In this document: piece by piece, positions 1-64,000 of the stretch
Layout of the letters: the number at the start of each line of letters is the position of its first letter
Position numbering within the stretch: position 1 is the stretch's first letter
Virus record (IMG/VR): IMGVR_UViG_3300035688_000002
Span: 1-64,000 of that record
Direction: 5' to 3' (one strand)
DNA length: 64,000 bases
Origin: a virus
Made by a program: the position numbers and the translations under genes
Notes under the pieces: generated by a model
Databases searched by the model: none
What the model was told of the DNA's origin: nothing
Seen by the model: the letters and a program-made list of their open reading frames with translations, nothing else

Positions 1-45
1 AAAATAATCGACTCTGTCTTGCATGATTCTCTCAGAATCTTCCAT
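1..45 (-). CDS. 5' part of a CDS running off the window edge (MEDSERIMQDRVDYF...)
   Basis: ATG at 45 preceded by a GGAGG RBS; frame open to the window edge. Confidence 0.5.
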   Translation of the reverse strand, partial: MEDSERIMQDRVDYF

Positions 46-78
46 GATTGCCTCCTAATCGATGATACATGGTTTTTC

Positions 79-297
79 CTACTTGTCCAGCCCCTTCTGC
101 AACTCTTCTACAGGCTCAGGGACTCGGGATGACTTTGTCTTCTTGGCAAAGACCATCTTTAACCCCATCAGTTTGAATGACCTCTCACATTTTGTTGCAG
201 AGGGGAAGGATTCATTCGAAGAAACAATGGACTTTCCGTCCCTAACCAAAACCCAGAAAAATCCGCCTTTTCTGTTTTTCTTGACTACATATTCCAC
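79..297 (-). CDS. small YegP/DUF1508-like protein
   Basis: Pattern K..KGGFFWVLV..GK.I.SS.ESF.S...C resembles DUF1508. Confidence 0.55.
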   Translation of the reverse strand: MEYVVKKNRKGGFFWVLVRDGKSIVSSNESFPSATKCERSFKLMGLKMVFAKKTKSSRVPEPVEELQKGLDK

Positions 298-308
298 CTT
301 TCACCTCT

Positions 309-1391
309 TTAAAGGAATTCCAGTGCCATTTCATGCCCCGCAATGCAGTGTTCTATAACCTCATTATAGAGGCACATCCCACACTTGGGGCAGAGCTGTG
401 GCAATATTTTATTGACTTTCTCTCTATGGGAGATTGACCCCCACCTCGATACAAGCTCTTTGAAGTTTGTGTAAGGCCCAAGATGTAGAGTCTCATCCCC
501 ACGTCTGTCTGCACAGAGATAGAAAATGCCATTAGCTGCCAAGACCCCGCTAATTGGTGTAACACAACATTTCTTAAATCTGACTACTTTTTCCCACTCT
601 CTCTCGAACTTCATAACAATACCATAAACATGAAAATTTACATCCTCAAAGTTCTTTCGCGCTTCTCTGAGATAGTATTCTGCTGTCTTCCTCACTCCCC
701 TTGTAAACCGATATTTTGGAATATAGGCGGGCCTATAGTGAATCTCATCGACACCAAGATTCTTTCCCAAATCCGCAAAGGCAAACATCTCCCCGTAATT
801 CAGATGATGAATCAGGAACTTCATAGTTATTCTGGGCTTCTTAGTCTCTCCTCTGTTCTCTACAAGCCACTTAACATTAGCTATGACTTTCTCAAAGGCG
901 TTTGCCGGAGCACGTTTGGCTTTGAGATAGGTATTGGCAGTTGCAGCATCAACAGAAATGCCGATCCAATCACAAAAGGAAAGGACTGCCTTCCGAAGAG
1001 TGGGTTTTGATAGTCCAACAGCGTTTGTCTTTAATCCTATCTGTAATTTAGCTTGACCACAGCCATTTATAAATTCTGTTATCTTAGGATGTAAGAGCGG
1101 CTCACCACCAGAGAGAAGTATGGCTTTCACGCCCCATTCAGCAACACTTTGGGGAATGGAAACAAACTCTCCATCAGGGATAGAAACTCCAAACTGACTG
1201 CGAAAATCCCTGTTTTTGCACCACTTACAATTCACAGTGCAGAGGTTGGTAGGATCGACTGTGAGCATCACTGGCGGAGGGAGTTCTCCATCACCCTCTA
1301 TCCAGCTTAAAATCTTTGTGAGATTCTCCCGCCAGGCTAGGATTTTCATTGCGTTAAAAGAGCTAAAAGGATGCAACGCTTCTTTCCACAT
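309..1391 (-). CDS. radical SAM protein with C-terminal SPASM/twitch-like domain
   Basis: CxxxCxxC (CTVNCKWC), SGGEPLLHP, C-terminal Cys cluster (KCC...LC...CPKCGMC). Confidence 0.9.
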   Translation of the reverse strand: MWKEALHPFSSFNAMKILAWRENLTKILSWIEGDGELPPPVMLTVDPTNLCTVNCKWCKNRDFRSQFGVSIPDGEFVSIPQSVAEWGVKAILLSGGEPLLHPKITEFINGCGQAKLQIGLKTNAVGLSKPTLRKAVLSFCDWIGISVDAATANTYLKAKRAPANAFEKVIANVKWLVENRGETKKPRITMKFLIHHLNYGEMFAFADLGKNLGVDEIHYRPAYIPKYRFTRGVRKTAEYYLREARKNFEDVNFHVYGIVMKFEREWEKVVRFKKCCVTPISGVLAANGIFYLCADRRGDETLHLGPYTNFKELVSRWGSISHREKVNKILPQLCPKCGMCLYNEVIEHCIAGHEMALEFL

Positions 1392-2345
1392 CTACCACCT
1401 CTGAATCGCGAGAGAATAATTTTCTCGAAACCAGCAAACAGTCTTTCCAATCCCGTCGTGTATTGATGTTGGTGGGTCCCACTCGAGATGCGTTTTCATT
1501 CTTGAAACATCAAAAACTTTGCGAAGCTGTCCGTCTGGCTTATCACTCTCCCAGACTATCTTTCCTTTAAACTCAGCCGCAGTACCAATGGTTTCGGCTA
1601 ACTCTTTTATAGAGGTGCCAATGCCGGTTCCTATGTTCAAAGGCTCTATTTCGTCATATTTTTCAGCGGCCAGAACTATCGCTTCAGCAGCGTCCCCAAC
1701 ATACAGAAACTCACGAATGGGAGCTCCTGTTCCCCAGCAGTGAACCTCTGGCTCATTCTTCATTGCAGCCTCGGCAAACTTACGGATTAGAGCTGCAACG
1801 ACATGGGAGCGCTCTGGGTTATAGGAATCCCATTCGCCATACAGATTGGCTAATAGAAGGTGAATGCCGTTAAATCCATACTGTTTCTTATATGCCTCAC
1901 ATTGAATCTGCATCATTTTCTTTGTCATTCCATAGCAACGAACACTTTCGTGACAAGGGCCATTCCAGAGACTGCCCTCCGAGAGAGTGCCTTCAAGATA
2001 CCCTGGATATGAGCAGGCCGTTCCTATGCCTATGAATTTCTTTGCGCCAACCTTGACACTCGCTTCTATGACATTTGCTCCCATGACCAGATTCTCAAAG
2101 TAAATCCTGGCAGGGTATTTGGCATTAATTCCCAAACCCCCATAATAGGCTGCTGCGTGAATGACTATATCAGGCTCGATATCGGAGAAGTAACGCAGGG
2201 TTTCCTTAAATTCAATGAGATTTGCTGTGCTAAAGCTTCTAGGGACAAAGACTGTTGCCCCTCTTTTTTCTAACAAAGCACGAATCCTTCTGCCAAGAAA
2301 ACCGCTCCCTCCTGTGAGAATGACCTTTGTCCCTTTAAGATTCAT
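1392..2345 (-). CDS. fcl: GDP-L-fucose synthase-like epimerase/reductase
   Basis: TGGSGFLG, HAAA..GG, ACSYP, YGMTK (YxxxK), SHV..ALIRKF, WGTG.P.REFLYV, KPDGQ.RK are characteristic of Fcl/WcaG. Confidence 0.9.
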   Translation of the reverse strand: MNLKGTKVILTGGSGFLGRRIRALLEKRGATVFVPRSFSTANLIEFKETLRYFSDIEPDIVIHAAAYYGGLGINAKYPARIYFENLVMGANVIEASVKVGAKKFIGIGTACSYPGYLEGTLSEGSLWNGPCHESVRCYGMTKKMMQIQCEAYKKQYGFNGIHLLLANLYGEWDSYNPERSHVVAALIRKFAEAAMKNEPEVHCWGTGAPIREFLYVGDAAEAIVLAAEKYDEIEPLNIGTGIGTSIKELAETIGTAAEFKGKIVWESDKPDGQLRKVFDVSRMKTHLEWDPPTSIHDGIGKTVCWFRENYSLAIQRW

Positions 2346-2356
2346 ATTTTTCTCCC

Positions 2357-3301
2357 TTACACATTGGAATACTGTGGTTTTAATTCAAAATCCTGGAATA
2401 AGGCAAGAAGCTGGGTTATTCCTTCCCCGAGCGAAACACTCGTTCTGAATCCAACCCGGTGAATCTTTGCATAGCTAACACCATAATCTCTCTTGTCCTC
2501 ATCGTGTCCTACATCTGCGTAATGGAGATAGAATTTTGTTCGCTTAGCCAGAGCTTCGGCTATCTCCTGCTTCGTCAGATTCAGTCCTTCAGAGCCAACA
2601 TTGAATGTCTCGCCTCTCATCCTCTCGTAATTCTGTAAGCCAAAAATGAAAGACAAGGCCATATCCACTACATGAATGAAAGTGCGTCTAAAGTGCCTCT
2701 CATAGACAATAAGATTGCGATCCCTGATGGCTCGGTAACAGAAATCATTGATAAGCAAATCAAGACGCAGTCTGGGGGACACCCCATAGCCAGTTGCAAA
2801 TCTATAAATGACGGTTTCTGAAAGTTCGGTTCTCATAAGTTTTTCAGCCTCAGCTTTAGTCATACCATAGATGGTTAGTGGATGAAGTGGGGTTTCCTCC
2901 ATGCACAATCCCTCAACATTGCCATAGACAGAGCCAGTAGAGGCAAACAAGAGTTTGGGAGAGGGATTCATTCGCCTGCAGGCGTTTGCCACAATGTTTG
3001 AACCTGCTGTGTTAATATCAAAGGCCCTCTTCTCGTCCTTCTTACATAGTGGGAAACCAACAAGACCTGCCAAGTGAATGACAGCATCACAACCACGCAT
3101 TGTAGCAATGACAGACTCTTGGTTGCGGACATCGCCTCTTACAAACTCAAATCCTTTACGGAGAAAACACCCAAAGAGAGGGTCAAGGCCATATTCAAGG
3201 CTATCGAAGACCCTCACTTTGTAGCCTTTATCCAGAAGAAGCGGAACTAAAACACTTCCTACGAATCCTGCACCGCCTGTAACCAACACTCGCTCACTCA
3301 A
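2357..3301 (-). CDS. NAD-dependent epimerase/dehydratase (extended SDR)
   Basis: VTGGAGFVGS, ASTGSVYG, YGMTK, RLDLLIN. Confidence 0.9.
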   Translation of the reverse strand: MSERVLVTGGAGFVGSVLVPLLLDKGYKVRVFDSLEYGLDPLFGCFLRKGFEFVRGDVRNQESVIATMRGCDAVIHLAGLVGFPLCKKDEKRAFDINTAGSNIVANACRRMNPSPKLLFASTGSVYGNVEGLCMEETPLHPLTIYGMTKAEAEKLMRTELSETVIYRFATGYGVSPRLRLDLLINDFCYRAIRDRNLIVYERHFRRTFIHVVDMALSFIFGLQNYERMRGETFNVGSEGLNLTKQEIAEALAKRTKFYLHYADVGHDEDKRDYGVSYAKIHRVGFRTSVSLGEGITQLLALFQDFELKPQYSNV

Positions 3302-4529
3302 TTTCCTCTCCCCAGTTAATCTCTCTAAAAATGGAGTTTCTCATCCCATCCCTGTAAAAAGAGGTGGGAGAGACTCCGGGTCCAATATACAGGTTATTAT
3401 TCTCTTCGGGATCGTCTCTCAGACAGTAAAGCTCCTCCCATTCGTCAGTTTTTGCTCCGTGGGCCGTGCTAAGAATGTATTTGTAATCATTTGTTACGAC
3501 GCCTCTTTTACCGGTATGAATAAATGGAGCAGGGCCACTAACTCTTCTTCTCTTATGAAATTTTCTCTCTCTCTTCATCTCCATAAAAGCCCGATTCCTT
3601 GAGCCATGCATAAGCAGGTTTCTTCCTTTGCCCCAATATCCCACTCGCAACAGAGTCGCTCCAACATCGACTATTGAACAGATTCCTTCATCCTCCCTGG
3701 ATTTGACTCCAGGATAATGAAGTAAAAGTGGTATCCTGACAACTGGCTCATATAAATTGTATCCGTGTCCTCCATACTGATGCTCCCAAAGTTCTTCCCC
3801 GTGATCCGAAAGGAAAACAACAGCAGTGTTCTCTAAGAACTTCCCTGCTTCCAAGAAAGCAAAAATCCTTCCCAGTTTCTTATCATATTGAGAGCAGGCA
3901 TCCTTATAGTAGGTTCTGACAAAATCCTGTCGTTGTGATTCAGAGAAAGCCACAGCTGATGTCTTTTCACCTTCTATTTTCTCATTCCTGACCGAGTTCT
4001 CACGCTTCCAGGGCCCGTAAGGCTCATGACAATCAAAATCCTGAGAGTAGAAGAACCACGCTGTCTTCTGATTACGAATATCATTCATTCCGCCTTCTAA
4101 GACAATCCCTGCAAAGACACTAACATCAAGATAAACCCAATCCCACTGCGAGACACAATGAAATCCATTTGCAAACCCGAATGCGCCTGATACCCACCCT
4201 CCTCCCATTTTAGCCATTGTGTAATAGCCCCACTCTTGAAGTACTGAGGGTAACCACCACCCTTTTTTAAGCTTAGGAGTGAAGAACTTTCGATGTTCCA
4301 TTAACACTCCGTCAAGCACACTCCTTGTAGCGTCTGAAACGCCAATATCTGTCGGATACCGTGATGTCAACAGAGAGGCGTTGGCTGCAAGCGTCCAGGG
4401 AGCGGTAGTATAAGCCCTATTAAATTTAATACAGTGTCTTCTGGCAAATTCATTGAGATTGGGCATAAGCTCAGAGTTATAAGCATGATCAGCTCTGAGT
4501 GAGTCAGTTATCATTAAAATTACATTCAT
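3294..4529 (-). CDS. sulfatase-like / alkaline phosphatase superfamily enzyme
   Basis: DSLRADH, APWT..A.ASLLT, HEPY, SDHGE, GHG, ELY.L..DP.E..N; Thr at the usual nucleophile position. Confidence 0.85.
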   Translation of the reverse strand: MNVILMITDSLRADHAYNSELMPNLNEFARRHCIKFNRAYTTAPWTLAANASLLTSRYPTDIGVSDATRSVLDGVLMEHRKFFTPKLKKGWWLPSVLQEWGYYTMAKMGGGWVSGAFGFANGFHCVSQWDWVYLDVSVFAGIVLEGGMNDIRNQKTAWFFYSQDFDCHEPYGPWKRENSVRNEKIEGEKTSAVAFSESQRQDFVRTYYKDACSQYDKKLGRIFAFLEAGKFLENTAVVFLSDHGEELWEHQYGGHGYNLYEPVVRIPLLLHYPGVKSREDEGICSIVDVGATLLRVGYWGKGRNLLMHGSRNRAFMEMKRERKFHKRRRVSGPAPFIHTGKRGVVTNDYKYILSTAHGAKTDEWEELYCLRDDPEENNNLYIGPGVSPTSFYRDGMRNSIFREINWGEEIE

Positions 4530-4535
4530 GCTGAT

Positions 4536-5096
4536 TTAGCCTTTTATTATCAATCCAATTCCCATCCAGTCTGGTTTGAAGGAGAAAAGAACCTTCAGAT
4601 AGCGACGCTCATCTCTCATTATTTCTCCCCAAAGCCTTTTTACTTCAACGGTGCTGGGATTCTGTTTATTTACGGTCATCGCATCATGGAAAGCAACAAT
4701 GTGCCTGGTTAGTGGCTCATACAGCCTGTAATCCTCCTTTACGGACTCATAAAGATGAGAGGCATCTATAAACAGAAGGTCAATTTGCCTCCCTTTTAGC
4801 CGCTCTTCCAACAGCATCACCGTCCCTGCATTATGGGAATCTCCCGCTATATCAGGGTTAAGATCTTTATGAATATCAATCCCAATGTGTTCAGCGTTCA
4901 AAATTCCCTCATAAAAGAGTTTCTGACGGTTCTTCTCTATCCCTATCTCTACCACTATCGGCTTTACGATGCCCCTGTTGCTAAAATACGCTCCCACAAA
5001 CTCAAGAAAGCCCCTCCATTCCTCTCTCTGCTGACTGGGAGCAAAAGAGTTAAAGAGCTTGTTAAATGTTTCAATATTTAGCATCAATATCCTCAC
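4536..5096 (-). CDS. class I SAM-dependent methyltransferase (Methyltransf_24-like)
   Basis: VEIGI, IGIDI, DLLFIDASH.YE.V..D, VAFHD. Confidence 0.8.
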   Translation of the reverse strand: MRILMLNIETFNKLFNSFAPSQQREEWRGFLEFVGAYFSNRGIVKPIVVEIGIEKNRQKLFYEGILNAEHIGIDIHKDLNPDIAGDSHNAGTVMLLEERLKGRQIDLLFIDASHLYESVKEDYRLYEPLTRHIVAFHDAMTVNKQNPSTVEVKRLWGEIMRDERRYLKVLFSFKPDWMGIGLIIKG

Positions 5097-5099
5097 TCT

Positions 5100-5846
5100 T
5101 TAAAATAGCTGGGGGTCATGAAGGTGCCTTTCACATTCACTCCTTATATCTGTCTCAGTAATATGATGGTGTTGCCAAGCCCATCTCCTCTCTAAGTTCT
5201 CCTTGCTTTGTCTGTCACGTTGATTCTTAATCCTCCTCTGCACTGCCATATCAGGGTCTGCCATCTGCCAATGAATTCCATCAAACCTTGTTTCTGAAAC
5301 CTGTATTTTGAGATTCTTCCGATAAGCGTGAAACCCCGGAACCCATTCAATTCCAACCTCAGGCTTTACAATGATTGGCTTCCTATACATAGCGTTTATG
5401 CCTCTGGTTCTATTTGGATCACCATGTCGACGTTGCCATATCGCTGGCGATGATGAGTCTAAGTCCTTATCATTAATGTGCCTATAAACCTGCCACATCC
5501 ACGCATAGAGAAGATTACCATCCGCCTGTCCCAGAGCTTCCCTCCATCCATCTCGGTTTCCCATTGGGAAAATAAGCTCATCAGCATCTGCATATATCAC
5601 CCAATCGCTCTTCAGACCCGAAACTGTCTTATTTATGTTCTCAGATTGTTGGAGACAGTTAAAGAGATTAGGATAGCGAAAATAATCAATTTTGACATTG
5701 GGATAGCGAGAGCAAATTTCGACCGTCTCATCATCCGTGTCAGCATCCACAATGACAAGAATCTCATTAGCAAATCTGTAATGACCAAGAAAAAATGGTG
5801 CTAAAAATGCCTCATTGTACCAAGCCGTAACAACAGTTATTTTCAC
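5100..5846 (-). CDS. glycosyltransferase, GT-A fold (family 2-like)
   Basis: YNE, DADTDD, WVIYADADE (DxD). Confidence 0.8.
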   Translation of the reverse strand: MKITVVTAWYNEAFLAPFFLGHYRFANEILVIVDADTDDETVEICSRYPNVKIDYFRYPNLFNCLQQSENINKTVSGLKSDWVIYADADELIFPMGNRDGWREALGQADGNLLYAWMWQVYRHINDKDLDSSSPAIWQRRHGDPNRTRGINAMYRKPIIVKPEVGIEWVPGFHAYRKNLKIQVSETRFDGIHWQMADPDMAVQRRIKNQRDRQSKENLERRWAWQHHHITETDIRSECERHLHDPQLF

Positions 5847-6781
5847 TTCGATGGTCGTTCTCCTTTATATCTTCCGCCAGGTTGCTCTCGTCTCTTCCAG
5901 CCATGCTTCATATCTGATCTCAAATCCTGACGATAATTGCCTGGATCCCAATTCTCTTTAGCTCTCTCCATCTCTTCGATTGTAAGCTTTTGGTCAAAAA
6001 GACTCACATCTTCATCTGAAAGACACGGAAGCCCGCGGTCTCTAAATAGTTGAAGGAGCCCCGAGGACATCTTCTCCTTTTTCTCGTTAATCTTCTCTCT
6101 CTCCATTGGAATAGCAAAACCGCAATGGCCACAATATCTATCAACCTGATCTCTGAACTCATCGGGGGTTTTGTTCCACCAACCGTGCTCAACAGGAAAA
6201 CCCCCTTCTCCATCAAGCACTAGGTCAAGGGCATAAGCGATTTCACAGAAAAAAGCTCCTTTGGGCCCTATTGTTGGACACCAGGTCCTTTGTGCCCAAC
6301 ACTCATCTATAAGTTTGTCCCGATATGTCTTATTCTCAACGACATCCTGGATAGCAATCGTGATTGGCTGATGGACACAAACATCCAACTGATGGAGGTC
6401 GTGTGGGTTATAGTTGATGTGGGAAAACGAATCTCTTATCACAGATAGACAGTCTTTGTATTTCTGCCCGCCCATCGTGAACAGTTGGGTTTTTGTCTTT
6501 AACCCTCGTTTCTTGATGAGATGGCAGATTTCAACAAATTGAGGGTGAATAGTTGGTTCACCACCTATTATTCCTATCAGTCCTGGCCATCCCTCAAGAG
6601 AGTCCAAGGCGCGTTCAACTTCCTCGAAGGACATGAAAAATTGCTGATCCTTACGAGTATGTCTAATATATCTGTCACAGTAGAGGCAAGCCTTGAGACA
6701 GACATTGGTAATGTCAATGTGACATAGATAGGATTCCCAAAGCGGTTTCATTTCTCCAACCTTCCAAAGTCCCTTCCCCAT
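5843..6781 (-). CDS. radical SAM protein
   Basis: ITNVCLKACLYC, GGEPTIHP, further Cys in the C-terminal half; true start may be 6751. Confidence 0.85.
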   Translation of the reverse strand: MGKGLWKVGEMKPLWESYLCHIDITNVCLKACLYCDRYIRHTRKDQQFFMSFEEVERALDSLEGWPGLIGIIGGEPTIHPQFVEICHLIKKRGLKTKTQLFTMGGQKYKDCLSVIRDSFSHINYNPHDLHQLDVCVHQPITIAIQDVVENKTYRDKLIDECWAQRTWCPTIGPKGAFFCEIAYALDLVLDGEGGFPVEHGWWNKTPDEFRDQVDRYCGHCGFAIPMEREKINEKKEKMSSGLLQLFRDRGLPCLSDEDVSLFDQKLTIEEMERAKENWDPGNYRQDLRSDMKHGWKRREQPGGRYKGERPSK

Positions 6782-7401
6782 AGCAACCCCCGTTGTGACC
6801 TTGCTAGGTAAACTCTTCGGTCTCTTTCTCGTACTTTATTTGCCAGTTTATATGTCAGGTCTTTGTCCCGATGATGTTCAACACTTATATCTTCCATAAA
6901 GTGAAATCTCTCGATCTTCTGTGCAAACATTCCCATCTCCGTATCAGAACCATAGTGAATGTAATCAGGACAGAAAACCTGATAATTTGGAAACTGATTT
7001 ATGAAGGCCTTTCCCATCAGACCAAAGGCAAACGGCGTGTTTTTTGGAGTAGAGAGCGTATTGAAGCCAATAAGACCCAATTTGTCTGGAAACTCATTCT
7101 CTAACCTATTCACAGCCTGTTTTATAAAACCTTTGGGAAAACAGAGGTCGTCTGAAGCATAAAGTGCTGCATCTGAGACAAAGGGCATAGCTCGGTTCAT
7201 TGAAAAGACATAGTCTCTCCTATACAGATTGAAGAGCAGTCCTACATCCATTTTCGCTACTGTTTCCAACAGCTTTTCATTCCCATCGGCTATAATCAAC
7301 ACTGAGAGGTTGGCATAGCCGTTCTCTAACAGTGAGAGAATAGCTTGTTGGAGGCTCTCAATGCGAGCGTGTGATGCAATAACAGCAGTAACGTGTGTCA
7401 C
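6748..7401 (-). CDS. glycosyltransferase family 2-like
   Basis: IIADG, YASDD, Y.HYGSD.E, VEH. Confidence 0.7.
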   Translation of the reverse strand: MTHVTAVIASHARIESLQQAILSLLENGYANLSVLIIADGNEKLLETVAKMDVGLLFNLYRRDYVFSMNRAMPFVSDAALYASDDLCFPKGFIKQAVNRLENEFPDKLGLIGFNTLSTPKNTPFAFGLMGKAFINQFPNYQVFCPDYIHYGSDTEMGMFAQKIERFHFMEDISVEHHRDKDLTYKLANKVRERDRRVYLARSQRGLLWGRDFGRLEK

Positions 7402-8222
7402 TTAGCCTCCAATGCCCCACCGATTCCCCACAGTTTCTGTCTGATAGGCTCTATAGTCTCTGGGTGTTCGCCCGTATAAGACACGACACCCGATACGTTA
7501 AACACCTTTGCCCATTCTGGTTCTGCCTTTTCCCTACAAAATCTCTCCCATTCAGTAACCCCATAGCCTGTCTTCCTGAAATCCCCTCGCTCTACATAGT
7601 AACGGAGCTTCCAGAATTTCTTCTCTTTCGAGACTGCATGTCCATAGTGATGGAAAGTCACATCATTAAGATACATACGTGTTGGGCTGAGAGCGTGAGT
7701 CCATTCAGAAACTCCAGGAATTCCTACACGGTTGTGCGTTATGTGTGTCATCCCACCACAAAGCCGCCAGGCTGAAATCTCCCTTGGCCTGCTCCATGCC
7801 CCGCCTGTAATAATATGTTTGTCGTCCCTCCAAAAGTGAATACAATTGTAAGCTAGAGCAAGACAAGTCTGGGGGAGGCTTTTCATATGACTTGAAAGAC
7901 GCTTAATATTTTCTTCTGACCACATCTCATCAGCGTCTTGAAGTACACACCAAGAGTTAATATCTCTTGGCATGAGAGACAGATAAGCTCTTCTCTGAAT
8001 AACCTTATGATCTGTCTGTCCAGCCTCATTCCTAAAAGTCCCGCTAATAACCTGCACTTTGACTCCAATTCTTCTGGCTATCTCTGCCGTTCTGTCTGTA
8101 GATGCACCCCAAGGGGAACCATCCATGACAAAAATACGATCAGCACGGTCATAAACACTCCTAATAGCTGCGTCTATAAAAACTTCCTCATTGTAAGCAA
8201 TCATGCCCACATAAAGTTTCAT
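7398..8222 (-). CDS. glycosyltransferase family 2
   Basis: MIAYNEE, DGS...STDRT, DADE, HHYG. Confidence 0.85.
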   Translation of the reverse strand: MKLYVGMIAYNEEVFIDAAIRSVYDRADRIFVMDGSPWGASTDRTAEIARRIGVKVQVISGTFRNEAGQTDHKVIQRRAYLSLMPRDINSWCVLQDADEMWSEENIKRLSSHMKSLPQTCLALAYNCIHFWRDDKHIITGGAWSRPREISAWRLCGGMTHITHNRVGIPGVSEWTHALSPTRMYLNDVTFHHYGHAVSKEKKFWKLRYYVERGDFRKTGYGVTEWERFCREKAEPEWAKVFNVSGVVSYTGEHPETIEPIRQKLWGIGGALEAK

Positions 8223-10987
8223 CTGTCTGCTTCCAACATCTCTTTTGCCACTTTCAACACCTGCTCTAAGTCCAAATGCGTCATACAGTCAGGAATTCTA
8301 ATATTCTCTTTTGCTCTGTGGGGACCAGAGCCAAGACACGGAGTAAAGAAATCACAATAATTCCTTTTGGGAAAGAGCGAACACTTTCCCTGTATTGGTC
8401 TCATTGACTTAAACATTTTTGAAAAGACACTTCCGTTTCTGTTGCTAAAGAGAGTCAGAACTGGAACATTCAATGCTCCTGCCAGATTAGACAAACCGCT
8501 ATCTGGTGAAACAACTAAGTCTGCTAATGAAACAAGAGCAGCAGCCTGCCGAAAAGTAAAAGAAGTGTCGTCTTCGAATGAGATTACGACACTATGTTGG
8601 TTGGCAAGTTTTATTCCAAGAGACCGAATAGGCTTCCAAACCTTGAGTTTGTTGCTCCCCTTCTCAACTATCAATATCCTCTTTTTCTTCTCCGGCATCT
8701 TCCACAGTCGCTCCGCCCACAATCTCTCTTCGTCCATTACAAAATAATCAGGCTTAAGATTGTCAGAATCTGAATGAATGAGATTGAGATAAATCTTAGT
8801 CCTCGGACTCTTTATCTCCCCGTATTTCTGCATCTCTATCTGTTCTATCCTGAATTCTACATCTGTGATATCAATCGAGTAGGAACAACCCTCAGGAACA
8901 GGATTATCATGAAGATAAATTGCATCTATGTTCGGATTGTTTGTTAAAACACACCGATATCGATCCGGCACTGCGTAAACTACTCTGCATTTCTTACCCA
9001 GAGCTTTTAACTCCCTTGCAATAACAGTCGAAAAGAGAATGTCTCCATAACCACCCATTCCCCTTTTGATTAATACTGTAACACGCCTTTCCTTCTTTAG
9101 AGAGTCTTGGATATCAGAAATAGGCATTCCCCCATGCCACTCAGGGCCTAACTTAGAAAGCTGCTGTCTTTCATGGGGATCAATTCCCCATATCTCACGA
9201 TAGAGTGCCACATTCTTATTCCAATTCTCAATGTGTTTCTTGCCTTCTTCCCGATTCGATTTTACAACTCCACCCAAAGCATGATAGTAAATAGCTCCAT
9301 AATCTTGGACAAACTGCCCCCTCGCAAGTCTTATTCGCAGCGTGTAATCATTGTCTTCGATGTAACGAGGTTTGAAACGCTCATTAAAGAATCCTACTTT
9401 CTCAATACACTCTCTCGAAAAGACCGTACAAGAGTAGGAACCAGCAGGAATATCAGCTATAACTGCTACATCATGAGACTGGGGTTTGGTGCTATTGATA
9501 TCCCAAGGTGCTATCCGCTCCATGGGTGTAGCTGTTATCCCAAAGGCTTTTATCTTCTCGGCAGTTTCCATGAGTCTATTTATCGTATCATATCGGAGAA
9601 CTAGATCATTGTTCAAAAGGACAAGTTTGTCATAGTCTCCCTCCATGAATTTCTTCATAGCTATGTTTTGAGCCTCTGCCACACTGGTTTTCTTTGAGAC
9701 AAAGCTGATTCTCTGTTTTTTAAGCCATTCTTGCGTCCCATCGGTTGACTCATTATCAACAACAAAAATCTCATAGTCATGGAAACTTTGTATCGAGGCC
9801 AAGGCTTTAGAAGTCATCTCTTTGAGATTATAAGTCAACATGGTCATGAGAAGTTTCCTCGGTTTTTTTAAATGACATTCCAAAGTCTCCATAATTTTCT
9901 CTGGAGACAATCGATCGAGACACTTAGCCACTCCTGCCTGCTCCTTCTCCTGATAACTTTTCCCCGGAAGACAATCCACAGTCCACCAACAGGGAGTTTC
10001 CTTCCTTCGCAAGGCACACGGAGCCTGAATGACGAGAGCTTTTTCATAATCTTCCGTGAAAATCTTCCCGTCTGTATTTCCAAAGACACCTATGATTCTC
10101 TTTTTAAGAGCCCCAGCAATGTGGAGGATTGCCGAGTCTACAGAAATTACTACATTACACTGGGAAACTAAGGCTGCCATCTCTCTAAAAGAATAATCAA
10201 ACTTTCCATTTTCTACCTTGTCTAGAATAATAACTCCGAGGCCCTTCTGTTTGATTCTCTCTATCACCTTGGGCATCCCTGGATAAATCTTGCATTTGCC
10301 AACCGAATGCAGACCGACTCCGATAAGTGGCCTGCTAAGTCCTTTTAGAACACTCTTAGCCCACTCCCTTTCTTCGTCACTTATTTCATAGACCGGAATT
10401 CTGTCAATAACAAACAGTCCGAGAGCTTTGAGGAGAATGTCAGAGCGATGCTCATAAGCCTCATTCTGTCCTCGAAGTTGCTTCTCTCTGAATTTGAGTT
10501 CTAGGTCATTGGCATTGATTCTGATGTCGAAGCCAGGAAGTTCAAAGAGTCCTTTTTCTTTGCGAGTGTGAGTAGCATCTACATAGGGATTCCCTCTCCA
10601 TACCGACTCAAATGCTTTCATCACTCCCACCTCAACTGTCACTTTATCTCCGTAAGCATCTTTATACGCCTTTGGGAAAATCGTTGATAAAAGGTGATCG
10701 CCGTATCTGTCCACCAGCCCCACATCTATCAAAACTCTCATGCTTCCTTTAGATGCAGAAATTTCCTGTGTAGCTTTATAAGCGTTCCAGAGCTCAGGAG
10801 AAAGAAAGAACTGACCGAAATCGAGATTGCCTATAATAGCCTCAAACCTTGCCCCTCCAGGAGGAATAACTATGGGCTCCATATTAGAATCATAGAAAAT
10901 CTCCGGAGCCTTTCCTCTATTTACAAACATTCTGCCATGTGGTGTTCTAAACACTGCTCCCTCTGTTTTTCTCAGCGGGTCTTCCAT
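8219..10987 (-). CDS. tri-domain glycosyltransferase GT9-GT2-GT9
   Basis: First GT9 (YGD.L, SVDSAILHIAGAL), central GT2 (TYN, VVDNESTDGT, LNND, EDND), second GT9 (GYGDIL, SPDSGL.NLAGAL.VP). Confidence 0.85.
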   Translation of the reverse strand: MEDPLRKTEGAVFRTPHGRMFVNRGKAPEIFYDSNMEPIVIPPGGARFEAIIGNLDFGQFFLSPELWNAYKATQEISASKGSMRVLIDVGLVDRYGDHLLSTIFPKAYKDAYGDKVTVEVGVMKAFESVWRGNPYVDATHTRKEKGLFELPGFDIRINANDLELKFREKQLRGQNEAYEHRSDILLKALGLFVIDRIPVYEISDEEREWAKSVLKGLSRPLIGVGLHSVGKCKIYPGMPKVIERIKQKGLGVIILDKVENGKFDYSFREMAALVSQCNVVISVDSAILHIAGALKKRIIGVFGNTDGKIFTEDYEKALVIQAPCALRRKETPCWWTVDCLPGKSYQEKEQAGVAKCLDRLSPEKIMETLECHLKKPRKLLMTMLTYNLKEMTSKALASIQSFHDYEIFVVDNESTDGTQEWLKKQRISFVSKKTSVAEAQNIAMKKFMEGDYDKLVLLNNDLVLRYDTINRLMETAEKIKAFGITATPMERIAPWDINSTKPQSHDVAVIADIPAGSYSCTVFSRECIEKVGFFNERFKPRYIEDNDYTLRIRLARGQFVQDYGAIYYHALGGVVKSNREEGKKHIENWNKNVALYREIWGIDPHERQQLSKLGPEWHGGMPISDIQDSLKKERRVTVLIKRGMGGYGDILFSTVIARELKALGKKCRVVYAVPDRYRCVLTNNPNIDAIYLHDNPVPEGCSYSIDITDVEFRIEQIEMQKYGEIKSPRTKIYLNLIHSDSDNLKPDYFVMDEERLWAERLWKMPEKKKRILIVEKGSNKLKVWKPIRSLGIKLANQHSVVISFEDDTSFTFRQAAALVSLADLVVSPDSGLSNLAGALNVPVLTLFSNRNGSVFSKMFKSMRPIQGKCSLFPKRNYCDFFTPCLGSGPHRAKENIRIPDCMTHLDLEQVLKVAKEMLEADR

Positions 10988-11949
10988 ATCACTTCCTCAG
11001 TAGCTTTTTCAACCATCTCCCAGACTCTCGCTTTTGGGACTTCCTTCAAACATTTAATTGTCATTGAGCATTTCTCGCCTCTCTCAAAGCAGGGCTCACA
11101 GCCTACTTCAGAGCAGAGCTTCACCTCTCTTACCCCATCGGGATACAGTGGATGCCTCGAAAGCCTTACATCTCCTAAAGAAGGCCCCGTAATGAGAACA
11201 ACTGGGGTGCGAGTAAAGTGAGCGAGCCAAAGAGGCATTGTATCAACAGTTACTATCACCCTTGCTCTCTCAGTAAAGCTTAGAAGCTTGAAAGGATCGA
11301 TCCTCCTATTCTCTCCTATGTGAATGAGGGTTTTATATTTCCTTTCAAGATTCTTAGCAATGAATTCTGCTGTATCAGGAGGCAAAGTTTTTCTTTCGTT
11401 AGTCCCTGAAGAACAGAAAAGCACTCCTGCAAGCCCAACTGGGGGCGTCTTTGAAGTCCAAACAACGGGCTTTGAAGAATCTAATTCGAGAAAATCCCGA
11501 TAAATATCAAGCCGATTCTTGTGTGAGTAGCTCTCATCAGTGTGATCTCTTTCAAGGAGACCATCCATCAAAACTCCGACGGTTTTTCCATTACTTATAG
11601 GAGAAAGAGTGTAGCTAATCCCATCCAAAACTCCCTCATTAAAGTTTTGGAGCAACCCCGATTTGTGAATATCAAACGACGTTACAAATGAGAGTCTCCT
11701 TCCCGGATATTCTTCTTTGAATTGCCGAGCTACGGGGAGAAAAATGAGACTGTCTCCCATAGCATATCGTCTGACAAAGATAATGTGACTGTTTTTTTGA
11801 AAAACAGATTTGAAAGCTTTTAAGATTTCAAGTTTGGGACTGTCATAGGCAGTGAAGCGAATGTCTGCCAAAAAACGAGAAGGAATCTCAGTCGGCTCCA
11901 TTTTTTCATCGTAGAAAACCTCTGGGGAGCCTCTATTGAAGACTTTCAA
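10972..11949 (-). CDS. glycosyltransferase family 9 (heptosyltransferase-like)
   Basis: RRYAMGD, VTVDT.P..LA, TPVV.I.GP, C.PC...C..CL; TTG start after GGAGG. Confidence 0.8.
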   Translation of the reverse strand: MKVFNRGSPEVFYDEKMEPTEIPSRFLADIRFTAYDSPKLEILKAFKSVFQKNSHIIFVRRYAMGDSLIFLPVARQFKEEYPGRRLSFVTSFDIHKSGLLQNFNEGVLDGISYTLSPISNGKTVGVLMDGLLERDHTDESYSHKNRLDIYRDFLELDSSKPVVWTSKTPPVGLAGVLFCSSGTNERKTLPPDTAEFIAKNLERKYKTLIHIGENRRIDPFKLLSFTERARVIVTVDTMPLWLAHFTRTPVVLITGPSLGDVRLSRHPLYPDGVREVKLCSEVGCEPCFERGEKCSMTIKCLKEVPKARVWEMVEKATEEVIWKTR

Positions 11950-11974
11950 CCATAACCTCCACCGTGTAAGCTAG

Positions 11975-12021
11975 GACGGCACTACCGCTTCTTTACTTTG
12001 AAAGACCTCAGTAGTGCCGTC
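11975..12021 (-). other. intergenic stem-loop between the capsid gene and the glycosylation cluster
   Basis: GACGGCACTAC (11975-11985) / GTAGTGCCGTC (12011-12021) perfect 11-bp inverted repeat, extendable with a G-U pair on the minus strand; no U-tract on the minus strand. Confidence 0.55.
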
Positions 12022-12051
12022 TTTCGCTTTATTACGCTTCTATTTTTAAAA

Positions 12052-13245
12052 TCAGCTTGTAGTCAGCGTGACTGTTGCCAGTCCATCTTTGATGAGAGTG
12101 CCATAAGCGAATCTGCTCATCAAGCCTTTTCTCGGAATGAAATCGTCTGCGTCGATGATTTTTGGGGTCACATACAGCGGTATGTAGGGAGAGTAGAACC
12201 CCACAGCGTCTGTCCAATTTTCTCCCTTATAGCCCATTAAGAGCTTGTTTGCAACTGGGAAGAATGGGTCTTTGTAGACCTTGAATCTGTCATTCAAGGT
12301 TCCGACAAGATGCCTTCCGATTGTGTATTCGCCTGGCTGTCCGTTTTCGCTGGTCTTGAACTCTTCGAGCTTTTCGAGCCTGACAACTGCGTCCGGGTGG
12401 CCGATAATCCAGGTGGCATAATTGAATCTCTTTTTGAAAATGAGATTGCTGGCGTCGATGATGGCTTCATAGATTGTCTTTCTGTAGTCTTTTCTGTAAG
12501 TGGTTGTAGTGTCGCCCGCCAAGTAACCGTTAATATTCCAGTTCACGTTTCCAGCACCTGTTCCGAGGCCGGTTCCTGTCCCTGTAGCCCCTGCAAGCAG
12601 GCAAGCAATGATTAGACCGTCGATTTCTCGCACGATCTGGTCCTGCAACACTTTTGTCAACTCAGTCTCTGCTGAGAGCTTATGATAGGCCTGCAAGTCC
12701 TGCTCGAGTTCAACTGTCCATTTTGCCTTGAGCTTCTTCTCAATAGCAGTCACTGTCTCGTCAGTGATTTCCATGTCAATTTCTTTGACGGCCCCTGTCT
12801 CTGCGGATGTAGAATAATCCTTGTCTCTGATGTCTGCAACCGAGTCTCCTGCCGAACCTCCAGCTGGTGCATCATGGTATTTGAAATCGAGATAGAAGAT
12901 TTTGGCTGTAGGCTGGTCAATGGGCTGGACTGAGACCAAGTCCATTGCTATTAGCCTGTTAAAGATTTTCCTTACCAGGGGCATAGCGACTGTTGTGAAG
13001 GTGCTGATCTCTCCTGTTGTGGTTGTAGCTTCGAGAAGGTGCTTTGCTTCGTTTTCCAAAACCTTTGCGATGACGAAGTCACGGCTCATATCACCCGCCT
13101 CGATTTTCCCTGGGTCTAGGTCTGCTATAAGAGCGTTGTAGCTTTCAGCAAAGAATTTGACAGGGTCTTCCATGAGCATCTTCCGCTCTGGACTCTCTCT
13201 GTGACTAACAGCTAGATGTTCTGTCAGTTCCTCAAAAATGTTCAT
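12052..13245 (-). CDS. major capsid protein, T4 gp23-like
   Basis: LVSVQP...PT..IFYL, V.A..KKLKAKWT.EL.QDL.A.H, G.FY.PY.PL, F.P.KGL.SR.A are gp23-family motifs; likely processing site LLE72|A. Confidence 0.93.
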   Translation of the reverse strand: MNIFEELTEHLAVSHRESPERKMLMEDPVKFFAESYNALIADLDPGKIEAGDMSRDFVIAKVLENEAKHLLEATTTTGEISTFTTVAMPLVRKIFNRLIAMDLVSVQPIDQPTAKIFYLDFKYHDAPAGGSAGDSVADIRDKDYSTSAETGAVKEIDMEITDETVTAIEKKLKAKWTVELEQDLQAYHKLSAETELTKVLQDQIVREIDGLIIACLLAGATGTGTGLGTGAGNVNWNINGYLAGDTTTTYRKDYRKTIYEAIIDASNLIFKKRFNYATWIIGHPDAVVRLEKLEEFKTSENGQPGEYTIGRHLVGTLNDRFKVYKDPFFPVANKLLMGYKGENWTDAVGFYSPYIPLYVTPKIIDADDFIPRKGLMSRFAYGTLIKDGLATVTLTTS

Positions 13246-14510
13246 CTTTTCTCCTCCCTCTTGAGTTTTACACCCCCAAGAGCCTGCACTCTGCTGTGCA
13301 ATTTCTTAACTTCTTCCTCACCTGCACCCTCTATGAAAGTTTTGCCTCTACTTTTTCCCTTTAGGCCACCTGGACCAAGGTCTTTCTGAAGAGTCTCGAC
13401 AAACTCTTTGTAGCTCTTAACAGCCTCATCTACTTCTGCTTTGGTCTTTGGCTTCTGTTCGAGAATCTTGGTCTTCATCAACGCACCAAACTGAAAGTCA
13501 CTTGTCTTCTCTGTGAGATATGTCAGAACGGCCTCCTCGTTCCTCTCGTCCTCGATTTTCTTGACTTTGTCTTCCTTCTCTTTAAGGCTAGTGTTGACTA
13601 CTGTGAGTTTATCTTCCAGTTCGTCGATTTTCTCTCTCATGGCCAGCTTGTCTGTATCCTCTGCTGTCTGATCACCTGCTGGTTTCAGATACTCACCGGT
13701 AGTGAGAATCTCAGCGATGGCATTGATGGTTGTGAGATGGCGCTCGATCTCCGCGTCCTTTTCGTTCAGCTCAGTTTCCAGCTCGGTGACGCGCGTCTTC
13801 TGCTCTGTCAGCTGTTTCTGAAATTCGGCATCGAGGTCAGTTTTAACTTCCTCCCTCAACTCTTTCTTGAGAGCTTCTACGAGATCGGGATGATTTTTCT
13901 TGAGTTCCTCAAGATTCATAGTTTTAACCTCCGTTTCTGAATTCTGCCCTTCAGAGCTTTCTATGTACTGCTTTATTTGAGCAGTCAGCACTGATGGGTC
14001 AATGACAACATCAAAAGCATTAAACCTATACCCTTTTTCAATCTTTTCTACCTCACCAACGCCCGGCATAGTCAACGGAGCGCTTTTACCCTTGCCTCTT
14101 GAAGAGAGGCCAGGACGGCCACCCGCTCTAAGAATTTCCTTCAGGACGAGTCCTGGAGGAGTATTCAGCACCAGAAGATCAGCCATAAGCTGATTTTCTT
14201 TCCCCTTCAGAGGATTCCACTTAAGGTCAGTGACGAGGTGAGATGTCTCTTTGAGTTTGCCCTTGAATTCAGGATGATCAACCTCACAAAAGACTCTCTT
14301 CTCTTTGATAAGGGGCATCAGAGCTTGAACCGCATCATCCAATGTCTCACGGGGATAAATTCGCTTATTTTTGTTGACTGTGTCCGCTTCCTGAACGACA
14401 GCAGTTACGCGTATCCTAGGCTCACCCTTACCGGATGGGTCAGTGACTTCTTCAAAGTTAAGTTCCTCAAAGAAATCTTCACGTAACTCTTTCCAAAGAC
14501 TTTCAGCCAT
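13242..14510 (-). CDS. prohead core protease (T4 gp21-like) fused to a C-terminal coiled-coil scaffold
   Basis: N.N.RIYP, E.DHP, SH, G.SSRG.G, FD.V..PS followed by a Glu/Lys-rich coiled coil; directly upstream of the capsid gene. Confidence 0.9.
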   Translation of the reverse strand: MAESLWKELREDFFEELNFEEVTDPSGKGEPRIRVTAVVQEADTVNKNKRIYPRETLDDAVQALMPLIKEKRVFCEVDHPEFKGKLKETSHLVTDLKWNPLKGKENQLMADLLVLNTPPGLVLKEILRAGGRPGLSSRGKGKSAPLTMPGVGEVEKIEKGYRFNAFDVVIDPSVLTAQIKQYIESSEGQNSETEVKTMNLEELKKNHPDLVEALKKELREEVKTDLDAEFQKQLTEQKTRVTELETELNEKDAEIERHLTTINAIAEILTTGEYLKPAGDQTAEDTDKLAMREKIDELEDKLTVVNTSLKEKEDKVKKIEDERNEEAVLTYLTEKTSDFQFGALMKTKILEQKPKTKAEVDEAVKSYKEFVETLQKDLGPGGLKGKSRGKTFIEGAGEEEVKKLHSRVQALGGVKLKREEKR

Positions 14511-14537
14511 TCAGTCACTCCTTGTTAATTTAATTGA

Positions 14538-14565
14538 ATCGTAGCAGGAAATATTAACTTGTCAA
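14538..14565 (-). promoter_or_regulatory. sigma70-type promoter for the protease-capsid operon
   Basis: TTGACA-16 nt-TACGAT with an extended -10 TG, upstream of an AAGGAG RBS. Confidence 0.65.
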
Positions 14566-14579
14566 GCACCTCCTTTCTT

Positions 14580-14855
14580 TTATGCCTTCCATTCATATGG
14601 CTTAGTAGCTCTGCGGTATCCGCTAGAATAAGCGTATTGCAGATTCTCAAGGAATTTCTCGCCATCTTTCGCACTGAATTTCTTGCCTCTCATTCCAGAA
14701 ATTCCTTTCTTAAGAACAAATGAGGCTAAGCCATTCATTCTGTCTTCAATGACCGAGATAGTCTTGCCATCCCAGCCAAATGCCATAATGACATATTCAT
14801 GACCGGTAGGCTCCACCATAAAGACATCTACTCTTTTCATGTTCCTGTCCACCAA
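14580..14855 (-). CDS. small protein coupled to the kinase-containing MuF-like gene (candidate immunity or partner protein)
   Basis: 91 aa; overlaps the 3' end of 14837..18037 by 19 nt. Confidence 0.6.
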   Translation of the reverse strand: MVDRNMKRVDVFMVEPTGHEYVIMAFGWDGKTISVIEDRMNGLASFVLKKGISGMRGKKFSAKDGEKFLENLQYAYSSGYRRATKPYEWKA

Positions 14856-17800
14856 GAGTCAAAGACATGATAGTCAAATCTCTTGGATTTCAAAATGTTC
14901 TTTACTCTAGCCCAAAAGTGTTTCATAGCAGAATCTTCAATGCCACACTTCTTTGCGAGAGTGTTTATCTCTTTCCTTCTCTCAACCAATCTTTCAACCC
15001 TTGCTAAGAGTTCTCTAGGAATAGGTTCGCCTCTGACAAGCTCAAATGGAAGACTCTGATACGCATCACTGACGTTCCTAAGAGCCATAGAATAGCCATT
15101 GTCTATTGCCCACAATCTTGCCTGCCCTTCACGCGCCTTTGTAAGAAGAACATTTGCGATGTGCCTGTCGGTGTTTCCAATTAGCATATCAAACAAAGCA
15201 ATTTTCTTTAACTGAAGCTTTGCCTCAACAGTGAGATCGGGAATCGCTCCCATTGCGCTCATGTGTTTCCACTCTTCGAGTGTCATAGCCTCGGCACCTA
15301 GGTGTTTCTGAACTGAGCCAGCACCCCTTGAACCTTCTTTGAGAGCAGTCTCAGGAACGATATTGTAGCCGAGTCTCTTATCCAACTCATAAGAGAAGGT
15401 CTCACGTCTTGCTGCGTCTGTTGATTCGTCAAATAAGTCTAAGCGTCCTCCCCATGTTGGATCCTCGCCCTTAATAGGCTTATAAATTCCGCGAGAGCCA
15501 TCTTCGAGTTCCACTGTTATTGATTCATTAAGTCCGCCTCTTGCAATAGGTGTTTCTCTAACGACCTTTGCATTTTCAAAAGTGAGAGGCAATTGCTCTG
15601 CTGGAGTGGGTTCAGTCAAAAGAACAGAATCTGCGGGTGTCGTCATGAATGTTCCTTGTGGCCTTTTTATTGTGACCATGTTCCCTTCTATCTTCGTCAC
15701 AGTTCCTACTCTAATATTGACTCCTACACACTCCCAGACGACCATCCCAAGCCTTATGCATGGGCCTTTAGCTCTGAACTGCTCCAAGAGGATTTTGCTC
15801 TTTAAGAATCGGAGTCCGGGCATTAGTTTAGCCATATGACTTTCCCTCTCTTCTTCAAGAGATTCAGCCTTTTTAGCAGGAAGTGTAAATTTTACCCACC
15901 AATGAGATTGTTTCTGGGTCAAAGGTCTTCCAGGGCGACGAAAAGTTGACCATCGCTCACCATGATCGATAATCTTAGCACCAGGGATCGCCCTTTGAAT
16001 CTTGAGTGCCTCCTTCTCAGAAGACCCTCCGTGTGAAAGAAAGAATTCTTTATGAGCAATGTAGATCTCTCCCTTTTTTTCGATTGTATTAAAAAGGAAT
16101 CCTTTTGACGCTAAAAGATTCTTTATTTTATCTGGAGAGGCGCCTGCTACTCCCATTACTCCCATTCTGCTATCAGCTCCCCACCTACCTGGTTTGTTGT
16201 GATGCTCACCACTTCCTGGCCCACCTTCTCCTATCACAGCCTTCTCTCCGCTCATTGGAGACAGAACAAAAATGAGAGGAACATAGAAAATGCTTTCGTC
16301 TCCCTTAGCCAACGCTTCCTCTGTTTCATAGTCACCCTTATGGACGGCGGCAATCCAAGAAGGAGGAATACGCCCTTTGACATAATAAGACCCCTTGGGA
16401 GCGTGTATATCTGCGATCATCTCCGTCTTCTTTGGCACTCTCACTTCAAAAACAATGATTTTTGGCTGCTCCCTTAGACTAAATTTCATTCGAAGTTCAT
16501 CACCGATAACCTTGCCCCATGACTTTGCATCAAAGAGTGTAGAACACATAAAAACTGAATTAGCCCTCTCCCCAGTATAGTAATAGTCAGGGAAATTCCG
16601 CTGCCCAAAACCACCAGGAACGCCACCAGGGACAATTCCATTCTTCTTTATGCTATTTACTGCCTCGGCTGTAGTGCTATGATAAAAGATTAAGGCTGTT
16701 CTGTTTCCCCATCTTCCGGGTTTATTATGATGCTGTCCGCTTCCAGGCCCGCCTTCCTCTATCACAGCCTCACCCCAGCCAATGGGACATTTCCAAACTT
16801 CTCTGACTAACTCAAGACCCCGATTCCTCAGTGCTTCTGCCCTCTTAACGACATCCCCTGAGCTCCAACGAGGAACAGCTCTCACATTATAAGACTGCTG
16901 AAGCTGAATAATCTCAGCATTGACAAGCTTCCTAGATGCTGCATACTGGGCAAGCTCATCTCCTGAAGATAAAGACATCTTTGCTCGAAGGAGATTCATC
17001 TCGTCAAAGAGATCAGAAAAGAGGCGCACGACATCAGATGAGACAGGCCCTCCTTCTTCAGTTGCCACTAAGCAAGAGGAACTCTCTAATCCTGTCCTTG
17101 ATACTCCTGTTTCTGGGGCTGCCCCAAACCCTCCAAATCCTCCTGGCTGTTCGGTGCCAAAGCCTGGGTTCACATAAGCAAGCGAGCAATAACAACGAGA
17201 AAGACAAACAGTGTCGCCTGCCCTTGGGACTGTTGGTAGAGTCGATCGGGTGTAGGGACTGCCTGCGTTTAATTCAATGCAATCATCACAGTGATCGGAT
17301 ATAGGATGCCCAAGCTGCCAATGAATGAGCTGTTGCTCAGGAGCACAAGCAACATAGCCATTCCAAAACTGTGCATCTAAGGATTTAGCATATTCCTGCG
17401 CTCTAACCGAAGCTGACAAGGAGGAAAAAACAGCTTCCTGTTTTCTTTGGGTTGAAGTCCCTACCTGAATGTTGGCAAGAAATCGCTGTAAGTATCGCTG
17501 CTCTGCTTGTTGGGCTGTTACTCCGAATTTCATATCGACGGTTGTCAGCCCCATATCTTTGTAATAGGGATTCCCCGTTCTCATTCCGCCATATCTGAAA
17601 GCCTGTTGGTAAGCATCAGTCCCAAAATCTTTGAAGCGCTCTGCTGCTGTTTTTATAGAAAGTCCTCCCTCACCCACAGCTTGCACTATATCCTGAATCT
17701 GAAGCTCAAAACCTTTTCGCAGCTTTTGATATCCTGAAAGGGATGCTCTATAGGCAGTTTTATCAAACCCCCCGACTGAGACAAAAGCCTGCGTGAACAT

Positions 17801-18037
17801 ATCTCGCTCTGGGTCTCCCACAAGCCCTGCCCCCATTAGGGATTTGCTTGACTCATACCAATACCAGTCTATTTCATCAAAGAGTTCTTCGATGAATGGG
17901 CCTTCGTCACTTTCCGCCTTGATTATCCCTTTTGCTAGAAGCCCCCGAAAGACCCTGAGAGCCTTTTCCTTAGAGTCATAGACACACGGGCCTTTCCCGA
18001 TATGCCACTTCCCATTGGAACACTGCCTTATTGGCAT
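14837..18037 (-). CDS. MuF-like minor head polyprotein with an ADP-ribosyltransferase-fold domain and a C-terminal HipA/PI3-PI4-kinase-like domain
   Basis: HCDDC...C..RC.C MuF-like motif; FYHST....SI.KNG (Tpt1/ART fold); GIYKP, RE..SY, VP.T, GSVQ, D.LIGN.DRH..N.L, AIDNG kinase motifs; two EGGPGSGxHHNKPGRWG motifs. Confidence 0.8.
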   Translation of the reverse strand: MPIRQCSNGKWHIGKGPCVYDSKEKALRVFRGLLAKGIIKAESDEGPFIEELFDEIDWYWYESSKSLMGAGLVGDPERDMFTQAFVSVGGFDKTAYRASLSGYQKLRKGFELQIQDIVQAVGEGGLSIKTAAERFKDFGTDAYQQAFRYGGMRTGNPYYKDMGLTTVDMKFGVTAQQAEQRYLQRFLANIQVGTSTQRKQEAVFSSLSASVRAQEYAKSLDAQFWNGYVACAPEQQLIHWQLGHPISDHCDDCIELNAGSPYTRSTLPTVPRAGDTVCLSRCYCSLAYVNPGFGTEQPGGFGGFGAAPETGVSRTGLESSSCLVATEEGGPVSSDVVRLFSDLFDEMNLLRAKMSLSSGDELAQYAASRKLVNAEIIQLQQSYNVRAVPRWSSGDVVKRAEALRNRGLELVREVWKCPIGWGEAVIEEGGPGSGQHHNKPGRWGNRTALIFYHSTTAEAVNSIKKNGIVPGGVPGGFGQRNFPDYYYTGERANSVFMCSTLFDAKSWGKVIGDELRMKFSLREQPKIIVFEVRVPKKTEMIADIHAPKGSYYVKGRIPPSWIAAVHKGDYETEEALAKGDESIFYVPLIFVLSPMSGEKAVIGEGGPGSGEHHNKPGRWGADSRMGVMGVAGASPDKIKNLLASKGFLFNTIEKKGEIYIAHKEFFLSHGGSSEKEALKIQRAIPGAKIIDHGERWSTFRRPGRPLTQKQSHWWVKFTLPAKKAESLEEERESHMAKLMPGLRFLKSKILLEQFRAKGPCIRLGMVVWECVGVNIRVGTVTKIEGNMVTIKRPQGTFMTTPADSVLLTEPTPAEQLPLTFENAKVVRETPIARGGLNESITVELEDGSRGIYKPIKGEDPTWGGRLDLFDESTDAARRETFSYELDKRLGYNIVPETALKEGSRGAGSVQKHLGAEAMTLEEWKHMSAMGAIPDLTVEAKLQLKKIALFDMLIGNTDRHIANVLLTKAREGQARLWAIDNGYSMALRNVSDAYQSLPFELVRGEPIPRELLARVERLVERRKEINTLAKKCGIEDSAMKHFWARVKNILKSKRFDYHVFDSWWTGT

Positions 18038-19663
18038 GATTCAAACTGACAGCGTGTCTGTTATATTTATCTCAGGGGTGTCCAAAGTGACTTAGCAGCC
18101 CACATAGAGGGTTTTACTCTCCATCTGGGATTCGCTGGAACGCTCTTAGGTCTCAATGCTCTGACTCTTGCCAATCTCTGATTCCACTTTTGAAGTGCTG
18201 CCTTAGCCCCTGCACTTCCGAACCTTTTTGCTCCAATAGCAGCTCCGGTAGCCTTCTTGACTATGCCCTTCTCGACTCTCTGATATTGTTTCTTATAGGC
18301 ACGGGCGCTTTTTGCCGCAAAGCGCCCAGAATAGGCCCAAAACCTTGGGCGGCCAGCTACCGGTGCCGCTTTGGCAGATACTGGAGCGCGCAAGATTCTC
18401 TCTCCATGACCAGGTGCACCCGCTCCCCCACCCCCTCCCCAGCGTCCGGGCTTATTGTGATGTTGCCCAGAACCAGGGCCTCCCTCGATGAACCCTCGAT
18501 AATCTCTAATAATGTTTGCTAATCTTTCTTCATAAGACATGAATTCCTCCTTACATACTCCCACCATGACCTCTGACTATATCTTTTACTTCCCCCCAAG
18601 AAGCACCGCCTTTTGATCGACCCAGGCGCCTATATGCTCGCATAGCTGAATCAACTGTGGCTTGGGGCTTCCCGCTCTGTTTGAGATAAAATTCGATAGA
18701 AAGTTTCTGACTGCGAGCTATGTGTCCCTTTGGATTTCTATGAACGTCTTGAGCTGCTCTAGTGGCAGCATCAGCAGATCGGATTTTCTGAAAAAGTGAA
18801 TTTAGCTCCGACTTGGGATAGGTTACATCGAGAGGACGGAGACTTTTGTCACTTCCACCCCCGCCTCCTCCCCATCTCCCTGGTTTATTATGGTGTTGAC
18901 CACTTCCTGGCCCTCCCTCTGTAAATCTCTCATAATCAATCACGATATTTGCCAGCTTTTCTCCATAGTCCATGAATTCCTCCTTGCCTGTCATTCTCAA
19001 TTTTCTCTGAAGAGACTTATATTGCCAGCTATCGAGACCGTGTTTGTGGCTGGTGTCCCACAAGAGGCTTATCTTTGCCTGACGATATCTTGCTGAATCA
19101 GTGCCATACTTTTTGGCAATCTTATCTATCTTCGAACCTGTTTCTTTTACCCATCCTGAGCGAGCTTCACTTCCACCTCCTCGCTTGCTAGTCCCTCCCG
19201 TTCCCCAACGGCCTGGCTTATTGTGATGCTGTCCGCTACCGAGACCCCCCTCAGCAATATCCTCGTGAGTTCTTTGTGTCTCGATACGGCTCAATAATCC
19301 TGCAAAAGTACTCCTTGTGTTAGCAAGCGGATAAAACCTGCGTGGCTCTTCTCTAGATGAGATAGACTTGAGAGTCTTATCAAGAGCTAACACCTGCCGA
19401 CGTAAATGGTCACCAGTTCTTATCTGATCAGCCCTTGAGATTGTCATCCCCAAATATGTTTTCTTTATCGCACCAAGGTCTTTCTTATCAAGATACGCAG
19501 TGTGCAACAGAACGTCACCTATGTCAGAAGGCAACCCTGCTATGTCGGTTGTCCCTATTCGTTTTCCTGCCCCATCCCCTTTCTCTGGTGCTTTCTCTGC
19601 TCCTCCGCCAGTACCCCACCTTCCGGGTTTATTATGGTGTTGGCCTGAACCTGGACCACCTTC
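16178..19663 (-). repeat. six dispersed in-frame copies of a 17-codon motif EGG(P/L)GSG(Q/E)HHNKPGRWG
   Basis: Copies at 16178-16228, 16706-16756, 18436-18486, 18869-18919, 19202-19252 and 19613-19663; peptides near-identical, codons differ. Confidence 0.95.
18067..18540 (-). CDS. basic putative internal head protein with one GGPGSG motif
   Basis: Likely start ATG 18540 (GGAGGAATTCATG) just after the upstream stop; Arg/Lys/Ala-rich. Confidence 0.75.
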   Translation of the reverse strand: MSYEERLANIIRDYRGFIEGGPGSGQHHNKPGRWGGGGGAGAPGHGERILRAPVSAKAAPVAGRPRFWAYSGRFAAKSARAYKKQYQRVEKGIVKKATGAAIGAKRFGSAGAKAALQKWNQRLARVRALRPKSVPANPRWRVKPSMWAAKSLWTPLR

Positions 19664-19678
19664 GATAATTGTTTGCAT
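18551..19678 (-). CDS. putative internal head polyprotein with three GGPGSG motifs
   Basis: Three motif-led basic modules; internal RBS+ATG at 18973. Confidence 0.8.
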   Translation of the reverse strand: MQTIIEGGPGSGQHHNKPGRWGTGGGAEKAPEKGDGAGKRIGTTDIAGLPSDIGDVLLHTAYLDKKDLGAIKKTYLGMTISRADQIRTGDHLRRQVLALDKTLKSISSREEPRRFYPLANTRSTFAGLLSRIETQRTHEDIAEGGLGSGQHHNKPGRWGTGGTSKRGGGSEARSGWVKETGSKIDKIAKKYGTDSARYRQAKISLLWDTSHKHGLDSWQYKSLQRKLRMTGKEEFMDYGEKLANIVIDYERFTEGGPGSGQHHNKPGRWGGGGGGSDKSLRPLDVTYPKSELNSLFQKIRSADAATRAAQDVHRNPKGHIARSQKLSIEFYLKQSGKPQATVDSAMRAYRRLGRSKGGASWGEVKDIVRGHGGSM

Positions 19679-19745
19679 TTTCCCTATGGACCTCCTCTCT
19701 TTAGCCTTCCTCTATAGACTTAATGAGCTCTCCTGTCCTGACTAG

Positions 19746-19949
19746 TCATTTCTCTTCTTCTACGGCTGTCAGAGTCCCTTTGCAATCTTTCTCGGGACAG
19801 GGCTCTCCATCACAGGGTTTATCCCAAGTCACTTCCGCTCCGCATTCGTCACACTCACAGGTGTAAGTTTCTTTGTCATCCTGCTCTCTTCTCTCCCATT
19901 CTACCACATACTCCTTATAGGCAGTTAGAATGTCATTATAGTCTTTCAT
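19746..19949 (-). CDS. small acidic Zn-finger-like protein
   Basis: GGAGG RBS before ATG 19949; CECDEC...PC...CP..DC. Confidence 0.65.
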   Translation of the reverse strand: MKDYNDILTAYKEYVVEWERREQDDKETYTCECDECGAEVTWDKPCDGEPCPEKDCKGTLTAVEEEK

Positions 19950-20014
19950 ACTTTCACCTCCTGAAAGATATCTTCTCATGTTATTTTTCTATCTACCTCT
20001 AATACCAAAATTTC

Positions 20015-20377
20015 TTAGTGAATCATAGCCTCTATAATCCGAAAAATCTCAGTTTCCTCATTCTCTATCTCAAGTACAATTTCATAAATCTCATCCTTGC
20101 TCCATTCAATTTGCAGAGCCATAAAATAATCTCCTAGCTGCAAATTAGTATCTGTAGGAGTGAGGTCAATCCTCAAATATCCTTTTGAAGGAACATCCAC
20201 GGCAATCCCATTGCCGACCGTTTTACTGATTTTGGGGGTCGCGTCGCTTTTCTTCTCTTTTACCTGGAACTTAATTGCAGTGGCAGCTATAAGATTTTGA
20301 AGAAGCACTCCCTTCCTATCACAAATCGGTATCTCTTGAACCGACGTTTTGCCTTTTTTCACTTCCCAATTTCCCAT
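20015..20377 (-). CDS. virion structural protein, BppU-like Ig fold
   Basis: G.I.V..P..G...I.LTP.DT....G.Y...LQI pattern; structural gene context. Confidence 0.6.
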   Translation of the reverse strand: MGNWEVKKGKTSVQEIPICDRKGVLLQNLIAATAIKFQVKEKKSDATPKISKTVGNGIAVDVPSKGYLRIDLTPTDTNLQLGDYFMALQIEWSKDEIYEIVLEIENEETEIFRIIEAMIH

Positions 20378-20512
20378 TTATCCTCCTCTTGGCAAAAGTT
20401 TTAGAATACCCTTGATTCTTATATTCTTCTCTTTTCTCCCGACAATCTTAACTTCTTTTTCAAGCTGGCTTTCTATTGGTGCTTTCCCTTTGAGAATTCC
20501 CTTGATATTCAT
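20378..20512 (-). CDS. 44-aa basic ORF missing from the ORF track (MNIKGILKGKAPIESQLEK...)
   Basis: ATG overlaps the upstream TGA (ATGA); its TAA abuts the next ATG; fills the gap exactly. Confidence 0.6.
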   Translation of the reverse strand: MNIKGILKGKAPIESQLEKEVKIVGRKEKNIRIKGILKLLPRGG

Positions 20513-21441
20513 TTCTCCAACCAGCCCTTTATTTTTCCCTTTCCTTCAAGGAATCCTTTAATCAACCTGTCCACATATTTATATACAATTGGCTGGGCCG
20601 CCCTGCCAAGCATAATCAAAGAACCACTAGCAGACATTACAACTATCCCCTCTCCTGCTTTTAAAGCAATTTCTGTTATCAAACCTTTGCCGATGATTAT
20701 CGCCGATGAAAAGCCTGCCTTCCTGCCTTCCAAAGCAAGCAGTCCACCACCTGAAATAAGGGATGATCCACCATGTTCTTCCCCTTCTTTTCTTACTCCG
20801 GATGCAGTTAAAGAGCCGCAACCGGAGATTATGACTGAATCATAAGCAGACTTTTTTCCTTCAGATATTATCAACCCACCAACTGAAGTTGCGAAAGAAT
20901 TCTTAGCACTCTTCCGACCATCGGCTGGAACCACCCCGCCGCCAGAAATAGCTGAACCATCCTTGCCGCCTTTTATCCCTTCGGATGCGAACTCCCCGCT
21001 CCCAGAGACAACCCCGATGCCAGAATGGAATTCAACCGCTGACCCAATAGCTGATAAAGAACCGCCTCCGGATATCGATGCCAATCCCGATGATTCTTTT
21101 TCCCCTATTGCTTCAAGATTCCCAGCACCAGAAATTAACTCTATTCCCTTCGCTTCTTTTCTGCCTATGCCGACGAGTTCACCCTTGCCCTGGATAACAA
21201 TATCGGCCTGGACGGCTTTTTGTCCGATTACAATCTGCTGTCCGTTGCCAGATATTGAGGTAATGCCCAACATTCCGGCAATGGCGAGAACCGTGAGCAA
21301 TCCCTTTCCTGATGTTAAGGCAGAGCCCTTTCCGCCTTTTTGGATAATATTAGCAAGCGACCCGTTTCCAGAAATTACGGCAGAGCCAGAATGTTCTTCT
21401 CCAACAGGCGCTGATTGACCAAAAAATATCTTTAATGACAT
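20509..21441 (-). CDS. Gly-rich repeat virion protein (about 20-aa G..xISGxGxL repeats)
   Basis: About a dozen imperfect ISG.G.L repeats. Confidence 0.7.
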   Translation of the reverse strand: MSLKIFFGQSAPVGEEHSGSAVISGNGSLANIIQKGGKGSALTSGKGLLTVLAIAGMLGITSISGNGQQIVIGQKAVQADIVIQGKGELVGIGRKEAKGIELISGAGNLEAIGEKESSGLASISGGGSLSAIGSAVEFHSGIGVVSGSGEFASEGIKGGKDGSAISGGGVVPADGRKSAKNSFATSVGGLIISEGKKSAYDSVIISGCGSLTASGVRKEGEEHGGSSLISGGGLLALEGRKAGFSSAIIIGKGLITEIALKAGEGIVVMSASGSLIMLGRAAQPIVYKYVDRLIKGFLEGKGKIKGWLEK

Positions 21442-21448
21442 CGTTTCC

Positions 21449-21763
21449 TTATGCGGTTGTTGGAATACTTAACACAAAATCACACCATTCCTTTGGACTC
21501 GTCTGGTCGATGAAAACCAGCGTCACCACATCGGCATTCATCTCAGCAGCCGACAATTCAACCAGAACACACACGGATGCCGCTGGAACATTCGTTGGTA
21601 TAGTCCCGAGGTTATTCAATCCCGCTCCATCCTTATCTATTTTGAAATCACCAGAGGCCAAAGTCGGCGAGGACTTGAATGAACGCGGATCGTTTGCGTC
21701 CATCAAAGCAATGCGAATCTTGAAATCTTCATTTTTCTTGGGTGGATTATATGGTGCGGCCAT
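21449..21763 (-). CDS. putative virion structural protein
   Basis: Beta-rich 104 aa in a tightly packed structural operon. Confidence 0.65.
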   Translation of the reverse strand: MAAPYNPPKKNEDFKIRIALMDANDPRSFKSSPTLASGDFKIDKDGAGLNNLGTIPTNVPAASVCVLVELSAAEMNADVVTLVFIDQTSPKEWCDFVLSIPTTA

Positions 21764-21764
21764 A

Positions 21765-22427
21765 TTAAACTACTCCTATTTGATAATTTGCCTTTCCGGC
21801 GGGCAGAAACTTGAGGTCATTTGAAAGCAAGAGAATTGGAGTGCAAGCCGTATTGTCAGCAGATTGCGGTAAGTTGTTTGCCCCTGTAGCCAACGGGTCA
21901 CCGAAGGCGGCGGAAAAGTTATGCCGTCCTCCACCAGTGACTGGCAACCCGTCTCCTCCAATTTCCAATACCAATCGAAATGGCACATTCAGAATGAGCG
22001 ATGACCCCGCCCTGACTTCGCAATAACCGGTAATGGCAGTCGCCATCTCTGCAATGGCGGATTTAAAGATTGCCACGATGTTCCCCAGCGAAGCTCCTCC
22101 TGCTGCTGGAACTGCATACAGCGTCCAGGCTGCATAAAGATTATTGAGCGCATTCGATTCCAGCATTCTAAGCCCTAAGAGGATTTGCTGTGCAGCAATA
22201 GTCTGCGGAGGGAGGATGTCTGAGATAAATTGTGCAATCATTGTGGCAACATCAGTTAAGTGATCTGCCGCATCTGGAGCATAATCTAATTGTGTTAGTG
22301 CGGTATTCTGCCGAGTCAATTGCATCTTGCGATTCACGGCATTAATGTGTCCATCCCAGATCACTGAACTCGGCGTTACACTAATCTCAGCAGCCCCACT
22401 CGAAGGAAGCCAGAAAACAGTAGCCAT
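21765..22427 (-). CDS. putative virion structural protein
   Basis: Ala/Thr/Gly-rich 220 aa in the structural operon. Confidence 0.65.
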   Translation of the reverse strand: MATVFWLPSSGAAEISVTPSSVIWDGHINAVNRKMQLTRQNTALTQLDYAPDAADHLTDVATMIAQFISDILPPQTIAAQQILLGLRMLESNALNNLYAAWTLYAVPAAGGASLGNIVAIFKSAIAEMATAITGYCEVRAGSSLILNVPFRLVLEIGGDGLPVTGGGRHNFSAAFGDPLATGANNLPQSADNTACTPILLLSNDLKFLPAGKANYQIGVV

Positions 22428-22440
22428 TTGTGAAATCTCG

Positions 22441-23031
22441 TTATGCGTTCAAATCCAAGTCCGCATCGGTTAGGGTATATGTTCCCTGAGCTCCGAAAGT
22501 TTCCTGTGTCACATCATCCAGACCCAATAGCACTCCGGCTGTAACCGCGCTAAAGAATCCGACATAATTGACTACTGCACCGGCGGGACAGTCCAGCACG
22601 GGCTGATCAGAACTGTCCATAGAGCCTTCAACGGGGTCGCTGAGTGCGATTGTCTTCCGTGCATAGGCAGGTGACCCACCTGCCAATTCTACCAACTTCA
22701 CCACACTAACGCTACTTACGTCGGTTGTGAAATTATGGGCTGATCCACCCGGGGTTTCAGACAGCTGAAAAGTATTCCCTGCCACGCCAATGACAAAATA
22801 CGGATATTCTTCGCGCAGGCCAGCGCCTCCAACGAGAGTACGCAAGACCACAAGATCCCCGTTAGACAATCCGTGACTTACTTTTGTAAATATATCGGTA
22901 GCAGCAACACCGGTTACTCCGGCGAGCACCGGATTCTCATCATATAATCCTACATGAGTAATTGGAGTTGTCGGATTTGTACCCTTGAGGGCCTTGAGCA
23001 TCTCATGTTTTCCTAATGTGCTATAAGCCAT
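22441..23031 (-). CDS. virion fibre/decoration-type protein with an inserted small beta domain
   Basis: VGLY...P, ELAGG..YAR, V..VG.F.A.T.G pattern of phage minor structural proteins; HGL.NGD.V...YFV....N.FQLS insert. Confidence 0.65.
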   Translation of the reverse strand: MAYSTLGKHEMLKALKGTNPTTPITHVGLYDENPVLAGVTGVAATDIFTKVSHGLSNGDLVVLRTLVGGAGLREEYPYFVIGVAGNTFQLSETPGGSAHNFTTDVSSVSVVKLVELAGGSPAYARKTIALSDPVEGSMDSSDQPVLDCPAGAVVNYVGFFSAVTAGVLLGLDDVTQETFGAQGTYTLTDADLDLNA

Positions 23032-23050
23032 TTTTAATCTCCTTTATTCC

Positions 23051-23089
23051 ATTTTATCAAACTATTTCATCTGAAATAGCACTTGTCAA
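23051..23089 (-). promoter_or_regulatory. promoter-like region containing an 8-bp inverted repeat
   Basis: TTGACA at 23084-23089, TGATAAAAT extended -10, CTATTTCA-2 nt-TGAAATAG palindrome between them. Confidence 0.45.
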
Positions 23090-23093
23090 TCTT

Positions 23094-23124
23094 AAACAAA
23101 AACAGCGGCTACGATAACCGTTGT
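23094..23124 (-). terminator. intrinsic terminator
   Basis: ACAACGGTTA-TCG-TAGCCGCTGT followed by TTTTGTTT on the minus strand. Confidence 0.55.
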
Positions 23125-23208
23125 CTCCACACTACCCAGTCCCCTGACCCGGAGCAAACGTCTGCTTGGACAATATTAGAAATACAATCTGACCCGGCTT
23201 CAAAGGCT

Positions 23209-23709
23209 TCACTCCCTCAGATGCCATCGCCCTTTTGATGATCTGGCATATTTTGACTCAAACCTGAACCATGCCCACTTTCTCGGGTCTGCCTTTTCCA
23301 GACCTTCAATGAAGTACTCCCTCCACTCTTGAATGAGATCAAGCCTGTAATTGAATAAGCGTCTCAGAATGACTGGGACTGTCTGAAGCTTCTCGAATCT
23401 TTCAGCCTGGATTACATAGCCATTGTCTTTGATCCACTTACGGATTTGTGACTGATCCCATTTGTCTTTGGCAAAGAGAAGTGACTGGGTAATCCATTTC
23501 CCTTTCTCGTCTTTGCAGCGTACTGCCTTTAATCCTTTGTCTGCGCTGAGGACGAGCATTGCGTATGTTCCCTTACAGGCTGAGGGAGGTCTCTGTCTGA
23601 CTCTGAAATTATTGGCTGCATCCTGACCCGGATCGATCCCAGGCTCCCAAAAATCCTGTCCGTTTATCTCAAATTTAAGCGGAGGACAATCGAGACATTC
23701 ATCTTTCAT
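23209..23709 (-). CDS. hypothetical head-module protein
   Basis: 166-aa ORF with RBS; RVRQR.P...QSLLF.KDKW....RKWI pattern. Confidence 0.6.
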   Translation of the reverse strand: MKDECLDCPPLKFEINGQDFWEPGIDPGQDAANNFRVRQRPPSACKGTYAMLVLSADKGLKAVRCKDEKGKWITQSLLFAKDKWDQSQIRKWIKDNGYVIQAERFEKLQTVPVILRRLFNYRLDLIQEWREYFIEGLEKADPRKWAWFRFESKYARSSKGRWHLRE

Positions 23710-23791
23710 TCTCTTCTCCTATCTCTGACTGAATAAGACCGTTGAAGCAGTCTTACTCACAAAATAACAAGCTAAGTCAAGCTTGGATGAC

Positions 23792-24253
23792 TTAGCCATG
23801 TTTCTTTATCACCCTCTTATGCCCAATCTCATTCTCAAATTCTAAGAATTTGAGCGCACACAGAGCAACCTGTTTGTTAAAGGCCGAATAAAGATCTGCC
23901 ATCCTATTTTGATTTTCTTTGATAGCACCATTCTCTTCCTCAACCTGGCGGGAAAGGAATTCAAGTTTAGTCTTCATTGCTACACACTCTAAAGCAACCC
24001 CATTGATCCCTTCATACAGCTTATCAACCTTTCCCTCTATACGAGCTAAACCTGGAAAAAACTCACTAAATGTTGCTGTTGGATCAGTCTGTAAGGGATT
24101 CTTAAGTTCTGATTTTACTTCCTCTTTTGCCTCCTTCCGTGTCTCATTGATTCGGTTGACAATCCATTTAATAAACCGAAAGACCTTATCAAGAATCAAC
24201 ACAGCTACTCCACCTGCCAATATGTAGGCTAAATAACTAGGTATCTGAATCAT
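23792..24253 (-). CDS. membrane-anchored coiled-coil protein
   Basis: N-terminal TM helix followed by heptad repeats. Confidence 0.65.
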   Translation of the reverse strand: MIQIPSYLAYILAGGVAVLILDKVFRFIKWIVNRINETRKEAKEEVKSELKNPLQTDPTATFSEFFPGLARIEGKVDKLYEGINGVALECVAMKTKLEFLSRQVEEENGAIKENQNRMADLYSAFNKQVALCALKFLEFENEIGHKRVIKKHG

Positions 24254-24262
24254 TCTTTCTCC

Positions 24263-25945
24263 TCAGTAATACTCAAATCTCCCACCGGAGAGAGCCGCTT
24301 TTACCGCTTTCTCCGTTTCTCTTACCAGTTTCGTCAGTCTCTCATCTGCTGACATTCTCATCAGTATAGAATCGAGTTCGCTCTCGGAAAGAGGCTTTCC
24401 ATCACCACCTCCAATAGCCCATGCCGTTTGCGGTTGTGGAGCTCCCTTCGACACGGGCGGAGTCTTCCCTGTTAGAGCAGGCCCTGGTGCAGTTTTAGGC
24501 ATTTTTTCTGGTTCAATCTCGGGTGATTTCCCTGGCTCAATGCCAGCCTGGGGGGCTGGTTTCTTTGCTGTAGGCTCTTGCATGCCTTTCATCATATCCA
24601 GAAGCTCGTCCGCTTCATTAGGAGACAGCCCCAACATCAATTTTCTGACTATCCATTCAATAGGGAGAGAAAGTCCCATTCCGCCATACAGAGTCACAAC
24701 TTCCGCTTTCAGCCTCTCGATAGTCCATTTGGCTTCTTCGTCGGGCGACCCTAACGCTGGGAATTTGAGCTTCCAGACAAAGGCTGTAGGATCGACACCG
24801 TTAATCATAAAGTTAAGTCTGTAAAGCTTCCTAAGACCCTGCGCAAGAGAATATCTGTGTCTTCTTACCACTCTCATAAAGGCAATGCCTTGCTGTTGCA
24901 GTGTGGCTTTGGCATTTACGTCTCTTTCATAACCCAGAAAAGCTTTTGGAACCTTTGTGGCACAAAAGAGCTTATTGTGGAAATGTTCCACATCCTCAAT
25001 TTGCCCCAAGTGTCTTTCTCCTCCAACTACCTCATAGTCAGAAGATGGTCTGTCTTTTCTGACTGGAACGTAAATGTCTTCAAGCGGCTGAAGCGGATCG
25101 AGTTCTGTCTTCAGCTTACCGTCGCTGGAAAAATAGAGACGCCTTTTATTCAAGAGCTTAACACGTCTTATGTATTTCAGGGCTTCTCTCTCACCCATAC
25201 CTGTAACATCGATTTTATGCTTGCCTCTCTGATTCGACCGAGCCACTCGGGTAACAACGACAGTGTCTTCGAGCAGCCTTTGGACTCTGAATGTCCTTCT
25301 CAATTTTCCAAACAGAGAGTAATCGACTCCATAGTCATCTTCTCCCACTTTAAAATGTATAATCTCCCACGGAGCAAACTGAGCTACGATGCTCAAGAAG
25401 TCTGCATCTCTTTGGATGTATGGGATGTCTGATTCTATGGAACCGTCTTTTTTGTAATTGATAAAGACCTCTGCAGGAGGGATGAATTTGATTTTGACAA
25501 TCTCGTTATCTGTAGAGCAAATCACTTCATAAAAGGCATCACCATATTTAATGACATTCCTTGACATGAACCACAGTCTGTCTTTGATTTGCAGCCTTTC
25601 ATCCAGTTCCTCAATGAGATTTGCCTCTTTGTCCAGTCCCTCTTTCTCAAACTCGACGTTGTAGGTTTCACTCATTTCGCCGCCTGCCGAAACGACAAAA
25701 TCTGCATGAAGATCGAGAGAAGAGGAAAGCTCAACAATGTCATCATCCATCTCGTCATAATCTTTGTATTTTTCGAGCCTTGCTGGCTTGAGCTCGAAGA
25801 GTTTAGATTTATCCCATGAATATTTGGGTCGCTCTGTTGTTATTCCAGGGAGATCACCTTCAGGCTCGCCTCCCTTTTTGAAGACTGAGGTGAGCCTTTT
25901 GATGAGACTTTTCTTTTCGGCTTCTGTCCCCGATGTGTCAGCCAT
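24263..25945 (-). CDS. portal protein (T4 gp20-like)
   Basis: LED..V..R..R...R....IDV, ED.YVP.R, L..IEDV..F..KL.....VP..FL motifs; lies between terminase and head genes. Confidence 0.88.
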   Translation of the reverse strand: MADTSGTEAEKKSLIKRLTSVFKKGGEPEGDLPGITTERPKYSWDKSKLFELKPARLEKYKDYDEMDDDIVELSSSLDLHADFVVSAGGEMSETYNVEFEKEGLDKEANLIEELDERLQIKDRLWFMSRNVIKYGDAFYEVICSTDNEIVKIKFIPPAEVFINYKKDGSIESDIPYIQRDADFLSIVAQFAPWEIIHFKVGEDDYGVDYSLFGKLRRTFRVQRLLEDTVVVTRVARSNQRGKHKIDVTGMGEREALKYIRRVKLLNKRRLYFSSDGKLKTELDPLQPLEDIYVPVRKDRPSSDYEVVGGERHLGQIEDVEHFHNKLFCATKVPKAFLGYERDVNAKATLQQQGIAFMRVVRRHRYSLAQGLRKLYRLNFMINGVDPTAFVWKLKFPALGSPDEEAKWTIERLKAEVVTLYGGMGLSLPIEWIVRKLMLGLSPNEADELLDMMKGMQEPTAKKPAPQAGIEPGKSPEIEPEKMPKTAPGPALTGKTPPVSKGAPQPQTAWAIGGGDGKPLSESELDSILMRMSADERLTKLVRETEKAVKAALSGGRFEYY

Positions 25946-26003
25946 TCTTCTTTTGCCTCCTTCGGAAATGAACCTCCACCATCGGGCTTCAAATTCATCT
26001 CCA

Positions 26004-26031
26004 ATCTTACAGCGTTTTTATAACTTGTCAA
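26004..26031 (-). promoter_or_regulatory. sigma70-type promoter for the portal gene
   Basis: TTGACA-16 nt-TAAGAT; shares TTGACAAGTTA with the promoter at 14538-14565. Confidence 0.6.
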
Positions 26032-26034
26032 CCT

Positions 26035-26415
26035 CTACCTCTTGAGATAAAATGTAGCAATAATTCCGCTACCTTCAGAAATAGACACTGAAGAGAGATG
26101 GAGCCCTCGAGGCGCTCCCTTGAGATGGGTTTTAATACCCTCAAAGACATAGCGAGCGAGCAGCTCGGGTGTTGGGTTCACCTCGTTGAAGGGCTCCACC
26201 TCATTGATACAGCGATGCTCAAAGTCAGCGATGACCTTGTTAAGCACTCGCGTCAGGTCTCTTGGATAAGCAATCATCCCCAGCTTGTTTAAGTTTTTGC
26301 TCTGGAAAAGAGCCTCAACTTGCCAAGAGTGACCATGCACATTGGCACAAGGCCCTTTCCAACCTGTAATAAAGTGTGCCGCCTGAAAGCTTGTAGCAAC
26401 CTTTACCTCATACAC
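26035..26415 (-). CDS. queD: 6-carboxytetrahydropterin synthase (QueD/PTPS)
   Basis: F.AAH......C...HGHS..V, H..IN, NPT.E.LA, V.ISE. Confidence 0.88.
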   Translation of the reverse strand: MYEVKVATSFQAAHFITGWKGPCANVHGHSWQVEALFQSKNLNKLGMIAYPRDLTRVLNKVIADFEHRCINEVEPFNEVNPTPELLARYVFEGIKTHLKGAPRGLHLSSVSISEGSGIIATFYLKR

Positions 26416-26428
26416 TTGTTTCCCTCCG

Positions 26429-26617
26429 TCAAGAACGCTTTATCTGGTCTTTCTCATGCCGGTCAGCATTGTCAATCCAGCGTGTAACCGCCGTGTAAGT
26501 GACTCCAAAGCGTTCCGCAATTCTATTTATCGAAAGTCCATCTTCGTGAAGGAGATGTCTTGCTCTGTAGCCAAGACTGATAATCTCTTCCGGTGTTCGA
26601 CGATGTATGCGGGCCAT
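26429..26617 (-). CDS. small HTH DNA-binding protein
   Basis: GLSINRIAERFGVTYTAVTRW. Confidence 0.75.
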   Translation of the reverse strand: MARIHRRTPEEIISLGYRARHLLHEDGLSINRIAERFGVTYTAVTRWIDNADRHEKDQIKRS

Positions 26618-26681
26618 GTTCCCTCCTTAGCAGAATTTGATGCCCTTGGGGGCTTAAACCCACTAACACCGCTACCAAAAA

Positions 26682-26876
26682 TCAGCCTGTCTTTGAGCCC
26701 TCCCATTCACGGATAGGCTCTAACCCTTCTCTGAGTTCCCTTGTTTTTATAAAGTCGAGATGTTCTCGCATCTCACTCTCAAACCCGTGATCGGGAATGA
26801 AACGAGCAACACCGTCGCTTCTCTTTACCAGAAAACCATTGTCAACCTGCATTACTTCAAGAGTTTTCTTTCCCAT
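26682..26876 (-). CDS. hypothetical protein
   Basis: RBS before ATG 26876; operon packing. Confidence 0.55.
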   Translation of the reverse strand: MGKKTLEVMQVDNGFLVKRSDGVARFIPDHGFESEMREHLDFIKTRELREGLEPIREWEGSKTG

Positions 26877-27049
26877 AATCTCTCCTCTGCAACCCACATA
26901 AGCTTATTGCCTCGGGTGCCATAAAAAGAGCGAATTAGACCGCGCCTTCTCAGAAGGCGGAGCTCCTGGCGCGTCAGCATCTCACCAGTTCTCAATGCCT
27001 GTCCGTTGTCAAGGGCTGACTGTGCTTTTATAAGCAATTCATCCGTCAA
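26852..27049 (-). CDS. hypothetical protein
   Basis: Operon packing. Confidence 0.45.
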   Translation of the reverse strand: MTDELLIKAQSALDNGQALRTGEMLTRQELRLLRRRGLIRSFYGTRGNKLMWVAEERLWERKLLK

Positions 27050-27051
27050 TC

Positions 27052-27468
27052 TCAGTTTATGACTAATCTTCCGCCTCCCCTTGCTTTATTACCCGGAAAT
27101 ATGATCAACGGTGACACAGAACGCACCATCTTATCCACGCTCTTTCTGAAATCTCCCTCGGCCTTGGGGTCTGTTGCTCTCTCGCTACGAAACTGGGCCA
27201 CTTTGGCAGGCGGGATAAACATACATTGATTGATAATGTTATCCACTGTGCTGATTTGAATCTGAAGGAGCTGTGACTGCTGGGGGTTGAGCCGCCCTGC
27301 CTGATGCAGAGTCTTAAGAGTCTCTTCCAGCATATCTCTGAAGAGAATCGTTCTATAAGCTATCAGATTCACTTGATCAAAGAGAGCAGCATATCTGTTT
27401 TGAAGTTCCTTCCAATCAAGTTTTACAGCCCATGCTGCCGGCCTTTTGGGTGAGTTAGGTGCTCCCAT
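27052..27468 (-). CDS. hypothetical protein
   Basis: ATG 27468 overlaps the upstream TAA; GGAGG RBS. Confidence 0.65.
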   Translation of the reverse strand: MGAPNSPKRPAAWAVKLDWKELQNRYAALFDQVNLIAYRTILFRDMLEETLKTLHQAGRLNPQQSQLLQIQISTVDNIINQCMFIPPAKVAQFRSERATDPKAEGDFRKSVDKMVRSVSPLIIFPGNKARGGGRLVIN

Positions 27469-27674
27469 TATTTCCCTCCTATAATCTGCCAAACATTCTC
27501 TTTGAAAAGATTCACTTTGACCCGAGGGCAGATTACAGTAAGATAGAGCTTTACAAAATCATCCATCCCACACTCTATCCTCATATCAGTTATGCCATCA
27601 ATGACTTCCCCTCCCTCGGTCATAACCTTTGTTCCACGAGAAGTTCCGTCGCTTTCGATCACGAGTTTTGCCAT
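27468..27674 (-). CDS. hypothetical protein
   Basis: Coupled to the terminase stop. Confidence 0.6.
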   Translation of the reverse strand: MAKLVIESDGTSRGTKVMTEGGEVIDGITDMRIECGMDDFVKLYLTVICPRVKVNLFKENVWQIIGGK

Positions 27675-27675
27675 C

Positions 27676-29763
27676 TTACCATCCCTCCGTTATTTTCGCT
27701 CGAGGCTTTTTCTTGGCCTTGTCTTCTTCGTCCATTTCTTTCAACAGCTCATCGTCTGTCACCCCATCAAGGAAGTCTTCTTCATCCAGCTCTGCTTCTG
27801 TCTTTTTGTGGGCGGGACGATCAAGGAGCCAATCGCGTGTGCTCTTATCGAGCTCCTCCTTCTCTGACATGGGATGCTCCATCACTCCCTTTTGGACTTC
27901 GTCAACGATGCTTAAATCCATGTTGGTGATAGCATTCCAAACAGCGCCAGCTACTGCATCCGAAACATCTTTGCTTCCGTTTGGAGGGTGATTTACCTTT
28001 CCTGTCTTCTGATCTCTAATGAGCTGCCTGAGTTCACGAAAGAGAGGCTCATAGTAGTAACACTTAAAGCGTCCCTCATAGATAGTCTCTTTGAGGACAT
28101 TGTATTGGTCTGAGGTTCTGTCCACAGACAGATAGCCGACTATGTCTTCGCCAAAGCGCTTTTTGAGAAGCTGCTGTGAGTCGCGGGACTGAAACTGGTC
28201 ATAAGTGATTTTCATAAACCGAAAGCCACATTGATGAGCCAGATCGTGAACGAGCTGACGAACATCCTCTATCTGAATCTCTCCTTCAAGAGGCGGAATG
28301 ATTCTCATGATCAAATCTGCCACAATTACAGGCTGGACTTCCTGAACGACTTCTGCTCTCTCTCCTTCCCTCGTCCTCATCACTTCTTTTATAGAAGCTA
28401 TATGGCAGACTGCTATTCCACACGCATCGTTCGTCAGTCCCAGGTCTATGTGACAGAAACGAGGGGCTTGAGGATTAATCAGAGACTGAGGACCATACTT
28501 TTTCATATTCACTATCGGATTCATCAGTTTGCTGAGCTTCAAAGCTGAGGGAAGGTCAGTGGATACGATTCCATTGCCATAAATCGAACTGAAAGGCATT
28601 GGAATTTTTGTGTCGGCACACTCTCTGATCTTCTCGTCATTCGTCATAAATCGATTGAGAGAGCGAAGATTGATACCGATAAAGTCTCTTATTGCTCCTT
28701 CTAGGTCTTTCACAAAGTAGGGCTTTAGTTCTACAGGCACTGCAATGACTCTGCCTTTTTCTGTGAAAGTCTTAAGCTCTTCTTCACTTTGAATAAGATG
28801 AGGGGAAGACCAAGCATCCCCTACAAAGACATGGAATTTCTCTCCTGAGTAGCGATGCTGCGGCTTTGTTTCCCAAGAAGAGTGAATGATGACTACCGTG
28901 TTTGGGTCATTCTCAGCGATGATTTTCTCCAAGAAGTCATCGGGATACTTAGCAGAGGAGTTTAGAATCAGTATTCCTGGGACTCTGCCGTGTCTCTGAT
29001 AACGAGACTCCATTCTCCTCCACACTGCGTCATGGATTTTCTTAGCCTGATCCCACTCTCTCTCGGCAGGATTGTGAATCTTCTTAGAACCTACTGTTAC
29101 TGGAAAGAAGTTTGCCTCTTCTATGACTCCTCCAAAGAGATTCTCTCCAAGAGGGGCTAATTCTGACGAAGACCCCGGTGCCACTGAAATAGAACGCTGG
29201 GGGAAATACACCAGAGATTGAATGTCTTGCCTTCTTCGCATCCTCTCCGAGAACCAGGGAGATTCGTCAATCATGTCTCTCAGTTGCTCAAAGAGAACTC
29301 TCCTTGCGTGAGTTGCAGTAACAGCGAGATTCATGAAAGCGATTCTCGTCCCTAGGGCAAGACCATAATAGGCCTGTGGGTTTCTAAGGCAGCCTAGCTC
29401 ATAAAGGAGACGGGCGAGGATAATACAGGAAAGGAATGTCTTTCCCCAACCGATTGCCCCACCCAACACTACCCTCAGTGGTCTGGGATTTGCCTCCATT
29501 ATGTCAAGGAAGTCCTTCTTGAGGACATCCCACATTGAGGAGCCAATGTGCCCAAAATAGTATGGGTCACTTATCCATTGAGCACATGAGACTGGGTCTG
29601 TTGGATAGAAGGCATATTTTTCTTTGAGATAAAGGGAAGGTCTGAGATACTTGGCACTCTTGGTCTTAGAGAAGGCATCTATAAGTAGACTAAGAGCCTC
29701 TTCTTCGCTCTCAAAGCCTAGGGCTTTTAAGCTCTCTTTGTCAATGAAGGTCGCTTCGGTCAC
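27676..29763 (-). CDS. terL: terminase large subunit
   Basis: Walker A GAIGWGKT, Walker B GGVIEE, RNase H-like HIDLG...D, TYDQFQS, H...GSKDVSDA. Confidence 0.9.
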   Translation of the reverse strand: MTEATFIDKESLKALGFESEEEALSLLIDAFSKTKSAKYLRPSLYLKEKYAFYPTDPVSCAQWISDPYYFGHIGSSMWDVLKKDFLDIMEANPRPLRVVLGGAIGWGKTFLSCIILARLLYELGCLRNPQAYYGLALGTRIAFMNLAVTATHARRVLFEQLRDMIDESPWFSERMRRRQDIQSLVYFPQRSISVAPGSSSELAPLGENLFGGVIEEANFFPVTVGSKKIHNPAEREWDQAKKIHDAVWRRMESRYQRHGRVPGILILNSSAKYPDDFLEKIIAENDPNTVVIIHSSWETKPQHRYSGEKFHVFVGDAWSSPHLIQSEEELKTFTEKGRVIAVPVELKPYFVKDLEGAIRDFIGINLRSLNRFMTNDEKIRECADTKIPMPFSSIYGNGIVSTDLPSALKLSKLMNPIVNMKKYGPQSLINPQAPRFCHIDLGLTNDACGIAVCHIASIKEVMRTREGERAEVVQEVQPVIVADLIMRIIPPLEGEIQIEDVRQLVHDLAHQCGFRFMKITYDQFQSRDSQQLLKKRFGEDIVGYLSVDRTSDQYNVLKETIYEGRFKCYYYEPLFRELRQLIRDQKTGKVNHPPNGSKDVSDAVAGAVWNAITNMDLSIVDEVQKGVMEHPMSEKEELDKSTRDWLLDRPAHKKTEAELDEEDFLDGVTDDELLKEMDEEDKAKKKPRAKITEGW

Positions 29764-29909
29764 TATAATTGGTCGCTACCTTTGTTCCCTCCAGCGGAAA
29801 GCTCCTGCTGGTTATCAAACAATTTGTCTCGCTAAGTGTCCCAGCCTGGACGACGGTTCCTCCCATTCTAGGATTCCTATGCTTCCAGGGAGGGTCTGCT
29901 ACGATCGTC

Positions 29910-31487
29910 TTATATTTCAAGATTTACCTCAGGTATGTCCTCAAGATACTTATAGTCTTTGGGGTCACTTCGTTTCTCAGGGTGTCTTTCTGGGCCTCTT
30001 GTCACTACGTATTGTTCCAGTTTCAATGCTATCTTCAAAAGCACCTCATAGTCAATGCCTGAGTCTATCATGTCATTAGGAAGCGACTCTCCTGGAGTCC
30101 ACCCTCTATCATGATCAAAGACACAGTTTGACTCCAGCCATGAGTCAATTTTTATCTTTGATTCACCAGAAGCACTGAGCTGCTGATTGTCCAGGTGATA
30201 AAGCCTGGCCCACTCACGCCCCCTAAATATCGTGCTTCCAACATAGCCGTTTGTAGCACAGAGCATGGCTTTCAGATAGCCACGAGATGAAGTAGAGACA
30301 TTGAAGAATCTGTGTCTCCTATTGCCTCTGAACTTTATTTTCTGATACACATCATCCTTCTGTCCGTTACCCAGAAAGGTTCTGTTATATATCGGACTCC
30401 AAGCCATCGGAGTGTTGTGACATGGATTGAAGTAAGTGAATTTGAAATAGAGCCTTCCTTTGTGTCCGCCCCAGTCTCTGCCCCAGAAGTCTATAAATTC
30501 GTCCATGTCCGATTGAAGAGTGTAAGGAAAGCCGTCGATGTAGAAGACCTTGAATTGACGGTTTCTGTTTGTCATAAACATTTCTTCGAGAAGCTTATTG
30601 GGAAGAGACTTATTGATGATTTTCCTTATCCTCTCAGAGTAGCCCTCTATTCCGGTTCTGACTATCCTAGATTTATGCTTAGAGCGAAGGAAAGAGGTGA
30701 TGGCTGCAGAGGAAGAGGCTGTCGTGATAAGATTGACGAGCTTCCAGTCAGTAAGATTATCTGAAATCCAACTCACATGGCTTCCTCTAAGATTCAAGTT
30801 CTTCTGATAGTAGCAAATCTTATTGGCATCGGCCTCTTCGTCCCAGGTCTCTACCCACCCTGGCTGACAAAAGTAACACTTTCTCTTACACCCTATCGTA
30901 GCAAGACAGGCATAAGAGCCTTCTGCAGTCTCGAAGGCTTTGTTCCTCTTCCAATCCACATAGTGATCATAAGAGATTCTGGGACTTCCTTCTACATAAG
31001 AGTGTTTGAGATTGAGAGGGTCATATCTTCTCCTGTGAATGTCAGGAACATAGGCGTTTGGGATTGTCTTAGCTACTTCCTCCAACAGCCACTTCTTGCT
31101 CTTCTTCTCCATCTTCCAGCGTTTAGCTATCTCCCTGAACTTTGGCATAAAGTTGAAAGCATGACCTACACAGAGGATGTCAAAATAACGCTCAATGGAA
31201 GCGGGAGCCTTTGAAACATTCCCTCCCAGTATCATCAGCTTGTCTTCTGACTTTCTGAAGGTGCGAATGAAATTCAGAAGCTTCTCTCCAGTATTCCCAT
31301 ACATTCCGCCTGCTGGAAAGACCAAGGCTGACCCGCAGCTAAAGGCAAAGATGTCGGCCTGGGAAGGCTCATGAACTCGTTCAAAGAAAGGGTCTTCTTC
31401 AAACAGCTCCCTAATCATGTAATAGCCAATGTCGACCAGCCCTGCTAAGACTGAGGAGGTCATAAAGAAGACTTTGAGTTTTTCCAT
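29910..31487 (-). CDS. radical SAM protein with B12-binding-like N-terminal domain
   Basis: GCKRKCYFC, GIEG.SER.R..INK; N-terminal ILGG...DI..VG Rossmann-like region. Confidence 0.8.
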   Translation of the reverse strand: MEKLKVFFMTSSVLAGLVDIGYYMIRELFEEDPFFERVHEPSQADIFAFSCGSALVFPAGGMYGNTGEKLLNFIRTFRKSEDKLMILGGNVSKAPASIERYFDILCVGHAFNFMPKFREIAKRWKMEKKSKKWLLEEVAKTIPNAYVPDIHRRRYDPLNLKHSYVEGSPRISYDHYVDWKRNKAFETAEGSYACLATIGCKRKCYFCQPGWVETWDEEADANKICYYQKNLNLRGSHVSWISDNLTDWKLVNLITTASSSAAITSFLRSKHKSRIVRTGIEGYSERIRKIINKSLPNKLLEEMFMTNRNRQFKVFYIDGFPYTLQSDMDEFIDFWGRDWGGHKGRLYFKFTYFNPCHNTPMAWSPIYNRTFLGNGQKDDVYQKIKFRGNRRHRFFNVSTSSRGYLKAMLCATNGYVGSTIFRGREWARLYHLDNQQLSASGESKIKIDSWLESNCVFDHDRGWTPGESLPNDMIDSGIDYEVLLKIALKLEQYVVTRGPERHPEKRSDPKDYKYLEDIPEVNLEI

Positions 31488-31501
31488 TAGAGACAGCTTC
31501 T

Positions 31502-31753
31502 TCAGACTTGCTCTTTCAGTGGCTCCTCTGCTGGTGTCTTCTCTGATATAAACCTCACCTGATACTCTACTCCAACCACGAACTCATCGGCTGCTTCTTT
31601 CGCAACAATAACCATCTCTAAATTCGCCACTGGAGTAGCACTACCAAACGGCTCACCTTTCACTCCCACCATCTTGATACGATAAGCAGAACCCTTCTCC
31701 CAATACTCAAACTCCGTCTTTTCACTCACACGAAACTTACATAATACCGTCAT
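31502..31753 (-). CDS. hypothetical phage protein
   Basis: CKFRV...F..ATP...LEM.I....A...F..G.EY.V.F pattern; AGGAG RBS. Confidence 0.65.
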   Translation of the reverse strand: MTVLCKFRVSEKTEFEYWEKGSAYRIKMVGVKGEPFGSATPVANLEMVIVAKEAADEFVVGVEYQVRFISEKTPAEEPLKEQV

Positions 31754-31767
31754 TGATTCTCTCCTTA

Positions 31768-32202
31768 TTAAGAATTTCTAATAATGTCAAAGGCATTGTC
31801 TAAATCACAGCTCTTTATCAAAAGCTCAAAGGAGCTGAAACCCATGGTTCTCTGTAAGAACTCTGTAAAAGCGTGTCCGCTAGCCTGGATGGCATTCTTT
31901 CCACTAATTGGCTCAAACTGCTCTCCCACGAGGATACATCCATGAGAATCATCGTCAATGTTTCCCTTATGAATGAGGATGCTAATTCTCCCAGAAACAT
32001 TCTTAACTTCAAAAGTATCTCCAAACTTAGGAGACTTAACTCTCTCACAGACATAGAATCCCTCTGGTATGCAACTCACGCCTTGCTCATTGTTCTGCCA
32101 CTTTCTCTCCAGCGTGAGGCAGAAAGGTACTTTCTCATCAAGCATGACACCAAAAGTCCCATCATCTGTAGATGGGACTCTAATGATTGTGATTCTTTTC
32201 AT
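31768..32202 (-). CDS. DUF5675-like protein (L,D-transpeptidase-like fold, candidate endolysin)
   Basis: T.G.......FC.TLE......SCIP.G.Y, V..R..ILIH.GN...D..GCILVG; start moved to ATG 32202. Confidence 0.75.
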   Translation of the reverse strand: MKRITIIRVPSTDDGTFGVMLDEKVPFCLTLERKWQNNEQGVSCIPEGFYVCERVKSPKFGDTFEVKNVSGRISILIHKGNIDDDSHGCILVGEQFEPISGKNAIQASGHAFTEFLQRTMGFSSFELLIKSCDLDNAFDIIRNS

Positions 32203-32209
32203 CTTCGTC

Positions 32210-32413
32210 TCATTTAGGCCATCCTTCATGGGTGGGACAGAGATGCTCCCACTTATCGGTCGCTTCGTCTTTTCTAATTCTCCATCCCCCTTCTTTCGCA
32301 AGACCAATAAAATCCATGAAAGACCCTGCCTCAATGCTTTCAGAACTTGAGCAAAAGTCACAGCAGATTTCCCACTCTCCTCCAGACTCATCTTCACTTA
32401 TCTTCTGAATCAC
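32210..32413 (-). CDS. small Zn-binding hypothetical protein
   Basis: CDFC ... AK..GW ... HLCP. Confidence 0.6.
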   Translation of the reverse strand: MIQKISEDESGGEWEICCDFCSSSESIEAGSFMDFIGLAKEGGWRIRKDEATDKWEHLCPTHEGWPK

Positions 32414-33323
32414 TTACACCCTCCGTCTTTTCAACAGCGGGACGTCCTGCTACCTCTTGCTCTCGATAAGACCTTTTCGTATAGTCAGGCTCACTCTTTT
32501 TCAAATCCTCTGTTGTCATGGTGTCTGCTCTCTTAGCTGCCTGTTTAGCCATTTCACTAGCTGGGGGCAAGACCCACACTGGGCCAATGTTTCTTGAGCG
32601 CTTCCCTGATATTTCAGGAAGAATCAGCTTGATAAAAGCTTTTGGCCCCATCTCTTTAAGTTTCAGACCTATTTCCTCAGCCATGTCGTGATCGACAAAG
32701 AAGTAATAGCGTCCGATTCTGACGTATGCCTTTGAGACTCCCCAGATTGAATTGCCTCCCTGTGAAGCCATGTATTGCATCTCAGAGTCTTCCATGTCTC
32801 TCTGCACTATCTGATATTCGGGTCCCTCTGTCCTGTGGAACATGACCTCCTGAAGATCGACATTTGGTAGTTCAACAAAGCTTCTCAGTTCCTCAGTTGG
32901 AAGCTGTATCTGACCGAGTAGCTCTGCCAGAGCTTCTGGGCTCACATCACCATACTGTGAATTATAGGTAAGAATCATCTCTTTGGCTTGTCTCTCGCCG
33001 TCTGCCTCAATCTCGACATAGGGAAGCTCGTCATTCTCAAGAACCATCTTATCTCTGTTTATCAGAGCTTTGACAGCGAAAATCCTTTGGTGTCCGTCAA
33101 GAATATAATTATGTCCCTTCCAAACAAAGATAGGGGCATTGAATCCGTTTCTCACAATGCTCGCTTTGAGCTTTGAAAGCTGCACTCTGTCCATGGTCTT
33201 TAGGTTTCCCTGAAACCGCTCGAATTCCTCAAGCTTCTTCATTGGAAGATTCCTAACTCGAAGTTGGATTTTTAGCCCAACTAACTCTCCTCCTTCCTGT
33301 TTCTCAATGGCTTCATCATTCAT
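32394..33323 (-). CDS. ParB/Srx-like N-terminal domain protein
   Basis: LK.SI..NGF..PI.V......ILDGHQR, L..NS..G. Confidence 0.8.
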   Translation of the reverse strand: MNDEAIEKQEGGELVGLKIQLRVRNLPMKKLEEFERFQGNLKTMDRVQLSKLKASIVRNGFNAPIFVWKGHNYILDGHQRIFAVKALINRDKMVLENDELPYVEIEADGERQAKEMILTYNSQYGDVSPEALAELLGQIQLPTEELRSFVELPNVDLQEVMFHRTEGPEYQIVQRDMEDSEMQYMASQGGNSIWGVSKAYVRIGRYYFFVDHDMAEEIGLKLKEMGPKAFIKLILPEISGKRSRNIGPVWVLPPASEMAKQAAKRADTMTTEDLKKSEPDYTKRSYREQEVAGRPAVEKTEGVSDSEDK

Positions 33324-33435
33324 TTTGCCCTCCTATTCGAGCCTTTCGCTCTATAATTGTAATTTCTGCGACGGACAGGTTGCTGTCCTAGTATTGAACC
33401 TCGGTTGTGTTTCCGTGCTACATTCGAAGTCTTAG

Positions 33436-33876
33436 TCATTCTTTCTCTCGCTTTTTCCCTCTCCGTCTGACTATAACAGCTACAATCGCTGTAATTAACG
33501 GTGAGAATTTTCCAATGATGCCACCCCAATCTGCCGCTTCACTCTTGAATTTCTCATACTTAGTCGGAGGAAGTGGAGAAGGAACCTCGGGAGGAAGAGT
33601 GGGAATTGGAGCTTCATATAACTTTAAACCCTTGTCATGCTTTGTTGGAGGAGCTGCTTTCTTCTCGCCCTTAATTGGAGGTGGAGGTGGAACTGGCGCT
33701 TTCCAATCCCATTTCTGGGTCTTGTGTAACGGAATAAGCACTTTCACACTTAGGGCCGGAAAGACTATCGGCTTCACCCAGAACCAGGCTGTCAGAGCCA
33801 GAGTCAATGCAACTAGTATCCAAACGATTGTTACTCTCATTCTCTTACTAGGGAGAGAGGGTGGGTGGCTTGCCAC
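33436..33876 (-). CDS. Pro-rich membrane protein
   Basis: N- and C-terminal hydrophobic helices, Pro-rich linker, basic tail. Confidence 0.55.
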   Translation of the reverse strand: MASHPPSLPSKRMRVTIVWILVALTLALTAWFWVKPIVFPALSVKVLIPLHKTQKWDWKAPVPPPPPIKGEKKAAPPTKHDKGLKLYEAPIPTLPPEVPSPLPPTKYEKFKSEAADWGGIIGKFSPLITAIVAVIVRRRGKKREKE

Positions 33877-34196
33877 ACATCTCCTGATGTGTCGGGATCC
33901 GCCACCCTCTGCTCCTGTTCAATTAATGTAAATCTAATTTTGCGCCGGAGCTTTATGAGCTTCTGGGTAGAAATCCCTACCTTGCCCACAGAAAAGAGCG
34001 AGCCATTCCAGTCATCCCGAACACTCACACTCTCGTTTCCATCTCCCAAACTTCTACGGAACACTCCTCCGTCTGGGAAACTGCTCCAACGACTTCCAAC
34101 TCCGTCTCCAGCCGGCACTACCCCGGCATTTCCGCGTCCCATATTACAGGCACGATCGGTGTCCTGATAATTAGACGATGGTAACAGAGTCGGCAT
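33837..34196 (-). CDS. hypothetical protein
   Basis: Fills the gap after the TerS-like gene; weak. Confidence 0.35.
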   Translation of the reverse strand: MPTLLPSSNYQDTDRACNMGRGNAGVVPAGDGVGSRWSSFPDGGVFRRSLGDGNESVSVRDDWNGSLFSVGKVGISTQKLIKLRRKIRFTLIEQEQRVADPDTSGDVWQATHPLSLVRE

Positions 34197-34201
34197 TCGA
34201 A

Positions 34202-34900
34202 TTACTTATCCTCCTCAGAATCGTCCTCTCCTCCGTCACCTCCCGGGACAGTATCGAGTGACTTTCTTCTGAGAAGCTCCATTAGCTTATCCACTTTCTC
34301 TTCAGCAGCCTCTGGCATTGTGCTTCTCTCTTCAGGCACCTCGGGCTGTTGCTCAAGTATCTTTGAGATTTCAATGTCTAACTCTACCATCTCCCTCAGT
34401 TCCTTGAAGTTCCTTATCTCAATCCGCTCTCTTGCCATCAGCGCGTCTATGCGAGGCTGATCTCCGTGAAGCACGGCTTGCCGAAGCTCTGAAGAGACTT
34501 TGACTTTATCACTGAAGACGATGATAGCCTGCCTTGCTACTCCCTGATAGCCACGGAGAACACGACTGATACTGCCGAGTCGCTCTCTAATCTCAGCTTC
34601 TCGCTTGTGACGCTCTTCGATTTCCTTGCGTTTGACCCACTCACTCCAATTCTCTTTTCTTGCCCAGCGTTTGAATTTTGTGTAGAAAGATTCAAATTTT
34701 GAAGTAAATCTGGGATCGTTTGGGGGACAGTCAGGAGATGTCTGTTGGAATCTGTAATAGGCTGCCGATTTTAATGTTCTGCTCTCACCTAGGAAATAGT
34801 AGGTCTCAAAGGACTCAACGTGATTGGGATACCCCGAGATATCATCTGTAAGTGTAGCTTTTTCTTGCTGCTCGTCTCTGTCTTTTACCTCTTCAGGCAT
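34202..34900 (-). CDS. putative terminase small subunit
   Basis: F..Y..LG..R.L.....KRW.....W HTH-like N-terminus, helical middle, acidic tail; upstream of TerL. Confidence 0.55.
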   Translation of the reverse strand: MPEEVKDRDEQQEKATLTDDISGYPNHVESFETYYFLGESRTLKSAAYYRFQQTSPDCPPNDPRFTSKFESFYTKFKRWARKENWSEWVKRKEIEERHKREAEIRERLGSISRVLRGYQGVARQAIIVFSDKVKVSSELRQAVLHGDQPRIDALMARERIEIRNFKELREMVELDIEISKILEQQPEVPEERSTMPEAAEEKVDKLMELLRRKSLDTVPGGDGGEDDSEEDK

Positions 34901-35073
34901 TTAACACCTTCAGTTTCCTTATCACAGATTTTTAATTGCTTGTCAAGCCCTTTCGCAAAAACAGAGAACAACTAGGAACATTTTGACACATAAAAGGAAT
35001 CCCGAGCAATAGTCTTAGGCTCTGCTGGGGACAATCTCTTGGTCAGATAGAATGTTTAAGAGCAAGCGGAAAA

Positions 35074-35424
35074 TCACTTTTTCTTTGGAGGTTCACCCTC
35101 GCTGCTTCCCACTCCAAGAGCTGTTTTTGGATAGGAATCTGGAATAGACATTCTCCTATTGGTCTCCATGATTTCTGCTATGGTTTTAGAGTTTTCGTCT
35201 GAAAGGCGCATAATTTCATTCAGATGCATCTGTATCGAATCGATAGTCACAATCAATCCCTGCAACTTGGCGTTTGTCTCTCTCGACACTGCAATTTCAT
35301 AGTTGATTCTGATATTGGCAACTGTGAGACAAACAATGAAAATGAGAATAAGAACAGCCACATTGAGTAGGAGTATCTTCTGGGAGAAAGATCGGTTGTT
35401 GAAAAAGGTTTGTAACCTCTTCAT
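35074..35424 (-). CDS. membrane protein with coiled coil
   Basis: TM helix; GGAGGTG RBS before ATG 35424. Confidence 0.6.
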   Translation of the reverse strand: MKRLQTFFNNRSFSQKILLLNVAVLILIFIVCLTVANIRINYEIAVSRETNAKLQGLIVTIDSIQMHLNEIMRLSDENSKTIAEIMETNRRMSIPDSYPKTALGVGSSEGEPPKKK

Positions 35425-35687
35425 TTCACCTCCTCTTCGGACGCCTCCTTTTCTATCGCTATCACGGCTGCCATATCCAACCAAAACTCAAAGTTTTTTA
35501 CAAAATCATCGATAAGCTGTATTTGGGTTTCGTTCTTGAAGGCTTCTCGCTCTAATTCCACTCTCTTCCAGGCTGGGACTGAGCCAGTTCCTAGCTCGCT
35601 CTTTACAATGATAAAGTTTGTCAAAGCCTCGGTTTTCTGCTTAAAGAGCCACCTGGCGACTTCCTGTCTTGAAAACTCTCTCATCAA
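35421..35687 (-). CDS. hypothetical protein
   Basis: ATGA overlaps on both sides. Confidence 0.6.
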   Translation of the reverse strand: MMREFSRQEVARWLFKQKTEALTNFIIVKSELGTGSVPAWKRVELEREAFKNETQIQLIDDFVKNFEFWLDMAAVIAIEKEASEEEVK

Positions 35688-36046
35688 ACCCTCATGTTAA
35701 GAGTCGGAACTCTGCGTCGTCTCTGGAAGACAGAGATAGCAGTCAATAAATTAGCGATAAAAGCGTCCGATTGTGAATTTAAAAGCCACAACCCTGCCTC
35801 AAGCATCACATTTTTATTTACACAAGTCAAGATACCGGTACTCTTTGCCTTGGCGGCAATGAGATTCCTAAGGATTGGCAGGCGAGAAATGCGTCTCGTC
35901 CTGAATCCCACTTTTGACAGTCTCTTATACTCTACAGAGCGAGCGCTCCCTTTTTGTCGCGCCATTCTCTTGATTGAGCCTCCTGCTTGAACAAGCTGAC
36001 CGGCAACCACAGTCTGTTTCGAGGTGAGCCCCTTAAAAATATCCAT
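35684..36046 (-). CDS. basic hypothetical protein, possibly HTH-like
   Basis: Strong AGGAGG RBS; LT.KQ..VA..L..G.S.K.MA pattern. Confidence 0.6.
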   Translation of the reverse strand: MDIFKGLTSKQTVVAGQLVQAGGSIKRMARQKGSARSVEYKRLSKVGFRTRRISRLPILRNLIAAKAKSTGILTCVNKNVMLEAGLWLLNSQSDAFIANLLTAISVFQRRRRVPTLNMRV

Positions 36047-36096
36047 GGTTCCTCCTTATCAAAGGCGATAAATTCTATCAAAAATTGAAATCGACT

Positions 36097-37377
36097 TCAT
36101 GTCTGTTTCCCTCCCCTCGGAGAATAACAAGAGGGAGTCTTACCATTTGATAGCTTTCTTATGAATTTCTCATTCCTCGGAATGTTCTTTTTGCATTTCG
36201 TATTCGATAAGTCATAGGCACAATAATCACAAATGAGCTCCTCTTCGGGAGGGAGATCAGGATTCCCAAAGATTTCTGCCGATTCATCTATAGGAGCGCC
36301 TTCTATCACACCAATCTCCGCTCCTAAGTAGTCCGCAGCCTGTGGCCATAAATCTTTCTGTGGCTCAGTGCTGGAAATTATTGTGTAGCTGGGTGTTCGG
36401 ACTCCAACTTTTTCATTGAATTCAGCCTCCATACGGGCTTTATCTTCGGCAGGAAGATAGTCTTCGATAGTGATTGGAAGATCACTCCAAGTGACAATTT
36501 CAGGGATCATGAGAATTGAGTCTAAATCAGCATTTCGATGTTTCAACTCAGAAATCCTCTTCTGGGCGCTTTTCACACTGACGTCCAGCCTGGCTTTCAG
36601 GGCTCCATTCGTTGTAAGAACCACAGAGACAAGCCATCCTGCAGTCCCAGTCAAATCATGGATAGTGCCAGCATCTATTCCACTCCAAAACACTCCCATT
36701 TGAACATGAGAATGGCACCAGCCGTGTAAATTCTCAGGGTGAGGATGATGAACGAGAAAATCAGCTAAGGCTTGAAGGTCGAAATCTGCCGAAGCTGGCG
36801 AAACTCTCTGTTTGAGCAGATAGAGCTTCGTAAATCGAAAAACATTGTCAACTTTCTCTACTTCTGCCACAAACTGGATTTCATTCGGGGCTGAGAGCCT
36901 TGAGTAATAGAGTAGCTCTTCGAATATCCTTCGCCCTATGAAAACCTTCCACTTTATTTCTGGGGGAGCTGGTTTTCTAGTCTTATCCTCTGCCTTAGCG
37001 GCTAACTCTCCACCTCTGACGACTTCATGCTTCATACAGGCCGGTGTGTCAGGACTGATAAACTTGCCTGTTGACTTATGAAACATGGGAGATAAGGGAT
37101 TGATGCATTTTACACAATTCTCTGTAGCACTCAAACAGCCATAGCAAGTCAGTCGTCCCTCCCTCTCCTCTACAGAGACTTGAGTCTGAGACGCTCTTTT
37201 GGCGATTACCGAGCCTTTTCTCGCTTCGCAAGCAGGATTCCCTTCCATTCTCATAAATCTGTAATTCTTGCTTAGTCTGTAGTTACAGATGCTGAAATTG
37301 TGTCCTCCCCTGAGCTCTTTGACGAGATCATGACAGTCCCCGCAAACCCAAATCTTCTCGGTTTCTTGCTTTTTCAT
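36097..37377 (-). CDS. JAB/MPN+ metalloprotease (DUB-like) with Cys-rich terminal domains
   Basis: NEI ... GWCHSH.M.VFWS..D = E...HxH-x7-S-x2-D; CxxC clusters at both ends. Confidence 0.88.
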   Translation of the reverse strand: MKKQETEKIWVCGDCHDLVKELRGGHNFSICNYRLSKNYRFMRMEGNPACEARKGSVIAKRASQTQVSVEEREGRLTCYGCLSATENCVKCINPLSPMFHKSTGKFISPDTPACMKHEVVRGGELAAKAEDKTRKPAPPEIKWKVFIGRRIFEELLYYSRLSAPNEIQFVAEVEKVDNVFRFTKLYLLKQRVSPASADFDLQALADFLVHHPHPENLHGWCHSHVQMGVFWSGIDAGTIHDLTGTAGWLVSVVLTTNGALKARLDVSVKSAQKRISELKHRNADLDSILMIPEIVTWSDLPITIEDYLPAEDKARMEAEFNEKVGVRTPSYTIISSTEPQKDLWPQAADYLGAEIGVIEGAPIDESAEIFGNPDLPPEEELICDYCAYDLSNTKCKKNIPRNEKFIRKLSNGKTPSCYSPRGGKQT

Positions 37378-38099
37378 TTTCCCTCCTTACCCTTACCGAC
37401 CCTCAATTTCATTATCGATAAATCTGCCATAGAAACAGCAAGGTCATATACAAATTTCCCATCTTTGAGAAAGCCTCTCACTTGGCGTGCAATGACTGCG
37501 GCTATGGCAAAACCCACATCGATTATAGCTCTCCCAGTACATGGAAGCTTGGCGCTGTCCTTGTCTTCAAAGAGATTTGTTTCATACCACTGATGCTGAA
37601 AGATGTCTTGAATGGGACGGATTGTCAAGATTCTGAACTCTTGGCCTCCCATACGGCCATCAATGAGCAATTCAATCTTCGGATTTGGTTTCACTGCTTC
37701 CCAAACCTGCTGTCTAACTTTCATTGTGTCAACGGCTGTTATCACTATTCCACTCAGTGGATCTGTTGGCTCCCACATTTTCTCTTTCGGCTTTATTGTG
37801 ATGCCTGTAAGTTGCCGAGCAAGAGACGCTAAGGCTTTCACTTTCGATATTCCCACTGCCTTTACAAGATGGAGTTGATTCGGCACATTGTGAACTTCCA
37901 CATTGTCTCCGTCCCAGACAGTTATCTTTGAAAGCCCCAGTTTTGCGAGAGCCACTGTCGTAAAGGAGCCTATTCCACCAGCTCCAATAACATGGACTTC
38001 GCACCGATCATGTTGGTCTGGGTCAAAAAAGTCCAACTGCCTCAAATAAGTGCTTTCCTTGCCTTCATTGTTTTTTGTCTCTTCTCTTGTTTCACTCAT
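37374..38099 (-). CDS. ThiF/MoeB-family E1-like activating enzyme
   Basis: Y.RQ, VIGAGGIGS, D.D.VE.HN...Q, K, AVD....R, DGRM, PCT (candidate catalytic Cys). Confidence 0.92.
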   Translation of the reverse strand: MSETREETKNNEGKESTYLRQLDFFDPDQHDRCEVHVIGAGGIGSFTTVALAKLGLSKITVWDGDNVEVHNVPNQLHLVKAVGISKVKALASLARQLTGITIKPKEKMWEPTDPLSGIVITAVDTMKVRQQVWEAVKPNPKIELLIDGRMGGQEFRILTIRPIQDIFQHQWYETNLFEDKDSAKLPCTGRAIIDVGFAIAAVIARQVRGFLKDGKFVYDLAVSMADLSIMKLRVGKGKEGK

Positions 38100-38311
38100 T
38101 TCTCTCCCTTTAACATCCGATTTATAATTTCTAAGCGACTCGCACCAAATTTTTCATACATCTCAAACTGAGCTATTATGTTTCTTAGTTCCTCTATCTG
38201 CTTGAGTATGCGCTCTCTATCTCTTTCAAATGCAACCTTTAGAGTTTTTAGAGTGGGTAGGTCAAACGAGCGATAAACTTCCTCCAGCCCCTTGTCTTTC
38301 TGATTAGCCAT
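38096..38311 (-). CDS. small coiled-coil protein inside the Ubl cassette
   Basis: Overlaps both neighbours; heptad pattern. Confidence 0.65.
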   Translation of the reverse strand: MANQKDKGLEEVYRSFDLPTLKTLKVAFERDRERILKQIEELRNIIAQFEMYEKFGASRLEIINRMLKGEK

Positions 38312-39749
38312 TGTTTCTCTCCCTCGGAGCCCTCTCGCCCTTAGGGTGGACGTAAGTTGTCATGCTCCGATGCACATTGCGAAACAGGGACTCTATCTCA
38401 GTGAATTTATCATGAGGATTGTATGAACAAATAAAATTCCAGATAAGATGGGCTAAAAGCGCCCAATTCCATTCGACAAAGAGCTTCTCAATTCCAGGTC
38501 TAAGAGTCCCCCAACAAATAGTCTGTCCATCTCTGCCACTCACATGGGGATGCTGTCTCTCTGAGCCTAGCCCAAAATCAAGATTGATGATTTTAACTTG
38601 CCCTCTCTCCACTCCTATATTGAGCCAAACCCTGTATTTCCCTAGGTTCCAGAGCTTTCTGTCATAATCTACAACTGCGTCAACAGTGTCATAAACGAGC
38701 CAAGAATCAGTCATCGTCAGTGCTGTGATGAAGGGAAATCCTCGGATTGTGTCTATTTGTTCCTGGAGTTGCTGACCCAGTTTGTTACGTCTTTCAGCAA
38801 CAGAAACATCGAGCAGCTTGGATGTCGCTACGAGCTTCGCTTCAACCTCTATGAGGGAGTTTATGTATTCATCAAGACGATCAGCTATGGTTTCCTTGGG
38901 CGGAGCAAAAAATGCATTTATTTTCTCTTCAAAGACTGTATTAAACTGTGCTGGGTCTCCACCAAATAATCTTGCATAGACACGAAAGAGACGAAACCTC
39001 GATTTCCTGCTCTGATCAGTTTCAAACTCTGCTTTTAACTCAGGAAGCCTTTTTAAGAGCAATTTCTCTACCTGATACACTCCGGCTGCCTTTCTTATCG
39101 CCTCCGTCAAGTCTCTATGACGGACGCTCAATTCATTGAGTGTATTTTGAACCTGTAAGTTTATCTGGCCCGTTCTTGTCATAAGTAGCGTGAGCATTTT
39201 ATCCGTAATTTCATCTCGAATCTGTATCTGTTGCAACTTCTGTCTGACTTCTGCCTCAGTCTTTTTAGCTGCCACCGTCCCTCTTGAGCCCATCCTTTTC
39301 ATTGTCTCCGTCTCAATCATTATCTCTCCCTGGTCACTGATTCCTATGTCACCTCCAGCAGAGGCAGACGGACGGCGGGACACCCTGCCTCTGATTCTGT
39401 TTAAAGCAACTCTCATTTCACTTCGAGTTCTCGCATTGTGTGCCTCATCAGGGACTGCAACTCTGTCTCTCCAAGGGGCAGGCACGGAATCAATCAAGGG
39501 AGGCCCTGGAACCTGCTCATCTGGCAATTCAGGGGATACTTCTTCGCCTCTCCTACGCACAATCCCGCTGACACCTGCTATCCTGGCCTGGTTTAAGAAT
39601 CTCTCTTCGTCTTCGCGAGCAACAAAAATTGCATCTGCCTCTTGGGCTGGTGCGACAAGGAGGTTCCCATAGTGCATGATGCTCCTTAGGAACTGATCGC
39701 GGGTGCCTTCGATTATCTCGTAGATGACCCAACCAGGGCGTGCAGACAT
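38304..39749 (-). CDS. coiled-coil protein with C-terminal prokaryotic E2-like domain
   Basis: HPHV......ICWG followed by amphipathic helices and YN; matches the E2 HPN/H-x-C signature; position between Ubl and E1. Confidence 0.75.
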   Translation of the reverse strand: MSARPGWVIYEIIEGTRDQFLRSIMHYGNLLVAPAQEADAIFVAREDEERFLNQARIAGVSGIVRRRGEEVSPELPDEQVPGPPLIDSVPAPWRDRVAVPDEAHNARTRSEMRVALNRIRGRVSRRPSASAGGDIGISDQGEIMIETETMKRMGSRGTVAAKKTEAEVRQKLQQIQIRDEITDKMLTLLMTRTGQINLQVQNTLNELSVRHRDLTEAIRKAAGVYQVEKLLLKRLPELKAEFETDQSRKSRFRLFRVYARLFGGDPAQFNTVFEEKINAFFAPPKETIADRLDEYINSLIEVEAKLVATSKLLDVSVAERRNKLGQQLQEQIDTIRGFPFITALTMTDSWLVYDTVDAVVDYDRKLWNLGKYRVWLNIGVERGQVKIINLDFGLGSERQHPHVSGRDGQTICWGTLRPGIEKLFVEWNWALLAHLIWNFICSYNPHDKFTEIESLFRNVHRSMTTYVHPKGERAPRERNNG

Positions 39750-39764
39750 TCTCTACCTCTCACC

Positions 39765-40094
39765 TTAGATACCGGCCGAGAAACGCTTGATGGCCACAAC
39801 AGCATCACCGTTGCGGACACGAGTAGCAAGATCGGCTGGCATAGAATTAACGAAATACTGATTCGTAGGGTCTCCTGAGACAGCGCCCCGCTCAATCAAT
39901 TGAGCAAGGGACTGTGTCTCTTCTGGACCCAGTTGAATCCAAGAAGGCGGACGCCCAAACTCCATGATTCTGACTCTGTCACCAGGAACCTGCCTGGCTT
40001 CCTCTTCTGTTTCGACCTCAGCGGGCGGACGGTCTCTGAATCTTTCAATTGCGCCACCCTCTCTCCGTCTCTCTCTTTCTTCTCTTTCATTCAT
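39765..40094 (-). CDS. ubiquitin-like (beta-grasp) protein with a charged N-terminal extension
   Basis: About 70-aa C-terminal domain with ..VN...A.L...V..GD.V.......AG pattern; ends FSAG-I; first gene of the E2/E1/JAB operon. Confidence 0.75.
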   Translation of the reverse strand: MNEREERERRREGGAIERFRDRPPAEVETEEEARQVPGDRVRIMEFGRPPSWIQLGPEETQSLAQLIERGAVSGDPTNQYFVNSMPADLATRVRNGDAVVAIKRFSAGI

Positions 40095-40145
40095 TTTCTT
40101 TTCTCCTCTCTGAAAGAAATATTATCACCGTCTGTTACATTTCCT

Positions 40146-40505
40146 CTAATTGGTTCTCCCCTTCCCTGAGTCCAGATTCTTCCAGGCTCTTGCATCTTTC
40201 GCCAGCATCGCCAGGAGTGAACCGGAATCGGTCTCGAAGTGTCTCTCTCCTATTTTCTTTACTGTCTCTGTTATGAGCGCTTCAAAATTTACGAAAGACA
40301 CAGAGAGGAAAATTTCTATCCCTGTCACCATTGCCTCAACGATATTCAAAATTTCCATCTCATTCGTAGGGAGAGGCTCAAAATCCAACTTAGATTTGAG
40401 ATTTGTCATAACCCGACGGTATAAGGCAAGCACATAGATGCCCCTCTCCAACGGGGTAAGGTCTTTTAACTCCATCAAGCTATTCTCCATCATCGACCCA
40501 GACAT
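40146..40505 (-). CDS. hypothetical protein
   Basis: Operon packing. Confidence 0.6.
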   Translation of the reverse strand: MSGSMMENSLMELKDLTPLERGIYVLALYRRVMTNLKSKLDFEPLPTNEMEILNIVEAMVTGIEIFLSVSFVNFEALITETVKKIGERHFETDSGSLLAMLAKDARAWKNLDSGKGRTN

Positions 40506-41058
40506 AGGGCTCAGTTCTATAAGCGTTCCAGATTTTTACGGCTTCTGATATCTCCATCTCTCGTCTCACTATAGTCGAAAAAGCCTTGAAATTCTCTGTA
40601 AGGAAGGCTGCCTGCAATGCGAGAAGTTTGGGATTTCTAATTAGACACCTGAGTGCCATCTCTCCTCCAAACAAAAAGGTCGACTTCCCCCATTTTACTA
40701 CGTTGTATAGCACAACTGGGCACCGTTCACAGCCTCCACCAAAAGTGTGGGTCAAATTACACCATGGATTCAAAGAGGGAATCACAAAAAGCTCCTTTAT
40801 CTGCCAGAGATGTGTGCGTGCAGCCCTGAGTGTGGCAATCCGATATGCACAGGCCCAGCGAATAAGATCGAGCCACACTGTCTTGGTTATCTCAAAATCT
40901 CGATCACAGGGCTTTAAAAACTGTTTCATAAGCATTTCTCTATAAGCCCTAATGAACGATGCCAAGGCAGGCTTGGAATCTACATCCGTGCAGAAAGCGT
41001 CGCTACTAACGAGAACATCGCTCATAGAAAGCTTCAGCTCTTTCTCTCTTTGTTCCAT
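40480..41058 (-). CDS. hypothetical protein with a C...CxxC motif
   Basis: 192-aa ORF. Confidence 0.6.
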   Translation of the reverse strand: MEQREKELKLSMSDVLVSSDAFCTDVDSKPALASFIRAYREMLMKQFLKPCDRDFEITKTVWLDLIRWACAYRIATLRAARTHLWQIKELFVIPSLNPWCNLTHTFGGGCERCPVVLYNVVKWGKSTFLFGGEMALRCLIRNPKLLALQAAFLTENFKAFSTIVRREMEISEAVKIWNAYRTEPYVWVDDGE

Positions 41059-41094
41059 GTTCTTCTCTCTCAGATATAAAGATTATCTAAGCCC

Positions 41095-41745
41095 TCATTT
41101 TTTCTTGGAGCGTTCGACTTTGATTCTGGGTGAAATGAACCTCATCCCTTCGTATTTCATTATCAGATTGGAAACATCAGACTCTATGTTCCTTCTTTCC
41201 TTCTGCCATGCAGAAATAGGGACAACAAGCACTAATTCCACATACTCTGCTCCTGTCTCTTGTGGCAGTCCCCCTTTCTTGTCAATTAAATCCTCAATAT
41301 CCACAGAGGCTACAGATTCCTGCTGCCATCTCTTAAGGTCTTCGATCTCTTCTGGATTGTATGCAATCACTATCGCCCCGCCTTCCTGTTCCATTTCCTC
41401 AATCCTTTTAATCAAGAGAGCGTAATCCCAAGAAGCGAATTCAGCGATGCGATTGTCAATAATGGCATAGGCAGAGTATTCGCGAGGCTCTATATCAAGA
41501 AGAATTGAGGGAATCTGCTTCTCTCCAAGCCTTTTATAGGCTTCAAGTCTGGCATATCCTGCTACTAAGGTAGAGTCACTCTTCGAGAGCAATACCGGCT
41601 GAGTGAAGCCATAGACTTTGATTGACTCCATCAGCTCCTGAATCTCCCTCTCTGGGTGTAATCTTGGATTCTCAAAGACTTTGATTGATTCAATATCAAT
41701 CAGCTCAACCTTTCTCCCGTGTTGTCTTACTCTCGTTTCATCCAC
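41095..41745 (-). CDS. ParB/Srx-like N-terminal domain protein
   Basis: NPR.H, SI..YGF..P.L, VAG.AR..A...LG, DNR..E.A.WD. Confidence 0.85.
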   Translation of the reverse strand: MDETRVRQHGRKVELIDIESIKVFENPRLHPEREIQELMESIKVYGFTQPVLLSKSDSTLVAGYARLEAYKRLGEKQIPSILLDIEPREYSAYAIIDNRIAEFASWDYALLIKRIEEMEQEGGAIVIAYNPEEIEDLKRWQQESVASVDIEDLIDKKGGLPQETGAEYVELVLVVPISAWQKERRNIESDVSNLIMKYEGMRFISPRIKVERSKKK

Positions 41746-41907
41746 TTTCCCTCCTCTCTCTTGGAATTTTTAACTTAGGCCAGAGCGTTATTTTCTTTGT
41801 ATTCGGGTCCCTTACGACCTTCTCAGCGTCTTCCATCATGTCATTAATAGAGTCATAATGACGACGCTCCTTCGTCCCATTATGTCTTTCAATATCCATT
41901 TCATTCT

Positions 41908-42129
41908 CTATCGAGATGGCGCTTCTGGCTGAGGCCCACCTGATTTGGCTTTGCTCAGTAGTGTGAGTCGCTGCTCATCAAACCAAACCCAATCCTTGGG
42001 TTTGTCATCTTTTAACTTTGTAGAAAGGACAGCAACAGACACACATCCATAGAGATACTCTGTCCTTCCCATCACGACGCCCGTGAAACCAGTAATTTTG
42101 TCTTTAACCTTTTGACCGAGTTTAATCAT
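41908..42129 (-). CDS. small conserved-looking phage protein
   Basis: MIKLG.KVKD.ITGF.G.V..R.EYL.GC...WFDE.RL; AGGAGG RBS before ATG 42129. Confidence 0.7.
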   Translation of the reverse strand: MIKLGQKVKDKITGFTGVVMGRTEYLYGCVSVAVLSTKLKDDKPKDWVWFDEQRLTLLSKAKSGGPQPEAPSR

Positions 42130-42274
42130 ACTTTCCTCCTTAAAATCAAGAAAGTAAATCTTTGCTAAGGGAGCACCGCGCTTTAAGTATTTAAACTTCA
42201 CCCTAAGCAATCCCTCAAACACCCTTGCCTCCCACCCTCCGCCTTAATGGCGGCTCTCTTCCGAAGCCCGAGTC

Positions 42275-42616
42275 TTATGTCGTTGGATTTGCGATTTTGA
42301 AGAAGCCGTTAGCAACTGCCCAGACAAGGATTGAATAAATGACAAATGGGATTGTTGACCAACCAGCAGAACTGAAATAGAGTGCTGTAGCAATGATCGA
42401 AACGAGCAGTGAGATAGCAATACCGAGCCATCCTGCTTTGTATCGGAGTGTCTTCTCTATCCAATTCTTTATGATTTGAGTCAATGCTGCCACGCTAAAA
42501 CCGCCAGCTCCAGTCACAAGGATTTTCTCAACAATCGCTGTGTTAATCTGTAGGGCAGCTCCAACAAACAGAGTGACTGCCACAATCGCAATTAACAACA
42601 AGACACTGTTTTTCAT
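42275..42616 (-). CDS. multi-pass membrane protein, holin-like
   Basis: 3-4 TM helices in about 113 aa; AGGAGG RBS before ATG 42616. Confidence 0.6.
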   Translation of the reverse strand: MKNSVLLLIAIVAVTLFVGAALQINTAIVEKILVTGAGGFSVAALTQIIKNWIEKTLRYKAGWLGIAISLLVSIIATALYFSSAGWSTIPFVIYSILVWAVANGFFKIANPTT

Positions 42617-42626
42617 ATTTGCCTCC

Positions 42627-44564
42627 TTAATGAATAATTTCCTGAGCCTCTCGGCCCAGTAAAATGACAGAATGGTCTCCCTGTTTCTCAACCATTATGA
42701 CATTTTCCGAGGCCAATTGCAGCCCAGGGTCATGTGTAATGACATATATCGCTCTATCTTGACCCCGCTGAGACAGGAGTTCTAAAAGGGCGTCAGTCCC
42801 AGCTTCGTCAAGGTTTTCAAAAACCTCATCAAAGAATTGAACGCTTGTATCTATCCCGCTCTGATAAATGATAAGATCATGCAGGGCTAAAAGCACAATC
42901 ACATCCACTCGCCTTCGCTCTCCCCCAGAATTCTGAGAGTAACCAACAGAGGAATCGACATCAGCAACCCTAACCTCGAATTTCTCTCTTGTCTCCCCTG
43001 CCTGGGTCATCATCTGGGTGTGAAATGTTATTTTCAAATGACCGTCTGTCAAAAGCCTTGAATATATCTCGGCCGCTTCATCAAGGAAAGGCTTAACAGA
43101 GCTTAAAACTAAGGATTTAATTCCACGATTGCTGAACCCTTCTTCCCAAAAGGCAAGTCCCTCGTGAGAGATTCTTTGGCATAACAGAGCATCCTCATTC
43201 AGAGAGGTTATTTCTGCCTCAGATATCTCTATTTGCTGTTCCCTTTCCAATTTCATCGTAAGAAAGTCATCTCGAACTCTCTGAAGGGAAGCAACAGGCT
43301 CATTGATCTCTGCTTCGAGACGAGAGAGATCAAGAGTCTTTATACGCAAGGTCTCCCTTCTCTCATCGAGAGTGGAACGCATCAAATCAAACGCGCCCTG
43401 GGCCTCTGCAATGGCCTCCCTCAAGGCTATCATGTGTCCTGAGCTAATGTCAACGGCTCTATTAAGATCCTCAATTGCTGATTGAAACCGAAGGAGATTT
43501 GCTTGAACGACTGCGAGCTCTTGGGAAAATTGTGCCACCAACTGTGCGCCCAACTGTCTCCCTATGGGTCTTTTACAGGTTGGACAGATCATTCTTTGCA
43601 CACTGTAACACTGTTCCGACAGCTTGGCTTCGTTCCTCTTTTCTAAATCGATAAGAGAGATAAAATTTGCGAGTTTCGCTCTCTTTGTATTGAGAACATC
43701 TCTCAAATGACCGGCGTCTCGATCCAGACTTGCCTGTTTTGCATGAATCTCCGTTTGTGTTTCTAAAGCTTGGCTGAGCAAGACCTCTGCCGCTGTTACT
43801 CCTTCCCTTGCCTTAACAATCCGCCAATGCCTTGGCGGCGTATCTCTTGCCTCAGAAATTCTCTTTTCATAACCTCCAATCCGACAAGAGAGATCCTGAA
43901 CGAAAACCCGATTTTCATTGATTCGTGCCTGCTTGGTAACTATCTGCATCCCTATCGAAGAGTTTAACTCCTCATAAGTCTTTGCCAGCTTCTTGGCCCT
44001 CATCCAGGCATCACCAGTCCATCCCAGAGCCAGGATTTCATCAAGAATCTCCTTTTTCTCATTGTCAGAGGCCTGCACAAAACGATGAGGGAGACCCTGC
44101 CCAAAGGTTACAGAATTTTTGAAAATATCATAAGAGAAACCCAGAATCTCACAGATGCGCTTCTCTGTCTCCCTGACTGAGCTTCCACTCAAATCTGCTC
44201 GTGGCTCACTGAGTCGCTCAAGAAAGACTCCCGTAACAGAAGGCTCGCCTATGCTTGAAACCCAATTTCTTACTCTGAGGACTGAATAACGTGTTTCACC
44301 CTGCTTAAAAAGCACACATACCCAACAGCCACCAGATCCTGTGGTTCTTATTACTTCGTCGGCTGCCATTCCTCTAAGAGTCCTGCCAAAAAGACAAAAT
44401 GTCAGAGCTTCTATGATGGCACTCTTACCAACACCGTTAGTAGCTTCTTCCTGTCCCTGCGTCCTGCCCTGAATAAAAAACAGACCCCTCTCAGCAAAGG
44501 GAAAGACAACATTCTCAAAGCACATAAACTGTCGCATTTCGACAGACTCAAAGACAATTCCCAT
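42627..44564 (-). CDS. sbcC: SbcC/Rad50-like SMC ATPase (T4 gp46-like)
   Basis: NGVGKS, Q-loop FGQG, CPTC zinc hook, SGGE, FDE..ENLD, ITH; exact start uncertain. Confidence 0.92.
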   Translation of the reverse strand: MGIVFESVEMRQFMCFENVVFPFAERGLFFIQGRTQGQEEATNGVGKSAIIEALTFCLFGRTLRGMAADEVIRTTGSGGCWVCVLFKQGETRYSVLRVRNWVSSIGEPSVTGVFLERLSEPRADLSGSSVRETEKRICEILGFSYDIFKNSVTFGQGLPHRFVQASDNEKKEILDEILALGWTGDAWMRAKKLAKTYEELNSSIGMQIVTKQARINENRVFVQDLSCRIGGYEKRISEARDTPPRHWRIVKAREGVTAAEVLLSQALETQTEIHAKQASLDRDAGHLRDVLNTKRAKLANFISLIDLEKRNEAKLSEQCYSVQRMICPTCKRPIGRQLGAQLVAQFSQELAVVQANLLRFQSAIEDLNRAVDISSGHMIALREAIAEAQGAFDLMRSTLDERRETLRIKTLDLSRLEAEINEPVASLQRVRDDFLTMKLEREQQIEISEAEITSLNEDALLCQRISHEGLAFWEEGFSNRGIKSLVLSSVKPFLDEAAEIYSRLLTDGHLKITFHTQMMTQAGETREKFEVRVADVDSSVGYSQNSGGERRRVDVIVLLALHDLIIYQSGIDTSVQFFDEVFENLDEAGTDALLELLSQRGQDRAIYVITHDPGLQLASENVIMVEKQGDHSVILLGREAQEIIH

Positions 44565-44572
44565 TCTCTGTA

Positions 44573-45706
44573 TCACTCCTGATACAGCTTTTCGAGCTGT
44601 TCGCAAACAGAATCTTCGTCAAAGACGCCTTCCCTCGCTAACATAAGCCCCACTCTATAGAGCCGCTCAGCTTGGACGGACGATGAAGGAAGCAGAAATT
44701 TGCTTCCGACATACGATCTAAGCAACTCAGTTCTCTCCGCCTGTGGAATAACTGCGGCTCTCTCAGCATCTTGAGATTGAGGTTTTTTGTAAATGATAAT
44801 GCTTCTTGCACCCACTTCGGGTGGCAGACTAGCTATGACTTGTCTCCTAAGGTCTCTATTGCTCGTTAAAATTCTATAATAATCAAGAACATTAAATGAA
44901 AAGTCCGGATTCTCATCTAAATCAACAGTCTTGAAAAGCGGATGATAAAAGGGAATTTCTATTACTTCATTATGATCATCCAATAGATTTACATCCCAGA
45001 CCGCACCAGAAAGACCCTCATCAGAGAAACTGTGTGGAGAACAGGTTCCTGGGACTAAAACACGCTCAAAAAGGCGAGACTCATGATAATGTCCCACAAT
45101 TGAAAAAGAGAAACGTCTGGCTAAAAAGCGAGGGTCAAGCCCCCTTTCCACCCTCATGTTGCCCCTCAGCCATGAACCTTGAACGTCCCCGTGTGTCAGC
45201 AAAATTTTTGAATCCATCCTTGAATAAACACGATTTGCAACTGACTCGATCGCTTGCTGTAATGCCGTCTGTTCCTGCGTTGGAATACATAGGAATAGCC
45301 AATTTCCCATCCGGACTATACCATCATGATAAAAGCCTCTCTGACCGGCAAAAGCTTCCATTTCATTAATGACACTGCCAGGGTGACTTACAGTCTCAGA
45401 GAACACCGAAAGTGAAGAATACCCAGAGCGAGTAATATCATGCGTCCCTGAACAGGCTATCAAAGGCTTTCTGAGATGAGAAAGAATGGCTTTGGCTTTC
45501 GACACGGAAACGACATCCACTCTCGTCTTTTCCTGAAAGAAGTCACCTGCACAAAGAACAGCGTCATATTGGGGCTGATTCCCTATCTCCACTATTTCAT
45601 TCCATCTCTCAAGGACTTCGAGCCTCCGTGAATTATCCCCTCTTGAATAAGTGGCAAAGGCTCTAAATGGATGAAGATGCAAACAAGAAAAGACTAACAC
45701 TCTCAT
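44573..45706 (-). CDS. sbcD: SbcD/Mre11-like metallophosphoesterase (T4 gp47-like)
   Basis: SCLH, GDFF, GTHD, TH, GHYH; adjacent to SbcC. Confidence 0.85.
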   Translation of the reverse strand: MRVLVFSCLHLHPFRAFATYSRGDNSRRLEVLERWNEIVEIGNQPQYDAVLCAGDFFQEKTRVDVVSVSKAKAILSHLRKPLIACSGTHDITRSGYSSLSVFSETVSHPGSVINEMEAFAGQRGFYHDGIVRMGNWLFLCIPTQEQTALQQAIESVANRVYSRMDSKILLTHGDVQGSWLRGNMRVERGLDPRFLARRFSFSIVGHYHESRLFERVLVPGTCSPHSFSDEGLSGAVWDVNLLDDHNEVIEIPFYHPLFKTVDLDENPDFSFNVLDYYRILTSNRDLRRQVIASLPPEVGARSIIIYKKPQSQDAERAAVIPQAERTELLRSYVGSKFLLPSSSVQAERLYRVGLMLAREGVFDEDSVCEQLEKLYQE

Positions 45707-46026
45707 TTGGGTATCTTCTCCACTTTCAACAGAGAATGTAGCTCCTGCTCAAGCTTCAAAGCAAGAAACTTTGAAAGATAGACGAGATTAAAACTTCCAC
45801 CCATCTGTCCGACATCCACATTCCAAGTACGAGGATTACTGACACTGTAACTTAGACTAATATCACGCCTCATCTGGGTAAACCAATCATTTATCCATAT
45901 TGGCATCTGCGTCTCTCCCAGCAACTTAATAAACTCTCTAATCTCAGTCTTTGAGGGATGGTAAGGGAAGTCAGAAAATTCAGGAGAAAGAATACTCTCC
46001 AAGAAACTCCGTTCCACTTTAGGCAT
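45703..46026 (-). CDS. hypothetical protein
   Basis: Overlaps both neighbours. Confidence 0.6.
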   Translation of the reverse strand: MPKVERSFLESILSPEFSDFPYHPSKTEIREFIKLLGETQMPIWINDWFTQMRRDISLSYSVSNPRTWNVDVGQMGGSFNLVYLSKFLALKLEQELHSLLKVEKIPK

Positions 46027-46588
46027 TTGGATTCCCTTTCATGACTTTCTTTCCCACAAACCACTTAACGAAATCAACTAGGGAGAGATTAATGAAATCT
46101 CCCTTGGCCTCATCCACCGAGTTAATCACTAAAATTGCTGACTCGCGGGGATAGTTGCCAAAAGAATGAGAAAGAGCATCAAACACACACCCACTCATAA
46201 AGACAAACCAATCTGTCCTATCAGCGCGCCAAACAAGCAGAGGAAACTCAAGAGTGGAAGATTTAGTAAGCATTTCATTATACCATTTTCCCAATATGCC
46301 CGTCCTTCCTGCAAGTAACTCAAAGGGCGCAAAAGTCGCCCTCTTTCTGCGCTTGACTTCCCAATAAAAGGGCCATCGGTCATCAATCTTATCATCTCTG
46401 ATAGGAACTAAATCTCCACATAACACTGGAAGCCCGCCCCACCCACCCGACATCGGAGTCCTTCTTAGAAATCCATCTCCATTCGGATAAAATGCCTTAG
46501 AGAGAAGCTCTGCAACCTCTCTTTCTCCTACTTTTCCCTTTCTCTGAGACTGGCGTGCCTTGCGAGACCGCGCCTCTCTCGTTATCAT
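46019..46588 (-). CDS. Holliday junction resolvase-like PD-(D/E)xK nuclease
   Basis: KG..GERE.A..L, RTP.SGG, GD, EVK. Confidence 0.8.
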   Translation of the reverse strand: MITREARSRKARQSQRKGKVGEREVAELLSKAFYPNGDGFLRRTPMSGGWGGLPVLCGDLVPIRDDKIDDRWPFYWEVKRRKRATFAPFELLAGRTGILGKWYNEMLTKSSTLEFPLLVWRADRTDWFVFMSGCVFDALSHSFGNYPRESAILVINSVDEAKGDFINLSLVDFVKWFVGKKVMKGNPNA

Positions 46589-46641
46589 TTCAATCTCCTT
46601 AATCCCACCCAGTAGCTCCGAGTCCTATCGTCTTTCGTCTC

Positions 46642-47019
46642 CTACCGAATCAACGCTATATCAAGCACTTTCTTGGAATAAAACCAATTCGTCCACAGAC
46701 TCTTAGCCCAGAACTGCTTCGTAGCAAGCTCTGCATTCAACTCGACAGCCTTTTGCTGTATGGCTGCCAATTCAAACTGAGAAATCTGCGAATTAGACCG
46801 GGCCTCGTTCAAAGTACTCTGAACAATGAAATACTTAATGGCCATAGCATCGGCTGAGGGCGACGCCGACACAATTGCCGCCAAACAAGCTGCATACCCA
46901 ATCCAAATGAAAATACCTATCATGACCCAGCCCGTCGGGTCTTTTCCTGCCTTATGGACTAAAATAGCCACACAAAGCATCGCAAGAGAAATAACCGCAA
47001 GAATCAAAATGATAAGCAT
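46642..47019 (-). CDS. membrane protein
   Basis: Two TM helices; GGAGGT RBS. Confidence 0.65.
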   Translation of the reverse strand: MLIILILAVISLAMLCVAILVHKAGKDPTGWVMIGIFIWIGYAACLAAIVSASPSADAMAIKYFIVQSTLNEARSNSQISQFELAAIQQKAVELNAELATKQFWAKSLWTNWFYSKKVLDIALIR

Positions 47020-47033
47020 TGCTTACCTCCTAA

Positions 47034-47306
47034 TCACTTCATCCTTCCTGAACGAAGTGCAAAAGATATATACTTAACAGCCTCTGCTCCAAGCTCTATT
47101 GCCTTCCGCCTCATTGACCCTGTCAAATCGTAATGAGAATGTTTACCATACTTCTTAGCCTGCTGAAACCACTCCGGCTTCAAACCCAAACGAATAGCAA
47201 AGGCGTGCAACTCAGTTGGAGAGTCCGCCGTCAGATGACAGTGTGTCTTATAAGGCCATTTAGCCGATGGTTTTACCTTTCTGACTCTATCGACATAAAC
47301 AGCCAC
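47034..47306 (-). CDS. DUF4031-like protein
   Basis: VYVD....W....CHL.AD...ELH.FA..LG....WFQ......HYD.....R..AI..GA. Confidence 0.8.
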   Translation of the reverse strand: MAVYVDRVRKVKPSAKWPYKTHCHLTADSPTELHAFAIRLGLKPEWFQQAKKYGKHSHYDLTGSMRRKAIELGAEAVKYISFALRSGRMK

Positions 47307-47307
47307 T

Positions 47308-48339
47308 TTATTTATCTTCCTCTATGCCTTCTTCTGTTACCGCTGGCGGTTGAGCCTCTCCTGCGTCAAATTGCCTCAAAACTTCGAGCATTTCATTCTG
47401 TTTCCCCCTCCAAATCTCCTCAAAGGCAGTCCTCCTGAATCGTTCTGTTTTGAACTCAAACCATCCAGTAGAGGGACGAGCAATCACTCCCTCATTGACC
47501 AGATAGTCCAAGAGGCCGCTGAGAGCAGGGATTCCCTTCCCCAGAAGTAACTCAAATCCTACTCTTTTAAAAGGTATCCCTACTTTGGATTTAACTACCT
47601 CAAAGAGACCCTTAACAGCAAGAACCTTGGTTCTCTCCTTATTTACAATCTTTGCTCCTTTGGTCATTGCCGCCCTTAATCCTGCATAGAATTTTGGAGC
47701 CTTTCCGCCGGTTGTTTCTTCTTTCTCTCCAAAAAGGACTCCGATATTAGCTCTCAATTGATTGACAAAGATGACAACCATCTTTTGGTCGGCAATAAGA
47801 TTTGTCAGCCTCCGCAATCCCTGGGATATTGATCTGGCTCGAAGACCCATTTCCGATTTCCCAAACTCCTGCCCAAGCTCTGCCTTTGCGATAGAGGCAG
47901 CAAGACTGTCTTTGATGTAGAGAATAGGAGTAGTAGCAAAGAGCGGATTTTCCCGAACACTCTTAGTCACCCTCTCAAGGTGCTCAAATCCCTCTTCCAA
48001 AGAAGGAGCGATGTAGTAAATCAACTCATCCAGATTTATTCCCAGTATTCTTGCCCATCTTCTATCAAACGCTCTTTCAGCATCATCGAGAATCGCTATC
48101 CCTCCTACCCTCTGACACTGCGCTATAGTCTGATACATAAGGAGGGACTTGCCTGACTGCCACGGCCCGAAAACCTCGGAGAAGCGAGAAACTGGGAAGC
48201 CCCCTCCCATTGCCAAATCAAAAGCGATAACACCGGTAGAGATGCACTCTGTCGCTTCACTGACCTGGCTGAAGTCTATGGAAGAAAGGTCTTTTCTGAG
48301 TTTTTCTAATTCTCTATCTCTCTCTGTTTCTTGGCTCAT
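47308..48339 (-). CDS. recA: RecA/UvsX recombinase
   Basis: ISTG...D...GGG.P, GPWQSGKS, DAE.AFD, DS.AA, INQLR...GV.FG..E.T.GG.A.KFYA. Confidence 0.93.
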   Translation of the reverse strand: MSQETERDRELEKLRKDLSSIDFSQVSEATECISTGVIAFDLAMGGGFPVSRFSEVFGPWQSGKSLLMYQTIAQCQRVGGIAILDDAERAFDRRWARILGINLDELIYYIAPSLEEGFEHLERVTKSVRENPLFATTPILYIKDSLAASIAKAELGQEFGKSEMGLRARSISQGLRRLTNLIADQKMVVIFVNQLRANIGVLFGEKEETTGGKAPKFYAGLRAAMTKGAKIVNKERTKVLAVKGLFEVVKSKVGIPFKRVGFELLLGKGIPALSGLLDYLVNEGVIARPSTGWFEFKTERFRRTAFEEIWRGKQNEMLEVLRQFDAGEAQPPAVTEEGIEEDK

Positions 48340-48345
48340 CTGTCA

Positions 48346-49326
48346 TTATTTCTTTTCTCTCTCAGCTGTTGAGGCTGCGTTTCTTAGAGCCCTAAGTCTC
48401 TGTGTCCTCTCCGAACCCACTGCCGCAGCGGCTTTTGGAGGGGTCTCTTTTTTCGCTGGCTCAGCTTCTTTCTTCTCTTCTGGCAGATCGTCAATAGGAA
48501 TCTCAAGTGTCTCTATGTCAAGCTCATCGAGTCCTTCCTCTAATCCAGCCTCTTTCTCAACGACAGCTGCTTCTTTGCCCGTCTCACCCGCTCCAGCTAG
48601 AATATCCTCGCCTTCCTGCTCCTCGATGTATTCCTCTCCATGCAGAATCGCAAGCACTTCCTCTGAGCTCGGAATTGGATAGATATTGTCGAGGTCGTGA
48701 GCCCTTTCCATGACTTTCTGTGGGACACGAGTCACTGTGCTTGAAGGCATAACATGATAACGTGTGTCAGTCTTGCCCTCTCCCTGTCTGTTGATTATGA
48801 CGTGCCTTCCTGACTCAAGGTTGTCAAGATCGCCATACTCATCATCGAGAAAGAGCAAAAGAACGTCATTAAAAAGCCCTCTGCCCATTTCCCAGACCTG
48901 CACACCTGCCTTTGGGTCTTGCACATCAATCATATTGACTGCGAATCTCTCTCTCGACATGATGTCCTTCGCTATGAAGGCATCTTCCCTTCTTCCCGAC
49001 TGAAGCAGGTCTTTTACATAATCACAGACAGGGCAAGCTTCACTGGCTGAGTTTAAGTTGAGACGGCAAACGACTCTGTTCTTCTCTGGGCCTATCCCAA
49101 AGTGAACCTTGGTCTTCTTAAAGAAAACCTTGCCCATATCCCCTGACCAATGGGGGAGAACACGAGCGACATTTTTTCCTACGGAGGGTCTCCAAAAAGA
49201 GACATCTCTCCGCTCGGAGGCCTTTCTGATACGATCGGACTCCTTCTGTAAAAGTTCTTTCCTACTCACCTTTACCTCCTTTGAGTGGATTTTATTCGCT
49301 GTCGCCTTCTTCGGACGGTTTTTCAC
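48346..49326 (-). CDS. single-stranded DNA-binding protein (gp32-like)
   Basis: G.N..R.LP, H...C......CPVC, G....I.R.G.G..DT.Y, acidic C-terminal tail. Confidence 0.8.
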   Translation of the reverse strand: MKNRPKKATANKIHSKEVKVSRKELLQKESDRIRKASERRDVSFWRPSVGKNVARVLPHWSGDMGKVFFKKTKVHFGIGPEKNRVVCRLNLNSASEACPVCDYVKDLLQSGRREDAFIAKDIMSRERFAVNMIDVQDPKAGVQVWEMGRGLFNDVLLLFLDDEYGDLDNLESGRHVIINRQGEGKTDTRYHVMPSSTVTRVPQKVMERAHDLDNIYPIPSSEEVLAILHGEEYIEEQEGEDILAGAGETGKEAAVVEKEAGLEEGLDELDIETLEIPIDDLPEEKKEAEPAKKETPPKAAAAVGSERTQRLRALRNAASTAEREKK

Positions 49327-49846
49327 GTGCCGGAGACGCAGCGATATCTCTTAATCGGCGCTCGACAAGTTGTTTCTCGTGGATCGCCAAATTTGTGTCC
49401 CATTCATCCCTAAGATTAGCTCCCAATGACATCAGAAGGTCTTTCCTCTGCTGGAAAGCATCTTTTATTGAAGTCAGATGATCGAGCTGTAGGCGAGCCC
49501 TTAGAACTTTGTCTGAAAGTTCCTGGTATTTAACATCGAGGAGAACCTTTGAATCTAAAAGCCTCTCACTGAATTTTTCTCCTCTGGCTTCCATTTCTCT
49601 CCTGATAAAAGAATAGGTTTGCCCAGAGTATTTATCTAGCTCTCTCTTCCACTTCGCATACACAACCTTCGCAAACGCAGTCATTCTTGCCCAAAAGACA
49701 TATCTTACAGGCTGCTTCTTGAGTTCATCGTTTATGTCTTGCTCTTTGATATCCAAATCATTGAGATAGTTGCCTCTGTAAGTCTGGCTTCCAAAGCGGA
49801 TTTCAATCCACCCTTCCACTATGGGCGTAGGTGTAGTTTCAGACAT
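49292..49846 (-). CDS. UvsY-like recombination mediator
   Basis: DL.I....I..E...QP..Y..W, helical, AF.QR...L; next to SSB and RecA. Confidence 0.65.
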   Translation of the reverse strand: MSETTPTPIVEGWIEIRFGSQTYRGNYLNDLDIKEQDINDELKKQPVRYVFWARMTAFAKVVYAKWKRELDKYSGQTYSFIRREMEARGEKFSERLLDSKVLLDVKYQELSDKVLRARLQLDHLTSIKDAFQQRKDLLMSLGANLRDEWDTNLAIHEKQLVERRLRDIAASPAREKPSEEGDSE

Positions 49847-49898
49847 TATCTTCCTCCCTTATAGTTATTATAATTCTTACCTAAAGTTTCATTCAGCG

Positions 49899-50090
49899 TC
49901 ATTGTTCCTTTATTTCCCTTATGCTTGGACAACCGCGACTCCTCATAGCATGACTAAGACACGAAGCCGACAATCCAAATCTCCTACAGATGTCAGATAG
50001 GGAAAGACTGGGGTCAGCGCGTAAAAGTGCCTCCGATTTCCTTGCAATTTCATCCAACTCCTCAGGCTGCCGTTGATGAATCTTAGGCAT
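49899..50090 (-). CDS. small HTH protein
   Basis: LSLSDICRRFGLSASCLSH. Confidence 0.6.
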   Translation of the reverse strand: MPKIHQRQPEELDEIARKSEALLRADPSLSLSDICRRFGLSASCLSHAMRSRGCPSIREIKEQ

Positions 50091-52446
50091 CTGGAACCTC
50101 TATCATCTCTCCCCAGTTCCGCCCCGCCATTGTTTCAATCTCCATAGGAACTAACATCCAGGGGAAAACCTCTGGCAATCCTTTCACTATCTCTCTCATT
50201 AGAGAAATGACGGTCATCTCTTCATTATAATTGGGAGCGTCAACGAGATTCTCATCATGCACTTCCGCAATGATTTTTGACTCAAGCTCCATCATTTTCA
50301 TTAACTCTGCCAATTCTCCCAGCGTGAAAATGTTTATATCGACGGCCGCGGACTGGATGGGAAAATTGAAGGCTCTCTTAGCCCTGTCTTCGCCTGTGTA
50401 GCCACTCAAATCCCACCTTCTGCCAAAGAGAGAGACTATCTCCATCCCCCTTTCTGCCCTGCCTCTCTGTCTATCCATCCATCGCCTAACGCCCCCGAAT
50501 CTTTGAAAAAAACGCTCATAGAAAGCGAGAGCTTTTCTGATTGACCATCCTTCCCTGTCAGCGAGAGCCCCAGCCGACATTCCGTAGAACAAACCAAAAT
50601 TCACAGTCTTTGCACTCCGCCTGTCTTCAAATGTCACGTCCTTCAGGTCTTTCATATAGATTGTAACTGCTGTTTCTCTGTGTGGGTCTCTGCCCTCTTT
50701 GAAGATTCTTAATAGCTCTGGGTCTTCAGACTCAATTGCCATCACCCTCATCTCTATATGTCTGAAGTCCATTTTGACTAGGCGACCGGCAGCGCCAAAG
50801 CGGCTAATAAAACACTTCTTCACTTCAGGCGGAACATTCTGGATGTTTGGCCTCCCAGCAGCCGGTCTCCCTCCCTTCGACGCTGTGATATTGTAGCTGG
50901 GATGAATCTTTCCGTTAGCGTCTGACATTTCAATGTAATTGTCATAGTAAGTACCTTTGATTTTCATAAGACTTCTATAGTCCATGATTTGCTTGGCATA
51001 CGGATCACTATGCGAAAGCTCCTCAAAGGTATCTTTATCAATAGACGGAAGCCCTTTCGGAGTGAAATGCCGTGGATCATAACGCAGTCCCTCAAAGAAA
51101 AGCTTTCTGAGGCTGAATGGAGAATCAATCTTAAATCCTGGGATTTTCTGAACCTCGGGGAGGGTAAGGATTTCACTCTTTTTCTGGGCTATGTCAAGCT
51201 CCAGCTCTCGGCTTCTTAGTCTCACGAGAGGAAGATCAAGAGCCATGCCGTTAGCCTCTATTTCAGCCAGAGCTACAGAGCCTGGCATTAGAACCTCATC
51301 ATATAATGTTCCCAGGCCTTTCCTGTCTATCCTGGGTCTAAGGATTTCATAAAGCTTGGCACTGACAAAAGCGTCGGTAGCATTGAGTTGCCACACATTT
51401 GGCTTACTGACATTGCCCATATTCTCATAGTCTATCCCTTTTTCATATCCACCATAGTCTGGAAGATACTGCCAGACCATCTGTTTGAGGCCTACGGACG
51501 TTCCTGTTCCCTCATCAAGGAGATACTTAGCCACCGATGGGTCAAACACAACTCGATTCAACCTAACACCGTGTTTGACTAAGAGCCACACAAATTCAAA
51601 TTTGGCATTTTGGGCTATTTTTGGAGTGTTTCCCTCAAGAAACTCCCGCATCTCTAATGAAACAGTCCCTAAACCCCAAATACTTTCCCAGTCAATGACA
51701 CACGTGTCTTCAGCGTCAGAGATAGCGATGCTCAAAATCCTGGCGTCAGGCTCGAAAGGTGTCTTTGTTGTTGTCTCAAGATCAATGGCTATGGGCCTTG
51801 CTTCTCCCCTCCCCTTAAAGGTTGTAAGCCAGAATGGAACTCGATAAGGACTTTCAACCAGATCGAATCTCACTCTTTTTATGACTCTCTCTCCTTTCCC
51901 TATCAGACTTGGAATAACTGCCATGTCTTTCCGCCAGGTATAAATACTCGAGCGATTCCGAGCTACATACGCTGGGTGCCAGAGTGGGAGATAGGTAATT
52001 TCATCTTTTTCAATCACCCGCCCTCTTACAACTGAAGACGCCTTCCCTACAAACTGACGAATCGGAAGGACTCCGAAGAGAAGAACGACTTTGGATTTCA
52101 TTTCTGCCCACTCCTGGGCATACTGTTTAACACAGTGTTTCCGGGTAATCGCATCCGGCTCAAGGTCACCCCCTTCGTCCTTTGGGCCAGTCCTACATTT
52201 AGCAAGATTTGTGATGTAACAATCTCCCCTCGTAACTCCTAAAGGAGTCAGATTCTCAAAGAGAATCTTGCCGCTTGGGCCAATGAATGGCCGTCCCATC
52301 CTTTCTTCCGTTGCCCCTGGTGCTACTCCTACAATGACAATCTTAGCATTGGCTAGATCTCCTTCGGGTGCGACACGGACGTGCCCCATTAAAGGGCAAC
52401 CTACACACCCTCCGAGGACGGGCTCACTGACTAATCTGTTTGTCAT
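50083..52446 (-). CDS. polA: family A DNA polymerase with N-terminal uracil-DNA glycosylase (family 4-like) domain and 3'-5' exonuclease
   Basis: UDG: CxxC, G.APG..E...G.PF.G.SG, TN..KC, HPAY; exo DLETT; pol motifs DF..IE.R, R..AK..NFG..YG, N.PIQ, VHDE. Confidence 0.93.
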   Translation of the reverse strand: MTNRLVSEPVLGGCVGCPLMGHVRVAPEGDLANAKIVIVGVAPGATEERMGRPFIGPSGKILFENLTPLGVTRGDCYITNLAKCRTGPKDEGGDLEPDAITRKHCVKQYAQEWAEMKSKVVLLFGVLPIRQFVGKASSVVRGRVIEKDEITYLPLWHPAYVARNRSSIYTWRKDMAVIPSLIGKGERVIKRVRFDLVESPYRVPFWLTTFKGRGEARPIAIDLETTTKTPFEPDARILSIAISDAEDTCVIDWESIWGLGTVSLEMREFLEGNTPKIAQNAKFEFVWLLVKHGVRLNRVVFDPSVAKYLLDEGTGTSVGLKQMVWQYLPDYGGYEKGIDYENMGNVSKPNVWQLNATDAFVSAKLYEILRPRIDRKGLGTLYDEVLMPGSVALAEIEANGMALDLPLVRLRSRELELDIAQKKSEILTLPEVQKIPGFKIDSPFSLRKLFFEGLRYDPRHFTPKGLPSIDKDTFEELSHSDPYAKQIMDYRSLMKIKGTYYDNYIEMSDANGKIHPSYNITASKGGRPAAGRPNIQNVPPEVKKCFISRFGAAGRLVKMDFRHIEMRVMAIESEDPELLRIFKEGRDPHRETAVTIYMKDLKDVTFEDRRSAKTVNFGLFYGMSAGALADREGWSIRKALAFYERFFQRFGGVRRWMDRQRGRAERGMEIVSLFGRRWDLSGYTGEDRAKRAFNFPIQSAAVDINIFTLGELAELMKMMELESKIIAEVHDENLVDAPNYNEEMTVISLMREIVKGLPEVFPWMLVPMEIETMAGRNWGEMIEVPDA

Positions 52447-52682
52447 TTTGCCTTTTCAAAACATTCCGGACAGAGATACGGAAAATCCATGGTGGGAGGA
52501 CGAAAAAAATGCAACACAGCCTTTGTCTCATCATCAAGAATCAAACTAAAAATCTTGCTTTTAATTACTCGCATACACTTCATACAGAGAAAATTCCGTT
52601 CCTCACCGACAAGCCTAAAATTCCATGTCGCCGACTCTGGATTGCCTTCATACATCCTAGCCAAGTCTTTTACAATCTCCAT
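52443..52682 (-). CDS. small Zn-ribbon protein
   Basis: CMKC...CPEC. Confidence 0.6.
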   Translation of the reverse strand: MEIVKDLARMYEGNPESATWNFRLVGEERNFLCMKCMRVIKSKIFSLILDDETKAVLHFFRPPTMDFPYLCPECFEKAK

Positions 52683-53034
52683 TTTTGCCTCCTTCGCGTC
52701 CCACTCTTCTAAACTTCAATCTACTCCCATCAAAGACAGCATCTGGATGGAGTCTATGAAACGCCTTACCCGCCTCCGCAAGAACCACGCTCTTAACCTC
52801 CTCCACCATACTTTTATTCCAGAGCCGCTTGAGCCTGAGTGCCGCTCGTCTCGTCCACGAAGCCATCAGCTGGTGCTTCCGGCCGCATATCTGACAAGGA
52901 TAATAATACACACACACTATCTTGCCCCACTTCTTACCCTTACTCACAACTGCCTCCGGTGCCTCCGGTAAGAAGCTATCTACAACGAACTTCCTAACAT
53001 CACGAAACGTTCTTATCTTTCTTTTCATCTTCAT
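52657..53034 (-). CDS. hypothetical protein
   Basis: Basic, CxxC; operon packing. Confidence 0.55.
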   Translation of the reverse strand: MKMKRKIRTFRDVRKFVVDSFLPEAPEAVVSKGKKWGKIVCVYYYPCQICGRKHQLMASWTRRAALRLKRLWNKSMVEEVKSVVLAEAGKAFHRLHPDAVFDGSRLKFRRVGREGGKNGDCKRLG

Positions 53035-53037
53035 CTC

Positions 53038-53250
53038 CTACAGTTTTTGGCGCTTTAACTCAGCGAGTTCTCGCTCTTTCTCGGTTATCGTTCGTTTGAG
53101 TTTGAGTTTCTGGCGCTCTCTTTCTAATAGCTTCCCAGTCACATACTTTACCAGAGGAACGCCATACTTTGAAATCATGGACTTGACGGAACGCTCAATC
53201 ATGGTCGCATCCCTTGACCGACCAGGAAACCTACGATTCTTCATTTTCAT
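53038..53250 (-). CDS. hypothetical protein
   Basis: GGAGG RBS; basic coiled coil. Confidence 0.55.
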   Translation of the reverse strand: MKMKNRRFPGRSRDATMIERSVKSMISKYGVPLVKYVTGKLLERERQKLKLKRTITEKERELAELKRQKL

Positions 53251-53416
53251 TATTTGCCTCCTTATTTTCAGGGAAAATGACTAAACCAACCTTTGGCAGA
53301 TTATCTTTGGCAAACTGTCTGATTTCCTCCTGAGTTAGATTTTCTCCCTCAAAATCGACTATGTGAAACGTGCCTTCTTTCTTGCTCTCAAGAAGAGCTG
53401 TCAATTTTACTTTCAT
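53231..53416 (-). CDS. hypothetical protein
   Basis: ATGA coupling to the upstream gene. Confidence 0.55.
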   Translation of the reverse strand: MKVKLTALLESKKEGTFHIVDFEGENLTQEEIRQFAKDNLPKVGLVIFPENKEANNENEES

Positions 53417-53835
53417 TGTTTCTCTCCCACTTCATAAACTTCAATAGCCTGTTTAAAATAGAATTTTCGCCCACAACTGGGGCACCCATACGGATTCTCG
53501 GTGTAGATGCCTATTACAAACTCCCAAAGCCCAAATGTCTTTCCACAAACACACTGGGTCACTGGCAGAAGCTCATCGTCTGGGTTTCCAAATTTCATTT
53601 TATCAGTGACTTTCCTCACTATGCCCTCCCTTATTCTCATTATCCCTTTATGAAAATCTTTCATCGAGGGTAAAGGAATCACACTTCCTGTCGCCTCCTC
53701 AATTCTAAGCCCAAGCTCTCTGGCAGTCTTTAAGCCTTTCTTTATCGCCTCTGAGCCGCACTTAAAGGACTCGTTGAGTATCCTGATGTCAGAACGCTTA
53801 AGCACCCCTCCGACTGTCTTCTTGACTGCTGGCAT
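53413..53835 (-). CDS. hypothetical protein with C-terminal Zn ribbon
   Basis: CVCG...CPSCG; start ATG 53835 just after the helicase stop. Confidence 0.6.
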   Translation of the reverse strand: MPAVKKTVGGVLKRSDIRILNESFKCGSEAIKKGLKTARELGLRIEEATGSVIPLPSMKDFHKGIMRIREGIVRKVTDKMKFGNPDDELLPVTQCVCGKTFGLWEFVIGIYTENPYGCPSCGRKFYFKQAIEVYEVGEKQ

Positions 53836-53836
53836 T

Positions 53837-55252
53837 TTATCCTCCCAAATCTTCCTCTCCCATAGCAAGCTCCTCAGCCGAGGCAAACTCAACATCTTCT
53901 GGCTGTGCCTCACGCGGCTCCTCTGCCTCCAGCTCTTCAAACTTTCCTATATCGAAAGTCTCCCTAAAAGGCACAATTAAATGTCCTTCCTCGTCCCTCA
54001 CCTTGGCAAAATAGAATCTTCCGATGTGTTCTCTCAGTTCCGTCGGTGTCCGGCAGATCGCTATGACTACATCTGCGATTTGTGCCTTAGCAAAAGACTC
54101 TGCCATGTCTGCGATGGTTACAATGTCTTTGCTCATTGATTTCCTGCTTGCCTGGCACCCTGTCCATAAGGGAAGCTCAAACTCCTGAGCCAATCCACGG
54201 AGTCTCTCATAAAGAGCTCCGAGCATTTCATATCGCTTAGCCTCTCTGTATTCGACAGTCATCTTCATAATGTCAGCATAATCTACAATTAGAAGGTCAA
54301 TGTCAAAGCTCTGCCCCGTTCTCACATACGTTATCACTGAGCGAAGCTCATCGAGTGAAAGGCTGCGAGTGGGAAACTCCATCACAAGGACGTCCCCTGG
54401 TGTTACCAGCCTTCGGATTCTTCTTAGGCTGTTTATGACCCGATCCGACTCCTCATGGAGCCTGTCTTTAGGCACTCTCGTCAGATGAGCCTCATATCTG
54501 GCAATGACTTTCCGTTTAGCGAGTTCGAGCGAGACATGCAAGACAGTCTTTTGAAGTTTTACTGCGTGTGCCCCCACTGTATTCAGATAAAATGACTTGC
54601 CGTATCCGGGAGGGGCAAGAACCACTCCCAGCTCTCCAGGCCCCAAACCCCCATTCAGAATGGCATCTGTATGCCTCAGTCCAGTGAGAATCTTATCTGC
54701 CGCGGGGTTTTCTCTCACCCGAGCCTCTGCATCTCTCAAGAGATACTCAGCTTTATGCCTTGCTATCTTTCCTGCCAGGGTATTATAAACCTGATTGACT
54801 GACTCCGTAAAAGTCCTTATGTTTAATTCCCCGTCTCTCGCTGCCTCCGTTGCAGCAGCCTCTGACACACGAGCAAGTTGGGCTCTTATAATGTAGCTTG
54901 AGACTTTGGCAATCAGATACTCCCTCTCTCCCAAAGGAACCCTGTAAATCTTCTCAATCTCTCTCCAGACATAGTCTAAAGGAACGGGGATTTCTTTCCC
55001 TGCCTGCCTTAGAGCCTGAGTCATCTCCCTTTCGAGAATCACTCTTGAACAGGGTCTAAGAAAATGAGAGAAGTGAGTCTTGGCTATTCGATAGACGATT
55101 CTATGGACTGGGTTTTCAAAATACTCTTCATCAATGGCATCCATAAAATGATTCGCTACCTCACGGTCTCTGATGAGATATCCCAGTGCCTCCAATTGAA
55201 ACTCACTCGGGATTATCGAGGTCAGTACATCAACCACCATAGACTCCTCCAA
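53837..55252 (-). CDS. dnaB: replicative DnaB/gp41-type helicase
   Basis: TG....D..L.GGL, APPGYGKS, SLE, IVDYAD, Q..R, AES..K...AD, K.R. Confidence 0.92.
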   Translation of the reverse strand: MEESMVVDVLTSIIPSEFQLEALGYLIRDREVANHFMDAIDEEYFENPVHRIVYRIAKTHFSHFLRPCSRVILEREMTQALRQAGKEIPVPLDYVWREIEKIYRVPLGEREYLIAKVSSYIIRAQLARVSEAAATEAARDGELNIRTFTESVNQVYNTLAGKIARHKAEYLLRDAEARVRENPAADKILTGLRHTDAILNGGLGPGELGVVLAPPGYGKSFYLNTVGAHAVKLQKTVLHVSLELAKRKVIARYEAHLTRVPKDRLHEESDRVINSLRRIRRLVTPGDVLVMEFPTRSLSLDELRSVITYVRTGQSFDIDLLIVDYADIMKMTVEYREAKRYEMLGALYERLRGLAQEFELPLWTGCQASRKSMSKDIVTIADMAESFAKAQIADVVIAICRTPTELREHIGRFYFAKVRDEEGHLIVPFRETFDIGKFEELEAEEPREAQPEDVEFASAEELAMGEEDLGG

Positions 55253-56022
55253 TTCCCAATGTGACCAAACGCCTTCTGAACGCTTTTTAATTCCCTCTCT
55301 GCTACTCCTTTCCTTGCCTCAATCAGCTTTTTAACATAGTTTCCGTCCCGCACCATTCTGGCCCTGACTGGGGCTGCATAGTGAATCACAGCTCTTGCCA
55401 CTTCCGCTCTGACGGTATCCCTGATGCACTTGTCTCTTTGCCAATAATCTTCAAACTTCTCAAAGCGACTGTGGGTTGCTATGAACTCAGGCGTAAAGAC
55501 ATCAGCATAAGCCAAAAAGACGGCAAAGAGAGAAGTGACGTTATTTAATTCTTTCCCTCTTCCAGACTTCAACAAGCTCCAGAGAATCGTGTAGCCGTTA
55601 TAGAAACAGTTTGTAAATCTTGACTGAAAGTTGAGAGGGTTAGAGCTTTTAACAGAGCTAAAAGCGCCCTTTCTCGTCATGAATCTGGATCGCATCCCTC
55701 TCATTCTACCAATAAAAATGCTGAAGCCAGCCTCTGAGGCAAGGAAGGACAGGGGAGGATATTTCCATTTGAGATTTCTGCCTTCCCAACTCTTAGGGTC
55801 TAACATGACGGTAAAGAAATCTTCTACTTTGATCCCCAGAGCGCTACACTTCCTGGCAATGAAGGAAAATTGCTCGAAATTTCTCTTTCCATGGGAAGTA
55901 CTAATATCCTCAGAGTATTTCCGAACCGCATGATAAAACTCTCTGAGCATTTCTTCAAAGAGCCTCTTAACCACAGAAACGATCTGCGGGGCAAATCTTT
56001 CTTTGGAGGGAGTCTTGCTCAT
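55222..56022 (-). CDS. hypothetical replication-associated protein (candidate helicase loader or initiator)
   Basis: Basic 266 aa overlapping the DnaB start; function inferred from position only. Confidence 0.6.
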   Translation of the reverse strand: MSKTPSKERFAPQIVSVVKRLFEEMLREFYHAVRKYSEDISTSHGKRNFEQFSFIARKCSALGIKVEDFFTVMLDPKSWEGRNLKWKYPPLSFLASEAGFSIFIGRMRGMRSRFMTRKGAFSSVKSSNPLNFQSRFTNCFYNGYTILWSLLKSGRGKELNNVTSLFAVFLAYADVFTPEFIATHSRFEKFEDYWQRDKCIRDTVRAEVARAVIHYAAPVRARMVRDGNYVKKLIEARKGVAERELKSVQKAFGHIGNWRSLWWLMY

Positions 56023-56027
56023 TTTAT

Positions 56028-56236
56028 CTGCACCTCTTCATCATTATCATTCTCAGGGCCCCTAAGTTTTTCATTGAGGGTGCAGGTGGGTTTGTTTCTA
56101 TCGAAACAAACACTCTTTCTCCTTTTCTTTCTTCCTTCTGATCTAAGTCTTTTTAAAGAGATCAGATAAAGATAAAGATATTAGTTAGATCTGATTCTTT
56201 ATAGAAACTATAAAGAATCATCTCTGTCGTGCAGTT
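56028..56236. repeat. AT-rich non-coding region with several inverted repeats (candidate replication origin)
   Basis: 13-bp perfect IR 56192-56220, 9-bp IR 56090-56111, TCTGATCT/AGATCAGA pair, tandem AGATAA. Confidence 0.5.
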
Positions 56237-56485
56237 TCATTCAGAGTCCTTTACAAACTCATTCCAGGCAACCCTAAAAGTCGGAAAGAGTCCTTCTATG
56301 GCTTTTATTGCTGACTCATAAAGAAACTCTCCGTCTTTGAAACCAGCAGCCACCTCTTCCAGACACTTTCCCTTGAAACATTCTGGACACATCTCTGTAG
56401 CTTTCTGAAAAATAAAATCATAAAAAGCTACCTGAACTCTTATCCAACTTCCACACTTTTTAATTAGCTCACTGTTATCGAACAT
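56237..56485 (-). CDS. hypothetical protein
   Basis: AAGGAG RBS; CPEC. Confidence 0.55.
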   Translation of the reverse strand: MFDNSELIKKCGSWIRVQVAFYDFIFQKATEMCPECFKGKCLEEVAAGFKDGEFLYESAIKAIEGLFPTFRVAWNEFVKDSE

Positions 56486-56506
56486 CAGAGCTCCTTTCTG
56501 AGCTAA

Positions 56507-56537
56507 AATTAGAAGATACCAAAGGTATCTTCTAATT
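56507..56537. repeat. perfect 14-bp inverted repeat with 3-nt loop (terminator or operator)
   Basis: AATTAGAAGATACC-AAA-GGTATCTTCTAATT, intergenic. Confidence 0.7.
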
Positions 56538-56545
56538 GGCTCTTT

Positions 56546-56971
56546 TTACCCCTTCTCTTTGACCAAGGAATTCAAATCCACATAGACTATCCCCGTTGAT
56601 TTGTCCTGTCTGCAAGCGTAAGTGCGAGTCTTTTCTAAATCGAACCCCCAGGCTTTTGCCTGTGTCCGAAATGAAACAGCGATGACACCTCTGGATAGCT
56701 TAGCCAGGATGAGCTTGTAGGTAATAGGGGCTCCTTCATGCCAGGGAACCGGGCGCAGAGCAAGCAGTTTGGTTCTCAAATTCCATGCCATAAAGACAGC
56801 TTTGTTTTTCAATTGAGACCCTAACAGCCAATTAGAGACTATCAGGCTGAAAATTAAAAACCCAGACTTTCCTATAGTGCAGACCGGCTCACTGCGAGAC
56901 ATAGCTTCTCTGTGTTTGACATCCCTGGTAAAGACCTGGAAGCCAGGCGGGAATAACTGTTCGGTTTTCAA
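56546..56971 (-). CDS. hypothetical protein
   Basis: AGGAGGTG RBS before TTG start. Confidence 0.6.
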   Translation of the reverse strand: MKTEQLFPPGFQVFTRDVKHREAMSRSEPVCTIGKSGFLIFSLIVSNWLLGSQLKNKAVFMAWNLRTKLLALRPVPWHEGAPITYKLILAKLSRGVIAVSFRTQAKAWGFDLEKTRTYACRQDKSTGIVYVDLNSLVKEKG

Positions 56972-57000
56972 CGTAATTCACCTCCTTGTCTGAATGAAAT

Positions 57001-57100
57001 TGACAGGGCAGTGACGGACAATGGAGGTCACTATGAGCGAGCTACGCTTCACAGTACCTTGCACAAGGATTTTCATTGTCACACGCCGGCTGCCCTGTCA
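57001..57100. ncRNA. candidate structured intergenic RNA
   Basis: 11-bp perfect closing stem TGACAGGGCAG/CTGCCCTGTCA enclosing further nested stems. Confidence 0.4.
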
Positions 57101-57105
57101 TATTT

Positions 57106-59982
57106 TTATCTCCCTCTCGTCTTTATCTGAGTAGGGATAACATCGAAGCCTTCTTTCCGATACAGGCTGAGTCTATAGACGCTGTGTGCCTCCAAATAAC
57201 GATCACCTCTATCCTCAAAGTCATAGATGCGGACGACATTCTCTCCGCTGGGTTTCTTTCTCATCCCTCTTCCAATTCTCTGTAGGAGTTTCATGTGGCT
57301 TTTGCCTGCTCCCGCAAGAATGAGAACCTTTATTGCTGGCAAATCCATTCCCTCATCAAATATTGGGGTAGCCACGATAGCTGGAATTTCATTCCGTTCC
57401 AGCATAGCCAGTTTCTGGTTTCTCTCTTGTGCTTCTGTCAGTCCCGAAACCAGAATCGTTCCGTTGGTCATTCGAGAAAGAAGCTCCCGGGCGTGCCTAA
57501 AAGTCTGAATGAGTATCAGAACCGGCTCCTTTCTCAGCTTATGCAGTCTGGCAATCCCTGCTATGATGTTGTTTCGGTCATTATTTAACTCTATGCCTGC
57601 AATATATGCAGCCTGCCAGTTTCTGGCCCTCATAAATTTTAGAGAGAAATTCTTAATTCGATATATCTTTGGTGCGGCTGAGAAGCCTCTCATTATCATT
57701 TCTCGGTTGGTAATAGTCTTAATTTCCTCTCCAGTCATTGATATCAGTCTGAGATTCTGGATTTCCTCTCTCATCAGAGGAGTGGCAGAGAGGCCAAAGC
57801 GATAGAAGGCGTTGATGTTCTTGGACACTTTGAACCACGTAGCGGCCGACTGATGATGACAATTAGAGACAACGAATCCATTAGCGAAGAAAAGATGGTC
57901 ATTGCTATCAATCTCAATATCATAAAGCTCTGTCTCATCACAAAACTGAATATTGGTTATCTTAATCTCTTTATAGAGAGACCGTACTGAAACCTTATCG
58001 TGGGAAGACAACCACGACAGCTTCCGAGGCACCAAGAGTTTTTTGGCCTCTCTAATCTTTACAATCTTTAACCCTCTATTCTCAATAATTGGAACATAAT
58101 GATCATCAGAGGCTATCAAATAATTCCCTGAATTAAGCCAATATTTGAATGCTGGTTTTACAGTCTTCCAAACCCTCTTTACATTAGCTACACCCTTCGG
58201 AGTCAAAACTACGTCTCCAACCCTCAACTCCTTTAACAACTTAATCCCTTCTGGAACGGCGATTTCGGTATCTCCATCAAGACATTCGTCAATCAGAAGC
58301 ATATCAACCTCATTCCAGAGCCAGTCTTTAAACATTGCCTTTATTTCTTTATTCTTGCTTGTGACTCGATTAAAGAGGGTCTGAACCATGCCTACAGTCA
58401 CCCTCTTAATGTCCATGGCATTTCGATGAACCACTCCTATATCTTCATTCAATCTAGCTGCTAGCCTATCTCTTGTCTGATAGAGGAGGTTGCCTCTGTG
58501 TGTGAGCCACAGCACTTTTACTGGGGCTATTTTCATTAAGCCAGCGCCTATTTCTGTATTGTGTGTCGGGATAAAGTGATTTGTAAGATACATATGCTCT
58601 GGATGATGTGACGAAATACACCGGCACTCTTTTCTTCCCACATACTCTATCTCCGTAATGACACGGCTCTGATGTTTCTCTCCCACTAATACACGTACCC
58701 ACTTCCTCGGAAGAGAAAAAGCTCTATGGGCTAGCTTGCCGCCAAAAGTCACTACATAGCTTCTCTTTCCTTCTTTAAGCTTTCCAAGATATTTGAATTT
58801 TGGTATCTTGCTACGGATACGGCAAACAGCACCCAAACTCTCTGCCACCTCTTTTACATCCATAGCCAATTGCAAGGAAGTCGAGCAAAACTCGACCCCG
58901 CTTCGCCTGGAAGGAGAGTAGCCATCTGTATCCATTAACCCATTAAGCAACTCCATACGAACAGATCCGGAGTTATACTTATAGACATCTGGAATAAATT
59001 TCTCCCACGACTTTCTATTGCACAGCCCATACTTTCTCAAAGCATCAAGAATGACATTCCCTCCACCCCGTCTCTGTTTGGAAAGGACATAATCTACAAT
59101 CCTTCCTGACTGCTTCAATTGATATCCTCCCGGCAGCAACCGACGAGCTTTGGAAACAATAGCTTTATCTCCACAAGATAGCCTTATTCCATTCTTATCC
59201 AGGCTACCATCCCCGAGAAGAACACCCAACAGATATGGATGGATGACTACAGGGGCAAAAACAAATTCAACAGGTTTCGCAGGATAAATTTGATACTTGG
59301 GCCTCCCAGATTTTTGAAGATGGCTTCCCATTATAGAATTCAATGCAACCACCTTCTCCCTAATTGTCCAATTTATTCTGCTTCCTATCTTCCACAGATG
59401 CTCTAAGGAACACTCCACGGAATCACCGTTCCTAAAAGTGACTCTATAAATATCCAACAATCCCTGCGGATAGACTCCCGTAACAGTTGTCGAGTCTCCC
59501 ATCGGAGTCAAAATCTCATCCCCAACTTTAATTTTCCCCATTTGCACCGGGCCTTTAGTAGTATAAACAAGAGCATCTAAAGGCTGAGATTTTCCTGCGT
59601 TAGTCGGAGCAGTCAAGATACAGCGTTCCATTGCAAAAGCTCTTTGAATCGCGTCTATTTGATAATCTCTGAGTTGGATTCCCTCTAATTTTAACTCTTG
59701 AGTCACAAACTCAGGCTTCCTTCGAGCGTCGTTCATAACGAAACGGTCTTTGAGCTTATCTGGGAAAATGTCAAAGAGACCGGTAGGGAACGTCTGAGAG
59801 AAATCATTATAAAAACAGTAAGTCCCATCCCAGATTCTCTTTCTAAACGATGTCATAAACCAAAAGTTAGGCACGGCAAAAGTCAAAAACTTCCTGATGG
59901 CGTCTTCCTCTGAGGGAACGTCAAAAGATTCAATCTTAATGAAAATATTACCCTTACTTGCCTTTATCAATTCTTTCCTCAA
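57106..59982 (-). CDS. SF2 DExH helicase (UvsW-like) interrupted by two inteins
   Basis: LRDYQ, APTNAGK|T, DE|CH, GLSATP, EG.D.P, QRIGR..R; about 473 aa after splicing. Confidence 0.92.
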   Translation of the reverse strand: MRKELIKASKGNIFIKIESFDVPSEEDAIRKFLTFAVPNFWFMTSFRKRIWDGTYCFYNDFSQTFPTGLFDIFPDKLKDRFVMNDARRKPEFVTQELKLEGIQLRDYQIDAIQRAFAMERCILTAPTNAGKSQPLDALVYTTKGPVQMGKIKVGDEILTPMGDSTTVTGVYPQGLLDIYRVTFRNGDSVECSLEHLWKIGSRINWTIREKVVALNSIMGSHLQKSGRPKYQIYPAKPVEFVFAPVVIHPYLLGVLLGDGSLDKNGIRLSCGDKAIVSKARRLLPGGYQLKQSGRIVDYVLSKQRRGGGNVILDALRKYGLCNRKSWEKFIPDVYKYNSGSVRMELLNGLMDTDGYSPSRRSGVEFCSTSLQLAMDVKEVAESLGAVCRIRSKIPKFKYLGKLKEGKRSYVVTFGGKLAHRAFSLPRKWVRVLVGEKHQSRVITEIEYVGRKECRCISSHHPEHMYLTNHFIPTHNTEIGAGLMKIAPVKVLWLTHRGNLLYQTRDRLAARLNEDIGVVHRNAMDIKRVTVGMVQTLFNRVTSKNKEIKAMFKDWLWNEVDMLLIDECLDGDTEIAVPEGIKLLKELRVGDVVLTPKGVANVKRVWKTVKPAFKYWLNSGNYLIASDDHYVPIIENRGLKIVKIREAKKLLVPRKLSWLSSHDKVSVRSLYKEIKITNIQFCDETELYDIEIDSNDHLFFANGFVVSNCHHQSAATWFKVSKNINAFYRFGLSATPLMREEIQNLRLISMTGEEIKTITNREMIMRGFSAAPKIYRIKNFSLKFMRARNWQAAYIAGIELNNDRNNIIAGIARLHKLRKEPVLILIQTFRHARELLSRMTNGTILVSGLTEAQERNQKLAMLERNEIPAIVATPIFDEGMDLPAIKVLILAGAGKSHMKLLQRIGRGMRKKPSGENVVRIYDFEDRGDRYLEAHSVYRLSLYRKEGFDVIPTQIKTRGR
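57862..58284 (-). mobile_element. mini-intein (141 aa) in helicase Walker B
   Basis: Starts CLDGDT after DE, has block B (SDDH) and LYDIEI...HLFFANGFVVSN, followed by C+1 of DECH. Confidence 0.9.
58558..59589 (-). mobile_element. intein with LAGLIDADG homing endonuclease (344 aa) in helicase Walker A
   Basis: Starts SQPLD after GK, ends THN before T; LLGVLLGDG and LLNGLMDTDG motifs. Confidence 0.92.
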
Positions 59983-60763
59983 GAATAAGTCGGTATTTCT
60001 GTTGAATAGTCTCTCCCCAGTCTTTGTAAGGACGGGGAGGATATTTAATCCCTGTCGGCACTATCGATTTCATTTTCTTTCGGAGATCCTCGGCTGCCTC
60101 AGAAGCGTCCCTATCAAAAGCCACAAACAGCCTCCTTGGGTTATGCTGTATGATTCTTTGAAGCTGTCGGTTGGTAGGCTTCTTTCCAAAGACAGCCACT
60201 CCCTTAACTGCCACTGCGTCAAAGACTCCCTCTGTTATATAAATATCACTCTCATCCGGCATCCAGCCCCATAAAGCCTCGCCTTTGCTTATTAATGTCT
60301 CTCCCTCACCCGGAAACAGCCACTTAGGTTCTGTATTCAAGACTGACCTTGCAGCCCAAAAGACATGAGGGCCTCTTGGATCGGGGAAGATAGCTCTGTG
60401 AGCAAGCCTTATACTCATGAGAATATTGAATCTCTTAATGCTTTCCTCATCAATCCCTCTTCGGGTGAGATAACTTTTTATTGTCCAAGCCACAACAGAG
60501 CGATTGTCCATAAGAGAAATAAAATCCTGGTCAGGGACTTGCAAAGATGGGAAGCCTTCTACTACAGTCCATTTCCCTCCCACAAAGGGAAATGTGACGG
60601 CCAAATCTGGATAATCAAGCAGTAGCTTTTTTATTGGTCCGCCTCTCTCACAGTAAAGACAGTGGAAAACTCCCTTTTCTAAGTTTATAGACATATGTTT
60701 GTGATGGCTTGACCCGGGATGGTCCCCCAATGGATACGGACATCTTATGACTATTTCGCTCAT
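59954..60763 (-). CDS. dnaG: DNA primase (Zn finger + TOPRIM)
   Basis: CP...H...C..C, YL..RGI, ITEG.FDA, FD.DA. Confidence 0.88.
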   Translation of the reverse strand: MSEIVIRCPYPLGDHPGSSHHKHMSINLEKGVFHCLYCERGGPIKKLLLDYPDLAVTFPFVGGKWTVVEGFPSLQVPDQDFISLMDNRSVVAWTIKSYLTRRGIDEESIKRFNILMSIRLAHRAIFPDPRGPHVFWAARSVLNTEPKWLFPGEGETLISKGEALWGWMPDESDIYITEGVFDAVAVKGVAVFGKKPTNRQLQRIIQHNPRRLFVAFDRDASEAAEDLRKKMKSIVPTGIKYPPRPYKDWGETIQQKYRLILEERIDKGK

Positions 60764-61050
60764 TTCCTCACTTCAATTGCATAAAGACAACCGACATTGG
60801 GGCAAACGCCTTCTGCATCGGGCTCCAGCTCTCCACCACAGAGTCTAATACCACAATGCCATCCCTTTTTGCCACATTCGGATTCCTTAACCTTTGAATC
60901 GTTTAGATTCTCAAAAACCGTCACCCTCTCTTTAGGAATATGCTTCGAGCAAAAGACTTTCACTTCCTTCCTCGGATAGTCAGAATCACTGATATGAACA
61001 GGGATGAGAGTCTCACATTCCTCACATTTCTGCCAGTAGCAGTCACACAT
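60760..61050 (-). CDS. Cys-rich hypothetical protein
   Basis: AGGAG RBS before ATG 61050; CDC...CEEC...C..H. Confidence 0.6.
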   Translation of the reverse strand: MCDCYWQKCEECETLIPVHISDSDYPRKEVKVFCSKHIPKERVTVFENLNDSKVKESECGKKGWHCGIRLCGGELEPDAEGVCPNVGCLYAIEVRK

Positions 61051-61260
61051 TTTATCTCCTACTATTTTATTATATAAAGAGGACGAGACAGCCATGGCCA
61101 CCTTCCTACCAAAGCAACCACCCTCCGGTGATGGAACAACATGGAGAAGCTATCTCCATTTGTAGGTTGGAGGTAGTCCAGAGCCCACATCGCCATACTC
61201 ACGGAGCCGCTGCCCGCCTCTTTACTTCTAACATTTCTTACTATCTATTTTATTATGTAA

Positions 61261-61287
61261 AGAAACCCACCTTCATCGTGGGTTTCT
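61261..61287. terminator. intrinsic terminator, possibly bidirectional
   Basis: AGAAACCCAC-7 nt-GTGGGTTTCT with T-rich flanks; just after the stop at 61295. Confidence 0.7.
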
Positions 61288-61294
61288 CTTTTTC

Positions 61295-61867
61295 TTACCC
61301 TGTCAGCTCTCTCTGCCATTCCGCTTTTATTTTCTCTGCCGCTCCGTAGGCCAGCCCCTTTGCCCCTTTCACTCCCATTCTCTCCAGTTCCTCCCAAGCC
61401 TCACTTCTACTCCCTCCTTCCAGCATCTTTCTCATTACCATTTTCTCTATCCAGCCCAGCCTCTTTTCGATTTTCTCCCTCACCATCTTTAGGAGCCTTC
61501 GGATTTCTGCCTCTCTCCTTGCCCCTCGGCCTTTCTCCCCCACTTCCAAGAAGTCTTTCAATTCCATCCCCACTTTCAGATTCCCTTTCTTCGCTTCCTT
61601 ATTCACGCTTCCTTCTGGGATACTCAGCACACTCCTCATCTTCAGCTTCCATCTCAGGATTTGGAGCTTTGCGACTCTCCAAACCAGCCCCTCATTCATT
61701 TCTTGCCCCCTTGCCCTTAACCTTTCTCTTGCTTCGAGAATCCCTGCCCAGGCCTCATTCACCAGCTCTTTGAGCTCCTGATTTCTGACGGCATCCCTCA
61801 TTTGGCTTCTGGCTATCACCGTCACGATCTCTTGGATTCTCTCGGCCTCGATTTCTCTCTCTTTCAT
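61295..61867 (-). CDS. sigma70-family-like transcription factor (divergent)
   Basis: ELVNEAWAGILEA resembles region 2.2; C-terminal HTH-like segment; AAGGAGG RBS before ATG 61867. Confidence 0.55.
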   Translation of the reverse strand: MKEREIEAERIQEIVTVIARSQMRDAVRNQELKELVNEAWAGILEARERLRARGQEMNEGLVWRVAKLQILRWKLKMRSVLSIPEGSVNKEAKKGNLKVGMELKDFLEVGEKGRGARREAEIRRLLKMVREKIEKRLGWIEKMVMRKMLEGGSRSEAWEELERMGVKGAKGLAYGAAEKIKAEWQRELTG

Positions 61868-61921
61868 TGACTCCTCCTTTCTCTCGATTTTGCTTTCAGA
61901 TTTGCTTTTCATTATGCTTTC

Positions 61922-61950
61922 ATAATACTCCTATTTTTGCTTTTTGTCAA
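61922..61950 (-). promoter_or_regulatory. sigma70 promoter
   Basis: TTGACA-17 nt-TATTAT with AT-rich upstream element. Confidence 0.7.
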
Positions 61951-62180
61951 GCGATATTTTTCATTTTTTTAAAAATAAATGCACAAATTCTGGTCATTTT
62001 TTGCTTTTTTGCACAAAAAGTGGTCATCTCTTTCACTATAGTGATGCCACCCATTATATCTGTGATAATAAATAGAATGTGGAAAAGTCTGAGAAAGAAG
62101 ACAGTCAGAAAGGCAATAAAAAACTGAGGCACAGACAGACAGATGGACATTTAGATTTCAATCTTAGAAAGGGATTCTAA

Positions 62181-62621
62181 TTAGAGCCAAATCTCAAGAG
62201 AGCGCCTTCGAGTCATTCTCCAACGTGTCTCCCTTGAGCGTCTATAAAATCGTAAGATTCTGCGGTCAATGCAGTTCATAGTCTCTCCGGTGCAGCCACC
62301 GTGGCGGGGAGGATCACCATAATGAATCTGATGCCAAACAGTCTTTTTCTCCCGTCGCCTCTTTAGCTCTTTCTTGTGTTTCATTATCCGGTCTCTGTAG
62401 CTCTCTGGATGAAGGAGAAAACTTGCTCCTCCCCAATTAATCTCAACATAAAAGCCCTTCCCACAGTCTTGGCACAGAATCTCTATAAGGAGAACCTCTT
62501 GGGAATAAATGTCTGACGTCAGTTTAGGACTGAATTTTTCATATCTAGGCACCCCGTGGGCATCATACCAGAGAGGCTCTTTATTGATTCGCTTTCTGAT
62601 ATCAGAGTATTCAGGCTTCAT
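62181..62621 (-). CDS. hypothetical phage protein
   Basis: AGGAGG RBS; W.D..GVPRY..F.P, CQ.CG, HYGDPP.H. Confidence 0.7.
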   Translation of the reverse strand: MKPEYSDIRKRINKEPLWYDAHGVPRYEKFSPKLTSDIYSQEVLLIEILCQDCGKGFYVEINWGGASFLLHPESYRDRIMKHKKELKRRREKKTVWHQIHYGDPPRHGGCTGETMNCIDRRILRFYRRSRETRWRMTRRRSLEIWL

Positions 62622-62642
62622 TCTTTGTCCTCCTTAGAAAAA

Positions 62643-62734
62643 TGGGGCGGGCGCAGGACTCAAACCTGCTTCGAGGTTCACTTAGCCATGAGCGCTTAGC
62701 CTCAGCGCTTGATTCTCACAGCGCACCACCCGCC
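62643..62734 (-). ncRNA. tRNA-like RNA with non-canonical core
   Basis: Acceptor-like GGCGGGT/GCCCGCC followed by CCA; T-arm GCAGG-TTTGAGT-CCTGC; no recognisable canonical D or anticodon arm. Confidence 0.55.
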
Positions 62735-62748
62735 ATTATTCATTTGTT

Positions 62749-63210
62749 TCATCCCAATTCCTCGTTATTTTTCTTGGAAGTTAAGAGCTTCCCTTCCACA
62801 TATTTCTGATAGAGCGTCCGTCGCCCATCATACAAATAGCCAAAGAATATCTGGAGAGGAACGCCCTGCCCCGAAGCGACAAGACTCAATTGAGAATGAA
62901 TCCAATCCTTGAGAATTCTCCAAGCAACCCTATAAGCCCGCTCATCTCTGTTTTTCATTGAATCCCGCCCATGATAATCCTGCTTGCCAGAATATAAAAC
63001 GGTCTGCACTCCACCGGCATTAGCTGGGAGCTTGAACCCTTTGTCTTCGAGCGTAAAAGCCAGCGACCACACCCTGCCATCAGAACCATACTCTTTCATA
63101 ATCGCCTGAGCGCCAAAAGAAGCCAGAATCGTCTCTATTTCAGCTATGGAACGCTCCGCAGAGATGTCAGTCGTATAGTTTTTCATTTTGAACTTTGATT
63201 TTACAGGCAT
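62749..63210 (-). CDS. hypothetical phage protein
   Basis: YTT.I...RS..EI...L...GA, A.RVAWRI.KDW; AGGAG RBS. Confidence 0.7.
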   Translation of the reverse strand: MPVKSKFKMKNYTTDISAERSIAEIETILASFGAQAIMKEYGSDGRVWSLAFTLEDKGFKLPANAGGVQTVLYSGKQDYHGRDSMKNRDERAYRVAWRILKDWIHSQLSLVASGQGVPLQIFFGYLYDGRRTLYQKYVEGKLLTSKKNNEELG

Positions 63211-63218
63211 TGAAGCTC

Positions 63219-63908
63219 CTATTTTGTCAGTGAGAAAATGACAAAGGCAATACCGGCCCCGCCTCCCACTTTCAAGATTGTGTCAAAGAATCCTGGTTTC
63301 TTAATCTTTTCTACTGTCTTTCTGTATTCCCTAAAAGAGTCTTCAAGAGACACATATTTTATATCCTTTTCTTTCAGCTCGCCACGAAGCTCAGCGATGG
63401 CAACTTTGTGTCCAGAGGCAGCTAATTCAAAGTCTGTTATCAGTTTCTGATACCTAGGCTCCTTCACTAGCGTAAAATTCTCTGCAATAGACAGTTTTAT
63501 TGCGTCAATCCTGAACGCTGCAAGAGAGAAAGTAGCTTCCTTCCTCTCTGCTGAATACCAGACTTCCTGGGTCTCAAGGAGTCTCCTGGTAGCAGTCACA
63601 AGCTCCTCCGGTGCTGCACTCTCTAATCTATCTTTCAGGGAGGCTATCACTTTTTCATTCTTAGCCAGCTTTTCCTTTGTCTCTTTGCTCTCCTTCAGGG
63701 CTTCATCGGCCTTTTTCTCAGCAGTAGCGGCTCTGACATCCCGTTCTTGGATAGATTTCTCGATCGTAGCTGCTACCCTATCAGAGGCTTCTACGATCCC
63801 TTTCATTTGACCCTTGAGGGCTGTGTTTGCTCCCCACTGATAGCCAATAACAATGAGAGCTATAATGATTATCAATCCAATAACCACAAAGAACTTCGTC
63901 TTATTCAT
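63219..63908 (-). CDS. membrane-anchored coiled-coil protein (spanin-like)
   Basis: N-terminal TM helix, long coiled coil, C-terminal hydrophobic segment. Confidence 0.6.
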   Translation of the reverse strand: MNKTKFFVVIGLIIIIALIVIGYQWGANTALKGQMKGIVEASDRVAATIEKSIQERDVRAATAEKKADEALKESKETKEKLAKNEKVIASLKDRLESAAPEELVTATRRLLETQEVWYSAERKEATFSLAAFRIDAIKLSIAENFTLVKEPRYQKLITDFELAASGHKVAIAELRGELKEKDIKYVSLEDSFREYRKTVEKIKKPGFFDTILKVGGGAGIAFVIFSLTK

Positions 63909-64000
63909 TTTTTGTCTTCACCCTTGTCGGGCTCCCATCCCTCACCGGTAGTGGATTCAACTTTCTGAGGTTCTGAGTCTTTACTCTCAAACTTGAAATC
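63905..64000 (-). CDS. 3' end of a CDS entering from the window edge
   Basis: Open frame ...DKGEDKK* whose TGA overlaps the next ATG. Confidence 0.45.
   Translation of the reverse strand, partial: DFKFESKDSEPQKVESTTGEGWEPDKGEDKK

Follow-up and report, generated by a model that had tools for sequence, protein, structure and literature searches.

The gene P0001 lies in the 64,000-nucleotide stretch of DNA analyzed here (the window; positions 1 to 64,000 of IMG/VR record IMGVR_UViG_3300035688_000002) and encodes a 1066-aa protein in which a head module is followed by two Gly-rich tags, an ADP-ribosyltransferase (ART)-fold domain, and a kinase-like domain. We give slightly better than an even chance to the reading, drawn from sequence comparisons, that this protein is a polyprotein of capsid cargo in a phage whose head is of T4 type; it would probably enter the capsid, be split into pieces, and reach the next host together with the DNA. 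New here are the S77/gp21-type protease and gp23-type capsid protein encoded next to P0001, the position of the tags directly after hydrophobic-x-Glu, and the tie between that Glu and the lineage of the head module. The initial annotation had described a head protein with two enzymatic domains, followed by a coupled small gene, and as an observation this was confirmed as a whole; its interpretation stood for the ART and kinase folds and for the key residues of each, whereas MuF membership came out weak and the analogy to polymorphic toxins fits less well.

Genomic setting

The genome is that of an uncultured phage, complete at 100.8 kb with terminal repeats. P0001 sits in a head gene cluster of terminase, portal, P0001, S77 protease-scaffold, and gp23-type capsid protein, with approximately 6 kb of extra genes separating the portal from P0001 in the window. 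The features of the locus are as follows.

12052..13245, minus strand: major capsid protein, T4 gp23 family (PF07068, E 5e-57)
13242..14510, minus strand: prohead protease-scaffold fusion of T4 gp21 type (Peptidase_S77; PF03420 at 45-47 bits, above the cut-off; phrog_207)
14580..14840, minus strand: small coupled gene, with an ATG start at 14840 (86 aa) or a TTG start at 14855 (91 aa)
14837..18037, minus strand: the whole 1066-aa polyvalent head-cargo gene P0001, an open frame without stops
18067..19678, minus strand: P0004 and P0003, two upstream genes with the other four tags, each before a small, mostly basic module
24263..25945, minus strand: portal gene (phrog_213, E 3e-34)

Residues 324-1066 of P0001 are contiguous, as a 743-aa identical fragment occurs on another contig. 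A search of the complete genome for a PF00589 tyrosine integrase found none, and isolated phages gave no megablast match to the locus. In T4, the ART Alt is among the proteins that are packaged and then ejected (PMC9026906), and the setting of P0001 among head genes is compatible with a virion delivery like that of Alt. Two features had been overlooked in the initial annotation, the protease of gp21 type and the fit of the sequence ahead of every tag to the Glu cutting rule; taken together they lead to a more specific mechanism, in which a polyprotein would be cut to separate cargo proteins.

The N-terminal head module

The protein is divided as follows.

16754..18037, minus strand: N-terminal head module, residues 1-428, a stand-alone protein of ~360 aa in relatives
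17180..17326, minus strand: five-Cys motif, MuF-like core, residues 238-286, with Cys and Pro/Arg/Gly columns invariant in the homologue alignment
16706..16753, minus strand: tag 1, residues 429-444, with Ile-Glu-Glu just before it
16238..16702, minus strand: ART-fold domain resembling the NAD lobe of Tpt1/KptA, residues 446-600, with conserved His, aromatic residue, and Asp
16178..16225, minus strand: tag 2, residues 605-620, with Ile-Gly-Glu just before it
15842..16153, minus strand: domain B, small alpha/beta, residues 629-732, whose homologues are stand-alone proteins of ~90 aa
15593..15808, minus strand: domain C, a small SH3/Tudor/KOW-like barrel, residues 744-815, with small stand-alone homologues
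14876..15520, minus strand: PI3/PI4-kinase-like domain (SCO1664/type II PI4K-like; TIGR03843, PF00454), residues 840-1054

In more than 20 related loci the head module occurs alone, as a gene immediately after the portal and often with the protease and capsid protein next, which is the position (downstream of portal, upstream of scaffold, protease, and capsid) expected of a MuF gene. The homologues P0008-P0010 are 49-53% identical to the module and end within nine residues of tag 1; tblastn of the module gave one weak match. The MuF-like Cys motif claimed in the initial annotation was recovered when deep profiles were compared with a MuF profile in hhalign (probability 87%, E 3.7e-6), over just 52 of 138 columns, those of the Cys motif, whereas a thin MuF alignment gave a probability of 3.5%, the signal appearing only with deep profiles. 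The Pfam model PF04233 (Phage_Mu_F/SPP1 gp7) matched neither the protein (E≤1), nor the whole genome (E≤10), nor six homologues; jackhmmer from a true MuF domain recovered SPP1 gp7 and Mu F and no member of the P0001 head-module family; and the ESM Atlas offered for this relation only a lead at 0.89. The Cys-motif profile match and the synteny thus hint that the module may be a MuF relative.

Tags and proposed cutting sites

Each tag is a 16-residue, Gly-rich peptide with the core QHHNKPGRWG, a variant of a canonical tag (core NFGHAGRPG) seen in 110 or more stretches of viral contigs. Tag 1 heads the ART-fold domain and tag 2 the block of B, C, and kinase. The six tags of the genome are near-identical as peptides at a DNA identity of just 67-78%, with Ser codons switching between families, which indicates selection on the tag peptide; across hundreds of phages the tag keeps a His, Lys/Arg-Pro-Gly, and an aromatic residue. 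A literature search for the tag strings found no paper containing them.

All six tags are directly preceded by I/F-x-Glu, and gp21 and its homologues cleave after Glu at L/I-x-E (PMC9026906). Hydrophobic-x-Glu alone is weak evidence because the motif is short and common; the distribution of the residue ahead of the tag among phages is more specific, being uniform within a contig and differing between contigs and lineages. Glu stands there in 21 of 21 cases in loci with a P0001-type head module, which come from about five independent phages, versus 1 of 255 in other loci (0 of 124 in those with canonical MuF and 1 of 131 in the rest). A search that detects S77 in the P0001 genome found it in none of 47 other tag-bearing records, and S78 was present in two of the 32 tag-bearing phages typed, both with Lys ahead of the tag. 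In a relative (L149), the same head module is fused to several tagged modules, including one of the same ART family, all after L/I-x-Glu, and the capsid proteins of the lineage have a common hydrophobic-x-Glu site ahead of the conserved core. P0001 also has Glu-Gly-Gly at residues 123 and 328; these were left out of the count of candidate sites, being unconserved in homologues.

Candidate cargo domains and the small gene

A Tpt1/ART-fold domain had been placed at about 16700-16330 from sequence and structure prediction proposed as a check; the resulting AF2 model (pLDDT 79) has an ART fold, and the assignment was borne out at that position by structural and profile searches. Foldseek ranked Tpt1 first (E 1e-4), VIA gave Z scores of 11.1 for KptA, 9.5 for an Rhs ART toxin, and 8.9 for DarT with ART folds in all 50 matches listed, and the family profile matched Pyrococcus horikoshii Tpt1 at E 1.4e-6. 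The modeled fold is that of the ADP-ribosyltransferase superfamily. His453 (99%), Phe496, and Asp543 (82%) are conserved among 105 members of the ART-domain family, their assignment as the triad (His, aromatic, acidic) of the NAD site being by analogy. The domain has His-Ser-Thr where 90% of the family has His-Gly-Thr, and retains all family-conserved residues except that Gly; a catalytic Glu is absent. The profile and structures align it just to chain residues ~90-180 of Tpt1/KptA, and the N-terminal RNA-binding lobe of those enzymes, with the Arg-His-Arg of the catalytic tetrad, is missing, the domain beginning right behind the tag.

What had been annotated as a tag and an unknown domain proved to be a tag and two small non-enzymatic domains, B and C. 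Neither has a family in Pfam or PHROG, and their fold scores are only middling; in the closest relative (L122), domain C is a separate 85-aa gene directly behind the head module.

The C-terminal kinase-like domain described in the initial annotation, with its intact K, E, DRHxxN, and DNG, was upheld by TIGR03843 (E 8e-21, 74.5 bits, below the cut-off of 172.4), by PF00454 (E 4.5e-5, 23.9 bits, below the cut-off of 27.1), and by a profile match to type II PI4-kinase (PI4K2B, E 2.7e-4). The ATP-site Lys, helix Glu, DRHxxN, and DNG are invariant in an alignment with four TIGR03843-type proteins. In the kinase-bearing relatives (L142 and its kin), the kinase is fused without any tag, so a fused, uncut form exists too.

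The small gene does overlap the P0001 stop, through a shared ATGA consistent with translational coupling, although the start that agrees with homologues (ATG 14840) yields 86 aa rather than the 91 aa first reported. In L139, L142, and L177 a homologue lies behind the kinase, and none occurs in 12 loci lacking the kinase, a pairing known from two clades; the recurrence of the small gene only beside the kinase suggests a dedicated partner. The protein had no match in Pfam, PHROG, or NCBIfam, none in the PDB by profile, and no hhalign signal against Escherichia coli HipA; the sole lead is a structural similarity, of low confidence, that the ESM Atlas gave to HIRAN and to the N-terminal domain of HipA (TM 0.48-0.57).

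Discussion

Under the polyprotein reading, the head module would take the chain into the prohead core, where the neighboring gp21-type serine protease would cleave after the Glu ahead of the tags, giving a ~47 kDa head module, a ~19 kDa tag-ART piece, and a ~52 kDa tag-B-C-kinase piece. The pieces would remain in the capsid and exit with the DNA, like T4 Alt and the internal proteins; once in a new host, the ART-fold domain would act on host targets with NAD+ and the kinase with ATP. The tag may serve as a lineage-independent label to be read by some partner, and the 86-aa protein as a dedicated kinase partner, most likely an inhibitor or regulatory subunit, acting in the producing cell. A broader proposal, which we hold at somewhat less than an even chance, is that the tag is a universal, protease-independent address label for tailed-phage proteins carried in and ejected from capsids, always standing right after the cutting site of the resident maturation protease.

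The tags could instead be mere flexible linkers or domain-shuffling joints, with P0001 staying whole as an unprocessed minor head protein to which enzymes have been appended. A common view of polyvalent proteins is that they work as single chains (PMC5512222), and the tagless kinase fusions of the relatives fit this too; we nevertheless regard it as unlikely, since the peptide is constant while synonymous sites have diverged, the position before the tag obeys a rule that differs between lineages and agrees with the type of the resident protease, and a plain linker need not keep the tag's conserved residues across hundreds of phages. Recombination joints at the DNA level are ruled out, the identity between tags being too low. 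The two enzymatic domains might also be catalytically dead and act as structural or binding modules within the capsid, as the His-Ser-Thr and the scores of the kinase under the Pfam and NCBIfam cut-offs would allow; the retention of every other family-conserved residue in the ART-fold domain and the intact Lys, Glu, catalytic loop, and metal-binding Asp of the kinase make this quite improbable.

Improbable to at least the same degree is the reading of P0001 as a polymorphic toxin of MuF type, with its immunity gene downstream and a role in competition between lysogens, not in host takeover. With its head domain, its toxin-like domains, and the small gene coupled to it, P0001 is similar in architecture to the MuF toxins (PMC5576092), and this part of the toxin-plus-immunity analogy drawn in the initial annotation stands insofar as the small gene travels with the kinase. 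Against it are the lack of a tyrosine integrase match in the complete genome, the T4-type head and terminal repeats, the presence of one small gene for two effectors, and the lack of a match to the Pfam MuF model.

The proteins that a phage injects along with its DNA serve as its first weapons, but recognizing them is difficult. This locus unites a T4-type protease of known rule, a conserved tag that marks cargo modules in hundreds of uncultured phages, and, ahead of the tag, a residue that is specific to the lineage and follows head type; together these provide a rule, open to testing, by which ejected effectors could be found and protease specificity predicted. If the universal-label proposal is true, injected effectors and the protease specificity of each phage would be readable from sequence alone. 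The likely injected enzymes would also gain two members, a Tpt1-like ART and a kinase of PI3/PI4 type that has a small partner of its own; a keyword search of the two main surveys (PMC5512222, PMC5576092) found neither.

Among known systems, the polymorphic toxins of MuF type (Jamet et al. 2017, PMC5576092) resemble P0001 in having toxin-like domains behind a domain for head morphogenesis and a small gene downstream; P0001 differs in its two effectors, the lack of a Pfam MuF match, and a genome in which no integrase was found, and a keyword search of that text gave no "kinase", "linker", or "cleav". With its ART and kinase, P0001 carries at least two unrelated effector domains in a virion-gene context, as polyvalent proteins do (Iyer et al. 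2017, PMC5512222), late-gene products encoded beside virion genes in which several such domains likewise sit on one polypeptide, ART serves as a hub, and fusion to a head-associated domain occurs. Iyer et al. propose autoprocessing by metallopeptidases, whereas a prohead protease is proposed for P0001. A keyword search of their text gave no "linker", HipA, PI3K, phosphatidylinositol, Tpt1, or KptA, so the repeated tag, the PI3/PI4-type kinase, and the Tpt1-like ART seem to lie outside its coverage.

For the individual enzymes, the NAD-binding lobe of Tpt1/KptA and Arr-type small ARTs is the best structural and profile match to the ART-fold domain, which shares their His-Gly/Ser-Thr start and conserved Arg and Asp; unlike Tpt1/KptA, the phage domain has ~125 residues and does without the N-terminal RNA-binding lobe (Arg-His-Arg). 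The kinase-like domain aligns over its full length with the SCO1664 family (TIGR03843), from which it departs in scoring far under the equivalog cut-off and in its fusion to head cargo, and its catalytic loop and Asp-Asn-Gly are as in the type II PI4-kinases (PI4K2) and the HipA/HipT kinases (HipA). With T4, whose Alt and IPI-III have a capsid-targeting sequence and are processed by gp21, the phage shares a gp21-type protease, a gp23-type capsid protein, an ART among the head genes, sites of the hydrophobic-x-Glu cutting type, and small basic tagged modules (in P0003 and P0004), and a gp21-family protease together with L/I-x-Glu sites at module borders, the mark of T4-type processed cargo, is found in the P0001 genome. 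In T4 the cargo proteins are separate genes with a 10-residue N-terminal leader, whereas the proposed cargo of P0001 is strung on a head-protein polyprotein and includes a kinase, and the conserved tag would stay on the released piece.

Genome Setting and Integrity of the Fusion

The IMG/VR record is 100,802 bp long, carries direct terminal repeats, and is rated complete, with the window covering its initial 64 kb; a search of the complete phage genome found no tyrosine integrase. Every gene around P0001, a 1066-aa head-protein fusion, lies on the minus strand, and the gene order of the head region was assigned by PHROG and Pfam scans.

Features of the head region
27676-29763 (-), large terminase
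24263-25945 (-), portal
between portal and P0001 (-), small genes, ~6 kb in total
18551-19678 (-), upstream gene with three tags
18067-18567 (-), upstream gene with one tag
14837-18037 (-), P0001, open frame with two tags
14580-14855 (-), small ORF directly after P0001 in gene order
13242-14510 (-), protease-scaffold fusion, Peptidase_S77 match
12052-13245 (-), major capsid protein, T4 Gp23 family match

The protease scored 45-47 bits against Peptidase_S77 (the T4 gp21 family), over the curated cut-off, and the capsid protein matched the T4 Gp23 family at E 5e-57. Immediately behind the capsid gene comes a stretch of glycosyltransferase-like genes (309-11949 (-)), among them a 922-aa ORF matching GT PHROGs.

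The P0001 reading frame is genuine, with zero stops over 1066 aa, and an assembly join is ruled out as the source of the fusion because residues 324-1066 recur unchanged as a 743-aa fragment on a short, independent contig. Its middle was dissected by an exhaustive HMMER search with residues 420-835. The initial annotation had placed a tag, an ADP-ribosyltransferase (ART) domain, a second tag, and one unknown domain here; the ART assignment stood, while the single unknown domain resolved into two, so that the middle comprises three homology units.

Homology units in the middle of P0001 (HMMER)
A, residues ~446-600, homologues inside large multidomain phage proteins or as ~200-aa proteins
B, residues 629-732, homologues mostly ~90-aa stand-alone proteins
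C, residues 744-815, homologues ~75-85-aa proteins

Head Module

The N-terminal Cys motif had been called MuF-like, a description that was weakly supported by a profile-profile match and by portal synteny but not by the Pfam MuF model, which matched neither P0001, the whole genome, nor six homologues. Likewise, a jackhmmer search from a genuine MuF domain reached SPP1 gp7 and Mu F while missing the P0001 head-module family. In a deep profile-profile comparison only 52 columns aligned (prob 87%, E 3.7e-6), pairing the C-terminal MuF core with the five-Cys motif. The synteny is more telling: across 61 metagenomic loci bearing the head module, its gene lies immediately 3' of the portal wherever the contig includes one, frequently in the order portal, head module, S77-like protease, gp23-like capsid protein. 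We read the head module as the positional equivalent of MuF/gp7 and probably a distant evolutionary one, and do not class it as a Pfam member.

In the closest relative, locus L122 (portal 48% and capsid protein 68% identical), the head module is a stand-alone 364-aa protein whose end falls at most nine residues from the start of tag 1 in P0001; a domain C homologue follows directly as its own 85-aa gene, and the locus has no tag, ART, or kinase. Separately, the first ~54 residues of P0001 (17876-18037 (-)) match the N-terminus of a 246-aa L122 gene (L122:9995-10735), which also contains a zinc finger resembling ORF 19746-19979, and whose C-terminal part resembles ORF 23209-23709; these pieces were reshuffled between this phage and L122. 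On a 109-kb viral contig, an open frame of >3800 aa (L008:8663-20185) carries the same Cys motif in its N-terminal part, followed by weak, sub-threshold Pfam matches to NUDIX and other families, and reads as a giant polyvalent protein on a P0001-type carrier.

Putative Effector Domains and the Small Gene

The proposed Tpt1/ADP-ribosyltransferase fold of domain A was borne out by structure prediction, Foldseek, VIA-align, and the family profile. An AlphaFold2 model from a 12-sequence alignment (pLDDT 79, pTM 0.71) retrieved Tpt1/KptA as the top PDB match in Foldseek (E 1e-4, 25% identity, rmsd 2.6), with the cholera, pertussis, and DarT toxins ranking next; VIA-align gave Z-scores of 11.1 for KptA, 9.5 for an Rhs ART toxin, 8.9 for DarT, and 8.3 for Arr, with 50/50 chains among the matches listed being ART folds. 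By sequence alone, the family profile reached Pyrococcus horikoshii Tpt1 at E 1.4e-6. Since the match is limited to the NAD lobe and the RNA-binding lobe is absent, domain A is an ART-superfamily domain, and Tpt1 orthology is rejected. Among 105 distinct family members, His453, Thr455, Gly467, Arg491, and Asp543 are conserved, and residue 454, normally Gly (His-Gly-Thr), is Ser in P0001. The fold is frequent among phage proteins, some annotated as head-morphogenesis or structural.

In the B-C structure model (pLDDT 81), domain B forms a small alpha/beta sandwich whose similarity to phage neck proteins and to permutants of ribosomal S6 is no more than middling (Z 6.3-6.9), and domain C is an SH3/Tudor/KOW-like barrel (Z 6-8), a common arrangement; no Pfam or PHROG family was found for either.

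Residues 840-1054 give a full-length alignment to TIGR03843, the SCO1664 family (E 8e-21), and weaker matches to PF00454, HipA_C, and Fam20C, falling below the curated cut-offs of both TIGR03843 and PF00454; a five-sequence kinase profile reached type II PI4-kinases at E 2.7e-4. As the initial annotation held for this HipA/PI3-PI4-kinase-like domain, all four elements (ATP-site Lys, helix Glu, DRHxxN loop, and Asp-Asn-Gly) are intact, and they are invariant in the alignment. No functional study of this kinase family turned up in a literature search.

The small ORF does overlap the P0001 stop, its ATG at 14840 sharing ATGA with it. When all retrieved loci were searched iteratively, homologues (34% identity) turned up in L139, L142, and L177 alone, where the head module is joined to a same-family kinase without tags and the small gene lies 15-45 nt further on; it was absent from 12 loci spanning head module to protease without a kinase. 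Because these three loci are close kin, the pairing counts as two independent clades. The small protein had no family or PDB match. Its ESM Atlas model (pLDDT 0.60) bears a loose likeness to the N-terminal domain of HipA and to HIRAN (TM 0.48-0.57). This likeness, from a low-confidence model, recalls HipS, the protein that completes and restrains HipT, and serves only as a lead.

Tag Peptide and Preceding Residue

The tag comprises 16 residues, GGPGSG then QHHNKPGRWG, and its six copies in the whole genome all lie within three adjacent head-region genes. The peptides are near-identical, with a single substitution in each of two copies, yet DNA identity is just 67-78% and Ser is encoded now by TCN, now by AGY codons; the tag is therefore under selection as a peptide, and recent duplicates or recombination joints are excluded by that DNA identity. 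The four tags upstream of P0001 (18067-19678 (-)) each precede a small module, one of them ~120 aa, very basic, Ala/Lys/Arg-rich, and similar in character to T4 internal proteins; ahead of two of the tags, a leader of ~27 residues is duplicated.

In other phages, a closely related but far commoner tag with the core NFGHAGRPG stands ahead of domain A homologues, and a degenerate DNA pattern for this core found 110 stretches in IMG/VR. The canonical tag occurs in up to nine copies per contig (IMG/VR loci L012-L121), and in about half of these loci a canonical MuF domain is encoded as well, frequently within the tag-bearing ORF. No paper containing either tag string was found; the word "linker" is absent from the surveys of polyvalent proteins (PMC5512222) and MuF toxins (PMC5576092), the latter also lacking "cleav" and "conserved motif".

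Ile/Phe-x-Glu precedes 6/6 tags in the P0001 genome, and T4 gp21 and its giant-phage homologues cleave behind the Glu of L/I-x-E (S/A-x-E for phiKZ; PMC9026906). In any one of the other contigs the pre-tag residue stays the same, and from contig to contig it changes among Lys, Asn, Asp, Leu/Ala, and Glu; some Leu/Ala contigs have Arg/Lys two places earlier, and other upstream positions vary freely. When 276 tags were grouped by the other genes of their locus, Glu preceded 21/21 in loci with the P0001-type head module (from six loci that represent, beyond the P0001 phage, about four independent phages), 0/124 in canonical-MuF loci, and 1/131 in the rest. The relative L149 encodes the P0001-type head module followed by a tag and a same-family ART, then more tagged modules, with eight tags across the fusion gene and the next three genes, each behind Leu/Ile-x-Glu, and on sequence is a direct parallel to P0001. 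Its head-module fusion (L149:3-6214) is 1293 aa, and at least two tagged modules look like ARTs of Arg-Ser-Glu type.

A comparable hydrophobic-x-Glu, followed by Ala/Thr right ahead of the conserved core, occurs in the lineage's capsid proteins, at residues ~70-80 of 12052-13245 (-) and in 8/9 homologues, a likely maturation site by analogy with the gp23 propeptide cut; the scaffold tail of the protease-scaffold fusion has a similar site. An S77 protease was detected in 0/47 other tag-bearing viral records (15 at least 90% complete) by the search that was positive for the P0001 genome, and S78 in only 2/32, both with Lys before the tag, a suggestive but thin association. Because the residues differ, phages with other pre-tag residues probably have other proteases, and since the same tag is kept nonetheless, it more probably serves as an address or handling signal than belongs to the recognition site of a single protease.

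Proposed Mechanism and Comparison with Known Systems

We propose that the head module would load the P0001 chain into the head, where cutting at Glu428 and Glu604 would yield pieces of ~47, 19, and 52 kDa; these may be retained in the capsid and then ejected, with the domains acting on host targets in NAD+-dependent and ATP-dependent fashion. Effector fusions to head proteins, polyvalent proteins, and T4 Alt with its targeting and processing are already known. New are the placement of a conserved tag behind a putative cutting residue that is specific to the lineage, the occurrence of a T4-type case on a MuF-like carrier, and, among the probable cargo, a PI3/PI4-type kinase that has its own putative dedicated partner.

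Follow-up and report, generated by a model that had tools for sequence, protein, structure and literature searches.

The way in which phages select, load and set free the proteins that they inject has been worked out mainly for T4, P1 and a handful of giant phages. For T4, the rule by which the head protease gp21 cuts is worded (L/I)-x-E. Cleavage takes place after Glu, with LIE as a motif conforming to the sequence logo (PMC9026906; see also PMC5694885), and the capsid targeting sequence (CTS) comprises 10 residues with determinants at positions 8 and 10 (PMC9026906). Head-internal proteins of phiKZ and SPN3US are cut after Glu at S/A-x-E by the S77-related proteases gp175 and gp245, and some of them are ejected (PMC9026906, PMC5694885). 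For the polyvalent proteins, in turn, an in-built Zn-metallopeptidase (MPTase) domain is proposed to do the processing (Iyer 2017, PMC5512222).

The locus described here shares with T4 and its cargo proteins IPI–III and Alt a gp21-family protease, a gp23-type capsid protein and a gp20-type portal, leaders ending in hydrophobic-x-Glu (7–20 aa in T4, 6 and 19 aa here), and small basic proteins next to a putative ADP-ribosyltransferase (ART), for which delivery with the DNA is predicted here (PMC9026906, PMC5694885). However, the conserved element of T4 is the leader that is removed, whereas here it is found behind the cut site and would be retained by the mature protein; and T4 encodes its cargo as separate genes, whereas here modules are strung together in polyproteins with internal sites. 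Homology to IPI–III or Alt was not found with Pfam or PHROG for the small modules, nor with tblastn for the 375-aa ORF. The likeness to polyvalent proteins lies in a predicted ART and kinase within one polypeptide behind a MuF-like module, encoded among head genes, and in the predicted processing and injection (PMC5512222). Here, however, the modules of the 1066-aa ORF show no match to peptidase families including MPTase at E ≤ 1, and the tag junctions are preceded by a site fitting the head protease of the phage itself; a text search of PMC5512222 found no mention of a junction tag. With phiKZ and SPN3US, the locus has in common many head-internal proteins (predicted here) with a three-residue motif and cleavage behind its Glu, but there long propeptides of over 100 aa are lost and a shared post-cleavage tag is not reported.

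We consider it probable that the head protease of this phage releases cargo headed by a tag, which is then delivered with the DNA. New here are the tag as a shortened variant of a widespread 20-residue tag, and the finding that the residue before GG tracks the family of the head protease. The locus makes a compact, testable case, with a single S77 protease, seven products by prediction, six identical headers and recognisable enzymes.

The head module

The window—the whole stretch of 64,000 nucleotides that was analysed—belongs to the 100,802-bp genome of a T4-like phage. Its head module bears the following genes besides the putative cargo genes.

24263–25945, minus strand: portal protein of the T4 gp20 family (Portal_T4, 1.5e-37), the upstream boundary of the head module
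13242–14510, minus strand: head maturation protease, Peptidase_S77 at residues ~30–181 plus a scaffold-like coiled-coil tail
12052–13245, minus strand: major capsid protein of the gp23 family (Gp23 match, 5.3e-57)

The protease scores 45.3 bits against PF03420 at a cut-off of 27 (residues 30–181; 46.6 bits in a six-frame search) and matches phrog_207, head maturation protease, at 3.6e-31, so that the gp21-type protease read from the bare letters in a preliminary description of this DNA stands above the Peptidase_S77 cut-off. Its coiled-coil tail carries 12 [L/I/F]-x-E motifs, TFIE↓GAG among them (↓ marks the predicted cut). For the capsid protein, the predicted maturation site HLLE(72)↓ATTTT aligns with LLRE↓STTT of T4 gp24 and with ALSE↓T and YLQE↓T of two relatives, G052 and G056. 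The motif [L/I/F]-x-E occurs six times in the 72-aa propeptide and twice in the 325 aa of the mature part, i.e., at 8.3 versus 0.6 per 100 aa. As a motif, [L/I/F]-x-E is short and common. The predicted capsid site has no tag-like sequence; hence, the tag appears unnecessary for cutting as such.

Six tags in three genes

Between portal and protease lie three genes that we read as cargo genes, and within them six tags.

14837–18037, minus strand: 1066-aa polyvalent cargo polyprotein, modules A, B and C split by tags 1 and 2
18067–18540, minus strand: 157-aa cargo gene, 19-aa leader MSYEERLANIIRDYRGFIE, tag, 138-aa basic protein
18551–19678, minus strand: 375-aa cargo polyprotein, 6-aa leader MQTIIE, three tag-headed basic modules

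16705–16756, minus strand: tag copy 1 with its Glu, AVIEE↓GGPGSGQHHNKPGRWG, at the module A/B junction
16177–16228, minus strand: tag copy 2 with its Glu, AVIGE↓GGPGSGEHHNKPGRWG, at the module B/C junction
18435–18486, minus strand: tag copy 3 with its Glu, GFIE↓GGPGSGQHHNKPGRWG
19612–19663, minus strand: tag copy 4 with its Glu, MQTIIE↓GGPGSGQHHNKPGRWG
19201–19252, minus strand: tag copy 5 with its Glu, EDIAE↓GGLGSGQHHNKPGRWG
18868–18919, minus strand: tag copy 6 with its Glu, ERFTE↓GGPGSGQHHNKPGRWG

A degenerate DNA pattern for GGPGSG(Q/E)HHNKPG, allowing up to two mismatches, matches at six places only, each on the minus strand (16188–16225, 16716–16753, 18446–18483, 18879–18916, 19212–19249 and 19623–19660), where 0 are expected by chance (100 shuffles); the exact pattern has no match in the remaining 37 kb of the genome. 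Two copies fall into the ORF at 14837–18037, one into that at 18067–18540 and three into that at 18551–19678. Their consensus, E↓GG(P/L)GSG(Q/E)HHNKPGRWG, is a 16-residue peptide with the preceding Glu, and 100 of the 102 residues are identical across the copies, with a single P>L and a single Q>E as exceptions. Where residues are identical, the third codon position agrees in just 40%, and identity at four-fold degenerate sites is 32%, the level given by codon usage alone and, hence, saturation. It follows that the copies are old and have been kept by selection on the protein; a DNA-level repeat or recent gene conversion is ruled out as their origin by the saturated synonymous sites.

The tags are preceded by VIEE, VIGE, FIE, FTE, IAE and IIE, so that [I/F]-x-E is found in six of six, with I or F at P3 and E at P1. 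With the tags removed, the modules behind them (B to G) show no mutual similarity (BLASTP, all E > 1), and the tag is the sole element common to the three genes. Positions, protein-level selection on near-invariant peptides with differing codons, Glu contexts and a different module behind each tag had all been stated in the preliminary description, and each of these points stands. The tag region is disordered by prediction (pLDDT < 40). Further Gly runs follow the tag.

The modules

Module A (residues 1–428 of the 1066-aa ORF) is acidic, a putative MuF-like carrier, and bears HCxDC...CxxxCxC cysteines. The ORF has 2060 homologues, which mainly cover this module. The MuF assignment of the preliminary description finds no backing in Pfam: Phage_Mu_F (PF04233) does not match module A at E ≤ 1, nor any of 51 homologues of it at E ≤ 0.001. 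By hhalign, A4 aligns with the true MuF-plus-kinase protein P0104 at the MuF signature motifs RA..ART.., W, CxxC and NCRC, with a probability of 2%. The add-ons found on module A homologues—ARTs, kinases, Zeta toxin, GNAT—are of the same toxin type as those on MuF proteins. Since module A is no Pfam MuF member, the route by which the polyprotein would enter the prohead is a guess.

Module B (residues 429–604) is a candidate PARP/Tpt1-like ADP-ribosyltransferase, a fold that rests on transitive sequence evidence: its homologue in P0086 matches PARP with 34.5 bits, above the cut-off, and a single-sequence AF2 model of module B itself reaches pLDDT 34. Module C (residues 605–1066) scores 25.6 bits against PF00454, below the cut-off of 27.1, while its homologues score above it, and carries the kinase motifs GNTDRHxxN and IDNG in its C-terminal kinase domain. 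Its AF2 model (pLDDT 70–96 over residues ~210–450) finds PI4KII-alpha first in Foldseek (E 1.4e-10, probability 1.0), followed by Fam20 and H. pylori CtkA; as modelled, module C has a PI4K-II/Fam20/CtkA-like kinase fold. Two predicted effector-type domains and a MuF-like carrier are, thus, encoded in one polypeptide between the portal and protease genes. A PDB sequence search with the 1066-aa ORF gave no match.

The 138-aa protein of the 157-aa gene has a pI of 12.0 with 30 K+R, and the true start of the gene is the ATG at 18540, preceded by AAGGAGG. The three modules of the 375-aa ORF measure 137, 111 and 121 aa with pI 9.6–10.6; an in-frame copy of AAGGAGGAATTCATG stands ahead of the third, with its ATG at 18973. 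The small modules have no Pfam or PHROG match, the 375-aa ORF has no homologues at near lengths, and word-index searches with this ORF, the 1066-aa ORF and module B found the phage itself alone. All six tagged modules have a pI of 9.1–12. Effector-like or basic, they are as packaged cargo would be.

A widespread canonical tag

The window tag has a far more common counterpart. The canonical tag GGxGSGNFGHxGRPGxxGGS, 20 residues long, occurs in at least 115 IMG/VR stretches with at least 182 copies, up to nine per locus. It heads ARTs, Zeta toxin, nucleases, NUDIX and topoisomerase IB, and follows portals, MuF domains and proteases. Its N, F, H, R and P are kept in 156–177 of 177 copies from very different phages, and all copies within one genome share the same tag variant. 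In alignment A7, the window tag lies in register with the canonical tags of G052 and G056 with a 2-residue gap, bearing Q-HHNK-PGRWG for NFGHxGRPGxxGGS, with G and variable residues in place of the trailing GGS. Both forms share the GG-x-GSG core, a His, Pro-Gly, the trailing Gly, the position directly after P1 and the kinds of module that they head; the invariant N-F-G-H...G-R-P-G...G-G-S is not kept in the copies of the window. On this alignment, the window tag is a derived, 2-residue-shorter local variant of the canonical one.

The closest relative, L125, whose portal is 50.6% identical to that of the window, carries the canonical form as KITE↓GGPGSGNFGHAGRPGFVGGS at the same MuF-like/ART junction as in the window, with FFHGTT following the tag. 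Every column of tag copy 1 can be aligned with the canonical tags found in L125, G052 and G056. The latter two bear capsid proteins 45% identical to that of the window, an S77 protease, and seven (G052) and four (G056) tags, all 11 after [L/I/F]-[F/L]-E; their tagged genes sit between the MuF-like gene and the protease, and the tag also follows the MuF-like module. The kinase module stands alone as a gene in relatives, where it has a leader and a tag to itself; fusion and fission of modules fall exactly at tags. Tag copies near an N-terminus have a short leader in front of them, and a direct Met-Gly-Gly start does not occur. Another relative, L006, found via the protease, has no tags and a different layout.

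The exact window tag was found neither elsewhere in IMG/VR (two DNA patterns and profile-derived ones) nor in JGI metagenome contigs. The 55 metagenome stretches matching the loose pattern EGGPGSGxHH were all chance matches in GC-rich, out-of-frame sequence. Searches by tblastn with the 375-aa ORF against 50,697 phage records including T4, and with the typed canonical tag against GenBank phages, returned nothing, which means little since the low-complexity filter probably masks the tag. Literature string searches for both forms retrieved unrelated linkers only and no paper with the tag; the canonical header is apparently undescribed.

The residue before the tag and the head protease

When tags of one record are compared in pairs, P1 agrees in 124 of 137 pairs (107 records, canonical tag), where 2000 permutations reach 53 at most; P3 shows a weaker within-record identity, and P2 and P4 are near chance. 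By protease family, a strong DUF2213 match was found in 15 of the 16 D-type records and in none of 34 others, S78 or S78_2 solely in K- or R-type records (5), and S77 only in E-type ones (the window and 2 of 8 records, as against none of the 48 non-E records). In 19 of 50 records, none of the searched protease families was found, and G043, a complete E-type record, encodes a ClpP-like protease rather than S77. P1 thus appears to follow the head-protease family—E with S77, D with DUF2213, K/R with S78—a link that is confounded by shared ancestry; the D-type records may form one clade. The canonical tag occurs with at least four protease families in all, and with different portal families. Self-cleavage at the tags is ruled out since P1 varies with the protease family.

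Proposed release of tagged cargo

From these features, homologies and covariation we infer cleavage, packaging and ejection of the modules and a role of the tag in this process; the earlier interpretation as cut polyproteins is, at the level of sequence, partly supported. The three genes would encode capsid cargo that reaches the prohead either strung together in polyproteins or as small proteins, each behind a short leader. There, the S77 protease at 13242–14510, which is presumed to cut the tag junctions, would cleave after the Glu of each [I/F]-x-E and give seven pieces: the acidic MuF-like carrier and six basic modules beginning GGPGSGQHHNKPGRWG or its variants, namely an ART-like enzyme, a PI4K/CtkA-like kinase and four small basic proteins (pI 9.6–12). 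By analogy with T4 Alt and IPI–III, the released modules would remain beside the DNA inside the head and pass into the host upon infection. In this reading, the tag is a separate, cargo-specific header, read during or after cleavage for retention in the head, positioning, or exit via portal and tail. Since each released module has its own copy and each genome one variant, a single shared partner is the most likely reader. For the small proteins, the variable leaders might matter in place of the tag, as in the T4 CTS. If confirmed, this would predict the cleavage specificities of poorly studied families (DUF2213: Asp; S78: Lys/Arg), make injected effectors recognisable from sequence, and suggest a portable tag for loading foreign proteins into phage heads.

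A broader version, which we hold only tentatively and at less than even confidence, takes the GG-x-GSG header as a protease-independent general cargo label of tailed phages, which one putative reader would recognise on each released module. Each lineage would put its own protease site before the header, and the reader—inner capsid surface, portal/tail channel or DNA end—would retain or export the module. As the six labels of the window changed together, the reader would then have changed too. If so, the label would supply a portable rule by which foreign proteins could be loaded and delivered with many phages, and injected effectors could be listed from sequence alone.

The tag might instead act before cleavage, as a capsid-targeting signal whose binding partner is the portal, the inner capsid surface or the scaffold/protease core, with cleavage merely trimming the leader and internal copies adding avidity. 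Encapsulin cargo-loading peptides, which are short, Gly-rich and disordered, label unrelated cargo that goes inside an HK97-fold shell in this manner; they are C-terminal, have no link to a protease site and are unlike the tag in sequence, so that the likeness is an analogy of function alone. The tag as the only shared element of three genes with short, dissimilar leaders (6 versus 19 aa), the one variant per genome that a single phage-encoded receptor would entail, and the predicted disorder, usual for docking peptides, agree with such a signal. Nevertheless, we regard it as unlikely: in T4 the targeting information is in the part ahead of the cut, which is lost (PMC9026906), and the canonical tag often follows portal, MuF or protease domains, which already reside in the prohead, so that targeting by the tag would be redundant there. 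A tag shared by at least four protease families and different portals would further require a lineage-specific receptor.

A mere flexible, Gly-rich spacer that opens the junction to the protease as an extended prime-side element, without any function after cleavage, would explain the Gly/Pro/Ser-rich composition, the pLDDT below 40, the Gly runs behind and the constant position directly after the cut site. It is very improbable given sixteen residues—Q, H, H, N, K, R and W among them—that are invariant despite saturated synonymous divergence, canonical residues kept as stated above where a spacer would tolerate substitutions, and a capsid cut site that does without such sequence.

Hardly credible, finally, are intact multidomain proteins in which the repeats serve as a structural or regulatory motif binding metal via His-His or DNA via K/R: the window variant has these residues and the cleavage reading itself comes from sequence, but each genome keeps its own P1 and P3, which vary in step with the protease family, short leaders precede the N-terminal copies, modules fuse and split exactly at tags, and the canonical tag is often net neutral with a single His. 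The metal-binding role considered in the preliminary description fails on this last point, His-His being private to this phage while the widespread form has one invariant His. AT-hook-like DNA binding via GRP is likewise ruled out by the often net neutral canonical tags.

Copies of the tag in the window

A 16-residue peptide beginning GG(P/L)GSG, here called the tag, stands directly behind a glutamate at six places in three head genes. A degenerate DNA pattern search recovers these six matches—all on the minus strand—and none in shuffled sequences. They lie where the preliminary description had placed them: the 1066-aa ORF (14837-18037) has two, the 157-aa ORF that ends at 18067 has one, and the 375-aa ORF (18551-19678) has three. 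Elsewhere in the virus record, which is complete at 100,802 bp, there is no further match to the exact pattern. The copies are identical at 100/102 residues, and at the DNA level their third codon positions differ almost throughout. Since four-fold degenerate sites are only as identical (32%) as codon usage alone would give, the copies are old, and strong purifying selection acts on the peptide and not on the DNA. The six modules that the tags head show no mutual similarity once the tags are stripped.

The head gene module

The tagged genes belong to a T4-type head module, whose genes are all on the minus strand and are listed in order:

27676-29763, minus: terminase, start of the listed order
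24263-25945, minus: portal, gp20-type, next after the terminase
between the portal and the 375-aa gene, minus: eight ORFs of 77-310 aa
following these, minus: the cargo genes (375-aa gene, 157-aa gene, 1066-aa gene), then a 91-aa gene
13242-14510, minus: protease, Peptidase_S77, following the 91-aa gene
12052-13245, minus: capsid protein, gp23-type, following the protease

Between the protease and capsid genes there is no separate scaffold gene. The last ~230 aa encoded by the protease ORF (window 13242-13940) form a long Glu/Lys-rich coiled-coil tail fused to the S77 domain; this tail is probably the scaffold, degraded like T4 gp22.

ATG 18540, with AAGGAGG in front, is the start of the 157-aa gene. 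This gene's 15-nt string of ribosome-binding site plus ATG, AAGGAGGAATTCATG (window 18540-18554, minus), recurs in frame within the 375-aa gene (window 18959-18973, minus; ATG 18973), directly before the third module, and the leaders after the two copies, MSYEERLANIIRDYRGFIE and MDYGEKLANIVIDYERFTE, are paralogous. The third module may once have been a gene in its own right and may still be translated independently.

A 922-aa protein just downstream of the capsid gene region (window 8219-10987, minus) combines GT9 (heptosyltransferase-like) and GT2 glycosyltransferase domains. Between portal and cargo genes, a 310-aa Gly/Ser-rich protein (window 20509-21441, minus) consists of ~20-residue repeats (..ISG.G.L..G.K..) and has no family match. 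In L006, the contig of a distant S77-bearing relative, the ORF directly upstream of the protease (1448 aa, 3373-7719) carries an intein-like insert ending VVHN(T/S), and the long ORF that precedes this one (1079 aa, 162-3401) is likewise broken by such an insert.

Glutamate as the predicted cleavage site

The cut by T4 gp21 falls after Glu and is specified by P3 and P1, which are positions 8 and 10 in the 10-residue capsid targeting sequence; T4 leaders are 7-20 aa long (PMC9026906, PMC5694885). The residues ahead of the six tags are IEE, IGE, FIE, FTE, IAE, and IIE. In an alignment of the window's capsid protein with T4 gp23, T4 gp24, and two relatives, HLLE↓ATTTT (arrows mark the junction) falls on LLRE↓STTT of gp24 and on ALSE↓T and YLQE↓T of the relatives. 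The motif [L/I/F]-x-E occurs six times in the 72-residue propeptide of this capsid protein versus twice in its 325-residue mature part, and the scaffold-like tail of the protease holds 12, TFIE↓GAG among them. The motifs before the tags, in the capsid protein, and in the protease tail fit a putative T4-like cleavage code in this phage. The tag itself appears unnecessary for cutting, because the predicted site of the capsid protein lacks it.

Putative cargo modules

The 1066-aa protein reads module A, tag, module B, tag, module C. Module A (residues 1-428) is acidic and has more than 2000 homologues. It had been described as MuF-like, a label that Pfam does not bear out: neither module A nor 51 of its homologues match Phage_Mu_F. 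An alignment pairs its RA..ART, W, CxxC, and NCRC-type motifs with those of true MuF domains, but with little statistical support, and the add-ons on its homologues are MuF-style—ADP-ribosyltransferases (ARTs), PI3/4-kinase-like kinases, Zeta toxin, and GNAT. Module B resembles three paralogous domains of the 2582-aa polyvalent protein P0086; one of these has a PARP match above and a Tpt1 match below the cut-off, and those ESM Atlas neighbours of module B that bear names are ARTs. Module C closes with a kinase domain that bears the motifs GNTDRHxxN and IDNG and is modelled at pLDDT 70-96; Foldseek matches this model to PI4KII-alpha (E 1.4e-10) ahead of Fam20 and H. pylori CtkA. The six modules behind the tags are all basic, at pI 9.1-12.0, and the four small ones are akin to internal proteins in size and charge.

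The homologues of module A align from about residue 50 only, leaving the first ~49 residues of the 1066-aa ORF (window 17891-18037) as an extra stretch. This ends GPFIE↓E, another possible protease site, and its ATG at 18037 is without a clear Shine-Dalgarno sequence.

The canonical tag in other phages

This phage is not alone in carrying the tag. Among the module A homologues, nine tags that read E↓GG(P/A/V)GSG(N/H)(F/Y/W)(G/D)H.G(R/I)PG..GGS stand behind the carrier domain. A DNA pattern for GSG(N/H)(F/Y)GH.GRPG matches at least 115 IMG/VR stretches with at least 182 copies, up to 9 per locus among the matches listed. In these, the copies sit near the N-terminus of small ORFs and in the interior of ORFs that reach 1893 aa, and GG in front and GGS behind, which the search pattern did not require, are kept in 175-177 of 177 copies. 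This canonical 20-residue form aligns in register with the window's tag, which has a two-residue deletion; pattern searches of IMG/VR and the JGI metagenome contigs turned up no other occurrence of the window's version.

Two S77-bearing relatives (contigs G052 and G056) carry 7 and 4 canonical tags, every one preceded by [L/I/F]-[F/L]-E, in genes that lie between a MuF-like gene and the protease. In BLASTP, one or both of them match the window at 45% identity for the capsid protein, 32% for the portal, and 30% for the protease. In these relatives the module C kinase stands alone as a gene that has a leader and a tag of its own; therefore, fusion and fission occur at tags. The closest relative (L125, portal 50.6% identical), whose contig stops short of the protease position, reads KITE↓GGPGSGNFGHAGRPGFVGGS where its MuF-like domain meets an FFHGTT ART domain, the junction at which the window bears its own tag variant.

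The P1 residue and the head protease family

Counted back from GG, the P1 residue is K, D, L, N, R, A, E, or H across 107 records among the matches listed. Within a record it is almost constant, being the same in 124/137 pairs (maximum of 2000 permutations, 53). P3 is constrained too (37/137 pairs versus a maximum of 29), and P2 and P4 are close to chance.

Among the 50 longer records, of which 19 have none of the families searched, a strong DUF2213 match is found in 15 of 16 D-type records (named by P1) and in 0 of the 34 others. Weak DUF2213 matches accompany R-x-[L/A] types, S78 or S78_2 occurs with K or R only (five records), and a ClpP-like protease is found in one D-type and one E-type record. 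N-type records and most K- and R-type records carry none of the families searched. S77 is absent from these 50 and present in 2/8 E-type records, the remaining E-type records being mostly small fragments. From this co-occurrence, which is confounded by shared ancestry of the records, we predict a specificity for Asp before the tag in strong-match DUF2213 proteases, for R-x-[L/A] in a divergent DUF2213 branch, and for Lys/Arg in S78 and S78_2.

Possible roles of the tag

Elsewhere, the canonical tag sits behind portals (13/95 tagged proteins among the matches listed; Phage_portal_3 11/95, Phage_portal 2/95, loci L008-L122), MuF domains, and even proteases, with some tag-bearing ORFs of these loci also matching the head-protease families DUF2213 and S78_2. 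The domains behind it include ARTs, Zeta toxin, nucleases, NUDIX, and topoisomerase IB. This suggests that in other phages cargo is fused to resident prohead proteins; the carrier would often be such a protein and the tag the start of the released piece.

Variable tag positions are 68% identical within records versus 45% when permuted, and all six window copies carry the same derived deletion. Each predicted released module would bear its own tag copy, with the copies of one genome being one variant; together with the common deletion, this points to a single shared reader that would act on each separate module. We consider it more likely that the tag serves at or after the cleavage step than in prohead targeting alone: it may keep or position the module in the head, or let it leave together with the DNA. 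That the tag is a plain spacer is unlikely.

Relation to known systems

Neither the window's nor the canonical tag sequence was found in the literature by string search, and a word search of the polyvalent-protein paper of Iyer et al. (PMC5512222) turned up no mention of a junction motif. As read from sequence, the system would work like the capsid targeting sequence, gp21, internal proteins, and Alt of T4, and would also resemble the polyvalent proteins described in that paper. In contrast to T4, its conserved element lies downstream of the cut and its modules are strung together; unlike in the polyvalent-protein model, its modules show no metallopeptidase domain, and the junctions match the head protease.

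P0086 itself bears a third header variant: K followed by GGPGSGRYPKGSG stands at the junctions, at least eight in number, that divide three ART domains paralogous to module B from one another and from two further domains, one PARP-like and one PI3/4-kinase-like.

Follow-up and report, generated by a model that had tools for sequence, protein, structure and literature searches.

Gene layout and carrier phage

The window (the whole 64,000-nucleotide stretch of DNA that was analysed) carries on its - strand genes for a ubiquitin-like protein (Ubl, 109 aa, 39765..40094), an E2-like conjugating enzyme (E2, 481 aa, 38304..39749), a 71-aa ORF (38096..38311), an E1-like adenylating enzyme with a single ThiF domain (E1, 241 aa, 37374..38099) and a JAB/JAMM metallopeptidase (JAB, 426 aa, 36097..37377). 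All five ORFs had been claimed in a preliminary description of this DNA, and its coordinates were exact. The genes abut or overlap as it had stated: JAB/E1 and E1/71-aa ORF are joined by 4-nt ATGA overlaps and 71-aa ORF/E2 by an 8-nt overlap, and a 15-nt gap lies between E2 and Ubl. Co-orientation of the cassette genes was treated as uninformative, since all long ORFs in the window are on the - strand. The carrier is a complete, uncultured tailed phage of 100.8 kb, its record having direct terminal repeats, with the hallmark genes portal, TerL, DNA polymerase and helicase; an integrase was not found in the phage genome, and the phage was classed as virulent (lytic) in type.

Folds and catalytic motifs of the cassette proteins

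The Ubl consists of a disordered N-terminal tail of acidic and basic character (residues 1–38) and a beta-grasp domain (residues 40–108, 39771–39977), and ends in ...FSAGI, that is, Ala-Gly108-Ile109 (Gly codon 39771–39773, Ile cap 39768–39770). Modelling with AF2 from a 14-sequence alignment gave a pLDDT of 93–97 for residues 40–109 and the order beta-beta-alpha-beta-beta-beta, which is the fold on which the preliminary description had staked its reading of this protein. Top Foldseek matches were ThiS (3cwi, E 1e-3), MoaD, SUMO, Urm1 and SAMP1, VIA-align returned Z scores of 8.3/8.2/8.1 against Mth1743 and MoaD, and the Pfam ThiS model was matched by 4/14 family members (best 1.1e-4). Within the family (n = 14) the C-terminus follows the pattern Ala/Gly-Gly plus 0–1 additional residue, with Gly in nine, one extra residue in four and Gly-Ala in one.

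E2 has a three-part architecture common to its full-length relatives, namely an N-terminal domain of ~70 aa, a long middle part that is helical/coiled-coil and, at the C-terminus, a domain of UBC fold (about residues 316–462, 38364–38804). The motif HPHVSGRDGQTICWG (translation of 38508–38552) begins with HPH (first codon 38550–38552) and contains Cys412 (38514–38516), the predicted catalytic cysteine. The UBC domain was modelled with a pLDDT of 92.3 (AF2), and 50/50 listed Foldseek matches were UBC E2 enzymes (best UbcH7, 6cp2_B); the structural scores are moderate (Foldseek E 3e-3, TM 0.4–0.5, VIA-align Z 7.0–7.8, hence below 8, against E2 and RWD chains). An E2 with a UBC fold and a Cys after HPH had been proposed for this C-terminus, and both were found, the HPH being HPN-like. 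None of the four profile libraries searched contains the family, and the domain gave no E2-profile match in Pfam (E up to 10), PADLOC or NCBIfam. Exhaustive phmmer searching returned 149 relatives at E<=1e-3; Cys412 is kept in 146/146, and the H, P, H and G of the motif HPH-x-G-x-C-[WLF]-G-N in 137–145 of 146.

The E1 matched Pfam ThiF above its cut-off (1e-14), and its profile matched TcdA, MccB, Uba5, MoeB, Uba1 and ThiF at 2e-16 to 1e-12; the best matches include TcdA, MccB and PaaA, and the superfamily includes enzymes that do not act on a Ubl. The nucleotide-site GxGxxG (VIGAGGIGS, translation of 37965–37991) and the crossover-loop Cys187 in LPC(187)TGR (codon 37539–37541) agree with the ThiF/E1 enzyme with a PCT cysteine that had been reported. 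These residues, together with the N-terminal R20-Q21, D63, K86, D124 and R149, are invariant across the phage clade. MoeB and other E1-like enzymes conserve the Arg of the NxxRQ motif; the corresponding HNVPNQ of the phage enzyme has Asn where TcdA has this Arg, so that adenylation could be weak or altered. The cassette E1 is the one ThiF gene of the phage genome, and a rhodanese domain was not found in it.

Pairing of such an E1 with a ThiS/MoaD-like Ubl might mean a sulfur carrier, the E1 adenylating and thiocarboxylating the Ubl so that it donates sulfur for a modification of cofactor, tRNA or DNA, without any protein conjugation. In structure and in profile searches the Ubl matches ThiS and MoaD best, relatives of the E1 in other phages are labelled 'thiamine biosynthesis protein' in GenBank, and the pair resembles ThiS-ThiF and MoaD-MoeB in the Ubl fold, in 'GD-x-V-x-V' with a terminal Gly and in a single-domain E1 of ~240 aa. 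The phage pair, however, is linked to an E2 and a JAB, neither of which a sulfur relay needs (the E2, moreover, with an invariant Cys), and the Ubl differs from ThiS and MoaD in its 38-aa charged tail and capped C-terminus. Genes for the sulfur-acceptor side (MoaE, ThiG, TtuA-type/PP-loop and rhodanese proteins) were absent from the complete phage genome in searches with positive controls, and the E1 lacks a rhodanese domain, which extends to the whole genome the argument against a sulfur carrier first made from the neighbouring genes. We regard this explanation as very improbable.

The JAB core spans about residues 142–300 (36478–36954) with E166, H222, H224, S232 and D235, the last four lying in WCHSHVQMGVFWSGID (translation of 36670–36720; HxH-x7-S-x2-D), and is flanked on both sides by Cys-rich CxxC modules. 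All 7 homologs retain E166 and HSH-x7-S-x2-D unchanged. The family profile matched Rpn11/PSMD14 (1.7e-7), the Caldiarchaeum Rpn11 homolog (2e-6) and also CSN5 and AMSH, and the single sequence stayed under the Pfam Prok-JAB cut-off (14–17 bits vs 25); motif and profile thus bear out the protease with intact E...HSH...S..D that had been described. As Ubl conjugation serves host immunity (PMC10097602, 10.1101/2023.09.04.556158), a counter-defence role was considered, in which the JAB strips host Ubl or CD-NTase conjugates, or Ubl, E1 and E2 tag or titrate host defence proteins, and in which the extra Cys-rich modules could bind foreign partners. For such a role a deconjugase alone would suffice, yet E1, E2 and Ubl are kept motif-intact in every relative, and homologs of the cassette in bacteria (see below) are not explicable by counter-defence, so this role is improbable.

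A set of folded but non-catalytic scaffolds, in which for example the coiled-coil E2-like protein works with ParB in a structural role or in partition, would accommodate the loss of Cys or of the HPH motif in some bacterial E2-domain homologs (L028, L014, L015), the absence of the NxxRQ Arg from the E1 and the linkage of ParB to the block. Against it, neither the phage clade nor any of the 146/146 closest relatives departs from the E2 Cys, and the JAMM and E1 nucleotide-site residues are invariant as well; this invariance is hard to explain without catalysis, and there is little chance that the set is degenerate.

Conservation of the block in viruses and bacteria

The order Ubl-E2-E1-JAB was recovered in 8 IMG/VR contigs (tblastn E 1e-9 to 1e-84), which answers the call for a synteny survey in phage genomes. 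The conserved unit is larger than the cassette first described and comprises ParB, a 4-Cys protein, a small helical protein, Ubl, E2, E1 and JAB, most or all of which occur in 8/8 related contigs. First in the block, a protein of 216 aa with a ParB N-terminal domain (41095..41745, - strand; Pfam ParB_N 1.8e-8, NCBIfam parB_part 2e-8) has a homolog upstream of the cassette in 7/8 viral loci. The 4-Cys protein (192 aa, 40480..41058, - strand) gave a tblastn match in 5/8 loci, and the others have an alignable ORF of similar size at this position; C100, C110, C113 and C138 are invariant in 6 sequences. It had no Pfam or NCBIfam match, and the Atlas returned viral hypothetical proteins only; it is possibly a metal-binding adaptor. 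Between its gene and that of the Ubl lies a probably helical protein of 119 aa (40146..40505, - strand) with a tblastn match in L006 only and no family match in Pfam or NCBIfam, and ORFs at the same position in L004, L007 and L011 align with it at 22–29% identity. The 71-aa ORF is specific to the window: it had no family match above threshold, and tblastn located no counterpart in the 8 related loci, which have E2 directly adjoining E1. Of the five-gene cassette originally claimed, Ubl, E2, E1 and JAB are therefore upheld by synteny and motifs, and the 71-aa ORF falls outside.

Protein identity between the viral cassettes is only 20–55%, and the motif residues do not vary from relative to relative; the same gene set in the same order in 8/8 contigs at such identity indicates that genes and motifs are kept by selection. 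The position of the block, between replication and packaging genes, is likewise fixed in 8/8 contigs. Occurrence of the cassette extends beyond phages: the E2 and E1 families were also found on contigs of bacterial MAGs, many of them Patescibacteria, in the order E2-JAB-E1-Ubl and flanked by housekeeping genes, and the phage-clade E1s form one supported group (98/98) among the E1s of these homologous cassettes. The bacterial cassettes are sporadic (4/301 sampled genomes of one phylum).

Such a distribution is what accessory or defence genes show, and the function-tested bacterial Ubl-E1-E2-JAB systems in the literature searched (Bil, CBASS Cap2/Cap3) are anti-phage (PMC10557695, 10.1101/2023.09.04.556158, PMC10097602). 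The same chemistry could accordingly serve defence or superinfection exclusion, competing phages or mobile elements being tagged and disabled as Bil tags a phage tail fibre. The fixed site in 8/8 contigs, however, resembles a core gene set and not a variable island, no integrase was found and so no lysogen would need protection, and PADLOC models had no match to Ubl, E2 or JAB (the E1 Rossmann segment alone was matched, via Cap2 'E1-E2' models). We consider a defence module unlikely, although less so than the other alternatives.

Known systems and a proposed conjugation pathway

Every model of the NCBIfam PRTRC (ParB-related, ThiF-related) cassette, which we take to be the type 6d operon compared below, was far under its cut-off or unmatched; the ParB-domain protein reached only 22.7 bits against PRTRC_parB (cut-off 278.6). 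Prokaryotic operons of E1, E2, JAB and Ubl were described as types 6a–6e by Iyer, Burroughs and Aravind 2006 (PMC1779556). Like these, and especially type 6d, the phage cassette encodes its small Ubl, which has a C-terminal Gly, and its E2-like protein, which has a conserved Cys, as standalone proteins; its E1-like enzyme has no rhodanese domain, a JAB adjoins, and further conserved uncharacterised proteins and a ParB gene lie alongside. Both are carried on mobile DNA and occur sporadically. Type 6d E2s lack a His upstream of the Cys (PMC1779556), whereas the phage E2 has the classical HPH position and adds an N-terminal domain and a coiled coil; the order Ubl-E2-E1-JAB also differs, and the carriers of PRTRC/type 6d are plasmids or ICEs, here a lytic-type phage.

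Four separate proteins, a Gly-ending Ubl, an E1, a UBC-type E2 and a JAB deubiquitinase, are shared with Bil (BilABCD; PMC10557695; 10.1101/2023.09.04.556158), and some BilA homologs have short overhangs past the terminal Gly as in the phage Ubl. BilD, however, has tandem inactive/active adenylation domains and a mobile CYS domain, in contrast to the 241-aa single-domain E1 with its crossover-loop Cys, BilA has two ubiquitin-like domains instead of one, and Bil is bacterial and defensive, unlike a phage-borne cassette. CBASS Cap2/Cap3 likewise combines E1/E2 chemistry with a reversing JAB, and the Rossmann part of the E1 matched Cap2 models at 1e-11 to 1e-8; in Cap2, though, E2 and E1 are fused and conjugate a CD-NTase without a separate Ubl, whereas the phage has separate E1 and E2 genes and a Ubl, and no SMODS/CD-NTase gene was found across the whole phage genome. 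Because the curated PRTRC cut-offs were not reached and the Bil and Cap2 architectures are absent, the cassette was classed as a separate variant of prokaryotic Ubl-E1-E2-JAB operons. Among phages, crAss-like (Kolpuevirus) and Flavobacterium FpV4-type genomes carry an adjoining JAB (423–426 aa) and ThiF in a lytic-phage replication module (JAB matches 4e-10 and 2.5e-9, E1 identity 26–27%), named only 'metalloprotease' and 'thiamine biosynthesis protein' in GenBank; family HMMs and motif scans revealed neither an E2 nor a Ubl within 5 kb of these pairs.

All four parts, Ubl, E2, E1 and JAB, were confirmed independently, and with portal and TerL in a complete record the earlier view that a phage carries the full set holds. 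The cassette probably makes up a functional pathway of ubiquitin-like conjugation, carried by a tailed phage of virulent type. From the observed folds, catalytic motifs, conservation and synteny we infer each chemical step and the role as follows. The cassette would be transcribed within the block ParB, 4-Cys protein, small protein, Ubl, E2, E1 and JAB. The JAB would cut the single C-terminal Ile109 off the Ubl and expose Gly108, which the E1, probably a ThiF/MoeB-like homodimer, would adenylate by the chemistry of its family; by the same chemistry Cys187 may carry the Ubl as a thioester before it is handed, as we suppose, to Cys412 of the E2 domain. More speculatively, E2 might then move the Ubl onto lysines of its targets, which in place of an E3 would be chosen by the N-terminal domain and the coiled coil of the enzyme, possibly together with the 4-Cys protein. 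Removal of the tag would also fall to the JAB; as 9/14 Ubl homologs already end in Gly, processing cannot be its sole job. Conservation of the block position in every relative sampled suggests that during infection the phage would use this pathway to tag proteins, either its own or those of the host.

Organization of the locus and of the phage genome

The preliminary description had placed a complete phage-encoded ubiquitin-like (Ubl) conjugation cassette in the window, and all five of its ORFs were found at their positions on the minus strand: Ubl at 39765–40094 (109 aa), E2 at 38304–39749 (481 aa), a 71-aa ORF at 38096–38311, E1 at 37374–38099 (241 aa) and JAB at 36097–37377 (426 aa). JAB and E1 as well as E1 and the 71-aa ORF are joined by ATGA overlaps, the 71-aa ORF overlaps E2 by 8 nt, and E2 and Ubl are separated by a 15-nt gap; ribosome sites are of the GGAG/GAGG type. 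Because all long ORFs in the window lie on the minus strand, the shared orientation of the cassette genes is uninformative; scans for promoters and terminators were no better than chance. The phage origin of the DNA was borne out by genes for a portal protein, the large terminase, a DNA polymerase, and DnaB-like and SF-type helicases; an SbcC-like protein is also encoded. The virus genome is complete (100,802 bp, with direct terminal repeats) and no integrase was found in it. The portal protein is only ~26% identical to the portal of any isolated phage. Zero matches were obtained when the cassette (blastn) and E2 (tblastn) were compared with 50,697 GenBank phage records, and scans of IMG/VR with the single window E2 and E1 proteins as queries gave none. 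Elsewhere in the window, a 922-aa protein with a glycosyltransferase domain (PHROG 2456, 3.8e-11) is encoded among structural genes at 8219–10987, and a second ParB-like gene (309 aa, 32394–33323) has a weak match to the DGQHR domain (E 0.035).

When IMG/VR was scanned with the E2 alignment, eight related viral contigs were retrieved, all with the gene order Ubl, E2, E1, JAB. A ParB gene (216 aa, 41095–41745 in the window) lies upstream of the cassette in seven of the eight, a homolog of the 232-aa downstream ORF is present in every one, and homologs of the 192-aa (40480–41058) and 119-aa (40146–40505) ORFs are present in most. The 192-aa protein, encoded directly upstream of the Ubl genes, has four invariant cysteines (C-x9-C-x2-C-x24-C), from which metal binding and an adaptor role may be proposed; it matched no known family, and a search of the ESM Atlas returned viral hypothetical clusters only. 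The 71-aa ORF (38096–38311), previously counted as a cassette component, was withdrawn from the set: it has no counterpart in the eight related contigs, where E2 abuts E1. In the window it is inserted between these two genes and overlaps both.

Properties of the Ubl, E1, E2 and JAB proteins

The Ubl (39765–40094) had been proposed to be a beta-grasp protein, and its AlphaFold2 model agreed with this (pLDDT 93–97 for residues 40–109), with the part ahead of the beta-grasp modelled as a disordered, charged N-terminal tail. ThiS, MoaD, SUMO and Urm1 were the top structural matches, and SAMP1 and Caldiarchaeum ubiquitin were also among the best. As a single sequence the window Ubl matched no profile, and a word-based homolog search found only the protein itself, relatives surfacing only with an alignment as query. 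In the resulting set of 14 homologs, compiled from syntenic loci and the alignment search, Pfam ThiS was matched by four. A GD-x-V-V-x-V ... [AG]G ending is common to the set and the terminal glycine is conserved across it; the C-terminus is this Gly in 9/14 sequences, Gly plus one further residue in 4/14 (Ile in the window Ubl) and Gly-Ala in 1/14. Ahead of its Ile cap the window Ubl reads ...KRFSAG, so that trypsin would be expected to leave an FSAG remnant (+362.16 Da, calculated from residue masses) on a modified lysine.

Identification of the E1-like protein (37374–38099) was secured by Pfam ThiF (54.8 bits against a cut-off of 28.1; 1e-14), and its family profile matched TcdA, PaaA, MccB, Uba5, MoeB, Uba1 and ThiF. 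The phage-clade E1s retain R20-Q21 and Cys187, the latter in an LPCT motif. Their nucleotide site is intact, GxGxxG (G39, G41, G44), D63, K86, D124 and R149 being invariant, with the exception of an Asn in place of the Arg of NxxRQ. This Arg contacts ATP in MoeB-type enzymes. At 37872–37898 the NTNRQ of TcdA is replaced by HNVPNQ, in the window E1 and in the whole phage clade; crAss-like and FpV4 E1s have Gly at the position of the Arg.

A sulfur-carrier role of the Ubl–E1 pair was weighed against conjugation. A ThiS/MoaD pathway needs a sulfur acceptor or donor partner in the genome or operon, and the window phage has none: ThiG (PF05690), MoaE (PF02391), TtuA-type PP-loop (PF01171) and rhodanese (PF00581) models gave 0 matches in the 100.8-kb genome, in searches with positive controls in 11–14 reference genomes, although partner enzymes could still be supplied by the host. 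The earlier argument from the lack of thiamine or molybdopterin genes nearby is, for these four families, extended to the whole genome. Since these partner genes are absent, and since E2 and JAB would both be superfluous for sulfur relay, a sulfur-carrier role is unlikely.

The C-terminal domain of the 481-aa protein (38304–39749) had been suggested to adopt a UBC fold. This was confirmed by modelling (AlphaFold2, pLDDT 92.3): all 50 listed Foldseek PDB matches were UBC E2 enzymes, the matches themselves being weak (best E 3e-3 among the 50 listed), and VIA-align gave Z 7.0–7.8 against chains of E2 and RWD type, the bacterial BubCD E2 scoring Z 5.8. In the model, built with the family alignment, the order of elements is one long helix, a beta-meander, the loop that carries HPH, the Cys and three helices. 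The window E2 reads HPH-x9-C, which places the predicted catalytic Cys ~10 residues past an HPN-type motif. A word-based search with the 481-aa protein found only itself and the ESM Atlas only viral hypothetical clusters; relatives surfaced only by exhaustive phmmer with residues 300–481 as query, which yielded 149 cluster representatives (E ≤ 1e-3, 50%-identity library). Most of these are 350–500 aa long with the domain at the C-terminus, and the full-length relatives have a common three-part plan of N-terminal domain, helical middle and C-terminal domain. The Cys is present in 146/146 aligned sequences, and the residues H, P and H, like the Gly downstream of the Cys, in 137–145 of them; the consensus, HPH[VI]-x-G-x2-C-[WLF]-G-N, resembles the eukaryotic E2 signature HPN-I-x3-G-x-IC-L. 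Pfam hmmscan of the isolated domain at E up to 10 matched 0 families, UQ_con and Prok-E2_A to E included, and none of the 37 relatives scanned matched an E2 family. Pfam, NCBIfam, PADLOC and PHROGs all lack a model for the family, and none of their profiles recognised the 481-aa protein; cassettes of this kind are therefore missed by these resources. A search of PDB sequences with the family profile was discarded, as it gave coiled-coil noise only; the link to E2 enzymes is therefore one of fold and motif and not of sequence profile. Comparison of the N-terminal domain with the Ubl, 119-aa and 192-aa families by hhalign revealed no relation. We read the 481-aa protein as a true but divergent E2.

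The JAB protein (36097–37377) was found to carry the zinc site ascribed to it, E166 and H222-S-H224-x7-S232-x2-D235 being invariant in an alignment of seven homologs. The single window sequence falls under the Pfam Prok-JAB cut-off (17 vs 25 bits); in the profile search the best match was Rpn11/PSMD14 (1.7e-7, motif aligned), followed by a Caldiarchaeum Rpn11 homolog, CSN5 and AMSH. The core is flanked by Cys-rich modules (CxxC...C...C), two N-terminal (36958–37377) and one C-terminal (36100–36240), whose number differs among homologs, up to several being present at the C-terminus in one related viral contig (L007).

Relatives in isolated phages and in bacteria

E1 relatives, carrying the annotation 'thiamine biosynthesis protein', were detected in crAss-like Kolpuevirus, in Flavobacterium FpV4-type phages and in Xanthomonas jumbo phages. 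In Kolpuevirus (L001:3367–5666) and Flavobacterium phage FpV4 (L002:3686–5618) a related JAB (423–426 aa, annotated 'metalloprotease') is encoded directly upstream of the ThiF/E1 gene in the replication module; the JAB–ThiF pair thus occurs in cultured phages. No E2 or Ubl was found near either pair with HMMs and motif scans. The pair of these isolated lytic phages may be a reduced or a more divergent version of the cassette.

With the E1 alignment as query, 16 close loci were obtained from species-representative genomes. Roughly half of them, including the best matches, came from MAGs of Patescibacteria (Saccharibacteria, Parcubacteria, Minisyncoccales); the cassette also occurs in several other phyla, the remaining loci including NC10, Anaerolineae, Binatia, Gammaproteobacteria and Obscuribacteraceae. 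With family HMMs, E2 was found in 15/16 loci, JAB in 11/16 and a detectable Ubl in 2/16. The bacterial gene order is E2-JAB-E1-Ubl, and one of the Ubls ends in ...KGGH. On Patescibacteria MAG contigs (L013:3965–6912, L016:3189–6642, L015, L020 and L027) the E2-JAB-E1(-Ubl) cassette lies between housekeeping genes, and the flanks of bacterial cassettes include ribosomal proteins L25 and S2, GatA, PheS/PheT, AlaRS, a class I tRNA synthetase and RNase Y. Its distribution is sporadic, with the E2 domain present in 4/301 sampled genomes of the Patescibacteria phylum. In some bacterial E2 copies (L028:2723–4699, L014 and L015) the Cys or the HPH motif is lost, and these copies are probably inactive and RWD-like. 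For the E1 tree, three loci that were duplicates were dropped, as was every row whose envelope did not exceed 150 aa; in it the phage clade formed one supported group (98/98) among the bacterial-cassette E1s; as this tree was rooted at the midpoint only, it shows no direction of transfer. Within the searched literature, coverage of which was incomplete, no paper described the Patescibacteria Ubl system or the crAss-like ThiF.

Comparison with described systems and proposed function

Among described systems, those nearest to the cassette are the E1/E2/JAB/Ubl operons that Iyer et al. 2006 (PMC1779556) reported from prokaryotes, together with PRTRC. In the type 6d E2-like protein of Iyer et al. 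the classical upstream His is absent and a downstream His is used instead (PMC1779556), whereas in the window E2 family HPH is retained immediately upstream of the Cys (137–145/146). PRTRC membership (NCBIfam TIGR03734–03742) was rejected: the components either scored far below the curated cut-offs (PRTRC_ThiF 40.7 vs 144.75, PRTRC_A 13.3 vs 101.8, PRTRC_parB 22.7 vs 278.6) or, as with the Ubl, E2, 192-aa and 119-aa proteins, gave zero matches to PRTRC models. The Bil (BilABCD) E1 carries IAD and AAD domains in tandem, plus an inserted CYS domain (PMC10557695) and the Bil Ubl has two ubiquitin-like domains (10.1101/2023.09.04.556158), whereas the window E1 is a 241-aa protein with one ThiF domain and the window Ubl a single beta-grasp; Bil membership was rejected on this architecture. 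PADLOC left Ubl, E2 and JAB unmatched. CBASS Cap2/Cap3 consists of an E2–E1 fusion beside a CD-NTase; here E1 and E2 are separate genes and SMODS (CD-NTase) gave zero matches in the complete genome, and CBASS identity was excluded on both grounds. In the searched literature viral E1 homologs only were reported, in Asgard archaeal viruses, and no paper described a complete phage-encoded cassette (coverage was incomplete, and absence is not proven by it).

Both the parts and their architecture support reading the locus as a Ubl conjugation set. What sets it apart within the known prokaryotic Ubl-E1-E2-JAB plan is its phage carrier and an E2 family that lacks annotation. A canonical relay would be the most economical mechanism. 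JAB would cut the one-residue cap off the Ubl, and E1 would adenylate the Ubl at Gly108, a thioester on Cys187 being possible; the Ubl would then be handed to Cys412 of E2 and onto target lysines, and JAB would undo the tagging. No E3 was recognisable, and targets might be chosen via the N-terminal domain and coiled coil of E2, or via the 4-Cys protein.

We see an even chance that this virulent-type tailed-phage lineage runs its own E3-independent Ubl pathway in infection, covalently tagging specific phage or host proteins by means of an unannotated E2 family (N-terminal domain, coiled coil, UBC domain) shared with chromosomal cassettes that occur sporadically in Patescibacteria and further bacteria. 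If true, this would be, within the searched literature, the first complete Ubl conjugation system encoded by a prokaryotic virus and used by the virus, not against it; all function-tested bacterial Ubl-E1-E2-JAB systems in that literature are anti-phage. The bacterial homologs, in candidate-phyla-radiation (Patescibacteria) genomes of ~0.8–1 Mb, offer a second setting in which the function of the tag can be asked. With a full kit conserved in a phage genome, protein tagging would seem to serve both parties to the phage–host conflict.
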